Virus genome (UHGV): UHGV-0262902
Direction: 5' to 3' (one strand)
DNA from: a virus
Length of the DNA: 17,675 bases
Shown here: one piece after another, positions 1 through 17,675 of the stretch
Position numbering within the stretch: the stretch's first letter is position 1
Layout: the number at the start of each line of letters is the position of its first letter
The notes under the pieces: generated by a model
Databases searched by the model: none
Told to the model about the DNA's origin: nothing
What the model saw: the letters and a program-made list of their open reading frames with translations, nothing else
Made by a program: the position numbers and the translations under genes

Positions 1-3
1 TCC

Positions 4-136
4 AATAACATTGATGGAGATCACTGAATAACAAAATGAGTCAAAAGTGATCTCCATCGATGTTATTCAGCGATCTGTTCAAATGTTATTACCCGATCTC
101 GATGGAAGTTATTGAGTGATCTCCTTTCATGAAAAT
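4..136. repeat. Iteron-like array: 22-bp inverted repeat (4-25 vs 46-67, one mismatch) followed by 23-bp direct repeats with phased GATC sites
   Basis: Read directly: GATC at 19-22, 49-52, 72-75, 95-98 and 118-121, the last four exactly 23 bp apart; TGTTATT at 61-67 and 84-90, AGTTATT at 107-113; approximate unit agNGATCtcN6TGTTATT. No ORF spans it (stops in all + frames by position 30). Confidence 0.6.
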
Positions 137-217
137 ACGCAGGCGGCACGCCGGTCAGTGAGGGTGAATCACCTGACACTGCACCGGCGTCCACCGCCCG
201 ACTTTTCAGAGGTAGTC

Positions 218-727
218 ATGATGACGCTGATTATTCCGCGAAAGGAGGCTCCCGTGTCCGGTGAGGGTACGGTGGTCATCCCGCAACCGGCAGGCGACGA
301 GCCGGTGATTAAAAACACGTTCTTTTTTCCCGATATCGACCCGAAGCGCGTCCGGGAACGTATGCGCCTTGAGCAGACCGTCGCCCCCGCCCGTCTGCGT
401 GAGGCCATCAAGTCAGGCATGGCGGAGACGAATGCGGAGCTGTACGAGTACCGCGAACAGAAAATTGCCGCCGGTTTTACGCGTCTGGCGGACGTCCCGG
501 CGGACGACATCGACGGTGAAAGCATCAAGGTTTTTTACTACGAGCGCGCCGTGTGTGCGATGGCGACCGCGTCGCTTTATGAGCGTTACCGCGGCGTGGA
601 TGCCAGTGCGAAAGGCGACAAGAAGGCTGACAGCATTGACAGCACCATCGATGAACTGTGGCGGGATATGCGCTGGGCGGTGGCGCGTATCCAGGACAAG
701 CCGCGCTGCATCGTGAGTCAAATCTGA
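218..727 (+). CDS. L: Head completion/stabilization protein gpL (169 aa)
   Basis: ATG at 218 after GAGG at 209-212; product begins MMTLIIPRKEAPVSGEG, matching P2 gpL from memory in sequence and length. The ORF-track start at 116 is a GTG extension through the repeat region. Confidence 0.85.
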   Translation: MMTLIIPRKEAPVSGEGTVVIPQPAGDEPVIKNTFFFPDIDPKRVRERMRLEQTVAPARLREAIKSGMAETNAELYEYREQKIAAGFTRLADVPADDIDGESIKVFYYERAVCAMATASLYERYRGVDASAKGDKKADSIDSTIDELWRDMRWAVARIQDKPRCIVSQI

Positions 728-930
728 TGAAGACCTTTGCGCTACAGGGCGACACGCTCGACGCCATTTGTGTCCGGTATTACGGGCGCACTGAGGGCGT
801 GGTTGAGACCGTGCTCGCCGCAAATCCGGGACTGGCTGAACTGGGTGTGGTGCTGCCACACGGCACCGCCGTCGAACTGCCCGATGTTCAGACCGCGCCC
901 GTGGCTGAAACTGTCAATCTGTGGGAGTAA
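727..930 (+). CDS. X: Tail protein X (67 aa)
   Basis: ATG at 727 overlaps the L stop (TGATG); product MKTFALQGDTLDAICVRYYG... fits P2 gpX in length and position. Confidence 0.8.
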   Translation: MKTFALQGDTLDAICVRYYGRTEGVVETVLAANPGLAELGVVLPHGTAVELPDVQTAPVAETVNLWE

Positions 931-933
931 CGC

Positions 934-1215
934 ATGACAGCAGAAGAAAAAAGCGTCCTGTCGCTTTTCATGATTGGGGTGCTGATTGTTGTCGGCAAGG
1001 TGCTTGCCGGTGGTGAACCCATCACCCCGCGTCTGTTTATCGGGCGCATGTTGCTCGGTGGTTTTGTCTCGATGGTTGCCGGTGTTGTTCTGGTGCAGTT
1101 TCCTGACCTGTCACTGCCTGCGGTGTGCGGCATCGGCTCCATGCTGGGTATCGCCGGTTATCAGGTGATTGAGATTGCCATTCAGCGCCGCTTTAAGGGC
1201 AGGGGGAAACCGTAA
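934..1215 (+). CDS. Y: Holin (93 aa)
   Basis: Small protein with hydrophobic segments (LSLFMIGVLIVVGKVLAGG, GGFVSMVAGVVLVQF) and a basic C-terminus, sitting immediately before the endolysin gene; matches P2 Y in size and position. Confidence 0.8.
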   Translation: MTAEEKSVLSLFMIGVLIVVGKVLAGGEPITPRLFIGRMLLGGFVSMVAGVVLVQFPDLSLPAVCGIGSMLGIAGYQVIEIAIQRRFKGRGKP

Positions 1216-1712
1216 TGCCGGTAATTAACACGCATCAGAATATCGCCGCCTTTCTCGACATGCTGGCCGTGTCCGAAGGGACGGCGAATCATCCGCTGAC
1301 GAAAAACCGGGGCTATGACGTGATAGTCACCGGACTGGACGGGAAGCCGGAAATTTTCACTGACTACAGTGACCACCCGTTCGCGCATGGCCGACCGGCG
1401 AAGGTGTTTAACCGTCGCGGTGAAAAATCCACGGCCTCCGGTCGCTATCAGCAGCTTTACCTGTTCTGGCCGCACTACCGCAAACAGCTTGCCCTGCCGG
1501 ATTTCAGTCCGTTGTCACAGGACAGGCTCGCCATTCAGTTGATCCGCGAACGCGGTGCACTGGATGACATCCGGGCGGGACGCATTGAGCGCGCCATTTC
1601 ACGCTGTCGCAATATCTGGGCGTCCCTGCCGGGTGCCGGTTACGGTCAGCGTGAGCATTCACTGGAAAAACTGGTCACCGTCTGGCGTACCGCCGGCGGT
1701 GTACCAGCTTAA
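1215..1712 (+). CDS. K: Endolysin (165 aa)
   Basis: ATG at 1215 overlaps the holin stop (TAATG); product MPVINTHQNIAAFLDMLAVSEGT... matches P2 gpK in length and position after the holin. Confidence 0.85.
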   Translation: MPVINTHQNIAAFLDMLAVSEGTANHPLTKNRGYDVIVTGLDGKPEIFTDYSDHPFAHGRPAKVFNRRGEKSTASGRYQQLYLFWPHYRKQLALPDFSPLSQDRLAIQLIRERGALDDIRAGRIERAISRCRNIWASLPGAGYGQREHSLEKLVTVWRTAGGVPA

Positions 1713-1726
1713 ACGGAGTAAACACC

Positions 1727-2152
1727 ATGAAGAAATTATCCCTTTCACTGATGCTGAATGTGTCGCTGGCGCTGATGCTGGCACTGTCCCTGATTTACCC
1801 GCAGAGCGTGGCCGTCAATTTTGTCGCCGCCTGGGCGATTCTGGCGACGGTTATCTGTGTGGTTGCCGGTGGTGTCGGCGTGTATGCCACTGAGTATGTG
1901 CTGGAACGCTACGGGCGGGAGCTGCCACCGGAATCGCTGGCCGTGAAGATTGTCACGTCGCTGTTTTTGCAGCCGGTGCCGTGGTGCAGACGGGCAGTGG
2001 CTCTGGTGGCGATGGTGGCGACATTTATCTCGCTGGTCGCCGCCGGATGGATTTTTACCGCGCTGATTTATCTTGTGGCGTCGCTGTTTTTCCGGCTGAT
2101 ACGTAAAGCCTGTCGTCAGCGTCTTGAGGGGCGGGAATTATGTCAAAGCTGA
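1727..2152 (+). CDS. lysA: LysA-like membrane lysis accessory protein (141 aa)
   Basis: GGAG at 1714-1717 before ATG 1727; strongly hydrophobic multi-helix product; position and size as P2 lysA. Confidence 0.75.
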   Translation: MKKLSLSLMLNVSLALMLALSLIYPQSVAVNFVAAWAILATVICVVAGGVGVYATEYVLERYGRELPPESLAVKIVTSLFLQPVPWCRRAVALVAMVATFISLVAAGWIFTALIYLVASLFFRLIRKACRQRLEGRELCQS

Positions 2153-2565
2153 TGATTGTGCTGGTCGTGTTGTTATCGCTGGCGGTGGCCGGTCTGTTTC
2201 TGGTGAAACACAAAAATGCCAGCCTGCGCGCCTCGCTGGACAGGGCGAATAACGTCGCCAGTGAACAGCAGACGACCATCACCATGCTGAAAAATCAGCT
2301 TCATGTTGCCATCACCAGGGCAGACAAAAACGAGCTGGCGCAGGTGGCACTGCGTCAGGAACTGGAGAACGCCGCGAAGCGTGAAGCACAGCGCGAGAAA
2401 ACCATCACGAGGTTACTCAATGAAAACGAAGATTTTCGCCGCTGGTACGGCGATGACCTGCCTGATGCTGTGCGCCGGTTGCACCAGCGCCCCGCCTGCA
2501 CCGACGCCAGTGATTGTCCACAACGCCTGCCCGAAAGTGAGCCTTTGCCCGATGCCGGGCAGTGA
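2140..2565 (+). CDS. lysB: LysB, i-spanin (Rz-like; 141 aa)
   Basis: N-terminal transmembrane segment (MSKLMIVLVVLLSLAVAGLFLV) followed by a charged, helix-prone periplasmic domain; start overlaps lysA end. Confidence 0.8.
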   Translation: MSKLMIVLVVLLSLAVAGLFLVKHKNASLRASLDRANNVASEQQTTITMLKNQLHVAITRADKNELAQVALRQELENAAKREAQREKTITRLLNENEDFRRWYGDDLPDAVRRLHQRPACTDASDCPQRLPESEPLPDAGQ

Positions 2566-2710
2566 CCCGCAGACGAACGGCGATTTAAGTGCCGATATCC
2601 GGCAGCTTGAGAACGCGCTGGCGCGCTGTGCCAGCCAGGTAAAAATGATTAAACACTGTCAGGACGAAAACGATGCTCAAACCCGACAGCCTGCGCAGGG
2701 CGCTGACTGA
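2420..2710 (+). CDS. lysC: LysC, o-spanin lipoprotein (Rz1-like; 96 aa)
   Basis: Alternate frame overlapping the 3' part of lysB; GAGG at 2409-2412 before ATG 2420; product MKTKIFAAGTAMTCLMLCAGCTS has a lipobox-like signal and is Pro-rich. Confidence 0.75.
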   Translation: MKTKIFAAGTAMTCLMLCAGCTSAPPAPTPVIVHNACPKVSLCPMPGSDPQTNGDLSADIRQLENALARCASQVKMIKHCQDENDAQTRQPAQGAD

Positions 2711-3140
2711 TGCCGTCACGGTACTGAAAACTAACCCCGATATGCTGCGGATATTCGTGGATAACGGGAGTATTGCCTCCACACTGGCGACGTCGCTGTC
2801 ATTCGAAAAGCGTTACACGCTCAATGTCATTGTGACCGACTTTACCGGTGATTTTGACCTGCTCATCGTGCCGGTGCTGGCGTGGCTGCGGGAAAATCAG
2901 CCCGACATCATGACCACCGACGAAGGCCAGAAAAAGGGCTTCACGTTTTATGCAGACATCAACAATGACAGCAGCTTTGATATCAGCATCAGCCTGATGC
3001 TGACCGAGCGAACGCTGGTCAGTGAGGTGGACGGCGCACTGCATGTGAAGAATATCCCGGAACCCCCGCCGCCGGAGCCGGTCACCCGCCCGGTGGAGCT
3101 TTATATCAATGGCGAACTGGTGAGCAAGTGGGATGAATGA
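2673..3140 (+). CDS. R: Tail completion protein gpR (155 aa)
   Basis: Length and position match P2 R; start overlaps lysC 3' end, stop overlaps the S start. Confidence 0.85.
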   Translation: MLKPDSLRRALTDAVTVLKTNPDMLRIFVDNGSIASTLATSLSFEKRYTLNVIVTDFTGDFDLLIVPVLAWLRENQPDIMTTDEGQKKGFTFYADINNDSSFDISISLMLTERTLVSEVDGALHVKNIPEPPPPEPVTRPVELYINGELVSKWDE

Positions 3141-3585
3141 GTTTAAGCGTTTTGAAGACCGGCTGACCGGACTGATTGAATCGCTGTCACCGTCAGGGCG
3201 TCGGCGACTGAGTGCCGAACTGGCGAAACGTCTGCGGCAGAGTCAGCAGCGTCGGGTGATGGCTCAGAAAGCCCCGGACGGCACACCCTACGCGCCACGC
3301 CAGCAGCAGAGCGCCAGAAAAAAGACTGGTCGTGTTAAGCGAAAAATGTTTGCGAAACTTATCACCAGTCGTTTTTTGCATATCCGCGCCAGCCCGGAAC
3401 AGGCATCAATGGAGTTTTACGGCGGGAAGTCACCGAAAATCGCCAGTGTGCATCAGTTCGGTCTGTCGGAAGAAAACCGGAAAGACGGTAAGAAAATTGA
3501 TTATCCGGCGCGTCCCCTGCTCGGCTTTACCGGTGAGGATGTGCAGATGATTGAAGAGATTATTCTGGCTCACCTCGACCGTTAG
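3133..3585 (+). CDS. S: Tail completion protein gpS (150 aa)
   Basis: ATG at 3133 overlapping the R stop; length and position match P2 S. Confidence 0.85.
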   Translation: MNEFKRFEDRLTGLIESLSPSGRRRLSAELAKRLRQSQQRRVMAQKAPDGTPYAPRQQQSARKKTGRVKRKMFAKLITSRFLHIRASPEQASMEFYGGKSPKIASVHQFGLSEENRKDGKKIDYPARPLLGFTGEDVQMIEEIILAHLDR

Positions 3586-3651
3586 TTGTGCCATTCCCGA
3601 CACCTCATCGTTACATTGCCGCCGGTATGACCCGGCGGCATCCTTCCCGTT

Positions 3652-4287
3652 ATGAACACTCTCGCAAATATCCAGGAACTCGCGCGCGCACTGCGCAACA
3701 TGATCCGCACCGGCCTTGTCGTCGAAACCAACCTTAAAGCCGGTCGCTGCCGTGTGCAGACCGGCGGCATGTGCACCGACTGGCTTCAGTGGCTGACCTG
3801 TCGTGCCGGGCGTTCGCGCACATGGTGGGCGCCTTCCGTGGGGGAGCAGGTGCTGATTCTGGCCGTGGGCGGTGAACTTGACACGGCGTTTGTTCTGCCG
3901 GGGATTTATTCCGGCGATAACCCCGCGCCGTCTGCGTCGGCGGATGCCCTGCATATCCGTTTCCCTGACGGGGCGGTGATTGAGTATGAACCCGAAACCA
4001 GTGCACTCACGGTAAGCGGAATTAAAACGGCCAGCGTGACGGCTTCTGATTCTGTTACTGCCACGGTGCCGGTGGTCATGGTGAAAGCATCAACCCGCGT
4101 CACTCTGGACACGCCGGAGGTGGTCTGCACAAACAAGCTGATCACCGGCACGCTGGAAGTGCAGAAGGGCGGGACGATGCGCGGCAACATTGAACACACC
4201 GGCGGTGAACTCTCATCAAACGGTAAGGTACTGCATACCCATAAACACCCCGGCGACAGCGGCGGCACAACCGGGGGACCTATATGA
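3652..4287 (+). CDS. V: Baseplate central spike gpV (211 aa)
   Basis: First gene of the baseplate block; length matches P2 gpV; stop overlaps W start. Confidence 0.85.
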   Translation: MNTLANIQELARALRNMIRTGLVVETNLKAGRCRVQTGGMCTDWLQWLTCRAGRSRTWWAPSVGEQVLILAVGGELDTAFVLPGIYSGDNPAPSASADALHIRFPDGAVIEYEPETSALTVSGIKTASVTASDSVTATVPVVMVKASTRVTLDTPEVVCTNKLITGTLEVQKGGTMRGNIEHTGGELSSNGKVLHTHKHPGDSGGTTGGPI

Positions 4288-4631
4288 CAGCGCGTTATCT
4301 CGGAATGAATCGCAGTGATGGCCTGACTGTCACTGACCTTGAGCATATCAGCCAGAGTATCGGCGATATCCTGCGCACACCGGTCGGCTCACGGGTGATG
4401 CGTCGTGATTACGGCTCGTTGCTGGCGTCAATGATTGACCAGCCGCAGACCCCGGCGCTTGAGTTGCAGATTAAGGTCGCCTGTTACATGTCCGTGCTGA
4501 AATGGGAACCCCGCGTCACCCTGTCATCCGTCACCACTGAGCGCAGTTTTGACGGGCGAATGACGGTCACGTTAACCGGTCAGCACAACGACACCGGCCA
4601 GCCACTTTCGTTAACCATCCCTGTGAGTTGA
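4284..4631 (+). CDS. W: Baseplate wedge protein gpW (gp25-like; 115 aa)
   Basis: Length and position match P2 gpW between V and J. Confidence 0.85.
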   Translation: MTARYLGMNRSDGLTVTDLEHISQSIGDILRTPVGSRVMRRDYGSLLASMIDQPQTPALELQIKVACYMSVLKWEPRVTLSSVTTERSFDGRMTVTLTGQHNDTGQPLSLTIPVS

Positions 4632-4635
4632 AACC

Positions 4636-5544
4636 ATGCCGATTATCGACCTGAACCAGCTACCCGCACCGGATGTGGTCGAGGAGCTGGACTTTGAAAC
4701 CATTCTCGCTGAACGCAAGGCGACACTGATTTCCCTTTACCCGGAAGACCAGCAGGAGGCGGTCGCCCGTACCCTGACGCTGGAATCCGAGCCTCTCGTC
4801 AAACTGCTGGAGGAAAATGCTTATCGTGAGCTTATCTGGCGTCAGCGTGTGAATGAGGCCGCACGGGCGGTGATGCTGGCCTGTGCCGCCGGTAATGACC
4901 TTGATGTGATTGGTGCCAATTACAACACCACGCGCCTGATTATCACCCCGGCAGATGATTCGACCCTCCCGCCGACACCGGCAGTGATGGAATCTGATAC
5001 CGATTATCGTCTGCGTATTCAGCAGGCGTTTGAAGGTTTAAGCGTCGCCGGGTCGGTGGGGGCCTATCAGTATCATGGTCGCAGTGCCGACGGGCGTGTC
5101 GCGGATATTTCTGTCACCAGTCCGTCTCCGGCCTGCGTCACCATCTCTGTGCTGTCACGTGAAAATAACGGTGTGGCATCCGAAGACCTGCTGGCCGTGG
5201 TGCGTAACGCCCTTAATGGCGAGGACGTCAGGCCGGTGGCCGACCGCGTGACCGTGCAGTCTGCCGCCATTGTTGAATACCAGATAAACGCCACGCTTTA
5301 CCTTTACCCTGGTCCCGAAAGCGAACCCATCCGCGCTGCTGCCGTGAAAAAACTGGAAGCGTACATCACGGCGCAGCACCGGCTGGGGCGCGACATCCGT
5401 CTGTCTGCCATTTATGCCGCTTTGCATGTGGAAGGCGTGCAGCGTGTCGAGCTGGCCGCACCACTGGCCGACATTGTGCTCAACAGTACGCAGGCGTCTT
5501 TCTGTACCGAATACCGCGTCGTGACCGGAGGCTCGGATGAGTGA
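4636..5544 (+). CDS. J: Baseplate assembly protein gpJ (302 aa)
   Basis: Length and position match P2 gpJ; 3' end overlaps the I start. Confidence 0.85.
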   Translation: MPIIDLNQLPAPDVVEELDFETILAERKATLISLYPEDQQEAVARTLTLESEPLVKLLEENAYRELIWRQRVNEAARAVMLACAAGNDLDVIGANYNTTRLIITPADDSTLPPTPAVMESDTDYRLRIQQAFEGLSVAGSVGAYQYHGRSADGRVADISVTSPSPACVTISVLSRENNGVASEDLLAVVRNALNGEDVRPVADRVTVQSAAIVEYQINATLYLYPGPESEPIRAAAVKKLEAYITAQHRLGRDIRLSAIYAALHVEGVQRVELAAPLADIVLNSTQASFCTEYRVVTGGSDE

Positions 5545-6067
5545 TTCGCGCCTGCTGCCGACCGGCTCATCACCGCTTGAAGTCGCCGCCGCAAAAGCCT
5601 GTGCGGAAATTGAAAAAACGCCGGCCAGTATTCGTGAGCTGTGGAACCCGGACACCTGCCCGGCAAATCTGCTGCCGTGGCTGGCGTGGGCGTTTTCGGT
5701 CGACAGGTGGGATGAAAAGTGGCCGGAAGCGACAAAACGCGCCGTTATCCGCGATGCCTATTTCATCCACTGTCATAAAGGCACTATAGGCGCAATCCGG
5801 CGTGTGGTGGAGCCGCTCGGCTATCTCATCAACGTGACGGAGTGGTGGGAAAACAGTGACCCGCCCGGCACCTTCCGGCTTGATATTGGTGTACTGGAAA
5901 GCGGTATCACAGAGGCAATGTATCAGGAAATGGAACGGCTGATTGCCGATGCCAAACCTGCAAGCCGTCACCTTATTGGTCTGAACATTACCCGGGACAT
6001 TCCCGGCTACCTGTTCGCCGGTGGTGTGGCTTACGACGGCGATGTAATTACGGTTTACCCCGGATAA
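5537..6067 (+). CDS. I: Baseplate protein gpI (176 aa)
   Basis: Length and position match P2 gpI, directly upstream of tail-fibre gene H. Confidence 0.85.
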   Translation: MSDSRLLPTGSSPLEVAAAKACAEIEKTPASIRELWNPDTCPANLLPWLAWAFSVDRWDEKWPEATKRAVIRDAYFIHCHKGTIGAIRRVVEPLGYLINVTEWWENSDPPGTFRLDIGVLESGITEAMYQEMERLIADAKPASRHLIGLNITRDIPGYLFAGGVAYDGDVITVYPG

Positions 6068-6077
6068 GTGAGGAAGA

Positions 6078-8075
6078 ATGAGCACAAAATTCAGAACCGT
6101 TATCACCACTGCCGGTGCAGCAAAGCTGGCAGCGGCAACCGCGCCGGGAGGGCGGAAGGTCAACATTACCACGATGGCCGTCGGGGATGGAGGTGGTAAA
6201 TTGCCTGTCCCGGATGCCGGACAGACCGGGCTTATCCATGAAGTCTGGCGACATGCGCTGAACAAAATCAGCCAGGACAAACGAAACAGTAATTATATTA
6301 TCGCAGAGCTGGTTATTCCGCCGGAGGTGGGCGGTTTCTGGATGCGTGAGCTTGGCCTGTACGATGATGCGGGAACATTAATTGCCGTGGCGAACATGGC
6401 CGAAAGTTATAAGCCAGCTCTTGCCGAAGGCTCAGGGCGTTCGCAGACCTGTCGCATGGTCATCATCGTCAGCAGTGTGGCCTCAGTGGCGCTGACCATT
6501 GACACCACAGCGGTGATGGCGACGCAGGATTACGTTGATGACAAAATTGCAGAGCATGGACAGTCACGACGTCACCCGGACGCCTCGCTGACCGCAAAAG
6601 GTTTTACTCAGTTAAGCAATGCGACCAACAGCACGTCTGAAACACTGGCCGCAACGCCGAAAGCGGTAAAGGCCGCGTATGATCTTGCTAACGGGAAATA
6701 CACTGCGCAGGATGCCACCACAGCGCGAAAAGGCCTTGTCCAGCTCAGTAGCGCCACCAACAGCACGTCTGAAACGCTCGCCGCAACACCAAAAGCGGTA
6801 AAGGCAGCATATGACCTTGCTAATGGGAAATACACTGCACAGGACGCCACCACAGCGCGAAAAGGTCTTGTCCAGCTCAGTAGCGCCACCAACAGCGATT
6901 CTGAAACGCTTGCGGCAACGCCAAAGGCGGTTAAGACAGCGTATGACCTTGCTAACGGAAAATACACTGCACAGGACGCCACCACGGCGCGGAAAGGTCT
7001 TGTTCAGCTCAATAGTGCCATCAACAGCGATTCTGAAACGCTGGCTGCAACACCAAAAGCGGTGAAGTCTGCCTATGACAATGCTGAAAAACGTCTTCAG
7101 AAAGATCAAAATGGCGCGGATATTCCTGATAAAAGATTATTCCTGCGCAATATTGGAGCAACAAATTCAACAACCATGTCTTTTAGTGGTGGTACAGGAT
7201 GGTTCAGGCTGGCAACTGTAACCATGCCACAGGCCAGTTCCGTGGTTTACATAAGTCTGATTGGTGGTGCTGGATATAATGTTAACTCCCCTATGCAGGC
7301 TGGTATATCTGAACTTGTTCTTCGTGCGGGAAATGGAAATCCAAAAGGTCTTACTGGTGCGTTATGGCGACGGACATCGGTTGGATTTACTAATTTTGCA
7401 TGGGTGAATACATCCGGTGATACCTATGATGTTTATGTTGAAATAGGTAATTACGCCACAGGTGTTAATATTCAGTGGGATTATACCAGTAACGCCAGCG
7501 TAACGATTCATACATCACCAACTTATACAGCGAATAAACCAACAGGTCTTACAGATGGAACTGTATATGTAATTTACAGTTCGCACATTAAACCGACTGC
7601 TGCTGATGTTGGGGCGTTGTCATTATCTGGAGGTCAATTGAATGGTGCACTGGGCATCGGAACATCCAGTGTTCTTGGCGGTAACTCAATTGTTTTGGGT
7701 GATAATGACACGGGCTTTAAACAAAATGGTGACGGTAATCTGGATGTTTATGCTAATAACGTTCATGTTATGCGCTTTGTCTCCGGTAGCATTCAAAGTA
7801 ATAAAACCATAAATATTACGGGTCGTGTTAATCCCACAGATTACGGTAACTTTGATTCCCGCTATGTCCGGGATATCCGGCTTGGTGGTGCTGCCACATA
7901 CAAACCTGCGAACAATGGCATGACATGGACACATCAGGCACCGTCCGGGTGTGTATATTCCGGCATTATTATTCAGGATACCGGCTCAAACTCTGCCGAT
8001 AACATTGGTGGCGTATATTACAGACCGGTGCAGAAATACATTAACGGGACATGGTATAACGTGGCACAGGTATAA
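6078..8075 (+). CDS. H: Tail fibre protein gpH (665 aa) with internal tandem repeats and an AT-richer distal domain
   Basis: GGAAG before ATG 6078; conserved-looking N-terminus; four 44-aa repeats in the shaft; the region from about 7100 on is visibly lower in GC, as expected for a swapped receptor-binding module. Confidence 0.85.
   Translation: MSTKFRTVITTAGAAKLAAATAPGGRKVNITTMAVGDGGGKLPVPDAGQTGLIHEVWRHALNKISQDKRNSNYIIAELVIPPEVGGFWMRELGLYDDAGTLIAVANMAESYKPALAEGSGRSQTCRMVIIVSSVASVALTIDTTAVMATQDYVDDKIAEHGQSRRHPDASLTAKGFTQLSNATNSTSETLAATPKAVKAAYDLANGKYTAQDATTARKGLVQLSSATNSTSETLAATPKAVKAAYDLANGKYTAQDATTARKGLVQLSSATNSDSETLAATPKAVKTAYDLANGKYTAQDATTARKGLVQLNSAINSDSETLAATPKAVKSAYDNAEKRLQKDQNGADIPDKRLFLRNIGATNSTTMSFSGGTGWFRLATVTMPQASSVVYISLIGGAGYNVNSPMQAGISELVLRAGNGNPKGLTGALWRRTSVGFTNFAWVNTSGDTYDVYVEIGNYATGVNIQWDYTSNASVTIHTSPTYTANKPTGLTDGTVYVIYSSHIKPTAADVGALSLSGGQLNGALGIGTSSVLGGNSIVLGDNDTGFKQNGDGNLDVYANNVHVMRFVSGSIQSNKTINITGRVNPTDYGNFDSRYVRDIRLGGAATYKPANNGMTWTHQAPSGCVYSGIIIQDTGSNSADNIGGVYYRPVQKYINGTWYNVAQV
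6597..7095 (+). repeat. Four tandem in-frame 132-bp (44-aa) repeats inside H
   Basis: Repeat anchors AAAGG at 6597, 6729, 6861 and 6993, each exactly 132 bp apart; peptide unit approx KGLVQLSSATNSTSETLAATPKAVKAAYDLANGKYTAQDATTAR; the fourth copy degenerates after ...AYDNAEKR. Confidence 0.85.
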
Positions 8076-8078
8076 TTT

Positions 8079-8606
8079 ATGCAGCATTTAAAAAATATTA
8101 CGGTGGGTAATCCAAAAACGGTTGAACAATATCAATTGACAAAGGGCTTTGATGTTGTCTGGTTTTTTACAGAAGATGGTAAGAACTGGTACGAAGAACA
8201 AAAGTATTTTGCTGATGACACGATAAAAATAGCGTACGACAAAGATAATATCATCCGCTATGTGGAAAAGGATGTGACAGCTATCAGACCGGATGGATTA
8301 AGTGTGGTTGAAGTGGCGGATATTACTGCTAACCGACGGGCGGATATTTCAGGGGGCTGGATGTTTAAGGACGGCAAAGTGATTAAACGCATTTATACGG
8401 CAGAGGAATTACAGCAGCAGGCAGAAATTCGGAAAGCCAGACTTCTTGCAGATGCTGAATCCGTGATTTTGCCGCTGGAGCGCGCGGTCAGACTGAACAT
8501 GGCAACAGAGGAGGAGCGCACACGGCTGGAGGCTTGGGAACGCTACAGCGTTCTGGTCAGTCGTGTGGATCCTGCAAATCCTGAATGGCCGGAAATGCCG
8601 CAATAA
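8079..8606 (+). CDS. G: Tail fibre assembly chaperone gpG (175 aa)
   Basis: Immediately downstream of H (4-nt gap); length matches P2 gpG; AT-rich like the distal part of H. Confidence 0.8.
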
Positions 8607-8859
8607 GTTGTATGAACTCTGGTGTGAGCTTACATATCTATGGCACAGAGTAAAGCCTAATCTGACAGTCCGCTCTGTGCCAAAAGCGGGCGTTGATCAC
8701 ATGGGCTATGCTAACCCATTATAACAGTGTAACAGAGCTACCCACGATTACTCCCGGCCTCTAAAGTTTGCTACATAATAAAGAATCATTCCCTTTAATC
8801 TGATCTTAGCGGTATAGTATCTGGTGACCAGTAAGACAATCACCGACACTACAATCATG

Positions 8860-8887
8860 TTGATTTGCATTGTGTTTAGTCTAAAAT
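8860..8887 (+). promoter_or_regulatory. Candidate sigma70 promoter for the cargo operon
   Basis: TTGATT at 8860-8865, 16-nt spacer, TAAAAT at 8882-8887, about 50 bp upstream of the cargo gene start. Hexamer match only; other AT-rich matches exist nearby. Confidence 0.3.
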
Positions 8888-8936
8888 TGTGGTGCGAAAA
8901 GACCAATGAAAGTTATTGATAATAAGGAGGAATCAA

Positions 8937-9722
8937 ATGTCAGGAATAAGATGGTTGGATAAAAAAGATTTAATCCTTAAAGGAATAAATGAAGGCACCT
9001 ACCCAGAATCAGTTTACAAGTTCAGAACTATAGATAAAGCCTGTGATATTCTTCAAAAAAAAGAATTTTACTTTTCATCAGCGGAAAATTTTAATGATCC
9101 ATTTGATTGTATGCTGGATGAGGAAAAAGAATACTCTTTATCAGACTTTACTTGTTGGTTATATTCATATCAGAATGGATTAACCAAGAAGGCAAAGCAG
9201 AACTTAATAGATGTGTATAAAGAAAACAGCCAAGCATTTAATGATCTAGTTAAAAATATAAAAACAAAAGCCGTCAATGCCCATGGCATTTTATCGCTAT
9301 CTAAAACTAATGAAAATGTTCTTTTATGGTCTCATTATGCGGAGAACCATACCGGAGTTGCTATAAAACTCAATATTGCTAAGGATCCAGAGTTCTTTAT
9401 AACCCCCCAAAACATAGTATATATGAAGCAATATATTCCATTAAATTATCTTAGAGACCCTAAAAAATCAATACTCGACACACTCTCTACGAAATCAATG
9501 GATTGGAATTATGAAGAGGAGATTAGAGTTTATAAAAGTAATATTGGAGCCTATAAGATTAAGCCAGAGGCAATAACTGATGTTTTTTTTGGTTTGAAAA
9601 CGCTGGAACAGGATATTGCAAAAATCAAAAATATATGTAGTGAAAATGGTCTAAGCCATGTGAAGTTTCATCGGGCTGAAAAAAAATATGGAGAATTTGC
9701 GCTACGTTTTAATCCTATTTGA
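8937..9722 (+). CDS. Cargo protein A: DUF2971-like protein of unknown function (261 aa)
   Basis: Consensus SD AAGGAGG at 8924-8930, 6-nt spacer, ATG 8937. AT-rich codon usage. Motifs YKFR (27-30), FYFSSAENFNDPFDC (44-58) and LLWSHYAENHTGVAIK (129-144) resemble the DUF2971 signature as I remember it; no characterised function is known to me. Confidence 0.7.
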   Translation: MSGIRWLDKKDLILKGINEGTYPESVYKFRTIDKACDILQKKEFYFSSAENFNDPFDCMLDEEKEYSLSDFTCWLYSYQNGLTKKAKQNLIDVYKENSQAFNDLVKNIKTKAVNAHGILSLSKTNENVLLWSHYAENHTGVAIKLNIAKDPEFFITPQNIVYMKQYIPLNYLRDPKKSILDTLSTKSMDWNYEEEIRVYKSNIGAYKIKPEAITDVFFGLKTLEQDIAKIKNICSENGLSHVKFHRAEKKYGEFALRFNPI

Positions 9723-9808
9723 CTTTTCTATTTAGTAGTTAAATGATAGTGCATTACGGGCCAATTAAATTTAATTCTATGGTTGTGTAGACAATAAAAG
9801 GTAACTAG

Positions 9809-10294
9809 ATGAATCAAGATGAGTTAAAAAATTTTTGTGTTGATGTGCGTGAAGCACTTGAGAAGATGACCAAAAAAGATCATTCACGGCTGTCATCCTT
9901 TAGAAATTCGAACTTTCCAGTGGGATGCTGCGGAGATACATCGAAACTGCTTGCTTATTTGCTTTATCAGCAATTCGGGATAGTCTCTGAAGTACTCGCA
10001 GGATATTACTATGAATCTGATCATAAGTCCCCCGCCAGCGGTCTTTCAAACGGTAATTCACATGCTTGGCTTGTCGTGGATGGAATGATTGTTGATTTGA
10101 CTGCAGATCAGTTCAACGACCGGGGATATAACAATCTTCCCGTCATGATTACATCAGACACTAGGTTTCATGACCTCTTTGCCAATCGTAATGCCTCGTT
10201 TCAACCTTCTCAAGGTAATGAAATTATTCTACCTGATATTCTAAAAATGACAGCATCACATGTGCAGCAAAGGCTTAAAGAGCGAGGTTGGTAA
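9809..10294 (+). CDS. Cargo protein B: small protein with transglutaminase/papain-like Cys-His-Asp motif arrangement (161 aa)
   Basis: ATG 9809 after a weak AAGG; AT-rich. Motifs G-C-C-G-D (Cys40/41), S-H-A-W-LVVDG (His85) and VDLTADQ (Asp96/Asp100) appear in the order and spacing typical of transglutaminase-like cysteine peptidase cores. Assignment is motif-based only. Confidence 0.6.
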   Translation: MNQDELKNFCVDVREALEKMTKKDHSRLSSFRNSNFPVGCCGDTSKLLAYLLYQQFGIVSEVLAGYYYESDHKSPASGLSNGNSHAWLVVDGMIVDLTADQFNDRGYNNLPVMITSDTRFHDLFANRNASFQPSQGNEIILPDILKMTASHVQQRLKERGW

Positions 10295-10613
10295 TGCGGG
10301 TGCAGCAGAATCTAAAGCTGATACTTAAAATTATATAGGAAGAGCATAAACTTATCCTAAATCTGGCTGTAATAGATCCTTTCATATATCGGCCAGATTA
10401 ATATGAAGTAATCCAAATTAGTGTCTGAAAATATAATCAGCTCCATAACAATAGATTTATCGCTTAAAAATAACGTCAACATGAGGGTAGAAAACATCCC
10501 TAAAGATAAGTCTGGTCTAACCTTTGCTCCTCGCTCAAAGCAGACTGTCAGAATTGATAGCGTTTGGGCTATGTAAATTGTCAGTCGGAAAATGAGTGAG
10601 TACAAATCAGGAC

Positions 10614-10641
10614 AGGCGGGCGAATTGCCCGCCTTTTCTTT
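10614..10641 (+). terminator. Rho-independent terminator closing the cargo region, upstream of FI
   Basis: Stem GGCGGGC (10615-10621), loop GAATT, stem GCCCGCC (10627-10633), then TTTTCTTT. The reverse strand lacks a T-run, so it is oriented for the + strand. Confidence 0.7.
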
Positions 10642-10737
10642 ATCTGTTGTTTCATCCACTGACCAGTCAGGTCAAATAGCGTCTCATGCTCTGCACAACA
10701 GAAAATAGTTGCACCCATTAACCACGGAGTTAAACGG

Positions 10738-11928
10738 ATGAGTGACTATCATCACGGCGTGCAGGTTCTGGAAATTAACGACGGCACCCGTGTCATTTCC
10801 ACCGTATCCACTGCCATTGTCGGCATGGTCTGCACGGCCAGCGATGCGGATGCGGAAACCTTCCCCCTCAATAAACCTGTGCTGATTACCAATGTGCAGA
10901 GCGCAATTGCAAAGGCCGGTAAAAAAGGCACGCTGGCGGCATCGTTGCAGGCCATCGCCGACCAGTCAAAACCGGTCACCGTTGTCGTGCGTGTGGAAGA
11001 CGGCACCGGCGACGATGAAGAAACGAAACTCGCGCAGACCGTGTCCAATATCATCGGCACCACCGACGAAAACGGCCAGTACACCGGACTGAAAGCCCTG
11101 CTGGCGGCGGAGTCGGTAACCGGTGTTAAACCGCGTATTCTCGGAGTGCCGGGACTGGATACCAAAGAGGTGGCTGTTGCACTGGCATCAGTCTGTCAGA
11201 AGCTGCGCGCTTTCGGGTATATCAGCGCATGGGGCTGTAAGACCATTTCCGAGGTGAAAGCCTACCGCCAGAATTTCAGCCAGCGTGAGCTGATGGTCAT
11301 CTGGCCGGATTTCCTCGCATGGGATACGGTCACCAGTACCACCGCCACCGCGTATGCCACCGCCCGTGCGCTGGGTCTGCGTGCCAAAATCGACCAGGAG
11401 CAGGGCTGGCATAAAACGCTGTCCAACGTCGGGGTGAACGGTGTTACCGGCATCAGCGCATCTGTATTCTGGGATTTGCAGGAGTCCGGCACCGATGCTG
11501 ACCTGCTTAACGAGTCAGGCGTCACAACACTGATTCGCCGTGACGGTTTCCGCTTCTGGGGTAACCGTACCTGCTCTGATGACCCGCTGTTCCTCTTTGA
11601 AAACTACACCCGCACCGCACAGGTACTGGCCGACACGATGGCGGAGGCGCACATGTGGGCGGTGGACAAGCCCATCACCGCAACGCTGATTCGTGACATC
11701 GTTGACGGCATCAATGCCAAATTCCGTGAGCTGAAAACAAACGGCTATATCGTGGATGCGACCTGCTGGTTTAGCGAAGAATCCAACGATGCGGAAACCC
11801 TCAAGGCCGGAAAACTGTATATCGACTACGACTATACCCCGGTGCCTCCTCTTGAAAACCTGACCCTGCGCCAGCGTATCACCGATAAATACCTGGCAAA
11901 TCTGGTCACCTCGGTTAACAGCAATTAA
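10738..11928 (+). CDS. FI: Tail sheath protein gpFI (396 aa)
   Basis: GGAG at 10726-10729 before ATG 10738; length matches P2 FI; followed by the tail tube gene. Confidence 0.9.
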   Translation: MSDYHHGVQVLEINDGTRVISTVSTAIVGMVCTASDADAETFPLNKPVLITNVQSAIAKAGKKGTLAASLQAIADQSKPVTVVVRVEDGTGDDEETKLAQTVSNIIGTTDENGQYTGLKALLAAESVTGVKPRILGVPGLDTKEVAVALASVCQKLRAFGYISAWGCKTISEVKAYRQNFSQRELMVIWPDFLAWDTVTSTTATAYATARALGLRAKIDQEQGWHKTLSNVGVNGVTGISASVFWDLQESGTDADLLNESGVTTLIRRDGFRFWGNRTCSDDPLFLFENYTRTAQVLADTMAEAHMWAVDKPITATLIRDIVDGINAKFRELKTNGYIVDATCWFSEESNDAETLKAGKLYIDYDYTPVPPLENLTLRQRITDKYLANLVTSVNSN

Positions 11929-11940
11929 GGAGCCTGACCG

Positions 11941-12459
11941 ATGGCAATGCCGCGCAAACTCAAGTTAATGAACGTCTTTCTGAACGGCTACAGCTATCAG
12001 GGCGTTGCAAAGTCCGTCACGCTGCCAAAACTGACCCGTAAGCTCGAAAACTATCGCGGTGCGGGGATGAACGGCAGCGCACCAGTAGACCTCGGCCTTG
12101 ATGACGATGCGCTGTCAATGGAGTGGTCGCTCGGGGGCTTCCCGGATTCGGTTATCTGGGAGCTTTACGCCGCAACCGGCGTGGATGCCGTGCCGATTCG
12201 TTTTGCAGGCTCTTATCAGCGTGACGATACCGGCGAAACGGTGGCCGTCGAAGTGGTCATGCGTGGCCGTCAGAAAGAAATCGACACCGGTGAGGGTAAA
12301 CAGGGAGAAGACACCGAGTCGAAAATCTCCGTGGTCTGCACCTATTTCCGGCTGACGATGGACGGTAAGGAGCTGGTCGAAATCGACACCATCAACATGA
12401 TTGAGAAGGTGAACGGCGTCGACCGGCTGGAGCAACACCGCCGCAATATCGGCCTGTGA
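11941..12459 (+). CDS. FII: Tail tube protein gpFII (172 aa)
   Basis: Length and position match P2 FII directly after the sheath gene. Confidence 0.9.
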   Translation: MAMPRKLKLMNVFLNGYSYQGVAKSVTLPKLTRKLENYRGAGMNGSAPVDLGLDDDALSMEWSLGGFPDSVIWELYAATGVDAVPIRFAGSYQRDDTGETVAVEVVMRGRQKEIDTGEGKQGEDTESKISVVCTYFRLTMDGKELVEIDTINMIEKVNGVDRLEQHRRNIGL

Positions 12460-12515
12460 TTTTCATCCGGTCAGCCTGGCTGACCGGTTAACCCTGATTC
12501 AGAAGTGAGAAAACC

Positions 12516-12791
12516 ATGAACAAAGAAAATGTGATTACCCTGGACAATCCGGTCAAGCGTGGTGAGCAGGTTATCGAACAGGTCACGCTGATGAAACCCA
12601 ATGCCGGGACGCTGCGCGGTGTCAGTCTGGCTGCGGTCGCAAACTCCGAAGTCGATGCACTGATTAAAGTGCTGCCGCGCATGACGGCACCGATGCTGAC
12701 TGAGCAGGAGGTCGCCGCGCTGGAGCTGCCTGACCTTGTGGCGCTGGCCGGTAAGGTGGTCGGTTTTTTGTCGCCGAACTCGGTGCAGTGA
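12516..12791 (+). CDS. E: Tail assembly chaperone gpE (91 aa)
   Basis: Small ORF just upstream of the tape-measure gene, with a slippery T-run near its 3' end; length matches P2 E. Confidence 0.85.
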   Translation: MNKENVITLDNPVKRGEQVIEQVTLMKPNAGTLRGVSLAAVANSEVDALIKVLPRMTAPMLTEQEVAALELPDLVALAGKVVGFLSPNSVQ

Positions 12792-12943
12792 CGTTTCCGA
12801 AAAATCTCTCGGTCGATGACCTGATGGCGGATGTGGCAGTGATATTTCACTGGCCGCCATCAGAACTGTATCCCATGAGCCTGACCGAACTCATCACATG
12901 GCGCGAAAAGGCGCTCCGGCGAAGCGGAAACACGAATGAGTAA
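12516..12943 (+). CDS. E+E': E+E' frameshift-extended tail assembly chaperone (142 aa, -1 frameshift at 12764-12770)
   Basis: Heptamer T_TTT_TTG at 12764-12770 in the E frame; the -1 frame is open from 12770 to TAA at 12941-12943 (57 codons, ending ...REKALRRSGNTNE), overlapping the T start by 8 nt. 85 + 57 = 142 aa, the size I recall for P2 E+E'. Confidence 0.75.
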
Positions 12944-15383
12944 CAATGTAAAATTACAGGTATTACTCAGGGCTGTTGACCAGGCATCCCGCCCGTTTAA
13001 ATCCATCCGCACAGCGAGCAAATCGCTGTCGGGGGATATCCGGGAAACACAAAAATCACTGCGCGAGCTGAACGGTCAGGCATCCCGTATTGAGGGATTT
13101 CGCAAGACCAGTGCACAGCTCGCCGTGACTGGTCATGCACTTGAAAAGGCACGGCAGGAAGCCGAAGCCCTTGCCACACAGTTTAAAAACACCGAACGTC
13201 CGACCCGTGCTCAGGCGAAAGTGCTGGAATCCGCAAAGCGTGCGGCGGAGGACTTACAGGCAAAATATAACCGCCTGACGGATTCCGTTAAACGCCAGCA
13301 GCGGGAACTGGCCACTGTGGGAATTAATACCCGCAATCTTGCACATGATGAGCAGGGACTGAAAAACCGTATCAGTGAAACCACCGCACAGCTTAACCGT
13401 CAGCGTGACGCGCTGGCGCGTGTCAGTGCGCAACAGGCAAAACTTAACGCAGTCAAACAGCGTTATCAAGCCGGAAAGGAACTGGCCGGAAATATGGCCT
13501 CAGTGGGCGCTGCCGGTGTGGGGATTGCTGCTGCGGGAACGATGGCCGGTGTTAAGCTGCTGATGCCCGGTTATGAGTTTGCGCAGAAAAACTCAGAATT
13601 GCAGGCCGTGCTAGGTGTGGCAAAAGACTCCGCCGAAATGGCTGCACTCCGCAAGCAGGCGCGCCAGCTCGGCGACAATACCGCAGCCTCGGCAGATGAT
13701 GCAGCCGGTGCACAGATTATCATTGCGAAAGCGGGTGGAGATGCTGCGGCTATTCAGGCAGCAACGCCGGTCACACTGAATATGGCACTGGCAAACCAGC
13801 GGTCGATGGAAGAAAACGCGCAACTGTTGCTGGGGACTAAGGCATCCTTTCAACTGTCAAATGATGATGTCAGCCATGTGGGCGACGTGTTGTCGGCAAC
13901 GATGAATAAGTCGGCGGCTGATTTTCAGGGACTCAGTGATGCACTGACTTACCTCGGCCCGGTTGCGAGGACGGCAGATGTAAGTCTTGAGCAGGCAGCG
14001 GCCATGACCGGTGTGCTGCATGACAATAACATCAGGGGGTCAATGGCGGGTACGGGTAGCAGTGCCGTTGTCACCCGATTACAGGCACCGACTGGAAAAG
14101 CATGGGATGCACTCAAAGAGCTTGGCGTTAAAACCTCGGACAAAAAGGGAAATATGCGTCCGTTGTTCACCATTCTGAAAGAGATTCAGGCCAGCTTTGA
14201 TAAGCATAAGCTGGGAACGTCTCAGAAGGGGGAATACCTTAAAACCATTTTTGGTGAGGAAGCCCTGAAATCAGCGAACGTTTTACTGGCAGCGGCAGCA
14301 AGCGGAAAACTGGATACGCTGACCGCCACGCTGAAAGCCTCGGACGGTAAAACGGAAGAGCTGGTTAAAATCATGCAGGATAACCTCGGCGGTGACTTTA
14401 AGGAGTTTCAGTCCGCTTATGAGGCGGTGGGGACTGACCTGTTTGACCAGCAGGAAGGCGCACTGCGTAAGCTCACTCAGACGGCCACAAAGTATGTGTT
14501 AAAACTCGACGGCTGGATCCAGAAAAACAAATCACTGGCGTCAACCATCGGTCTCATTGTCGGTGGCGCGCTGGCGCTTATTGGCATCATCGGTGCCATT
14601 GGTCTTGTAGCCTGGCCGGTTATCACCGGCATCAATGCCATTATCGCGGCAGCAGGCGCAATGGGGGCAATCTTCACGACGGTTGGCAGTGCTGTTATGA
14701 CGGCCATCGGGGCGATTAGCTGGCCGGTTGTGGCCGTGGTGGCCGCCATTGTCGCCGGGGCGTTGCTTATCCATAAATACTGGGAGCCTGTCAGCGCATT
14801 CTTTGGCGGTGTGGTTGAAGGGCTGAAAGCGGCATTTGCGCCGGTGGGGGAACTGTTCACGCCACTGAAGCCGGTGTTTGACTGGCTGGGCGAAAAGTTA
14901 CAGGCCGCGTGGCAGTGGTTTAAAAACCTGATTGCCCCGGTCAAAGCCACCCAGGACACCCTGAACCGTTGCCGTGACACGGGCGTCATGTTCGGGCAGG
15001 CACTGGCTGACGCGCTGATGCTGCCGCTTAATGCGTTCAACAAACTGCGCAGCGGTATAGACTGGGTACTGGAAAAACTCGGGGTTATCAACAAAGAGTC
15101 AGACACACTTGACCAGACCGCCGCCAGAACTCATGCCGCCACGTATGGCACCGGTGGTTATATTCCGGCGACCAGCTCTTATGCAGCCTATCAGGCTTAT
15201 CAGCCGGTCACGGCACCGGCTGGCCGCTCTTATGTGGACCAGAGTAAAAACGAATATCACATCAGTCTGACGGGCGGTACTGCGCCTGGGACTCAGCTCG
15301 ACCGCCAGTTACAGGATGCGCTCGAAAAATACGAGCGGGATAAACGTGCGCGCGCCCGTGCCAGCATGATGCATGACGGTTAA
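12936..15383 (+). CDS. T: Tail tape measure protein gpT (815 aa)
   Basis: Long protein with a charged helical N-terminal half and Gly/Ala-rich hydrophobic segments near the C-terminus (e.g. IGLIVGGALALIGIIGAIGLVAWPVITG); length matches P2 T. Confidence 0.9.
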   Translation: MSNNVKLQVLLRAVDQASRPFKSIRTASKSLSGDIRETQKSLRELNGQASRIEGFRKTSAQLAVTGHALEKARQEAEALATQFKNTERPTRAQAKVLESAKRAAEDLQAKYNRLTDSVKRQQRELATVGINTRNLAHDEQGLKNRISETTAQLNRQRDALARVSAQQAKLNAVKQRYQAGKELAGNMASVGAAGVGIAAAGTMAGVKLLMPGYEFAQKNSELQAVLGVAKDSAEMAALRKQARQLGDNTAASADDAAGAQIIIAKAGGDAAAIQAATPVTLNMALANQRSMEENAQLLLGTKASFQLSNDDVSHVGDVLSATMNKSAADFQGLSDALTYLGPVARTADVSLEQAAAMTGVLHDNNIRGSMAGTGSSAVVTRLQAPTGKAWDALKELGVKTSDKKGNMRPLFTILKEIQASFDKHKLGTSQKGEYLKTIFGEEALKSANVLLAAAASGKLDTLTATLKASDGKTEELVKIMQDNLGGDFKEFQSAYEAVGTDLFDQQEGALRKLTQTATKYVLKLDGWIQKNKSLASTIGLIVGGALALIGIIGAIGLVAWPVITGINAIIAAAGAMGAIFTTVGSAVMTAIGAISWPVVAVVAAIVAGALLIHKYWEPVSAFFGGVVEGLKAAFAPVGELFTPLKPVFDWLGEKLQAAWQWFKNLIAPVKATQDTLNRCRDTGVMFGQALADALMLPLNAFNKLRSGIDWVLEKLGVINKESDTLDQTAARTHAATYGTGGYIPATSSYAAYQAYQPVTAPAGRSYVDQSKNEYHISLTGGTAPGTQLDRQLQDALEKYERDKRARARASMMHDG

Positions 15384-15397
15384 GGAGGTGACGAAAA

Positions 15398-15877
15398 ATG
15401 ATGCTCGCGTTAGGTATGTTTGTTTTTATGCGCCAGACGCTGCCACACCAGACCATGCAGCGTGAATCAGATTATCGCTGGCCGTCAAATTCCCGTATCG
15501 GTAAACGGGAGGCCTACCAGTTTCTCGGTGTGGGTGAGGAAAACATCACGCTTGCCGGTGTGCTTTATCCCGAACTGACCGGCGGCAAGCTGACGATGAC
15601 CACGCTCAGGCTGATGGCAGAGGAAGGCCGGGCGTGGCCGTTGCTGGATGGCACCGGCATGATTTACGGCATGTATGTCATCAGCAGGGTGAGTGAAACA
15701 GGGAGTATTTTCTTTGCAGACGGCACACCCCGGAAAATTGATTTTACGCTGTCTCTCACCCGCGTTGATGAATCACTGGTCGCGCTTTATGGCGATATCG
15801 GTAAACAGGCGGAGTCGCTCATCGGTAAGACCGGCAGTATGGCGACCAGATTCACGGGTATGACGGGGGCAGGATAA
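15398..15877 (+). CDS. U: Tail protein gpU (159 aa)
   Basis: GGAGG at 15384-15388 before ATG 15398; length and position match P2 U. Confidence 0.85.
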   Translation: MMLALGMFVFMRQTLPHQTMQRESDYRWPSNSRIGKREAYQFLGVGEENITLAGVLYPELTGGKLTMTTLRLMAEEGRAWPLLDGTGMIYGMYVISRVSETGSIFFADGTPRKIDFTLSLTRVDESLVALYGDIGKQAESLIGKTGSMATRFTGMTGAG

Positions 15878-17040
15878 TGCTGGATGCGCTGACATTTGAT
15901 GCAGGCAGTACGCTGACGCCGGATTACATGCTGATGCTCGACAGCAGGGATATTACCGGCAATATCAGCGACCGTCTGATGAGCATGACTCTGACGGATA
16001 ACCGGGGCTTTGAAGCTGACCAGCTTGATATTGAACTGAACGATGCCGACGGGCAGGTCGGGCTGCCGGTTCGTGGCGCTGTCCTGACGGTGTATATCGG
16101 CTGGAAAGGTTTTGCCCTGGTATGCAAAGGGAAATTTACCGTTGATGAGGTTGAACACCGGGGCGCACCGGATGTGGTCACCATCCGCGCCCGGAGTGCA
16201 GATTTTCGCGGGACGCTCAATTCCCGCCGTGAAGGCTCCTGGCATGACACCACGCTCGGTGCGATTGTTGAGGCGATAGCCTCCCGTAACAGGCTGGAAG
16301 CCAGTGTCGCTCCGTCACTGGCCGGAATTAAAATCCCGCATATCGACCAGTCGCAGGAGTCTGATGCAAAATTCCTGACCCGCCTTGCTGAACGCAACGG
16401 CGGTGAAGTGTCGGTAAAAATGGGAAAATTGTTGTTTCTCAAAGCGGGGCAGGGGGTGACGGCCAGCGGTAAAAAAATCCCGCAGGTTACCATCACCCGC
16501 AGCGACGGCGACCGTCATCATTTTGCGATTGCTGACCGTGGAGCCTACACCGGCGTAACGGCAAAGTGGTTACACACCAAAGACCCGAAGCCACAAAAGC
16601 AGAAGGTAAAACTGAAACGCAAAAAGAAAGAGAAACACCTGCGCGCACTGGAGCACCCGAAAGCGAAACCGGTCACGCAGAAGAAAGCGCCAAAAGTACC
16701 GGAAGCGCGCGAAGGTGAATACATGGCCGGTGAGGCTGACAATGTTTTTGCCCTGACCACGGTATATGCCACGAAAGCGCAGGCCATGCGCGCCGCTCAG
16801 GCGAAGTGGGATAAACTGCAACGGGGCGTTGCGGAGTTCTCCATCAGCCTGGCTACCGGTCGGGCAGATATTTACACGGAAACACCGGTTAAGGTGTCAG
16901 GCTTTAAGCGCGTCATAGACGAGCAGGACTGGACAATCACTAAGGTGACACATTTTCTGAATAATAGCGGCTTCACGACGTCCTTAGAGCTTGAGGTCAG
17001 GCTTTCTGATGTGGAGTACGAAACAGAAGATGATGAGTGA
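15877..17040 (+). CDS. D: Tail protein gpD (late control D family; 387 aa)
   Basis: Start overlaps the U stop (TAATG); length matches P2 D; contains a Lys-rich low-complexity segment. Confidence 0.85.
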   Translation: MLDALTFDAGSTLTPDYMLMLDSRDITGNISDRLMSMTLTDNRGFEADQLDIELNDADGQVGLPVRGAVLTVYIGWKGFALVCKGKFTVDEVEHRGAPDVVTIRARSADFRGTLNSRREGSWHDTTLGAIVEAIASRNRLEASVAPSLAGIKIPHIDQSQESDAKFLTRLAERNGGEVSVKMGKLLFLKAGQGVTASGKKIPQVTITRSDGDRHHFAIADRGAYTGVTAKWLHTKDPKPQKQKVKLKRKKKEKHLRALEHPKAKPVTQKKAPKVPEAREGEYMAGEADNVFALTTVYATKAQAMRAAQAKWDKLQRGVAEFSISLATGRADIYTETPVKVSGFKRVIDEQDWTITKVTHFLNNSGFTTSLELEVRLSDVEYETEDDE

Positions 17041-17121
17041 TGTTTTTATTTTATCCGTTTGTTTTATAAGGATAAATTAACTAAAATGGCACCATCAACA
17101 AAACCGGAAGAGGTGCTCGCG

Positions 17122-17340
17122 ATGTTTCATTGTCCTTTATGCCAGCATGCCGCACATGCGCGTACAAGCCGCTATATTATTGACACGACAAAAGAGCGTT
17201 ATCACCAGTGTCAGAACGTGAATTGCAGCGCCACGTTCATCACTTATGAGTCGGTACAGCGATACATCGTGAAGCCGGGAGAAGTCCACGCCGTAAGACC
17301 GCACCCGTTGCCGTCAGGGCAGCAAATTATGTGGATGTAA
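17122..17340 (+). CDS. ogr: Ogr, zinc-finger late-gene transcription activator (72 aa)
   Basis: GGAAGAGG at 17106-17113 before ATG 17122; product MFHCPLCQHAAHARTSRY...CQNVNCSATF has a four-Cys arrangement and matches P2 Ogr from memory. The ORF-track start at 17059 is a TTG extension. Confidence 0.85.
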   Translation: MFHCPLCQHAAHARTSRYIIDTTKERYHQCQNVNCSATFITYESVQRYIVKPGEVHAVRPHPLPSGQQIMWM

Positions 17341-17351
17341 TTACATACAGG

Positions 17352-17377
17352 AAGCCCCTCAGTCGAGGGGCTTTTTT
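17352..17377 (+). terminator. Rho-independent terminator after ogr
   Basis: Stem AAGCCCCTC (17352-17360), loop AGTC, stem GAGGGGCTT (17365-17373), followed by a six-T run. Confidence 0.75.
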
Positions 17378-17441
17378 GTCGATGTGGTCAATGTGTGGAC
17401 GTGACCAGAAATAAATCCTTTTATTTCATTGTATTACGCGT

Positions 17442-17468
17442 AAAAAATAAGCCCGTGTAAGGGAGATT
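17442..17468. other. P2-type attachment-site core (27 bp)
   Basis: AAAAAATAAGCCCGTGTAAGGGAGATT read at 17442-17468, identical to the P2 att core as I recall it; it lies about 100 bp after ogr, where att sits in P2. Confidence 0.6.
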
Positions 17469-17612
17469 ACACAGGCTAAGGAGGTGGTTCCTGGTACAGC
17501 TAGCATTTTATGGGTTATGTTTTTCAGCGAAACAGATGATAACCTTAATAAATGCAGCTGTATGTGATCGGTTTCTAAGAATTTTCCATCCGGGAAAAAT
17601 AATCGAAATTAA

Positions 17613-17675
17613 TCACTTACCGTGGGGGTTACGCGTGGTTTCCCCGGAGAAATTACGCATCAGCAGCGCGTAATT
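17613..17675 (-). CDS. 3' end of a minus-strand ORF entering from beyond the window (20 codons plus stop); identity undetermined
   Basis: Minus-strand frame from 17675 reads NYALLMRNFSGETTRNPHGK then TGA (complement of 17613-17615); the other two minus frames stop immediately. Converges on the att core, as int does in P2, but 20 residues cannot establish identity. Confidence 0.3.
   Translation of the reverse strand, partial: NYALLMRNFSGETTRNPHGK

Follow-up and report, generated by a model that had tools for sequence, protein, structure and literature searches.

The first 141 bp of the window, that is, of the whole analysed stretch of 17,675 nt from the virus genome UHGV-0262902, are almost certainly the left terminal inverted-repeat region of ISEc12, an insertion sequence of the IS21 family, inserted in the spacer between the genes M and L of a P2-like prophage. 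The characteristics of the family that were found include a sharp boundary to the host sequence at a terminal 5'-TG...CA-3' (IS terminus at position 141, P2 homology from position 142), terminal repeats consisting of multiple direct units about 23 bp apart (L1-L4 in the window and R1-R2 at the other end), and istA and istB located next to each other in reference copies with an identical end. The element is already known, and the insertion site is previously unrecorded but unremarkable.

Layout of the repeat array

GATC sites were identified at positions 19, 49, 72, 95 and 118 of the window, with gaps of 30, 23, 23 and 23 bp. A repeat finder returned one family of direct repeats (49–76, 72–99 and 95–122; 23-bp spacing and 68–82% identity) and one inverted pair (4–25 versus 46–67; 22 nt, 95% complementary, 20 nt between the arms), and the terminal unit ending at position 141 constitutes a fourth direct unit. 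The remaining 17.5 kb of the window contains 17 GATC sites, which corresponds to 0.14 expected per 141 bp and gives a Poisson probability of 3.6e-7 for five or more, while base composition alone predicts 0.46 sites in 141 bp. The GATC counts together with the repeat families therefore demonstrate that the array is real and not a result of chance. The GATC positions, the 23-bp direct units and the 22-bp inverted repeat described in a first-pass annotation of the sequence were all confirmed, coordinates included.

The left, istA-proximal terminal region of ISEc12 occupies positions 1–141 on the minus strand, running from IS position 141 to 1 with its outer terminus, ...AATACGCA, at window position 141. 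The terminal repeat L1 (118–141, minus strand; IS 1–24, TGCGTATTTTCATGAAAGGAGATC) includes the cleaved end, carries the terminal 5'-TG/CA-3' and matches the terminus of the right end, TGCGTATTACCGTGAAGGAGATC. It is followed on the same strand by L2 (95–117; IS 25–47), placed by the 23-bp register and unit alignment, by L3 (72–94; IS 48–70), placed by the repeat finder and unit alignment, and by L4 (49–71; IS 71–93), the right arm of the 22-bp inverted repeat, all three with a GATC at their end. The left arm is formed by L5 (CCAATAACATTGATGGAGATC; 1–22, plus strand), an inward-facing inverted copy whose first base falls just outside the window. The inverted repeat of the first-pass annotation is thus L4 against L5, and its direct repeats are L1-L4.

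Identification of the element

When positions 1–1200 of the window were compared with phage genomes by megablast, 135 P2-like (Peduovirus) records were obtained and, among the matches listed, every one started at query position 142. The GC content is 36% in positions 1–141 versus 60% in the next kilobase. Searched alone against phage genomes, bases 1–140 gave 100% matches only in a few lambdoid phages, PhiR12_1 and its relatives, and in PhiR12_1 the segment adjoins a gene for a 513-aa "Transposase / Integrase" followed by one for an "ATP-binding transposition helper protein". An identical segment is present in E. coli 64.1 and AVS0051, where RefSeq names the adjoining genes "IS21-like element ISEc12 family transposase" (istA) and "helper ATPase IstB", and the full copies that were examined all have istA/istB beside the segment. 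On NCBIfam NF033546 IstA reaches 310 bits (cut-off 160); it contains the Pfam domains rve and Mu-transpos_C_2 and matches, in PDB, the IS5376 IstA chains 8b4h/8q4d with an E-value of 3e-13 over residues 107–391 only. IstB, of 248 aa, scores 270 bits on NF038214 and matches PF01695 (IstB_IS21) at E 2e-67.

Of 5426 complete E. coli genomes, 1703 contain the 141-bp end, at 5097 places in total, of which 655 are on plasmids. Nearly all of them are at least 99% identical and their neighbours are mutually unrelated (IS91, trbJ, parB, ypfH, lom and others). These thousands of copies elsewhere identify the segment as part of a mobile element. Set against the refuting condition of the first-pass annotation, a junction common to P2-like phages with the repeats confined to it, the outcome went in the opposite direction, with copies in thousands of other places and no array at the M-L junction of related phages.

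Compared with ISEc12 as annotated in E. coli by RefSeq/PGAP, the segment has the same terminus, the same units and an identical istA-proximal end, and the reference copies are flanked by a 5-bp duplication. No sequence difference was seen and only the insertion site is new, lying in the M-L spacer at a distance of 12 bp from the site used in E. coli 64.1.

Structure of the ISEc12 ends

The copy in E. coli 64.1 (locus L002) extends over positions 3561–6141 (2581 bp), starts with TGCGTATT, ends with AATACGCA and is flanked by the duplication GTCAG, and in AVS0051 (locus L003) ISEc12 is located inside gene M with the 5-bp duplication TATGC. The full copies have TG...CA termini and an imperfect terminal inverted repeat. 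With the terminal A of ...AATACGCA at window position 141, IS positions 1–141 are contained in the window, on the minus strand. In the reference copies istA, on the minus strand, has its ATG 53 bp left of the base corresponding to window position 1. No further unit occurs in these 53 bp, and the suggestion that the array might continue past the window edge was not borne out.

A GATC-anchored count gave eight units in ISEc12: the direct units L1-L4 with GATC at IS positions 21, 44, 67 and 90, the inverted L5 with GATC at IS position 120, the direct units R1 and R2 with GATC 20 and 43 from the right end, and an inverted right-end copy with GATC at 91. The right-end sequence is TGCGTATTACCGTGAAGGAGATCGG, and in L002 the right end (3561–3665) also contains a degenerate third unit without GATC, the inward inverted unit being situated at 3645–3661. 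As an inverted unit is present at the right end too, both ends have an inverted copy as their innermost unit. The consensus of the units, AATAACATcGAwGGAGATCrsT, has AGATC invariant in all eight, and each unit is bipartite, consisting of AATAAC, 6 bp and GGAGATC.

The terminal repeats of IS21-family elements contain multiple direct repeats (L1-L2, R1-R2) that are 23 bp apart, and within each repeat HTH-2 and HTH-1 of IstA read, via the major groove, two conserved blocks spaced by about one helical turn (Spinola-Amilibia et al., PMC10122671). The same study reports that integration requires two complete repeats, that IstA is an intertwined tetramer synapsing both ends as right-handed crossings, and that insertions of the family generate 5-bp duplications (PMC10122671). 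ISEc12 fits this pattern with its 23-bp phasing, its blocks AATAAC and GGAGATC, its TG/CA termini and its 5-bp duplications. The phasing had been taken as a property of Dam sites, but it equals the published distance between the repeats that IstA binds at IS21-family ends (PMC10122671).

With IS21 and IS5376, ISEc12 shares istA and istB, the TG/CA termini, the 23-bp direct repeats with two blocks and the 5-bp duplications. It differs from them in having a longer IstA (513 aa versus about 400), in having four direct and one inverted unit at the left end and two direct and one inverted at the right, compared with L1-L2/R1-R2, and in its conserved blocks, which are AT-rich and contain GATC where those of IS21/IS5376 are GC-rich. 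Several phased transposase sites per end, in unequal numbers left and right, are likewise found in phage Mu and Tn7 (MuA and TnsB sites), whose transposases are related DDE enzymes with an AAA+ partner (discussed in PMC10122671); Mu and Tn7, however, belong to another family, have other site sequences and carry cargo and further regulators.

Insertion site and other insertions

The L protein of 169 aa is encoded in identical form on very many contigs, and all ten that were retrieved have a 99-bp M-L spacer and no IS end. In seven of these ten contigs and in phage L-413C an empty site is present, in which ...gcgccag is followed by GGCGGCACGCCGGTCAG... exactly where the window has the IS terminus; reading across the insertion point gives ...gcgccag followed by GGCGGCACG.... 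From the empty-site sequence GGCGG (142–146) is therefore the expected 5-bp target-site duplication, predicted here from the one flank that is visible in the window; its second copy would lie outside. The remaining 76 bp of the native spacer (142–217, plus strand), including a long GC-rich hairpin (about 142–200), are identical to L-413C and other uninterrupted prophages and lead to gene L (218–727, plus strand; head completion protein), which matches Pfam PF05926 Phage_GPL at E 8e-55 and bears the annotation L in P2-like phages. The gap before L had been regarded as unusually long, but uninterrupted P2-like phages already have a spacer of 99 bp between M and L and the gap is for this reason largely native.

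The exact junction, CATGAAAATACGCAGGCGGCACGCCGGTCAG, was found neither in viral contigs nor in metagenome contigs, and in the complete E. coli genomes it is absent as well, with only neighbouring insertions present. The two insertions in this window and in E. coli 64.1 are independent and located 12 bp apart in the left arm of the spacer hairpin and in the same orientation, and at least three further ISEc12 insertions are situated inside gene M in other strains. There may be a structural target preference for the spacer hairpin, the number of cases being very small. The native M-L spacer (L057 895–1010) folds with -50.9 kcal/mol (z -4.4), and its long hairpin (window 142–205; L057 926–990) is followed by GACTTTTCAG.

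Outside E. coli, a 2511-bp contig assigned to Moraxella osloensis (L004) encodes an IstA that is 100% identical to that of E. coli ISEc12, which represents either a very recent transfer or an assembly contamination.

Relatives of ISEc12

When one genome per species was scanned, 53 loci encoding relatives were recovered. Relatives with 55–60% IstA identity occur in Psychromonadaceae, Psychrobium, Pseudoalteromonas, Aeromonas, Rheinheimera, Algicola and Paraglaciecola and have four direct units at 23 (occasionally 24) bp, with GATC at 21/44/67-68/90-91 from the left terminus and 20/43 from the right one. As a rule they also have, about 30 bp deeper in the element (left position ~121), an inverted copy facing inward, as well as 5-bp duplications; this inverted copy is present in the relatives from Aeromonas, Rheinheimera and Pseudoalteromonas and degenerate or missing in those from Psychromonadaceae and Psychrobium. 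This layout, shared by the relatives, shows that the unit architecture of the transposon ends is old and has been conserved.

GATC is kept in all gammaproteobacterial relatives examined, and in nine lineage consensuses it is the only invariant tetranucleotide, the preceding two bases varying between GA, CC, CT and TT. Distant relatives with 47–52% identity (L051 from Nitrosomonas ureae, L039 and L041, which include a Francisellaceae MAG and an unclassified MAG) have 23-bp repeats without GATC, in which the core of the repeat is instead CTGCCAC or TCGAACAC.

Transcription signals and the istA leader

Scans of window positions 1–400 for consensus sigma-70 promoters and terminators gave no hits, and in the whole IS of L002 one promoter-like and six terminator-like sites were found, which is no more than in shuffled sequences, with none of them in the end region. 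With the scans at the level of shuffles, no promoter can be assigned to istA or to outward transcription towards L. An Rfam scan of window positions 1–1000 (E<=1) returned nothing.

The 202-nt istA leader folds with -62.9 kcal/mol (z -4.8) in a structure that includes a stem between L4 and L5 and a 12-bp stem. The latter, GUAUCUUUUGCC...GGUAAAGGAUAC at L002 5949–5985 (just left of window position 1, minus strand), pairs the istA Shine-Dalgarno sequence AAGGA and may act as a translational block on read-through transcripts.

Alternative readings

In the first-pass annotation the repeats were read as an iteron-like array encoded by the phage, that is, a Dam-sensitive protein-binding array at the M-L junction regulating the late operon or replication. 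The repeats and their GATC phasing are indeed real and the array is located upstream of L, but it is absent from all 135 matching P2-like records and from the contigs with an identical L protein, thousands of unrelated E. coli loci carry it beside istA, its units recur in mirrored form at the opposite end of a 2.58-kb element and no replication initiator gene is adjacent. This interpretation, refuted by the comparison with empty sites, can be given practically no credence. The units do resemble plasmid and phage iterons (e.g. the GATC-rich P1 oriR) in being direct repeats of about 20 bp in a regular phase and putative sites for a protein, but unlike iterons they have no initiator gene and no origin context, are mirrored at two ends and exist in thousands of dispersed copies. 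An iteron-type replication origin was rejected on finding istA and istB as neighbours, no rep gene and the repeats mirrored at the other IS end, and a conserved element of the P2-type M-L junction was rejected since the array is lacking in the 135 records, in L-413C and in the ten contigs with identical L. The istAB neighbourhood, the mirrored right end and the empty site together exclude, besides an iteron origin of plasmid or phage type, also a MITE, a site for a DNA invertase and a conserved regulatory region of P2. What survives of the earlier claim is its general kind, a protein-binding array and not a spacer, as judged from the IS21 family, whereas the phage iteron or regulatory element has to give way to an ISEc12 end.

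An ISEc12 end might also be truncated or solitary, a remnant left after a deletion and without a functional element upstream. Only 141 bp of the element lie in the window and terminal remnants do exist elsewhere, e.g. the 34-bp matches to window positions 108–141 beside an IS3 in FDAARGOS_1304 and in P-EibA/C, which are truncated. On the other hand the end is 100% identical to active-looking full copies, 1890 of 2145 records contain at least 80% of the 141 bp, and of the six other ISEc12 insertions seen in P2-like prophages both of the two examined are complete, and a remnant is considered quite improbable. Compatible with an ISEc12 end in the M-L spacer is a role at the RNA level, in which the L4/L5 hairpin and the hairpin at the ribosome binding site would block activation of istA by external promoters. 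The folding of the leader, with its L4/L5 stem and the stem pairing the Shine-Dalgarno sequence, speaks for such a role; against it, the inverted copy is degenerate or missing in the relatives from Psychromonadaceae and Psychrobium, and an equivalent inverted unit is found at the right end, where there is no such leader. The latter favours a protein-binding role at the DNA level, and the RNA role is regarded as unlikely.

Proposed function of the units

By analogy with IS5376, the 23-bp units of the ISEc12 end are putative IstA binding sites; in its N-terminal, DNA-binding region ISEc12 IstA gave no sequence alignment with the IS5376 protein. An element encoding a DDE transposase (istA) and an AAA+ helper ATPase (istB) would have entered the 99-bp M-L spacer with its istA end towards L. 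The bipartite units would be suited to recognition by two N-terminal helix-turn-helix domains of IstA. As in IS5376, IstA would bind the outer units at the left and right ends cooperatively, forming a tetramer in which the ends are synapsed as negatively supercoiled crossings. Cleavage would then take place at the terminal CA (window 140–141), followed by integration into IstB-bent target DNA with a 5-bp duplication. A structure published in 2024 shows target DNA bent by IstB decamers, which recruit IstA (PMC11208146). Speculatively, the inner units L3, L4 and the inverted L5, situated 57–120 bp upstream of the istA start, could be accessory or autoregulatory sites.

The prophage and its surroundings

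The "iteron-like array upstream of L" is accordingly a false lead, being the edge of a common insertion sequence with an end architecture that is already structurally understood. Beyond the IS end, the window carries a normal late region of P2 type, from L to ogr.

Within it, a low-GC island (32–40% versus about 57% around it) was observed at 8800–10700, between a tail-fibre assembly gene (8079–8606) and the sheath gene (10738–11928), the position of the Z/fun cargo hotspot in P2. The island contains an ORF at 8916–9722 (268 aa, DUF2971) that matches the PADLOC candidate defence family PDC-S31 (E 2.6e-46), an ORF at 9809–10294 with only a sub-threshold match to YunG, and a minus-strand ORF at 10357–10659 that gave no match; 10 of the 22 GATC sites of the window are located within 8568–10375. 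GC content also drops at 6800–8600, to 40–49% in the assembly gene G and the 3' portion of the tail-fibre gene H, which suggests that the receptor-binding module has been exchanged and is mosaic, a usual finding in P2-like phages.

For the prophage, an element of 2.6 kb between M and L in antisense orientation to the late operon would be likely to have a polar effect on L, so that L is probably expressed at a lower level, and the element would add about 8% to the genome to be packaged. Given the probable reduction of L and the extra genome length the prophage may be impaired.

The GATC core and Dam methylation

IS10, IS50, IS903 and IS3 are known to have ends whose activity is controlled by Dam. 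Like ISEc12, these elements have GATC within the end sequences bound by transposase, and in ISEc12 this holds for all eight putative units. They differ in that IS10, IS50, IS903 and IS3 have one or two GATC sites with a demonstrated effect of methylation, while ISEc12 has eight, one per unit, for which such an effect may be conjectured.

The GATC in each unit may make the binding of IstA or the activity of the ends sensitive to Dam and thereby couple transposition to the passage of the replication fork, in the manner of IS10 and IS50, an addition to the reading as an ISEc12 end that is possible but open to considerable doubt. It is supported by the invariance of AGATC in eight out of eight units and of GATC across nine lineages, by the conservation of the GATC positions at both ends, by the three distant relatives that keep 23-bp repeats without GATC, and by the fact that the HTH domains of IstA read the major groove (PMC10122671), into which N6-methyladenine projects. 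The conservation is, however, equally expected if GATC is simply the core of the recognition site, and the association with the host is confounded with phylogeny, with three outgroup lineages only. No paper linking the IS21 family to Dam was found in the literature searched.

An invariant GATC core in every putative IstA unit, shared by the relatives from Enterobacterales, Aeromonas, Rheinheimera, Psychromonadaceae and Pseudoalteromonas and replaced by other sequences in Nitrosomonas and Francisellaceae, makes a use of Dam possible. It may be proposed, somewhat more tentatively still, that the ISEc12 subgroup limits assembly of the transpososome to newly replicated, hemimethylated DNA by means of Dam at all transposase sites. 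If true, this would be a multi-site version of the control known from IS10 and IS50, undescribed for elements of the IS21 family, and the GATC core of every putative IstA site thus provides a testable Dam hypothesis in an IS family for which none has been reported.

Follow-up and report, generated by a model that had tools for sequence, protein, structure and literature searches.

The closest described counterpart of the tail-fibre gene analysed here is gene H of phage P2 (NC_001895), which lies in the gene order V-W-J-I-H-G and encodes a product, gpH, of 669 amino acids. In P2 gpH, two repeat units (a unit that we call type A and a truncated unit of type B) are followed by a 426-amino-acid shaft/distal region. 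Units of this kind belong to the curated Pfam family PF03406 (Phage_fiber_2), the "phage tail fibre repeat." The tail fibre of phage Mu, gpS/gp49 (PDB 5yvq, 9ki1, and 8ju3), contains a single copy of the unit and then a linker of the form DNA..RL.KD.NGADIP.K (residues 99 to 175), and inversion of the G segment switches the distal part of the fibre (PMC11915804). In the cryo-electron microscopy study of Mu, only the N terminus of the fibre was modelled, an earlier C-terminal crystal structure was fitted into the map, and the paper is silent on whether the repeat is resolved (PMC11915804). The T4 proteins gp34 and gp12 contain mixed alpha-beta repeats of approximately 33 to 47 residues, each of which forms one trimeric shaft domain (PMC5537660). 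In the searchable literature on PF03406 and on P2-like and Mu fibres, we found no explicit description of copy-number variation in the gpH array.

A gpH-like tail-fibre gene of a P2-like prophage was found at positions 6078 to 8075 (plus strand; 665 amino acids) of the window, that is, the complete 17,675-nucleotide stretch of UHGV virus genome UHGV-0262902 that we analysed. Its N-terminal baseplate-attachment domain (amino acids 1 to 172; 6078 to 6593) shares 96.9% DNA identity with P2 gene H over 516 nucleotides, and Pfam family PF12571 (Phage_tail_fib) matches amino acids 1 to 151 with an E value of 1.1e-58. The protein also contains four stretches that match PF03406, with a total of 264.7 bits against a cutoff of 22 (E value, 1.8e-80). 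All four cover the model almost from end to end (best stretch, model positions 1 to 41 of 42), and the tandem units of approximately 40 residues within a phage tail-fibre protein are those of a typical multicopy member of the family, with no difference in kind. A match to TPR_20 was discarded, as its 19.6 bits fall below the cutoff of 25. The fibre protein is 100% identical to an Escherichia coli protein annotated as a tail fiber protein in RefSeq (WP_001537281.1), and seven RefSeq complete E. coli genomes contain the 1,998-bp gene at 100% identity; an eighth has it at 99.8%.

Immediately downstream, at 8079 to 8606 (plus strand), lies a gene for a gpG-like tail-fibre assembly chaperone (PF02413, Caudo_TAP; E value, 1.5e-33), whose product is annotated as a tail fiber assembly protein in a prophage with an identical fibre gene. 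In E. coli FDAARGOS_1286, the fibre gene is part of a P2-type late operon with the order V-W-J-I-H-G, in which the baseplate genes V, W, and J and the gene for tail protein I are followed by those for the fibre, fibre assembly, sheath, tube, and tape measure proteins. The features that mark a P2-like (Peduovirus) gpH were thus all found: the P2-related N-terminal domain, the V, W, J, I, H, G order, and the gpG-type chaperone. Judged by family, position, and neighbours, the array corresponds to the PF03406 repeats of a gpH-type tail fibre from a Peduovirus-like prophage of E. coli. In FDAARGOS_1286, whose fibre gene is identical to ours, the tape measure gene is split by ISEc12, an element of the IS21 family (L084, 17359 to 22392); the tape measure open reading frame (ORF) of the window is intact (12936 to 15383; 815 amino acids).

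Two cargo genes lie between the fibre assembly and sheath genes of the window, at 8937 to 9722 and 9809 to 10294 (both plus strand), in the slot that is occupied by fun(Z) in P2. The first encodes a protein of 261 amino acids with matches to DUF2971 and to PDC-S31, a candidate defence family of PADLOC (E value, 2e-46), and the 161-amino-acid product of the second has no significant family match. The slot after gpG contains DUF6602 plus a gene for a SIR2_2 protein in the relative L081 (6068 to 8262) and a gene for a SduA_C (Shedu-type) protein in the relative L083 (5329 to 6555). The differing cargo suggests that the slot could be a hotspot for defence genes.

The repeat array extends from 6594 to 7085 with a period of 132 nucleotides, or 44 codons, and lies in frame within the 665-codon fibre ORF, where it gives a 44-residue period at amino acids 173 to 338. 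The preliminary description of a tandem, in-frame 132-bp array in this gene, placed near 6597 to 7095, was therefore correct in substance, with slightly shifted borders. Tandem Repeats Finder reported a single strong array in the window (6624 to 7079; period, 132; 3.5 copies; 88% matches; 0 indels; score, 667), and a separate repeat search recovered three 226-nucleotide copies spaced by 132 nucleotides between 6596 and 7085. Lag-132 identity over 6594 to 7085 was 0.856, compared with 0.260 ± 0.022 (maximum, 0.339) in 1,000 shuffles, so that the array is far beyond chance. It consists of three full units, at 6594 to 6725, 6726 to 6857, and 6858 to 6989, and a fourth, terminal unit at 6990 to 7085, of which only the first ~96 nucleotides are held in common with the others; its similarity to unit 3 ends near 7085, after approximately 32 codons, and its profile match stops at position 35 of 44. 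Two long antisense ORFs over the array, at 6608 to 6985 and 6612 to 7109 (both minus strand), were considered as genes and rejected, as neither bears a sign of selection on a product. The frame of the second accumulates 11 to 19 amino acid differences between units, and the first looks conserved only because it has its wobble positions in common with the sense frame. Both ORFs arise as a side effect of the repetition and of this overlap in wobble positions.

The units had been described as near identical, with only a few nucleotide differences, and as the outcome of a recent duplication; neither statement holds for the DNA. The three full units differ from each other at 14 to 28 of 132 positions (79 to 89% identity), with unit 2 being closer to unit 3 (89%) than to unit 1 (83%), and the fourth is 72 to 84% identical to the others over the common 96 nucleotides. 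It is at the protein level that the units are nearly identical, with two to six amino acid differences per 44 residues, and most of the changed codons are synonymous. Nei-Gojobori estimates for the full units (pairs 1-2, 1-3, and 2-3) gave a dS of 0.41 to 0.93 and a dN of 0.04 to 0.11, compared with a dS of 0.07 and a dN of 0.021 for the N-terminal domains of the window gene and P2. Because the dS between units is 6 to 13 times that between the two N-terminal domains, the units diverged from one another well before this prophage and P2 separated. The dN/dS of approximately 0.1 is that of a protein sequence under strong purifying selection.

Comparison with relatives led to the same conclusion. 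From 80 IMG/VR loci found via the N-terminal domain, we obtained 76 complete gpH genes, in which four unit types could be recognised: A, which is always first; B, with the motif NSTSE; C, with the motif NSDSE; and Z, which is terminal and truncated. Units 1 to 4 of the window are of types A, B, C, and Z, respectively, and this is also the commonest architecture, accounting for 42 of 77 typed arrays (76 relatives and the window). Each window unit has a mean identity of 94 to 96% to the units at the same position of other four-unit arrays (94% for units 1 and 2 and 96% for unit 3) and of 79 to 90% to units at other positions. This positional orthology, together with the predominance of A-B-C-Z, makes recent duplication the wrong account of the window array.

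Copy number does vary among relatives. The 76 IMG/VR genes contain two (n = 10), three (n = 2), four (n = 51), or five (n = 13) units, and the top-scoring database proteins include forms of 709 amino acids (five units) and of 745 to 753 amino acids (six units); a protein that is 87% identical overall to the window fibre, with the length difference included, has six units. Among the full-length matches listed from complete E. coli genomes, 19 are 1,998 bp and 18 are 2,130 bp in length, the latter being longer by exactly one unit, and sampling across the 1,609 matching genomes also brought up shorter forms of the gene. The N-terminal domain together with the array is present in 484 complete E. 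coli genomes. The expectation that such arrays can expand and contract was thus borne out over evolutionary time, since close relatives have 2, 3, 4, 5, or 6 units and the number is not identical in all related fibres. In most of the five- and six-unit relatives examined, it is type C that is doubled or tripled.

Arrays of different lengths were also found in front of the same distal part. Distal domains at least 98% identical to that of the window at the DNA level follow an A-B-Z array in L076 (621 amino acids) and an A-B-C-C-Z array in L004 (709 amino acids), and the same distal-type cluster includes the six-unit arrays A-B-B-C-C-Z of L081 (753 amino acids) and A-B-C-C-C-Z of L083 (745 amino acids). 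A second distal type is joined to either four or five units at 99.8% distal identity. Copy-number variation is, to judge from these arrays, not merely a correlate of different distal modules. We saw no simple trade-off between the number of units and the length of the distal part, as four-unit arrays occur on distal parts of 311 to 441 amino acids. Adjacent full units that are 0 to 1 nucleotide apart were found in 5 of 79 arrays, a proportion in which recent expansions may be undercounted, as draft assemblies could collapse near-identical units. These neighbours are, by their near identity, genuine recent duplications in the relatives concerned. Examples of identical or 1-nucleotide-apart neighbours are units 2 and 3 of L057 (from IMG/VR), units 3 and 4 of L020, and units 2 and 3 of L048; in L057, the presence of such neighbours within a four-unit array points to duplication plus loss or to gene conversion. 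Mixed copy numbers on one distal type and near-identical neighbours in relatives together argue for repeated gain and loss of whole units.

The P2 array begins at the same residue as that of the window fibre, with the same first unit (type A; 95% identity) and then a B-type unit (94% identity over the first 81 nucleotides). In contrast to the two units and 426-amino-acid region of P2, the window fibre has four units, a Mu-like linker, and a distal part of 334 amino acids. The preliminary description proposed that the repeats might account for a small length difference from P2 gpH. The two extra units do add 88 amino acids, and in this respect the proposal stands; however, the unrelated distal part is 92 amino acids shorter, which leaves a net 665 versus 669 amino acids. 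The similarity in length to P2 gpH is therefore a coincidence, and the small remaining difference is not accounted for by the repeats alone. Beyond the array, only the last ~170 amino acids of the window fibre align with P2 gpH (36% identity), with which it shares a C-terminal tip motif.

The conserved linker AYDNAEKRLQKDQNGADIPDKRLFLRNIG (7071 to 7157) aligns with residues ~130 to 175 of Mu gpS. In the form AYDNAEKRLQKDQNGADIP.K, this linker follows the last unit in most relatives and is also present in Mu gpS. Mu gpS differs from the window fibre in its N-terminal attachment region and in having only one unit, and resembles it in a related C-terminal tip. A counterpart of the invertible G segment of Mu was not seen in the window. 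The linker is common to most distal types, and the sequences past it fall into 13 types among the relatives. In P2-type fibres, divergence begins inside the last unit, directly after AATPKAVK; the other types diverge approximately 20 residues past the array, beyond the linker. The array and linker therefore form the border between a conserved proximal half and an exchangeable distal half, a border whose placement fits the known mosaic evolution of tail fibres, which is textbook phage biology. The variable distal part of the window fibre, which is presumably receptor binding and ends in the conserved tip, extends from 7158 to 8072. Its own end (7668 to 8072; amino acids 531 to 665) is also mosaic: residues 595 to 662 align strongly with 9cuy, a "short tail fiber" chain (E value, 2.3e-18), and with the tip of Mu gpS, and residues 531 to 603 align weakly with 6f45, a chain of a long tail fibre distal subunit, and with the Pfam family gp37_trimer.

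In a profile search of the PDB with the units, only the Mu gpS chains were found to carry the motif, and no sequence link to T4 gp34 or gp12 was recovered. The likeness to T4 is thus a functional analogy, limited to the building of a fibre from units, and serves as a lead. A single-sequence AlphaFold2 monomer prediction for amino acids 151 to 391 was unusable (pLDDT, 41.5; pTM, 0.24). Since Mu gpS is the only structure with the motif and its repeat is not described as resolved, we infer that the units act as shaft modules and that each would change the length of the fibre.

The locus is very probably an old A-B-C-Z array of PF03406 shaft units that is stably inherited and that occasionally gains or loses whole units. 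The array would occupy the proximal shaft of gpH, between the baseplate-attachment domain and the linker to the exchangeable distal part, with each 44-residue unit probably forming one structural module of a trimeric shaft; if so, the length of the fibre should depend in part on the number of units. Types A, B, C, and Z would be old paralogues, which purifying selection has kept nearly identical as proteins while their DNA diverged at synonymous sites. Their arrangement would be inherited stably, consistent with its being the commonest allele among relatives. Occasional unequal recombination in register, or slippage, between units of one genome or of different prophages would add or remove whole 132-nucleotide units and in this way give rise to the two- to six-unit alleles of the lineage. 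RecA-dependent unequal exchange, replication slippage, and exchange between prophages are indistinguishable in such sequence comparisons.

That the array is instead recently duplicated and recombination prone, a contingency-like locus that generates fibre-length heterogeneity within populations, is improbable. Such a reading could draw on the tandem, in-frame arrangement, which means that gain or loss of units keeps the reading frame, on the two- to six-unit relatives, and on the few relatives with truly recent duplications. Contingency loci, however, are expected to have near-identical units with long perfect homology and copy numbers that differ among near-identical strains, and what we found in the window is divergent units that are positional orthologues of those in other prophages. 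The longest exact in-register matches between neighbouring window units are 20 to 30 nucleotides. A length of 20 to 30 nucleotides is close to the lower limit at which homologous recombination in E. coli works efficiently. With no more than 30 nucleotides of perfect in-register identity, the window array should be a poor recombination substrate, and nothing points to a hypervariable locus here. Fast variation in length is not supported, since all 19 full-length matches at 96.5 to 100% identity listed from complete E. coli genomes keep the four-unit length of 1,998 bp, and among the gpH genes compared there was no pair that differed in unit number while being >99.5% identical in both flanks. 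The divergence of the units bears also on the possibility that the length of the array was misassembled, which we regard as negligible. Short-read assemblies can collapse or expand tandem repeats longer than a read, but units that are 11 to 21% diverged assemble unambiguously, and the identical gene in seven complete genomes, with an eighth at 99.8%, has the same length.

It is somewhat more conceivable, though still unlikely, that the array serves mainly as a conserved patch of homology for swapping distal receptor-binding parts, with changes in copy number being a neutral by-product of out-of-register exchange. The 13 distal types behind the same N-terminal domain and array are compatible with such a role, as are the points of divergence inside the last unit or shortly past the array and the presence of the motif in Mu gpS. 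For most types, however, the mosaic junction is in the linker rather than in the repeats, and copy number changes without a change of distal type; the low dN/dS and the dominance of A-B-C-Z, moreover, point to a structural function for the units themselves. The preferred reading, a stably inherited shaft array, may be extended by a more speculative proposal, which we consider doubtful: that unit number is an adaptive tuner of fibre length, with two- to six-unit alleles selected to suit the thickness of surface layers on the host (O antigen or capsule) and with the strong synonymous divergence of the units itself being maintained for its effect of stabilising the length against recombination.

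As a discovery, the array carries little weight, as several E. coli genomes contain the same gene without change. The feature is already known, being a common allele of an annotated P2-type fibre gene with repeats from a curated Pfam family, and the array is a product of ordinary modular fibre evolution rather than of fresh duplication. The modest by-product of our analysis is a picture of the gpH array in which old unit types (A, B, C, and Z) follow one another in order and are polymorphic at two to six copies, with one receptor-binding end found on shafts of different unit number. Such arrays may be of use in engineering P2-type fibres or tailocins, as a source of natural variants in length and of safe sites for fusion.

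Follow-up and report, generated by a model that had tools for sequence, protein, structure and literature searches.

The window analysed here is a stretch of 17,675 nucleotides of the UHGV virus genome UHGV-0262902. According to the open reading frame map and Pfam matches, its genes lie in the order L, X, holin, lysozyme, lysA/B/C, R, S, V, W, J, I, H, and G, followed by two cargo genes, FI, FII, E/E', T, U, D, and ogr. Between positions 3652 and 10737, the window was 99.9% identical to a prophage adjoining yegQ in the chromosome of E. coli KKo009, for which the RefSeq annotation gives H as "tail fiber protein" and G as "tail fiber assembly protein." Taken together, gene order, Pfam matches, and the KKo009 prophage identify the window as the half of a P2-like (Peduovirus) E. 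coli prophage that carries the late genes. The placement of H between I and G, with Tail_P2_I at 5537-6067 and Caudo_TAP at 8079-8606, is the same as in P2. Coordinates of the features of H, G, and the adjoining segment are collected in Table 1.

Table 1. Features of the tail fiber and chaperone genes and of the segment that follows them, in window coordinates
Feature	Coordinates	Strand	Basis
Gene H, tail fiber, 665 aa	6078..8075	+	ORF; Pfam; RefSeq WP_001537281.1 (identical protein)
H constant backbone-type part, residues 1-340 (baseplate-attachment collar and repeat shaft)	6078..7097	+	Identity, GC
Tandem repeat, 132 bp, 3.5 copies (44-aa Phage_fiber_2 units)	6624..7079	+	Tandem Repeats Finder
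Putative left crossover box (box 1), QKDQNGADIP, H residues 341-350	7098..7126	+	Base-level junction alignment
Block B, distal H, residues 351-504	7127..7589	+	Comparison to phage loci
Block C, distal H, residues 505-590, glycine-rich	7590..7847	+	Comparison to phage loci
Conserved box 2, NFDSRYVRDIRLG, H residues 591-603, second breakpoint	7848..7886	+	Identity limits
Block D, C-terminal H tip, residues 604-665	7887..8075	+	Comparison to phage loci
Gene G N-terminal domain, variable, residues 1-85, predicted fiber-binding	8079..8333	+	Identity, GC, PMC9608196
Gene G C-terminal domain, conserved, residues 86-175	8334..8606	+	Identity, GC
Post-G conserved segment, right edge of P2-like homology	8607..8689	+	Alignment ends

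Fibers of the P2 gpH type are trimeric and bind a receptor on the host surface, which is the LPS core in the case of P2. The H protein of the window begins with the collar domain Phage_tail_fib (PF12571; E 1.1e-58, residues 1-151), and the collar is followed by Phage_fiber_2 (PF03406) repeats in four stretches (E 1.8e-80). The underlying 132-bp tandem repeat had 88% matches and a score of 667 in Tandem Repeats Finder, and self-hits were offset by 132 bp. Among relatives, the length of H ranged from 642 to 919 aa. At the distal end, block C was weakly similar to the S16 gp38 adhesin (6f45, E 3.8e-5), and the H tip aligned with the C-terminal domain of the Mu fiber S (PDB 5yvq_A, E 2e-15).

Chaperones of the Tfa type are needed for the folding and trimerization of the fiber. 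Gene G lies directly 3' of H; it starts at 8079 and is separated by 3 nt from the H stop at 8075. The whole protein matched Caudo_TAP (PF02413, E 1.5e-33) and aligned end to end with Mu U (PDB 5yvq_B) at 72% identity (E 8e-82 over residues 1-175). Identity was unevenly distributed between the two domains: the N-terminal domain was 65-69% identical to P2 G and Mu U/U' and 95-98% identical to the G proteins of fiAA91-ss and P22H1, and the C-terminal domain was 78-84% identical to P2 G and Mu U. These domain identities fit the published model of Tfa proteins, in which a variable N-terminal domain binds the fiber tip and a conserved C-terminal domain mediates trimerization, and for which the Mu Tfa structure has been summarized (PMC9608196).

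The base composition of the region was then determined in 300-nt windows. GC content was 0.54-0.60 across V-W-J-I and proximal H, 0.47 at 6901-7200, and 0.41-0.45 from 7051 to 8100; a single change-point fit over 4636-8200 located the shift at 6993 and improved the log-likelihood by 33 nats. The shift to lower GC that the initial annotation had located in H near 7100 was thereby borne out, and the uniform GC across H that it had named as counterevidence to an exchange was not seen. The change in codon usage that it had reported for distal H and G was confirmed as well. GC3 was 0.63 in the backbone (4103 codons) versus 0.34 in H 341-665 and 0.38 in G 1-85 (module versus backbone, Fisher test, p = 1e-28), the lowest value among 326-codon backbone blocks being 0.537. 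The drop occurred chiefly at third codon positions, with little change at positions 1 and 2, and the synonymous-codon likelihood under backbone usage was -1.307 for the module versus -1.064 +/- 0.041 for equally long backbone blocks (z = -6.0). The low GC had further been described as continuing through G. This was correct for the average of the gene (0.458) and for its 5' half, where GC was lowest (0.33-0.47), but not for its 3' half (8334-8606), where GC was 0.48-0.58 and GC3 was 0.53; the low-GC stretch really extends from about 7000 to about 8330.

A GC profile of the same shape, with a dip and a recovery over the 3' half of G, was also seen in P2, fiAA91-ss, 12474II, P22H1, vB_YpM_115, and Mu S/U. 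Since the dip is common to P2, to other P2-like phages, and to Mu S/U, it marks a module family and not a recent event. Low GC3 is thus a property of the pool of fiber/chaperone modules circulating among P2-, Mu-, and P1-type phages, rather than a mark of recent import. Composition alone is no proof of a swap in this phage; it is the identity breakpoints that show the swap. We also considered whether the recovery of GC within G might be an extra breakpoint specific to this phage. This reading was rejected because every relative showed the same rebound and because identity to fiAA91-ss and P22H1 was approximately 95% across the whole of G.

The identity breakpoints were mapped by local BLAST of positions 3652-10737 against eight fetched phage loci. 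Over 3652-7126, the window was 96.8% identical at the DNA level to the Peduoviruses vB_YpM_115 and 12474II; the proximal alignments to P2 and fiAA91-ss reached only to 6803 and 6953, respectively, because the repeat numbers differ. Positions 7098-7885 were 92.5% identical to the Muvirus vB_YpM_5 and, up to 7867, 91.3% identical to the 49-kb phage vB_YpM_39, both matches being fiber cassettes located beside a hin-type invertase. The 107-kb phage CMS-2020a matched 7164-7769 at 90.6%. Toward the 3' end, identity was 94.7% to the Peduovirus P22H1 over 7590-8679 and 94.8% to fiAA91-ss over 7837-8687, and merely 77-81% to P2, 12474II, and vB_YpM_115 over 8016-8695 (for P2, 77% over 8021-8689).

Base-level alignment of the left junction showed that the P2-like and Mu-like parents can both be aligned to the window at 7098-7126 alone, the P2-like identity ending at 7126 and the identity to the Mu-like cassette starting at 7098. 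This homology breakpoint is located roughly 100 bp 3' of the position at which composition changes, and it coincides with the division of the protein at H residue 341 that had been proposed earlier. The QKDQNGADIP motif of box 1 was present in P2-like H proteins, in vB_YpM_39 H, and in Mu S. The match of box 1 to the Mu-like cassette is imperfect and spans 29 bp, a small length for RecA-type recombination; longer homology may have existed between the true parents at this place, or another mechanism may have operated. At the second breakpoint, the Mu-like identity ended at 7885 and the fiAA91-ss identity began at 7837. The conserved sequence of box 2 was found in P2, fiAA91-ss, P22H1, vB_YpM_115, vB_YpM_39, vB_YpM_5, and Mu S.

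The three blocks of distal H differed in their closest relatives. Block B was 91-95% identical to vB_YpM_5 (Muvirus) and vB_YpM_39 and 90.6% identical to CMS-2020a, and was absent from P2, fiAA91-ss, 12474II, vB_YpM_115, and P22H1. Block C was about 95% identical to the Mu-like cassettes and to P22H1 alike. Block D was 97-98% identical to fiAA91-ss and P22H1; the other compared phages gave high-identity BLAST matches for its last 18 residues only, and Mu S was 49% identical over 51 residues.

Searches with the two parts of the H protein gave a corresponding picture. H 1-340, encoded at a GC of 0.49-0.60, was 97.4-97.9% identical to many Peduoviruses at full coverage, and the best 25 records in tblastn were all P2-like (classified as such or P2-sized), with 90.7-97.9% identity and 99-100% coverage. 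For H 341-665, full-length tblastn matches were obtained only with the Muviruses vB_YpM_5/6 and the hin-bearing phage vB_YpM_39 (82.5-82.8%); the next-ranked matches were P1-like or plasmid-sized phages, and Peduoviruses covered residues 499-665 only. Best hits of both halves to the same lineage, which the initial annotation had likewise named as counterevidence, were therefore not what we found, H 1-340 being P2-like and H 341-665 matching elsewhere. Its central proposal, an exchanged distal fiber with its chaperone, is supported by the identity breakpoints and by the occurrence of 7098-8606 as a single block of 93.4% identity in another phage. The exchange stands, but the notion of a single indivisible module does not, since the H tip and G assort independently of the middle of the fiber. 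As for G itself, the protein belongs to the family, being orthologous over its full length to P2 G and Mu U, and its allele is one that fiAA91-ss and P22H1 also have.

The assortment of these parts was followed in viral contigs. In a sample from a single collection, chosen by similarity to this G allele and made up of phylogenetically non-independent contigs, all 80 contigs with the allele (94-99% identity) also carried the H tip at 7887-8075 (89-99% identity). Sixty-eight of them had enough upstream sequence for the blocks preceding the tip to be scored: B and C (the middle of the fiber, 7127-7836) were both present in 9/68, C alone in 10/68, and neither in 49/68. Conversely, 80 viral contigs with block B placed it in P2-like contexts, beside gix and an invertase, or on contigs of 84-99 kb. 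In the P2-like contexts, block B occurred mostly with this tip and this G, and in the gix/invertase contexts it occurred with other tips and chaperones. Distal H thus consists of at least three separately assorting blocks (B, C, and D), and block D and G are co-inherited.

The relation of the module to invertible tail fiber segments was most apparent in one viral contig, L123, in which 7098-8606 was found as one colinear block of 1509 bp (93.4%) that ended exactly at the chaperone stop codon. This block has a Resolvase/HTH_7 invertase and the gix site TTATCTAAAACCTCGGTTTACAGGAA at one end and a convergent U'-S' arm at the other. In vB_YpM_5, vB_YpM_39, and L123, similarity to the window begins 28 bp downstream of a gix site, which places box 1 at 28 bp inside gix in the invertible segments. 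With homology that starts 28 bp inside gix and ends at the U stop codon, the exchanged unit 7098-8606 corresponds to exactly one Sv-U arm of a Mu-type/P1-type invertible segment. The window itself had no gix/cix/hix-like site (0 matches to TTNTCNNAAACCNNGGTTTNNGANAA when up to 3 mismatches were allowed), no invertase homologue (the best E in a tblastn search with Mu Gin was 3.0), and no second, opposite cassette (U'-S'v), Mu U and U' matching 8079-8606 on the plus strand only. The fiber of the window is thus fixed in one orientation and unable to switch, and its genes do not qualify as an invertible segment.

We consider it very probable that H is a chimera recombined at short conserved coding boxes, in which the distal part is exchangeable and determines host range and in which block D and G are inherited together. 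The collar domain and the 44-aa repeats of H 1-340 would anchor the trimeric fiber to the baseplate, and H 341-665 would recognize the host surface, as suggested by homology and by the work on host range of P2 H. The variable N-terminal domain of G is predicted to bind the tip, and its conserved C-terminal domain is predicted to promote trimerization. Exchange would have taken place through homologous recombination at box 1 (7098-7126) and box 2 (7848-7886).

It could be argued instead that no exchange occurred in this lineage and that the low GC is an old vertical trait of P2-type H and G, imposed by constraints on the fiber tip (amino acid or other). The GC dip and rebound that P2, fiAA91-ss, 12474II, vB_YpM_115, P22H1, and Mu S/U have in common agree with such a trait. 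However, the drop is mainly synonymous (GC3, 0.34 versus 0.63), phages that are 96.8% identical up to 7126 become unalignable straight after it, blocks B and C are missing from 49 of the 68 contigs with the same G and tip, and the best full-length matches of H 341-665 lie outside the Peduoviruses. We therefore give this explanation almost no weight, and as a complete account it is already contradicted by the breakpoints. An exchange without homologous recombination, in which a Din-family invertase (Gin/Cin/Hin type) captured the cassette at a gix-like site in H, is also improbable, although somewhat less so. The limits of the homology, 28 bp inside gix and at the U stop, delimit exactly one arm, which speaks for such a capture, and PMC8986868 cites a proposal of this kind by Sandmeier (1994). 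Yet the window contains no degenerate gix match even at 3 mismatches and no invertase homologue (Mu Gin tblastn, E of at least 3), and the junction lies inside a box alignable to both parents and not at the gix core. Recombination at the boxes is the most likely route of exchange, and the invertase route is the weaker alternative.

Transfer may have proceeded from an invertible segment to a P2-like phage or in the reverse direction. A broader reading, which we put forward tentatively and regard as possible but rather doubtful, is that the invertible segments of Mu-, P1-, and related phages serve as a standing reservoir of Sv-U arms for P2-like phages with fixed fibers. In such a reservoir, the QKxQNGADIP box, 28 bp inside gix, would act as a dedicated linker, and tip and chaperone would be re-assorted at the NFDSRYVRD box. 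If this were true, it would provide a testable "grammar" of crossover boxes for fiber exchange and for engineering.

In their 1992 paper on the sequence of P2 H and G (J Bacteriol 174:1462), Haggard-Ljungquist, Halling, and Calendar are reported to have concluded that P2, Mu, P1, lambda, and the T-even phages exchange segments of their tail fiber genes horizontally, and a 1994 review by Sandmeier is reported to have discussed the link to invertase sites; both works are cited in PMC8986868. Tail fiber mosaicism among P2, Mu, and P1 has been known since 1992, and the present finding is an ordinary one. Compared with P2, the H and G genes of the window have the same operon position and domain layout, a chaperone of the same length (175 aa), and a matching drop in GC that covers distal H and the 5' half of G. 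In contrast, alignment of P2 H to H of the window is confined to residues 1-251 (94%), block C (40%), and the final 18 residues, and P2 G is 66% identical in the N-terminal domain and 82% identical in the C-terminal domain; the distal fiber of the window is therefore a different allele. The Sv-U cassettes of the Mu G segment and the P1 C segment resemble the module in the colinear arm (93.4%, L123), in the 72% identity of Mu U to G, and in the alignment of the tip to Mu S, but differ from it by their gix sites, invertase, and second inverted cassette. fiAA91-ss and P22H1 share the H tip (97-98%), G (93-98%), and DNA of 94.7-94.8% identity from 7590 or 7837 to about 8680; however, both lack block B, fiAA91-ss also lacks block C, and P22H1 has a diverged and longer proximal H, with an H protein of 919 aa.

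Beyond annotation, the meaning of these results is limited: the prophage is confirmed to carry a chimeric host recognition module, so that its host range cannot be read from the P2-like backbone. A host range unlike that of P2 is plausible. Any actual shift could be slight, given that every phage with a related module was propagated on E. coli, Shigella, or rough-LPS Yersinia pestis. In P2, the part of H that determines host range was shown to be the C-terminal one, and fusions of P2 H at residue 370, combined with the cognate chaperone, redirect P2/P4 particles (PMC9942202). The junctions at 7098-7126 and 7848-7886 and the co-inheritance of the tip with the N-terminal domain of G agree with the fusion points used in that re-targeting work (PMC9942202). 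The mapped junctions and the co-inheritance of tip and chaperone could guide re-targeting designs for P2/P4 particles.

No isolated phage with the whole H-G pair at high identity was found in the collection, in that no record covered at least 80% of 6078-8606. The combination is known from E. coli prophages: at least 80% of 6800-8700 was present in 69 of 5426 complete genomes. Downstream of G, 8690-10517 had no match in any of the eight fetched phage loci. Published accounts of P2 defense hotspots, in the excerpts considered here, either describe the old/tin locus or leave the G-FI interval unmentioned. In local BLAST, the alignments to P2, 12474II, fiAA91-ss, P22H1, and vB_YpM_115 all stopped at 8679-8695. 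The DNA downstream of G is unrelated cargo, and the cargo 3' of the conserved post-G segment is strain specific.

Over its whole length, the distal part of H together with G (7098-8606) was most closely related to the silent arm of an invertible fibre segment in IMGVR_UViG_2537562172_000001 (L123), a 36.8-kb viral contig that also encodes a tape-measure protein and a gpU of P2 type. The segment in L123 is complete, and the expressed fibre, which is that of the U'-S' arm, has 783 aa. Within H itself, we observed a tandem repeat whose units each encode 44 aa of Phage_fiber_2 type. The 132-bp repeats in the H genes of relatives vary in both copy number and register, and their H proteins range from 642 to 919 aa, suggesting that unequal crossing-over alters the length of the shaft.

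Coordinates of features in the window and in L123
Feature	Sequence	Position	Strand	Description
Complete invertible fibre segment	L123	3276-8395		invertase, gix, Sv-U, U'-S'
Tandem repeat in H	window	6624-7079		132-bp unit, 3.5 copies, 88% identity
AT-rich cargo interval	window	8690-10517		between G and FI; GC 0.31-0.41
Cargo gene 1	window	8916-9722	+	DUF2971 protein
Cargo gene 2	window	9809-10294	+	sub-threshold YunG match only
ogr	window	17122-17340

The G-FI cargo is strain-specific. It was found in only 1 of the 80 viral contigs having the same G, and the gene found between G and FI differs in each of the P2-like phages compared, the position being occupied by fun(Z) in P2. The DUF2971 protein matched the phage-defence candidate PDC-S31 in PADLOC (E 2.6e-46). 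Downstream of the cargo genes lies a strong terminator-like hairpin (10614-10634).

At the left end, the initial ~141-150 bases (within 1-150) are not P2-like; they contain repeated GATCTCC/ATGTTATT motifs and give a 98% match to the end of an ISEc12 element (IS21-like), which in E. coli FDAARGOS_1286 adjoins istA. Since P2-like sequence begins at position 142, with the M-L intergenic region, the source prophage appears to have been interrupted immediately upstream of gene L. FDAARGOS_1286 carries a near-identical prophage (99.2%), which is defective because its tape-measure gene T is split by the same kind of element (locus L170, 14411-16990). At the right end, the window closes with 63 bases of host DNA, namely the 3' end of the gene yegQ; since ogr ends before them, the prophage-host junction falls somewhere in ~17341-17612.

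What the first reader, a model, noticed from the sequence alone, without database searches (positions are those of the whole stretch)
8607..10737. AT-rich two-gene cargo cassette in the G-FI hotspot: candidate anti-phage exclusion system
Between the tail-fibre chaperone gene G and the sheath gene FI lies a ~2.1 kb block that is visibly AT-rich against the GC-rich phage backbone. It has its own signals (sigma70-like promoter near 8860-8887, consensus SD AAGGAGG, intrinsic terminator at 10614-10641) and encodes two proteins (261 aa and 161 aa) unrelated to virion assembly. This is the position of the P2 Z/fun lysogenic-conversion locus (T5 exclusion) and a known variable hotspot for defence cargo in P2-like prophages. 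A DUF2971-like protein paired with a Cys-His-Asp peptidase-fold protein is not a defence system I can name, so this may be uncharacterised. I cannot tell without a search whether these ORFs are simply P2 Z/fun.
Basis: partly seen in the sequence, partly recalled or inferred. Interest (0 to 1): 0.85.

Follow-up and report, generated by a model that had tools for sequence, protein, structure and literature searches.

The report
Prophage cargo: ADP-ribosyltransferase-like defence candidate
An AT-rich, horizontally acquired cassette in the known Z/fun cargo slot of a P2-like E. coli prophage carries a DarT/Tpt1-like ADP-ribosyltransferase-fold gene from a catalogued candidate anti-phage family, plus a small cysteine-enzyme gene that is not its obligate partner; this is an ordinary-to-interesting find, not a new kind of system.

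The parts
8579..8691 (.). Left inverted repeat of the P2 Z region (backbone side). It contains the 'L-core' GTCCGCTCTGTGCCAAAAG at 8668-8686, where homology to other-cargo P2 phages ends and homology to non-P2 copies of this cassette begins.
   Evidence: Mapped from the AJ512685 feature 'left inverted repeat' through blastn. Inverted repeat I1, 8661-8687 / 10526-10552. Boundary alignments.
8687..8936 (+). Cassette leader (non-coding). It holds a promoter-like site at 8860-8887 (weak, not conserved), a better-conserved TATAGT at 8813-8818, and the Shine-Dalgarno AAGGAGG at 8925-8931.
   Evidence: The leader is 72-95% identical in L077, L082 and L087, about the same as four-fold degenerate sites.
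8937..9722 (+). Gene A: a 261-aa DUF2971 / PADLOC PDC-S31 protein with an ADP-ribosyltransferase fold. Invariant residues: N53-D54-P55, W131-S132-H133-Y134-A135, K186, W190, E193, E195, R197.
9723..9808 (+). A-B spacer of 86 nt with no terminator-like hairpin. The same spacing (78-87 nt) occurs in all homologous cassettes, so co-transcription is likely.
9809..10294 (+). Gene B: a 161-aa papain-like (transglutaminase / deamidase-like) Cys-His-Asp protein. Invariant residues: P37, C40, C41, H85, W87, D96, T98, Q101, F102.
10295..10526 (+). Cassette trailer (non-coding, GC 0.34) with a conserved 10-bp hairpin at 10360-10399. There is no conserved ORF. Its start (10284-10409) is also found downstream of DRT9 in a B+DRT9 cassette (L095).
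   Evidence: (I17). The fold z-score is -1.73 and there is no true covariation, so an RNA function is not supported.
10522..10612 (.). Right inverted repeat of the P2 Z region. It contains the 'R-core' CTCCTCGCTCAAAGCAGAC at 10527-10545, where cassette homology ends and P2 backbone homology resumes.
   Evidence: AJ512685 feature 'right inverted repeat', mapped. Alignments.
10614..10644 (+). Intrinsic terminator (9-bp stem, 7 G-C pairs, T-run) that belongs to the conserved P2 backbone. In this context it probably ends the A-B transcript ahead of the FI late promoter region.
   Evidence: Nearly identical in P2 and P2-EC67 (one substitution each), which carry unrelated cargo.

Best explanation
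The block is a horizontally acquired cargo cassette (about 8688-10526) in the Z/fun hotspot of a P2-like E. coli prophage. It carries two accessory genes that are probably co-transcribed but are separable in function.

Gene A is a member of the DUF2971 / PADLOC PDC-S31 family, with an ADP-ribosyltransferase fold closest to the nucleic-acid-directed enzymes Tpt1/KptA and DarT. It retains a Tyr-containing motif (W-S-H-Y-A) and an E-x-E motif. By analogy with the validated single-gene DUF2971 system Aristaios, I infer that it is a latent, infection-triggered effector made by the lysogen. On superinfection by another phage it would use NAD+ to modify a nucleic acid or a component of the transcription machinery, and so abort the infection.

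Gene B is a small papain-like Cys-His-Asp enzyme of the deamidase / transglutaminase / peptidase type. It is a promiscuous resident of prophage cargo slots and defence islands, not an obligate partner of A. Its own role is unknown: it could be an independent defence or accessory function, or an optional modulator.

The cassette moves as one unit between unrelated mobile elements by recombination at short inverted-repeat cores at its ends.

Shown here: the anatomy, family membership, folds, conserved residues, boundaries and phyletic pattern. Inferred: anti-phage activity, the trigger, the target and the chemistry.
For: - Composition and boundaries.
- The locus is a known P2 hotspot.
- A matches all five PDC-S31 models, the best at E 2e-46 over 23-259 of 261 residues, and matches DUF2971 above the Pfam cut-off.
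- Invariant WSHYA and ExE residues across 59 homologues down to 19% identity. These agree with the published DUF2971 motif description (PMC12522546).
- Aristaios is a DUF2971, ART-fold, single-gene, Abi-like system that blocks phage transcription.
- A relatives occur alone at a Providencia prophage end, on an Aliarcobacter element, inside a Pantoea ICE, and as a single integron-type cassette in Vibrio.
- B relatives: 0 of 73 species-level loci have an adjacent DUF2971 gene, and no other recurrent neighbour was found.
- B at 69-71% identity lies next to DRT9 (E 6e-215) or McrBC instead of A.
- A and B differ in GC content (0.32 against 0.41).
- Both genes are under purifying but relaxed selection.
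- The cassette is conserved with identical ends in four mobile-element backbones.
Against: - No experiment shows that PDC-S31 members protect against phage; a full-text search for 'PDC-S31' found no paper.
- I could not obtain the Aristaios sequence, so its relationship to A is known only at the Pfam-domain level.
- The Pfam DUF2971 score is marginal (25 against 22 bits).
- Catalytic-residue assignment rests on motif position and was not checked by structural superposition. Motif I is not conserved.
- A and B are retained together at 71-93% identity in four contexts with constant spacing and no terminator between them. This could reflect functional coupling in this clade rather than mere co-mobility.
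- The wider B family is only modestly associated with defence genes.
Confidence: 0.55

Rival explanations
1. A and B form a true two-component system in this clade. A is the ART-fold toxin or effector. B is its antitoxin, regulator or activator, for example a cysteine enzyme that removes or prevents the modification, or one that processes A on infection.
For: The pair is conserved in order, orientation and spacing (78-87 nt) in four unrelated backbones: P2-like, a Klebsiella lambdoid prophage, a Serratia GPA/integrase island and another phage. Both proteins diverge in parallel (A 71-87%, B 74-93%) and both are under purifying selection. No terminator lies between them. All 12 E. coli complete genomes with the cargo carry both genes. 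Nucleic-acid ARTs such as DarT usually need a neutralising partner (established knowledge of DarTG). One paper notes a DUF2971 operon variant that includes a papain-fold protein.
Against: The co-transfer is explained by the whole cassette, with leader and trailer, moving as one unit between fixed end-cores. A at 60% identity lacks B. B at 69-71% identity lacks A and sits by DRT9 or McrBC. Of 73 B loci, none has a DUF2971 neighbour. In Vibrio the two families are separate attC-bounded cassettes. Aristaios works and is tolerated alone on a high-copy plasmid. B is not a macrodomain or an ARH-type hydrolase. A and B differ by 9 GC points.
Confidence: 0.22
2. The cargo is not anti-phage defence. 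It would serve another lysogenic-conversion or phage-beneficial role, for example host reprogramming or counter-defence by an ART, in the manner of T4 Alt/ModA/ModB (recalled, not tested), and a deamidase-like effector acting on host or competitor proteins.
For: B's nearest solved structures are virulence-type deamidases and effectors: SseI, PMT-C3, SpvD and Cif. About 18% of DUF2971 proteins are predicted secreted effectors (PMC12522546). Most immediate neighbours of the wider B family are metabolic or miscellaneous genes. No experimental defence data exist for PDC-S31.
Against: Neither protein shows a secretion-related domain in the family scans run here. The location is a slot where P2 carries an exclusion gene and where defence systems are enriched. 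PADLOC lists the family as a defence candidate. The one tested DUF2971 protein is anti-phage. Close B homologues sit beside DRT9, McrBC and PDC-S31.
Confidence: 0.15
3. The cassette is inert hitch-hiking DNA with decaying genes.
For: It is rare (12 of 5,426 complete E. coli genomes). One metagenome assembly has a 1-nt frameshift that splits A, and one genome has an altered A C-terminus. The host prophages are themselves IS-damaged.
Against: Both ORFs are intact here and in all 12 complete genomes. dN/dS is below 1 over dS of 0.2-1.0. Catalytic-type residues are invariant across distant homologues. Both predicted folds are confident.
Confidence: 0.04

Closest known systems
PADLOC candidate system PDC-S31 (single-gene phage defence candidate, PADLOC-DB v2.0.0)
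   Same: Gene A matches all five PDC-S31 profiles, the best (PDLC04990) at E 2e-46 over essentially the full length of both protein and profile.
   Different: PDC-S31 is defined as one gene, whereas here a second gene (B, no PADLOC model) is co-transcribed. No experimental validation of PDC-S31 was found.
Aristaios (Lactococcus plasmid pUCCL641_199; 316 aa; Grafakou et al. 2024, PMC11381338)
   Same: It has a DUF2971 domain covering most of the protein and a predicted ADP-ribosyltransferase fold. It is carried on a mobile element. It is a single-gene Abi-like system that interferes with phage transcription.
   Different: It comes from a different phylum and replicon and is 55 aa longer. It has no B-like neighbour reported.
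DarT of DarTG toxin-antitoxin defence systems
   Different: There is no DarT Pfam or PADLOC hit. Identity is only 8-14%. There are large helical inserts. No DarG-type macrodomain antitoxin is present; the neighbour is a papain-like protein.
P2 Z/fun lysogenic-conversion gene, and the Z-region cargo of other P2-like phages (for example P2-EC67 ORF1)
   Same: The same slot between G and FI, the same flanking inverted repeats and backbone terminator, and an AT-rich gene with its own expression signals.
   Different: There is no sequence similarity to Z/fun. P2-EC67 ORF1 is an Mrr-like nuclease-domain protein. This cargo has two genes.
Papain-like deamidases / transglutaminase-like proteins (SseI, PMT-C3, protein-glutaminase, Atu2299/DUF2026, YunG)
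   Same: B shares the fold and the Cys (helix N-terminus) - His - Asp arrangement.
   Different: It falls below the curated cut-offs of all Pfam families (YunG 24 against 27 bits; Transglut_core 13.5 against 23). It is a minimal 161-aa stand-alone protein, and its substrate is unknown.

Membership tests
PADLOC PDC-S31 | Significant full-length match to the PDC-S31 profile HMMs | tested here: met
   PDLC04990 E 2e-46, protein residues 23-259 of 261, profile positions 6-256 of 259. Four further PDC-S31 models also hit.
PADLOC PDC-S31 | Acts as a single-gene unit | tested here: inconclusive
   A relatives occur alone, but in this clade A is always followed by B.
PADLOC PDC-S31 | Demonstrated anti-phage activity | not testable with these tools
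   No paper in the library mentions PDC-S31.
Pfam DUF2971 (PF11185) | Score at or above the gathering threshold (22 bits) | tested here: met
   25 bits, E 4.8e-5, covering residues 130-198 only. Homologues carry precomputed PF11185 hits. RefSeq names it 'DUF2971 domain-containing protein'.
ADP-ribosyltransferase superfamily | ART beta-sandwich fold | tested here: met
ADP-ribosyltransferase superfamily | Catalytic motifs (motif I H/R; motif II Y or S-T-S; motif III E or E-x-E) | tested here: inconclusive
   Y134 (in WSHYA) and E193-x-E195 are invariant in 59 sequences, in line with PMC12522546. The motif I residue is not conserved. Positions were not verified by superposition.
ADP-ribosyltransferase superfamily | NAD+-dependent transferase activity | not testable with these tools
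   This needs biochemistry.
Aristaios | DUF2971 / ART-fold single protein | tested here: met
   for A; for Aristaios.
Aristaios | Direct sequence homology to pUCCL641_199 | not tested
A tblastn search of plasmids listed no Lactococcus among the top organisms.
DarTG | DarT family toxin (Pfam/PADLOC DarT profile) | tested here: not met
   No DarT profile hit. The similarity is at fold level only.
DarTG | Adjacent DarG macrodomain antitoxin | tested here: not met
   The neighbour B is papain-like and has no Macro domain.
P2 Z/fun | Located between G and FI within the Z-region inverted repeats | tested here: met
P2 Z/fun | Protein homologous to P2 Z/fun | tested here: not met
   BLASTP E 7.6 (A) and 6.5 (B) against the P2 299-aa Z-region protein.
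Transglutaminase-like / papain-like cysteine enzymes (B) | Cys-His-Asp triad on the papain-like core | tested here: met
Transglutaminase-like / papain-like cysteine enzymes (B) | Pfam Transglut_core or YunG at the gathering threshold | tested here: not met
   13.5 against 23 bits, and 24 against 27 bits.
Two-gene toxin-antitoxin / paired defence system | Obligate co-occurrence of the two families | tested here: not met
   0 of 73 B loci have an adjacent A. B occurs alone beside DRT9 or McrBC. A occurs alone.
Integron gene cassette (attC-bounded) | Boundary repeats homologous to attC/VCR sites | tested here: not met
   Local alignment of both boundaries to four Vibrio attC copies gives z of -1.4 to 1.8 against shuffles.

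The most novel reading that the evidence does not exclude
Gene B marks an undescribed class of small papain-like Cys-His-Asp enzymes that act in phage defence. It would work either as a stand-alone system or as a swappable accessory module that is combined with different effectors: PDC-S31 here, DRT9 in a Klebsiella aerogenes element that shares the same trailer, and McrBC in two other elements. The short inverted-repeat 'L-core/R-core' ends would be shared recombination handles that let such cassettes shuttle between P2-like, lambdoid and other enterobacterial mobile elements.
Probability: 0.2. Interest if true: 0.65.

Novelty: new member of a known kind. Interest (0 to 1): 0.35.

Why it matters
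The cassette adds a tail-region (Z/fun) example to the catalogue of P2 hotspot cargo. It would also put an E. coli, genetically tractable representative of the DUF2971 / PDC-S31 ART-fold family on the bench. Only one relative, the lactococcal Aristaios, has been shown to block phage, and its target chemistry is unknown. If A protects E. coli, the standard coliphage panel and escape mutants could reveal the trigger and the target of a DarT/Tpt1-like enzyme that lacks a DarG partner. The secondary leads are cheap to test and bear on how defence cargo is mixed and moved between unrelated prophages. These leads are a small cysteine enzyme that recurs beside different defence genes, and cassette ends shared across phage families.

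Tried and rejected
1. Identity with P2 Z/fun or P2-EC67 ORF1: no similarity.
2. Obligate A-B pairing: rejected by neighbourhood analysis of 73 species-level B loci plus 12 contig look-ups.
3. Another recurrent partner for B: none found by clustering 1,362 neighbouring ORFs.
4. The A-like and B-like neighbours on the Vibrio plasmid as independent support for pairing: rejected. They are separate cassettes, each bounded by attC/VCR repeats.
5. The cassette ends as attC-like sites: I noticed a resemblance to VCR by eye, but alignment scores are within the shuffle range.
6. The trailer or leader as a conserved ncRNA or small ORF. Their identity equals that of four-fold degenerate sites. There is no conserved reading frame. 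RNAalifold shows no real covariation, and the fold z-score is -1.73. Rfam gave only sub-threshold hits.
7. Strong positive selection on A, suggested by 99% four-fold-site identity against 87% amino-acid identity to L087: Nei-Gojobori gives dN/dS 0.81, not above 1.
8. Sequence-level relatives with solved structures: none.
9. NCBIfam: no hit.
10. Deposited phage genomes: none carries the cassette; only the flanks match.
11. Literature on PDC-S31, YunG, DUF2026 and Atu2299: nothing usable.
12. The Rousset 2022 tables list a different DUF2971 protein in the other (gpA-gpQ) P2 hotspot, not this one.
13. Supplements of the 2026 P2/P4 survey are not held.
Full report
**Setting.** The window is the late region of a P2-like E. 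coli prophage: gene L through D and ogr. It is 100% identical over 142-17151 to E. coli GPEC1042, except for an IS in that strain. Gene G (8079-8606, tail-fibre assembly) and FI (10738-11928, sheath) flank the finding.

**Observation.** The block is strongly AT-rich. GC is 0.353 for 8688-10526 against 0.568 for the backbone, and no equal-sized window elsewhere falls below 0.455. It holds two + strand ORFs:
- A, 8937-9722, 261 aa, with AAGGAGG six bases upstream of the ATG.
- B, 9809-10294, 161 aa.

Both are genuine genes. Against three homologous cassettes and one A-only homologue, dN/dS is 0.25-0.81 for A and 0.48-0.76 for B, at dS of 0.04-1.05. The values below 1 fit functional genes, and the high range fits fast-evolving ones.

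**Boundaries and signals.**
- Homology to P2 and to P2-EC67, which carry unrelated cargo in the same slot, stops at about 8686-8695 and resumes at about 10517-10531. The cargo is therefore about 1.84 kb, not 2.13 kb.
- These points coincide with the 'left' and 'right inverted repeat' features annotated in the GenBank record AJ512685, and with inverted repeat 8661-8687 / 10526-10552.
- The terminator at 10614-10634 lies outside the cargo and is nearly identical in P2 and P2-EC67 (one substitution each within the hairpin). It is a backbone feature.
- The promoter-like site at 8860-8887 is weak. It scores 9 of 12, in a region with 12 such sites against 7.0 +/- 3.1 expected. Its -10 hexamer loses the critical final T in all three homologous cassettes, whereas TATAGT at 8813-8818 is better conserved. 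The true promoter is unresolved.
- No terminator-like hairpin separates A from B, so they are probably one transcript.

**Gene A.**
- It matches the PADLOC candidate family PDC-S31 (best model E 2e-46, full length), Pfam DUF2971 just above threshold (25 against 22 bits) and phrog_1762. NCBIfam gave nothing, and RefSeq calls it a DUF2971 protein.
- An AlphaFold2 model built from 59 homologues is confident (pLDDT 93, pTM 0.88).
- Invariant residues across homologues down to 19% identity include N53-D54-P55, W131-S132-H133-Y134-A135 and E193-x-E195-x-R197.
- This agrees with a published bioinformatic description of DUF2971 as an ART family with a conserved Tyr and an ExE motif, a poorly conserved motif I and large helical inserts, similar to DarT and AbiGi (PMC12522546).
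- I did not verify the residue positions by superposition.
- The one experimentally tested DUF2971 protein I found is Aristaios. It is a 316-aa single-gene Abi-like system from a Lactococcus plasmid with an ART fold, and it interferes with phage transcription (PMC11381338 and PMC13064643).

**Gene B.**
- It has no PADLOC or NCBIfam hit and only sub-threshold Pfam hits, to YunG and Transglut_core. It does match phrog_26734 end to end.
- C40-C41 sit at the N-terminus of helix 41-56, H85 on the following strand, and D96 on the next strand. These are invariant in 89 sequences, and D100 is conserved in at least 90% of them.
- An exhaustive profile search finds about 3,587 clusters at 50% identity (1,978 at E <= 1e-10). 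Almost all are stand-alone proteins of about 150 aa.

**Are A and B a pair?**

Evidence for pairing:
- The A-B arrangement, with 78-87 nt spacing, recurs in a Serratia island next to an integrase and GPA replication genes (L077), a Klebsiella lambdoid prophage (L082) and another phage-like contig (L087).
- A is 71-87% and B 74-93% identical to the window copies in these loci.
- All 12 E. coli complete genomes with the cargo have both genes.

Evidence against pairing:
- In those three loci the whole unit is conserved, including the 250-nt leader and 230-nt trailer (81-95% nucleotide identity from about 8676 to 10545). Co-transfer of A and B therefore follows from cassette mobility alone.
- None of 73 species-representative loci with a B-like gene has an adjacent DUF2971 gene, and no other recurrent neighbour exists.
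- B at 71% identity sits alone upstream of a DRT9 reverse transcriptase (PADLOC E 6e-215) in a Klebsiella aerogenes integrative element. B at 69% and 59% identity sits beside McrBC-type systems. B at 48% identity lies in a Citrobacter lambdoid prophage cargo slot.
- In the DRT9 locus the sequence that follows B in the window (10284-10409) reappears after the RT, so the order there is B, then DRT9, then the same trailer. In one McrBC locus, B follows an R-core-like site.
- A at 60% identity is alone at a Providencia prophage end. More distant A relatives are alone on an Aliarcobacter element and inside a Pantoea ICE.
- On a Vibrio plasmid an A-like and a B-like gene are neighbours, but each lies in its own attC/VCR-bounded cassette of an integron-type array. 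This shows that each family moves and presumably works as a single gene.
- A and B also differ by 9 GC points.

I conclude that the pair is a cassette-level association of two separable modules. Clade-specific functional coupling is not excluded, and I put it at about 0.2.

**Is B defence-related?** Close homologues (59% identity or more) were found in eight contexts, all in mobile elements or next to defence genes: PDC-S31 four times, DRT9 once, McrBC twice and a prophage slot once. Across the wider family, the 123 immediate neighbours in the 73 species-level loci are heterogeneous. Most are metabolic or miscellaneous. A minority are strong defence hits: AbiA, Drt8, a CBASS cyclase, HEC-07, bSEFIR, MADS, TIR, PLD and RTs. 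That suggests modest enrichment, but I had no proper control.

**Cassette ends.**
- Homology between the window and the non-P2 copies begins at GTCCGCTCTGTGCCAAAAG (8668-8686) and ends at CTCCTCGCTCAAAGCAGAC (10527-10545).
- These two cores are imperfect inverted repeats of each other. They are exactly where P2 phages with other cargo diverge from the window.
- In L082 and L087 an R-core-like site is followed 37 nt later by an L-core-like site, as expected at a junction between neighbouring cassettes.
- The hits with 2-3 mismatches are unlikely by chance (my estimate is about 1e-4 to 2e-3 per locus). The hits with 4 mismatches elsewhere are at the chance level.
- The ends resembled Vibrio attC repeats by eye, but the similarity did not exceed shuffled controls.

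**What is known about the locus.**
- P2's Z/fun slot is a documented site of foreign genes flanked by inverted repeats (AJ512685).
- A 2026 survey cites the Z/fun locus as a known defence site in P2 (introduction) and reports a defence hotspot within the P2 tail genes, downstream of GpL, holding 16% of P2 systems (PMC13586616).
- Rousset et al. 2022 analysed only the gpA-gpQ hotspot. Their tables list a different DUF2971 protein there.
- Neither A nor B resembles Z/fun.
- No deposited phage genome carries this cassette.
- It occurs in 12 of 5,426 complete E. coli genomes, while 1,027 genomes carry the P2 flanks.

**Mechanism (inferred).** The lysogen expresses A, and probably B, from the cassette leader. 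A stays latent until a superinfecting phage supplies a trigger. It then uses NAD+ to modify a nucleic acid or a component of the transcription machinery and aborts the infection, as proposed for Aristaios and shown for DarT. B acts independently or modulates the system. None of these steps has been demonstrated.

**Verdict.** This is a new member of a known kind, a PDC-S31 / DUF2971 ART-fold defence candidate in a known P2 hotspot. There are two modest open leads: the role of B and the shared cassette ends.

Noticed in passing
window 1-141: The first 141 bases are the reverse complement of the left end of an ISEc12 (IS21-family) element. In strain GPEC1042 the same IS is inserted at window position about 10780-10784, inside the start of FI. 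In this window an IS copy abuts the M-L intergenic region, so the prophage is IS-disrupted or truncated upstream of gene L.
   Followed up: partly
window 8668-8686 and 10527-10545; L082 4686/4723 and 6785; L087 6592/6629: 19-nt 'L-core' and 'R-core' sequences, imperfect inverted repeats of each other, bound this cassette in P2-like, lambdoid and other elements. They also bound unrelated cargo in P2 and P2-EC67. R-core-like sites followed 37 nt later by L-core-like sites look like junctions between neighbouring cassettes. These may be shared recombination handles for cargo exchange. They are not significantly similar to Vibrio attC sites.
   Followed up: partly
window 10360-10399: A 10-bp hairpin (AATCTGGCTG...CGGCCAGATT) in the non-coding trailer is conserved in all four cassette copies, and the trailer segment containing it (10284-10409) recurs after DRT9 in L095. 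It has no T-run, no covariation and no significant folding energy, so its function is unknown.
   Followed up: partly
L095 4001-6421 (Klebsiella aerogenes integrative element): A B homologue (71% identity) is followed by a DRT9 reverse transcriptase, and then by the same trailer sequence that follows B in the window. This is a modular 'B + different defence gene' cassette.
   Followed up: partly
L100 5000-15500 (Vibrio sp. HDW18 plasmid NZ_CP049914.1): An integron-type array with VCR/attC repeats between every ORF. It contains two DUF2971 cassettes, one B-like cassette, and a GNAT/DUF1778 toxin-antitoxin pair.
   Followed up: yes
window 6800-8600 (3' half of tail-fibre gene H, and G): GC drops to 0.41-0.49 across the receptor-binding part of H and across G, against 0.57 for the backbone. 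H also contains an internal repeat (6621-6947 against 6753-7079, 88% identity; Phage_fiber_2 repeats). This fits horizontal exchange of the tail-fibre tip module.
   Followed up: no
L091 3128-3914; L089 3130-3927: In one metagenome assembly, gene A carries a 1-nt indel that splits it into 172 + 99 aa while B is intact. One E. coli genome has a 265-aa variant with an altered C-terminus. These could be real decay of A or sequencing errors.
   Followed up: partly
window 8937-9722 against L087 5001-5786: Between these two A alleles, 34 of 261 residues differ while four-fold degenerate sites are 99% identical (Nei-Gojobori dN/dS 0.81). Many changes cluster in the helical insert at residues 65-120. 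This hints at diversifying selection on a surface region, but it is not significant on its own.
   Followed up: partly
L002 210-1118 (P2-EC67 Z-region ORF1): The cargo gene at the same slot in P2-EC67 has an Mrr-like restriction-endonuclease domain (Pfam Mrr_cat, E 4e-5). This is another defence-type gene in the Z/fun hotspot.
   Followed up: no
window 16800-17675: GC falls to about 0.45-0.46 at the right end of the window, around and beyond ogr. I did not examine this region.
   Followed up: no

What the first reader, a model, noticed from the sequence alone, without database searches (positions are those of the whole stretch)
9809..10294. Cargo protein B looks like a minimal transglutaminase/papain-like cysteine peptidase
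The order G-C-C-G-D (Cys40/41), then S-H-A-W (His85), then Asp96/Asp100 in VDLTADQ mirrors the Cys-His-Asp core of transglutaminase-like cysteine peptidases, compressed into 161 aa with no other domain. A stand-alone peptidase or deamidase in a prophage cargo slot would fit a toxin or effector role.
Basis: inference. Interest (0 to 1): 0.7.

Follow-up and report, generated by a model that had tools for sequence, protein, structure and literature searches.

The report
Stand-alone transglutaminase-like enzyme, prophage cargo
A small gene carried as optional cargo in a P2-like E. coli prophage encodes a predicted cysteine enzyme of the transglutaminase/papain type, from a large unstudied family that travels on phages, integron cassettes and defence islands, so it is a reasonable but untested candidate weapon in phage-bacterium conflict.

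Summary
ORF 9809-10294 (+) encodes 161 aa with G39-C40-C41-G42-D43, S84-H85-A86-W87 and V95-D96-L-T-A-D100-Q101.

The fold reading is supported:
- The AlphaFold2 model is confident (pLDDT 91). Cys41 sits at a helix N-terminus; His85 and Asp96 sit on the next two strands.
- All three residues (Cys41, His85, Asp96) are kept in 223 of 247 family members; Cys41 in 247/247, so Cys41, not Cys40, is the likely nucleophile.
- No Pfam model reaches threshold, and Foldseek finds nothing significant. This is a divergent family without its own model (about 1,700 clusters at 50% identity, nearly all about 150 aa).
- RefSeq already names it "transglutaminase-like domain-containing protein".

The gene lies in the P2 G/FI cargo slot, downstream of a DUF2971 gene (PADLOC candidate PDC-S31). 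Relatives occur alone as Vibrio integron cassettes and as prophage add-on genes. They also sit next to ApeA, McrBC and RexAB, and as repeated domains in two giant phage polyvalent proteins.

Most likely it is an autonomous cytoplasmic thiol enzyme used in phage-host conflict. Its direction (defence or counter-defence), substrate and chemistry are untested.

The parts
9809..10294 (+). Protein B CDS (161 aa): stand-alone transglutaminase-like Cys-His-Asp protein (RefSeq WP_001537277.1)
9926..9931 (+). Codons for Cys40-Cys41 (TGC TGC). Cys41 is the proposed nucleophile at the N-terminus of helix 41-56
   Evidence: Sequence; C41 in 247/247 and C40 in 221/247 family members; helix start
10061..10063 (+). 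Codon for His85 (proposed general base) on strand 84-90, within the SHAW motif
   Evidence: Sequence; invariant in A1 and A2; 233/247
10094..10111 (+). Codons for the D96-L-T-A-D100-Q101 motif. Asp96 is the proposed third triad residue at the end of strand 93-96. Gln101 is invariant; its role is unknown
   Evidence: Sequence; D96 and Q101 in 237/237 aligned members; secondary structure
8937..9722 (+). Protein A CDS (261 aa from the RefSeq ATG; an upstream TTG at 8916 gives 268 aa). DUF2971 protein that matches the PADLOC candidate single-gene defence family PDC-S31
   Evidence: Pfam DUF2971 E=5e-5; PADLOC PDC-S31 E=2.6e-46; RefSeq annotation
9723..9808 (+). 86-nt A-B spacer. No terminator-like hairpin; one weak promoter-like match (9719-9747). 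Length and sequence are conserved in the Serratia (86 nt) and Pectobacterium (78 nt) cassettes
8696..10516 (.). Variable cargo segment of the P2 G/FI slot (35% GC; flanking genes G, H and FI 46-56%). Phage Wphi carries an unrelated orf44 here
   Evidence: BLASTN against Wphi: homology ends at about 8695 and resumes at about 10517; GC; only 12 of 5,426 complete E. coli genomes hold the cargo, against 1,455 that hold the flanks
10614..10634 (+). Terminator-like GC-rich hairpin with a T-run. It lies downstream of B inside the conserved P2 flank, ahead of the FI start
   Evidence: Consensus scan, 9-bp stem with 7 GC pairs. Function not tested
8079..8606 (+). P2 gpG-like tail fibre assembly gene (left boundary of the slot)
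10738..11928 (+). P2 gpFI-like tail sheath gene (right boundary of the slot)

Best explanation
Protein B is a real, cytoplasmic, single-domain enzyme with a transglutaminase-like (papain-like) fold and a Cys41-His85-Asp96 triad. It belongs to a large family that has no curated model and is spread by mobile elements.

Proposed mechanism (inferred): the Cys41 thiolate, activated by His85 and oriented by Asp96, attacks an amide carbonyl of a protein target. The target could be a peptide bond or a Gln side chain. A thioester intermediate forms and is resolved by water (proteolysis or deamidation) or by an amine (transamidation).

In this P2-like prophage the gene is optional cargo in the G/FI slot. 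I expect it to be expressed in the lysogen, where it would act on an incoming phage's protein or a host protein and so help exclude competing phages. It can work on its own. Here it travels as a conserved two-gene cassette with a DUF2971 (PDC-S31/Aristaios-type) gene that is probably a separate defence gene.

Shown: the ORF, its conservation, the predicted fold, the invariant triad, the absence of a signal peptide or transmembrane segment, and the mobile or defence-rich contexts.
Inferred: catalysis, a protein substrate, expression in the lysogen, and the anti-phage direction.
For: Fold and triad:
- AF2 model has pLDDT 91.1. C41 is at the helix N-terminus; H85 and D96 lie on consecutive strands.
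- Sub-threshold Pfam hits: YunG in 26 of 70 members, Transglut_core 11, DUF2026 5, Transglut_core3 3, Tox-PLDMTX 2.
- Triad kept in 223/247, C41 in 247/247.
- No transmembrane segment or signal peptide (maximum Kyte-Doolittle 19-residue window 1.24).

Autonomy:
- Relatives are single-gene integron cassettes bounded by about 125-nt attC-like repeats in Vibrio (L015, L019, L028).
- B-family genes occur without a DUF2971 gene in Klebsiella and Citrobacter prophages; the Klebsiella one stands alone on the opposite strand, the Citrobacter one sits between two small same-strand ORFs of unknown function.
- No neighbour is conserved across 85 loci.
- At least 97% of the top 150 cluster representatives are about 150-aa stand-alone proteins.

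Conflict context:
- P2 G/FI variable slot.
- Adjacent genes are PDC-S31, ApeA with a 50-nt gap, McrBC, RexAB and a reverse transcriptase.
- Immediate neighbours in other genomes hit PADLOC models for TmtA, SoFic, bSEFIR and several PDC candidates.
- 71 IMG/VR viral contigs carry relatives, often beside the small terminase subunit, which I take to be a common site for add-on genes.
- dN/dS is fairly high at 0.53-0.61 while the core stays invariant.
Against: - No Pfam or NCBIfam model passes its threshold (YunG 24 bits against a cutoff of 27; Transglut_core 13.5 against 23).
- Foldseek against the PDB finds nothing significant (best E=0.12).
- No PDB sequence hit.
- Triad geometry could not be measured.
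- B has no PADLOC hit, and I found no paper on the family.
- The defence direction rests only on guilt by association. The same domain occurs in phage polyvalent proteins, which are thought to be offensive.
- Many neighbours in Firmicutes look like housekeeping genes (methyltransferases, GNATs, aminotransferases).
- Promoter-like matches in the cargo are no more frequent than in shuffled sequence.
Confidence: 0.6

Rival explanations
1. B is the second component of a two-gene DUF2971-B system. It would process, activate, restrain or reverse the action of the upstream effector, acting as a modular partner or antitoxin-like enzyme, rather than as an independent gene.
For: - The A-B cassette is conserved as a unit in E. 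coli (P2 prophage), Serratia (island with an integrase and P2 gpA-like (Phage_GPA) replication genes) and Pectobacterium (ICE-like island). A is 71-77% and B 74-76% identical, and the 78-86-nt spacer is similar.
- No terminator was found in the spacer.
- A very divergent DUF2971 (22% identity) also precedes a B relative in Psychromonas.
- In Providencia, B sits 50 nt downstream of ApeA on the same strand.
Against: - B relatives occur without any DUF2971 gene: as single integron cassettes, in Klebsiella and Citrobacter prophages, and next to IS66 and McrBC.
- Only 3 of 85 loci in the neighbour analysis have DUF2971 upstream; Pectobacterium, looked up later, is a further case.
- Six distant phage-borne DUF2971 genes have no B-like gene within 3 kb.
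- PADLOC models PDC-S31 as a single gene, and the lactococcal DUF2971 system Aristaios works alone (PMC11381338).
- A and B differ in GC (0.32 against 0.41).
- In one viral contig A carries frameshifts while B is intact.
Confidence: 0.22
2. B is an offensive, counter-defence or host-takeover effector. The phage would use it to disable a host protein, for example an immunity component, as proposed for domains of polyvalent proteins, rather than to protect the lysogen.
For: - The B-like domain occurs three times in a 3,200-aa polyvalent protein, interleaved with InPase and ART-PolyVal domains (P0096).
- It occurs once just N-terminal of ART-PolyVal in a 1,351-aa protein of a 191-kb viral contig (L161).
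- Polyvalent proteins are proposed to be delivered into the host to counter its defences (PMC5512222).
- Viral neighbours include DNA methyltransferases and ParB-like proteins.
Against: - In this window the gene sits in a P2 cargo slot where, to my knowledge, the known occupant (fun/Z) excludes other phages.
- The close relatives' neighbours are defence genes.
- Integron cassettes and chromosomal islands are host-side locations.
- Only 2 large fusions were seen among several hundred family members.
Confidence: 0.22
3. B acts on a small molecule or does a non-conflict job, for example as an amidase or as an N-acyltransferase like the arylamine N-acetyltransferases. It would be a metabolic or detoxifying accessory gene.
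For: - Neighbours in Firmicutes include GNAT acetyltransferases, methyltransferases and aminotransferases.
- From my general knowledge, integron cassettes often carry detoxifying enzymes.
Against: - Carriage by prophages and polyvalent proteins, and adjacency to defence genes, fit conflict better.
- No metabolic neighbour is conserved.
Confidence: 0.1
4. The motif is a chance pattern in a spurious or decaying ORF.
For: No curated family model passes its threshold.
Against: 1,705 cluster representatives match at E<=1e-3, and the motif is invariant. The structure model is confident. RefSeq annotates the CDS.
Confidence: 0.01

Closest known systems
Atu2299 (PDB 2HLY), Pfam DUF2026
   Different: 13% identity. 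The Pfam score is 12.5 bits against a cutoff of 25. Atu2299 is 205 aa and itself uncharacterised, so the match gives no functional information.
Glutamine deamidases of the papain-like fold: Salmonella SseI (4G29), Pasteurella toxin C3 domain (2EBF), Chryseobacterium/Flavobacterium protein-glutaminase (2ZK9, 3A54, 8Z3I)
   Different: 9-16% identity with no sequence-level homology. Those proteins are secreted or injected virulence factors or extracellular enzymes. B has no export signal and sits in a prophage cargo slot.
Pfam Transglut_core (PF01841) and YunG (PF24585), families of the transglutaminase-like superfamily of Makarova, Aravind & Koonin 1999
   Same: From my memory of the Transglut_core logo, the motifs correspond: G-C-x-x-[ST] at the helix start, HAW on the first strand and D-x-T on the next. 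The sub-threshold HMM alignments cover B 36-88 (Transglut_core) and 78-111 (YunG). RefSeq uses the name 'transglutaminase-like domain-containing protein'.
   Different: Both are below the gathering scores (13.5 against 23 bits; 24 against 27). The family has its own signature, F-P-x-G-C-C-G-D-[TS] ... S-H-A-W ... [IV]-D-[IL]-T-[AG]-D-Q-F, plus an N-terminal helix with a near-invariant Arg14.
[not shown]
   Same: Same kind of locus: a low-GC, swappable insert between conserved P2 genes. A DUF2971 gene is the immediate neighbour. DUF2971 genes are also listed in the other P2 hotspot.
   Different: B itself matches no PADLOC model, and I found no report of it being tested. The Rousset paper deals mainly with another P2 hotspot, the one carrying old and tin.
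Domains of phage and conjugative-element polyvalent proteins (Iyer, Burroughs, Anand, de Souza & Aravind 2017, PMC5512222)
   Same: The B-like domain, with Cys, His and Asp retained, is embedded next to ART-PolyVal and InPase domains in two giant phage proteins.
   Different: B is a solo protein. A term search of that paper for transglutaminase, papain-like and thiol peptidase found nothing.

Membership tests
Transglutaminase-like / papain-like cysteine enzyme superfamily | Nucleophilic Cys at the N-terminus of an alpha-helix | tested here: met
   Helix 41-56 starts at Cys41 in a model with pLDDT 91. C41 is present in 247/247 members.
Transglutaminase-like / papain-like cysteine enzyme superfamily | His and Asp on consecutive beta-strands after the helix, in the order Cys-His-Asp | tested here: met
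   His85 is on strand 84-90 and Asp96 at the end of strand 93-96. Both are invariant in A1 and A2.
Transglutaminase-like / papain-like cysteine enzyme superfamily | Triad side chains within bonding distance in three dimensions | not testable with these tools
   Model coordinates are not exposed. Only secondary structure and pLDDT were returned.
Transglutaminase-like / papain-like cysteine enzyme superfamily | Significant structural similarity to solved members | tested here: inconclusive
   [not shown]
Transglutaminase-like / papain-like cysteine enzyme superfamily | Thiol-dependent hydrolase or transferase activity | not testable with these tools
   Needs biochemistry.
Pfam Transglut_core (PF01841) | Score at or above the gathering threshold (23 bits) | tested here: not met
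   13.5 bits, E=0.087. 11 of 70 relatives hit at E<=0.01; the family's best is E=8.8e-5.
Pfam YunG (PF24585) | Score at or above the gathering threshold (27 bits), covering the domain | tested here: not met
   24 bits, covering only residues 78-111 against profile positions 58-89 of 116. 26 of 70 relatives give weak hits.
Pfam DUF2026 (PF09641) | Score at or above the gathering threshold (25 bits) | tested here: not met
   [not shown]
Known or candidate anti-phage defence systems (PADLOC-DB v2) | Match to a system component HMM | tested here: not met
   Protein B: 0 families at E<=1. Protein A: PDC-S31 at E=2.6e-46.
P2-like prophage variable cargo (G/FI slot) | Lies between the tail fibre assembly gene G and the sheath gene FI; flanks conserved and insert variable among P2-like phages; atypical GC | tested here: met
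   (homology to Wphi ends at about 8695 and resumes at about 10517). GC 0.35 in the insert and 0.46-0.56 in the flanking genes. Cargo present in 12 of 5,426 genomes, flanks in 1,455.
Two-gene operon or toxin-antitoxin-like pair with DUF2971 | Obligate co-occurrence of the two families | tested here: not met
   Co-occurrence in only 3 of 85 B loci in the neighbour analysis, plus Pectobacterium found later. 0 of 6 distant phage DUF2971 loci have a B-like gene. The pair is, however, conserved as a cassette in three enterobacterial genera.

The most novel reading that the evidence does not exclude
The B family (about 1,700 clusters at 50% identity) is a new, widespread class of single-gene conflict effector carried by prophages, integron cassettes and defence islands. 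It would be a minimal Cys-His-Asp protease or deamidase that, on its own, blocks phage infection, or disarms a host defence, by covalently modifying one conserved target protein. Its recurrent placement beside ADP-ribosyltransferase-type domains (ART-PolyVal in polyvalent proteins; DUF2971 here, which PMC11381338 reports as ART-like in fold) would then reflect a functional pairing of the two chemistries.
Probability: 0.3. Interest if true: 0.7.

Novelty: new member of a known kind. Interest (0 to 1): 0.45.

Why it matters
If the gene is active, this would be a compact (about 150 aa), easily tested enzyme family that mobile elements exchange across several bacterial phyla. It is missing from the libraries checked here (Pfam, NCBIfam and PADLOC-DB v2), and I found no paper on it.

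Showing that it protects against phages, or defeats a host defence, would add a protease or deamidase type of single-gene system to the known repertoire. It would also help explain part of the unknown cargo in P2 hotspots and in Vibrio integron cassettes. The fold assignment alone is not new, because RefSeq already gives it that generic name.

Tried and rejected
- Sequence search of the PDB with profiles A1 and A2 gave no meaningful hit.
- Foldseek against the PDB and against BFVD viral models gave nothing significant or informative. The afdb50 library was unavailable.
- NCBIfam and PADLOC gave no hit for B. PHROGs gave only an unannotated family, phrog_26734.
- All-against-all clustering of about 490 neighbour proteins from 85 loci found no conserved partner gene. 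The largest neighbour cluster covers 5 loci, in scattered positions.
- I tested whether DUF2971 is related in sequence to ART-PolyVal, which would link the cassette here to the polyvalent-protein fusions. hhalign gave probability 0.1%, so this is not supported.
- P0167 (1,991 aa) from the representative search was not confirmed as carrying the domain by the A2 HMM.
- Literature searches for the protein accessions, PDC-S31, and transglutaminase-like combined with anti-phage or prophage add-on-gene terms found nothing on this family. Two integron-cassette defence papers do not mention such a protein. The supplement of the 2026 P2/P4 paper is not held.
- The minus-strand ORF 10357-10659 (100 aa, GTG start) is not annotated in RefSeq and overlaps the conserved P2 flank and the hairpin, so I treat it as spurious.
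- The first search for related loci attempt with A2 failed because the alignment was too diverse. It was repeated with A3.

Full report
OBSERVATION.
The window is the late region of a P2-like (Peduovirus) prophage. It holds tail fibre H (6078-8075), tail fibre assembly G (8079-8606), two low-GC cargo ORFs, then sheath FI (10738-11928) and tube FII. ORF 9809-10294 (+) encodes 161 aa. An AAGG ribosome-binding-like site lies 7 nt upstream. There is no hydrophobic segment that could be a signal peptide or membrane helix.

IS IT MORE THAN CHANCE?
Yes.
- The close family has 24 proteins, all from Enterobacterales. Its invariant residues are C10, R14, F36, P37, G39, C40, C41, T44, S84, H85, W87 and D96-L-T-A-D-Q-F102.
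- An exhaustive profile search of 1.84 billion cluster representatives found 1,705 relatives at E<=1e-3 and 255 at E<=1e-10. Nearly all are stand-alone proteins of 140-170 aa.
- In 70 diverse relatives (25-50% identity), P37, C41, H85, W87, D96 and Q101 are invariant.
- In 247 members aligned to the family HMM, C41 is kept in 247/247, D96 and Q101 in 237/237 aligned, H85 in 233/247 and C40 in 221/247. The complete triad is kept in 223/247. All 24 exceptions come from one divergent subgroup (157-189 aa, mostly about 180) that may be misaligned.
- Domain copies inside large fusion proteins keep only the second Cys. Cys41 is therefore the nucleophile candidate and Cys40 is accessory.

FOLD.
AlphaFold2 on the 22-sequence alignment gave a confident model (mean pLDDT 91.1, pTM 0.88). 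Its elements are helices 3-19 and 41-56, strands 61-66, 84-90 and 93-96, helix 99-105, strand 113-115 and helix 143-158. Cys41 opens helix 41-56. His85 lies on the next long strand and Asp96 ends the hairpin partner strand. From established knowledge, this is the hallmark layout of the transglutaminase/papain-like core.

- TglA, LapG, arylamine N-acetyltransferases, RavJ, SpvD, PeiW, Ceg10, Pasteurella toxin C3, factor XIII and TG2

Pfam gives only sub-threshold hits. For B itself these are YunG 24 bits (cutoff 27), Transglut_core 13.5 (cutoff 23) and DUF2026 12.5 (cutoff 25). Across the 70 relatives the weak hits go to YunG (26), Transglut_core (11), DUF2026 (5), Transglut_core3 (3) and Tox-PLDMTX (2).

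Against this, Foldseek finds no significant PDB match (best 2HLY, E=0.12), and profile searches of PDB sequences find nothing. I could not measure triad distances because coordinates are not exposed.

Current RefSeq annotation already names the identical protein, WP_001537277.1, "transglutaminase-like domain-containing protein" in some genomes and "hypothetical protein" in others.

Conclusion: this is a divergent family inside a known superfamily that no curated model covers.

THE LOCUS.
Comparison with phage Wphi shows that P2 homology ends at about 8695 and resumes at about 10517. The swappable insert is therefore about 1.8 kb. Its GC is 0.35, against 0.46-0.56 in the flanking genes G, H and FI. 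Wphi has an unrelated orf44 in that place. The insert is rare: 12 of 5,426 complete E. coli genomes hold it, while the flanks occur in 1,455.

The upstream gene A (8937-9722 by RefSeq) is a DUF2971 protein. It matches the PADLOC candidate single-gene family PDC-S31 at E=2.6e-46. A lactococcal DUF2971 protein, Aristaios, is a validated single-gene abortive-infection system with a reported ADP-ribosyltransferase-like fold (PMC11381338).

No terminator-like hairpin lies in the 86-nt A-B spacer. A strong hairpin at 10614-10634 lies in the conserved flank before FI. Promoter-like matches are no more frequent than in shuffled sequence, so transcription signals remain unproven.

IS B TIED TO A?
Partly. 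In Serratia and Pectobacterium the same A-B cassette occurs in different elements: an island with an integrase and P2 gpA-like (Phage_GPA) replication genes, and an ICE-like island. A is 71-77% and B 74-76% identical, and the spacer is 78-86 nt and alignable. A very divergent DUF2971 (22% identity) also precedes a B relative in a Psychromonas genome.

B nevertheless occurs without A in many places:
- K. aerogenes, next to a reverse transcriptase.
- Pantoea cypripedii, between IS66 and McrBC.
- Pantoea sp., in a prophage remnant that also carries RexAB, about 670 nt downstream of a DUF2806 gene.
- Providencia, 50 nt downstream of ApeA.
- Citrobacter and K. quasipneumoniae prophages, as an add-on gene near the lysis and terminase modules.
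- Vibrio, where relatives are single-gene integron cassettes bounded by about 125-nt attC-like repeats. In L015 the ORF at 5989-6456 lies between repeats at 5845-5973 and 6454-6578.

Other observations point the same way:
- Clustering about 490 neighbour proteins from 85 loci found no conserved partner.
- Six distant phage-borne DUF2971 genes have no B-like gene nearby.
- A and B differ in GC, 0.32 against 0.41.
- In one viral contig A is frameshifted while B is intact.

I conclude that B is an autonomous unit that, in one enterobacterial lineage, travels with a DUF2971 gene.

WHAT SIDE OF THE CONFLICT?
The family spans several bacterial phyla, among them Gammaproteobacteria, Firmicutes, Collinsella (Actinobacteria), Planctomycetes and Desulfobacterota. 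It is present on 71 IMG/VR viral contigs. There the neighbours are most often the small terminase subunit, head protease, DNA methyltransferases and ParB-like proteins.

Immediate neighbours in bacterial genomes include PADLOC hits to PDC-S31, TmtA, SoFic, PDC-S58, ApeA, PDC-S01, bSEFIR, PDC-M18A and DRT. They also include many housekeeping-type enzymes. I could not compute a proper enrichment statistic.

Two giant phage proteins carry the domain. P0096 (3,200 aa) has three copies, interleaved with InPase and ART-PolyVal. A 1,351-aa protein on a 191-kb viral contig has one copy just before ART-PolyVal. These are polyvalent proteins, which are thought to be injected to counter host defences (PMC5512222). 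The domain is therefore clearly a conflict module, but its direction is open.

The pair B-A evolves with dN/dS of 0.53-0.61 for B and 0.27-0.43 for A, around an invariant catalytic core in B. This fits an arms-race gene but does not prove one.

MECHANISM (committed view).
Protein B is a cytoplasmic thiol enzyme. Cys41, activated by His85 and Asp96, forms a thioester with an amide of a protein substrate and resolves it by hydrolysis or aminolysis. The outcome would be cleavage, Gln deamidation or cross-linking. The invariant Arg14, Phe36-Pro37 and Asp100-Gln101-Phe102 probably shape the substrate cleft (inference).

In this prophage it most likely serves the lysogen as an exclusion or defence factor next to a second, independent DUF2971 defence gene. 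My estimates are:
- Enzyme class: about 0.85.
- Autonomous conflict cargo: about 0.7.
- Defence rather than counter-defence: about 0.4, against 0.25.

NOVELTY AND VERDICT.
The fold and triad are of a known kind, and the generic name is already in RefSeq. The family itself has no Pfam, NCBIfam or PADLOC model, and I found no paper on it. I rate it a new member of a known kind and moderately interesting as a cheap, testable candidate for a new single-gene defence or counter-defence enzyme.

Noticed in passing
window 8937-9722 (+): The upstream cargo gene is a DUF2971 protein that matches the PADLOC candidate single-gene defence family PDC-S31 (E=2.6e-46). A lactococcal DUF2971 protein (Aristaios) is a validated abortive-infection gene. 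DUF2971 genes are also listed in the other P2 hotspot in Rousset et al. Table S5.
   Followed up: partly
window 1-141: The first 141 bases are a multi-copy element: 5,097 places in 1,703 E. coli genomes, median 3 per genome, on chromosomes and plasmids. It is identical to the sequence that abuts position 10784 in strain GPEC1042, next to an ISEc12 (IS21-family) istA gene. The prophage in the source genome therefore seems to be cut by an IS on its left side. In the GPEC chicken strains the same IS interrupts the sheath gene FI 47 nt into the CDS, while the cargo stays intact.
   Followed up: partly
window 6624-7079 (+), inside tail fibre gene H: A 132-nt tandem repeat, 3.5 copies at 88% identity, encodes repeated 44-aa units (…ATNSxSETLAATPKAVKAAYDLANGKYTAQDATTARKGLVQL…) in the tail fibre.
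   Followed up: no
L015 5845-6578; L019; L028 (Vibrio genomes): B relatives are single-gene integron cassettes flanked by about 125-nt attC/VCR-like repeats, inside arrays of small same-strand cassettes.
   Followed up: partly
P0096 residues 1457-1544, 1750-1851, 2162-2231; L161 3894-7949 (protein residues 368-443): Two giant phage polyvalent proteins carry the B-like domain next to ART-PolyVal, and in P0096 also next to InPase. Three copies in one protein could mean self-processing peptidases or repeated effectors.
   Followed up: partly
L170 3001-3780 (same IMG/VR contig as L099): In this viral contig the DUF2971 gene reads through two frame changes (three gaps against the window) while B is intact at 98% identity. 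This is either real decay of A or an assembly error.
   Followed up: partly
L052, L121-L123, L133, L143 (L052 is Acinetobacter nematophilus; the others are unassigned IMG/VR viral contigs with the same gene layout): The B-like gene sits on the same strand inside what looks, from ORF sizes and order only, like a head-morphogenesis module, not at a module border. I inferred the roles (large terminase, portal, a protein of about 170-190 aa, then B, a protein of about 335-360 aa, a 124-aa protein and a protein of about 332-360 aa) without assigning families per locus.
   Followed up: no
L086 130-1659 (+): A single 509-aa ORF appears to join a B-like N-terminal part to a family-2 glycosyltransferase domain (Pfam Glycos_transf_2, residues 205-308). 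This is a possible fusion, or an artefact of my crude ORF calling.
   Followed up: no
P0221-P0251 (about 180-aa subgroup): A divergent subgroup keeps Cys41, but His85 or Asp96 do not align. This could be misalignment, an altered triad or inactive relatives.
   Followed up: no
window 9809-10294 compared with L008 and L092 orthologs: dN/dS of B is 0.53-0.61, higher than for A (0.27-0.43), and dS is lower for B than for A. This hints at different histories or selection regimes for the two cassette genes.
   Followed up: partly

Follow-up and report, generated by a model that had tools for sequence, protein, structure and literature searches.

The window analysed here is a stretch of 17,675 nucleotides (UHGV virus genome UHGV-0262902), whose right end carries, in this order, the phage gene ogr, its terminator, the elements of a P2-type attachment site, the small RNA gene cyaR and the 3' end of a protein-coding gene that converges on the phage genes from the minus strand. 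ogr, the activator of P2 late genes (17122-17340, plus strand), is the last phage gene before the junction and matches the Pfam Ogr_Delta zinc finger with 73.5 bits. Its 3' end (the aligned part, from 17300) is co-linear with P2 ogr, and its counterpart is annotated as ogrK in RefSeq at the equivalent position of E. coli genomes that are 100% identical to this region. To its left, the window holds ~17.4 kb of uninterrupted P2 late genes, comprising head completion, lysis and tail genes, D and ogr.

The phage arm and the att core

Over 169 bp that begin within ogr and end with the core (17300-17468), the window aligns to P2 without a gap and with 95.3% identity, and this pairwise alignment is co-linear with the annotated terminator, Int P-arm, IHF region and core of P2. 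The Rho-independent terminator of ogr and the phage F operon (17351-17374, plus strand) falls gap-free onto the P2 terminator (24265-24288) and folds into a GC hairpin of 7 bp with a trailing U run (-20.9 kcal/mol, z = -5.1). It is followed by a predicted arm-type binding region for Int in the P arm (17379-17406, plus strand), identical to the P2 feature annotated as protein_bind 'Int, P arm' (24293-24320). This region contains two direct repeats, TGTGGTCA (17383-17390) and TGTGGACG (17395-17402), both in agreement with the consensus of P2-type arm sites, tgTGGaCa (PMC3448106). A putative IHF-binding region (17410-17443, plus strand), homologous by position to the IHF feature of P2 (24324-24357), completes the P arm and carries 5 substitutions relative to P2.

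The att core itself (AAAAAATAAGCCCGTGTAAGGGAGATT, 27 bp) occurs a single time in the window, at 17442-17468 on the plus strand. Its match to P2, which had been proposed from the letters of the sequence, holds at 27 of 27 positions against the annotated attP core of the P2 reference genome (NC_001895, 24356-24382), and the core does follow ogr, as had also been proposed. No match to the 27-mer is expected by chance (200 shuffles, up to 3 mismatches allowed). Searching the window with up to 3 mismatches revealed no second copy, as expected, since attL would lie ~19 kb upstream of the window start.

Many P2-like phages (pro483, 11W, Yersinia vB_YpM_46 and others) share 97-98% identity with the window over ogr and the P arm, only up to query position 129-130. 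They diverge at ~17429-17430 of the window, still within the IHF region and 12 bp short of the core, a point which in these alignments looks like a swap point for att/int specificity modules. Further upstream, overlapping E (12516-12791) and E' (12788-12943) frames precede the tape-measure gene, an overlap that matches the known E/E+E' programmed frameshift arrangement of P2; relatives annotate these frames as 'tail assembly protein' and 'GpE family'. The window also carries non-P2 cargo genes between the tail-fibre assembly gene G and the sheath gene FI, at the position of Z/fun in P2: 8916-9722 and 9809-10294 on the plus strand and 10357-10659 on the minus strand. The first (268 aa) has matches to Pfam DUF2971 (25 bits) and to PDC-S31, a candidate defence family of PADLOC (E = 2.6e-46), the second (161 aa) has a sub-threshold YunG match only and a homologue named 'transglutaminase-like' in RefSeq, and the minus-strand frame (100 aa) yielded no profile or database match. 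The genes at 8916-10659 look like an anti-phage cargo module in a known P2 hotspot.

The host flank: cyaR and trhP

Similarity to P2 stops at 17468, the right edge of the core, and the alignment is random directly beyond it. In a search of 50,697 phage records, P2-type phages matched query positions 1-169 only, that is, up to 17468, and pairwise alignment found no DNA similarity to P2 int or to the P' arm in the region right of the core. In E. coli K-12 MG1655, the same 207 bases (17469-17675), which span cyaR with its promoter as well as the end of trhP, show 2 differences; according to RefSeq, that K-12 region contains cyaR (b4438) and the 3' end of trhP (the former yegQ), and the cryptic P2 remnant PR-X begins there.

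The minus-strand frame is open from the end of the window to a TGA codon at 17613-17615, exactly at the position given in the original prediction. There, this frame was held to be possibly int, a suggestion that the residues do not bear out: the 20 codons before the stop (NYALLMRNFSGETTRNPHGK) are identical to the C-terminus of K-12 TrhP and unrelated to that of P2 Int (GGTEAESVHTVSTVE). We thus assign the frame (17613-17675, minus strand) to the host gene trhP (yegQ), of which the last 20 codons and the TGA are present and which encodes a peptidase-U32-family tRNA U34 hydroxylation protein; trhP/yegQ is also what is annotated at this position in the 100%-identical genomes. The distance to the core differs as well, the trhP stop being 145 bp away as compared to 80 bp for the int stop in P2. 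A GenBank record filed as phage (AY639599.1, 'Phage TP', 2362 bp) spans the whole ogr-core-cyaR-trhP junction with 98.9% identity. Its 'putative protease' is host trhP/yegQ of the peptidase U32 family, and the record is therefore a prophage-host junction rather than pure phage DNA.

Between the core and trhP, and overlapping the core, lies a complete gene that had previously been missed: cyaR (ryeE; 17442-17528, minus strand), which encodes a host Hfq-dependent sRNA of 87 nt. The Rfam model RF00112 (CyaR_RyeE) matches the minus strand at 17445-17530 over its full length (model 1-85 of 85) and scores 100.7 bits, where the gathering score is 47 (E = 1.7e-19). The aligned K-12 gene (b4438) corresponds to 17528-17442 and is identical at all 87 positions; the trhP stop lies 84 bp upstream of cyaR, with the same spacing in K-12. 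Folding and a terminator scan predict a small hairpin and an 11-bp terminator hairpin for CyaR, the latter with its stem at 17450-17477 and its U-tail at 17442-17449, in overlap with the att core. The 27-bp core thus corresponds to the U-tail, the 3' stem arm and the loop of the CyaR terminator, the 5' stem arm (17468-17477) being host-only DNA. Since these 27 bp are common to phage and host, recombination provides attR with a complete cyaR and leaves attL with no more than a 27-bp fragment of the terminator. The gene cyaR thus stays intact upon integration, with its own promoter and terminator.

The region between trhP and cyaR (17529-17612, minus strand) is host DNA that contains the cyaR promoter, and it differs from K-12 by 1 base (17534, T in the window and C in K-12). 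This base sits at approximately position -6 in the promoter of cyaR, past the -10 element and ahead of the transcription start. A CRP-like half-palindrome with 2 mismatches (TGTGATCGGTTTCTAA, 17563-17578) is centred ~42 bp upstream of the cyaR 5' end. Scanning for TGTGA-N6-TCACA gave 14 matches where 8.3 were expected, a rate at which the CRP-like match is not significant by itself and serves as positional support only. CyaR is known to depend on CRP, and by extension of that published work 17563-17578 may be assigned as the CRP site.

With a host gene as the minus-strand frame and host DNA directly after the core, the junction is an attR (P-O-B'), in which the core is O, the site of Int strand exchange. 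The original prediction had considered that the window could not decide between attP and attR; it can, given that P2 homology ends at 17468 and host DNA follows. The attR alternative offered at the time, in which the junction would mark the integration locus, is the true one of the two; the actual target is not a protein gene, being the terminator of the sRNA gene cyaR. It could also be argued that the 27-mer resembles the P2 core by chance, or that it is just the CyaR terminator with no phage junction at all, and the 27-mer does belong to a host gene that is present in prophage-free E. coli. We give this no credence: besides the absence of expected chance matches, 142 bp of P2 sequence (P arm, terminator and ogr) together with 17 kb of P2 late genes precede the 27-mer, and its edge, 17468, is exactly where phage homology gives way to host homology.

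Occupied, empty and decayed sites in E. coli genomes

The junction (17300-17675, 376 bases) is present with 100% identity in several E. coli chromosomes, where it is annotated as ogrK followed by trhP/yegQ. In one of them, GPEC464, the order of genes is yegS, yegR, core, int, C, cox, replication, head, lysis and tail genes, D, ogr, core, trhP, yegP and baeR, with an unannotated cyaR between the second core and trhP. Two perfect copies of the core, 36.4 kb apart, flank this P2-like prophage: attL, beside int (L003 4464-4490, int at 4570-5583), and the copy at 40902-40928. The left copy lies 80 bp from the int stop, as in the attP of P2. The second core copy that was to be sought elsewhere in the replicon is therefore found in the related genome GPEC464, 36.4 kb away and next to int, and not within the window, which extends 207 bp past the core and leaves the attL/int end of its own genome outside.

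To represent the unoccupied site, a query was built in silico from the yegR-side flank of GPEC464, one core and window positions 17469-17675. Many E. coli genomes contain it in full and without a mismatch (100% identity and coverage), for example APEC O2-211, where yegR, core, cyaR and yegQ follow one another. The ogr-core-cyaR-trhP junction (at least 80% of the 376 bases) is present in 1195 of 5426 complete E. coli genomes and the empty site (at least 80% of the query) in 4565, two counts that overlap, as pieces up to ~700 bp apart were joined and 629-bp remnants of the K-12 type can enter both. When the whole window was compared to complete E. coli genomes, none matched at 100% and the best reached 99.2-99.5%. 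The otherwise near-identical prophages of GPEC464 and FDAARGOS_1286 carry an insertion of ISEc12 (IS21 family) from which the window is free; in GPEC464, this IS separates the cargo genes from the sheath gene (L003 31852-34154), whose annotation it truncates.

These layouts also bear on whether the window could derive from an unintegrated or circular phage, in which case the junction would be attP and the minus-strand frame int. The succession of ogr, core and a converging minus-strand frame does mimic the P2 map. Nevertheless, nothing to the right of the core is common to the P' arm or int of P2, the flank is 2 bases off the host chromosome across cyaR and trhP, the frame ends in the residues of TrhP and at the wrong distance from the core, and in prophage-free genomes the very same flank adjoins yegR directly. 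The attP/int identity was therefore rejected, on the loss of P2 similarity past the core, the TrhP C-terminus and the empty site in relatives, and we consider its chances negligible.

Altogether, the sequence identities, the homology breakpoint, the cyaR assignment and the attL and empty-site layouts of the relatives, all observed directly, make us nearly certain that the region is an attR (P arm, core and bacterial B' arm) belonging to a P2-like prophage (Peduovirus) that sits at the classical P2 site, the 3' end of cyaR in E. coli. No data contradict this assignment.

Whether the element behind this attR is a full prophage is a separate matter. K-12 has at this site a cryptic P2 remnant, PR-X (ogrK, yegZ), with an identical P arm, core and cyaR, and such remnants are included in the 1195 junction-bearing genomes. 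As attL and int lie outside the window, the window could likewise belong to a defective, dead element, which would leave the identity of the junction unchanged. We regard this as improbable: the K-12 remnant is merely 629 bp long, whereas the window has its long uninterrupted run of late genes, with ORF sizes that match the annotated full P2-like prophage of GPEC464, and the closest genomes have a full-length element.

In K-12, the annotated start of PR-X lies inside the 3' end of cyaR. At its left boundary in MG1655 (L004 3812-3840, minus strand), a partial core, AAAAAAATAAGCCCGTGTA, is fused directly to yegZ, which derives from gene D; a deletion that began in the attL core and ended in gene D would fit this boundary. 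The yegR-side host flank next to the core also contains a relic that resembles the P2 P arm (TCGATGTGGTCAATG-GAAGACGGTGACCAG compared to TCGATGTGGTCAATGTGTGGACGTGACCAG in P2). It lies to the left of attL in GPEC464 (L003 4412-4462), outside PR-X in K-12 (L004 3849-3878), and also within the empty-site query that matched other genomes at 100%. The DNA that adjoins the core of the empty E. coli attB towards yegR, which lies outside the window and leaves the identity of its junction unchanged, may thus be a decayed P2 P arm (TCGATGTGGTCAATG..GACGGTGACCAG) and the cyaR 3' flank the fossil attR of an older P2-like prophage, a proposal for which we hold belief and doubt in equal measure. If true, present-day P2 phages would integrate into the scar of a predecessor, and the fossil attR might be relevant to the use of some cyaR sites and the avoidance of others, that of K-12 included.

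Integration at an sRNA terminator

Based on established P2 biology, the junction would have formed as follows. P2 Int, a tyrosine recombinase, would bind the arm repeats and the core, IHF would bend the P arm and Int would exchange strands inside the 27-bp core, recombining the attP core with the identical 27 bp of the chromosome. At the resulting junction, cyaR is complete, phage ogr and the P arm are directly downstream of it, and the converging minus-strand frame is the end of host trhP (yegQ), upstream of cyaR. Excision would also require Cox. By the same reasoning, expression of CyaR should stay unaffected by the prophage.

The junction is already known and is ordinary P2 biology, both the cyaR site and the principle of integration at an sRNA terminator being documented. 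The preferred P2 site was reportedly mapped originally by Barreiro and Haggard-Ljungquist in 1992 and named locI in E. coli C. The attR of P2 at its preferred E. coli site and the K-12 PR-X share with the window an identical 27-bp core, and their P arm and ogr terminator are 95-100% identical. The host flank, cyaR then trhP/yegQ, is likewise common to both and to the window. K-12 shows 4 differences over the 376 bases of 17300-17675, but PR-X has kept only ogrK and a fragment of D where the window has the full late-gene set. P2 itself differs from the window by the 5 substitutions in the IHF region and in the cargo found between G and FI. In the genome paper on E. coli W, 'cyaR RNA' is named as the insertion site of Wphi2 (E. 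coli W), P2*B (E. coli B) and the ogr-D' remnant (K-12) (PMC3032704). Wphi2 and P2*B reside in different strains and share phage type and insertion site with the window. E. coli ryeE is also described as 'previously known to be targeted by phages' (Bobay et al., PMC3603311), and a further paper (PMC3333887) concerns sdsR, not cyaR.

Other phages integrate at the 3' end of a small-RNA gene and reconstitute it, among them 186 (tRNA-Ile), Fels-2/SopE-phi (ssrA) and Salmonella phages at ryeB/sdsR. As at these tRNA, tmRNA and sRNA 3' ends, the att core in the window duplicates the 3' end of the gene, with its terminator hairpin, and the gene stays intact. In contrast to integrations in tRNA genes, the target here is an Hfq-dependent sRNA and the core is short (27 bp), covering no more than the loop, the U-tail and a single arm of the stem.

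For annotation, these results fix 17468 as the right boundary of the prophage and trhP-cyaR as the host locus, and add to the window an sRNA gene, cyaR, that was previously unannotated there. They show that the window is chromosomal E. coli-type DNA with an integrated prophage and not a free phage genome, and they provide a clean example of a phage att core that duplicates an sRNA terminator, with the host gene surviving integration.
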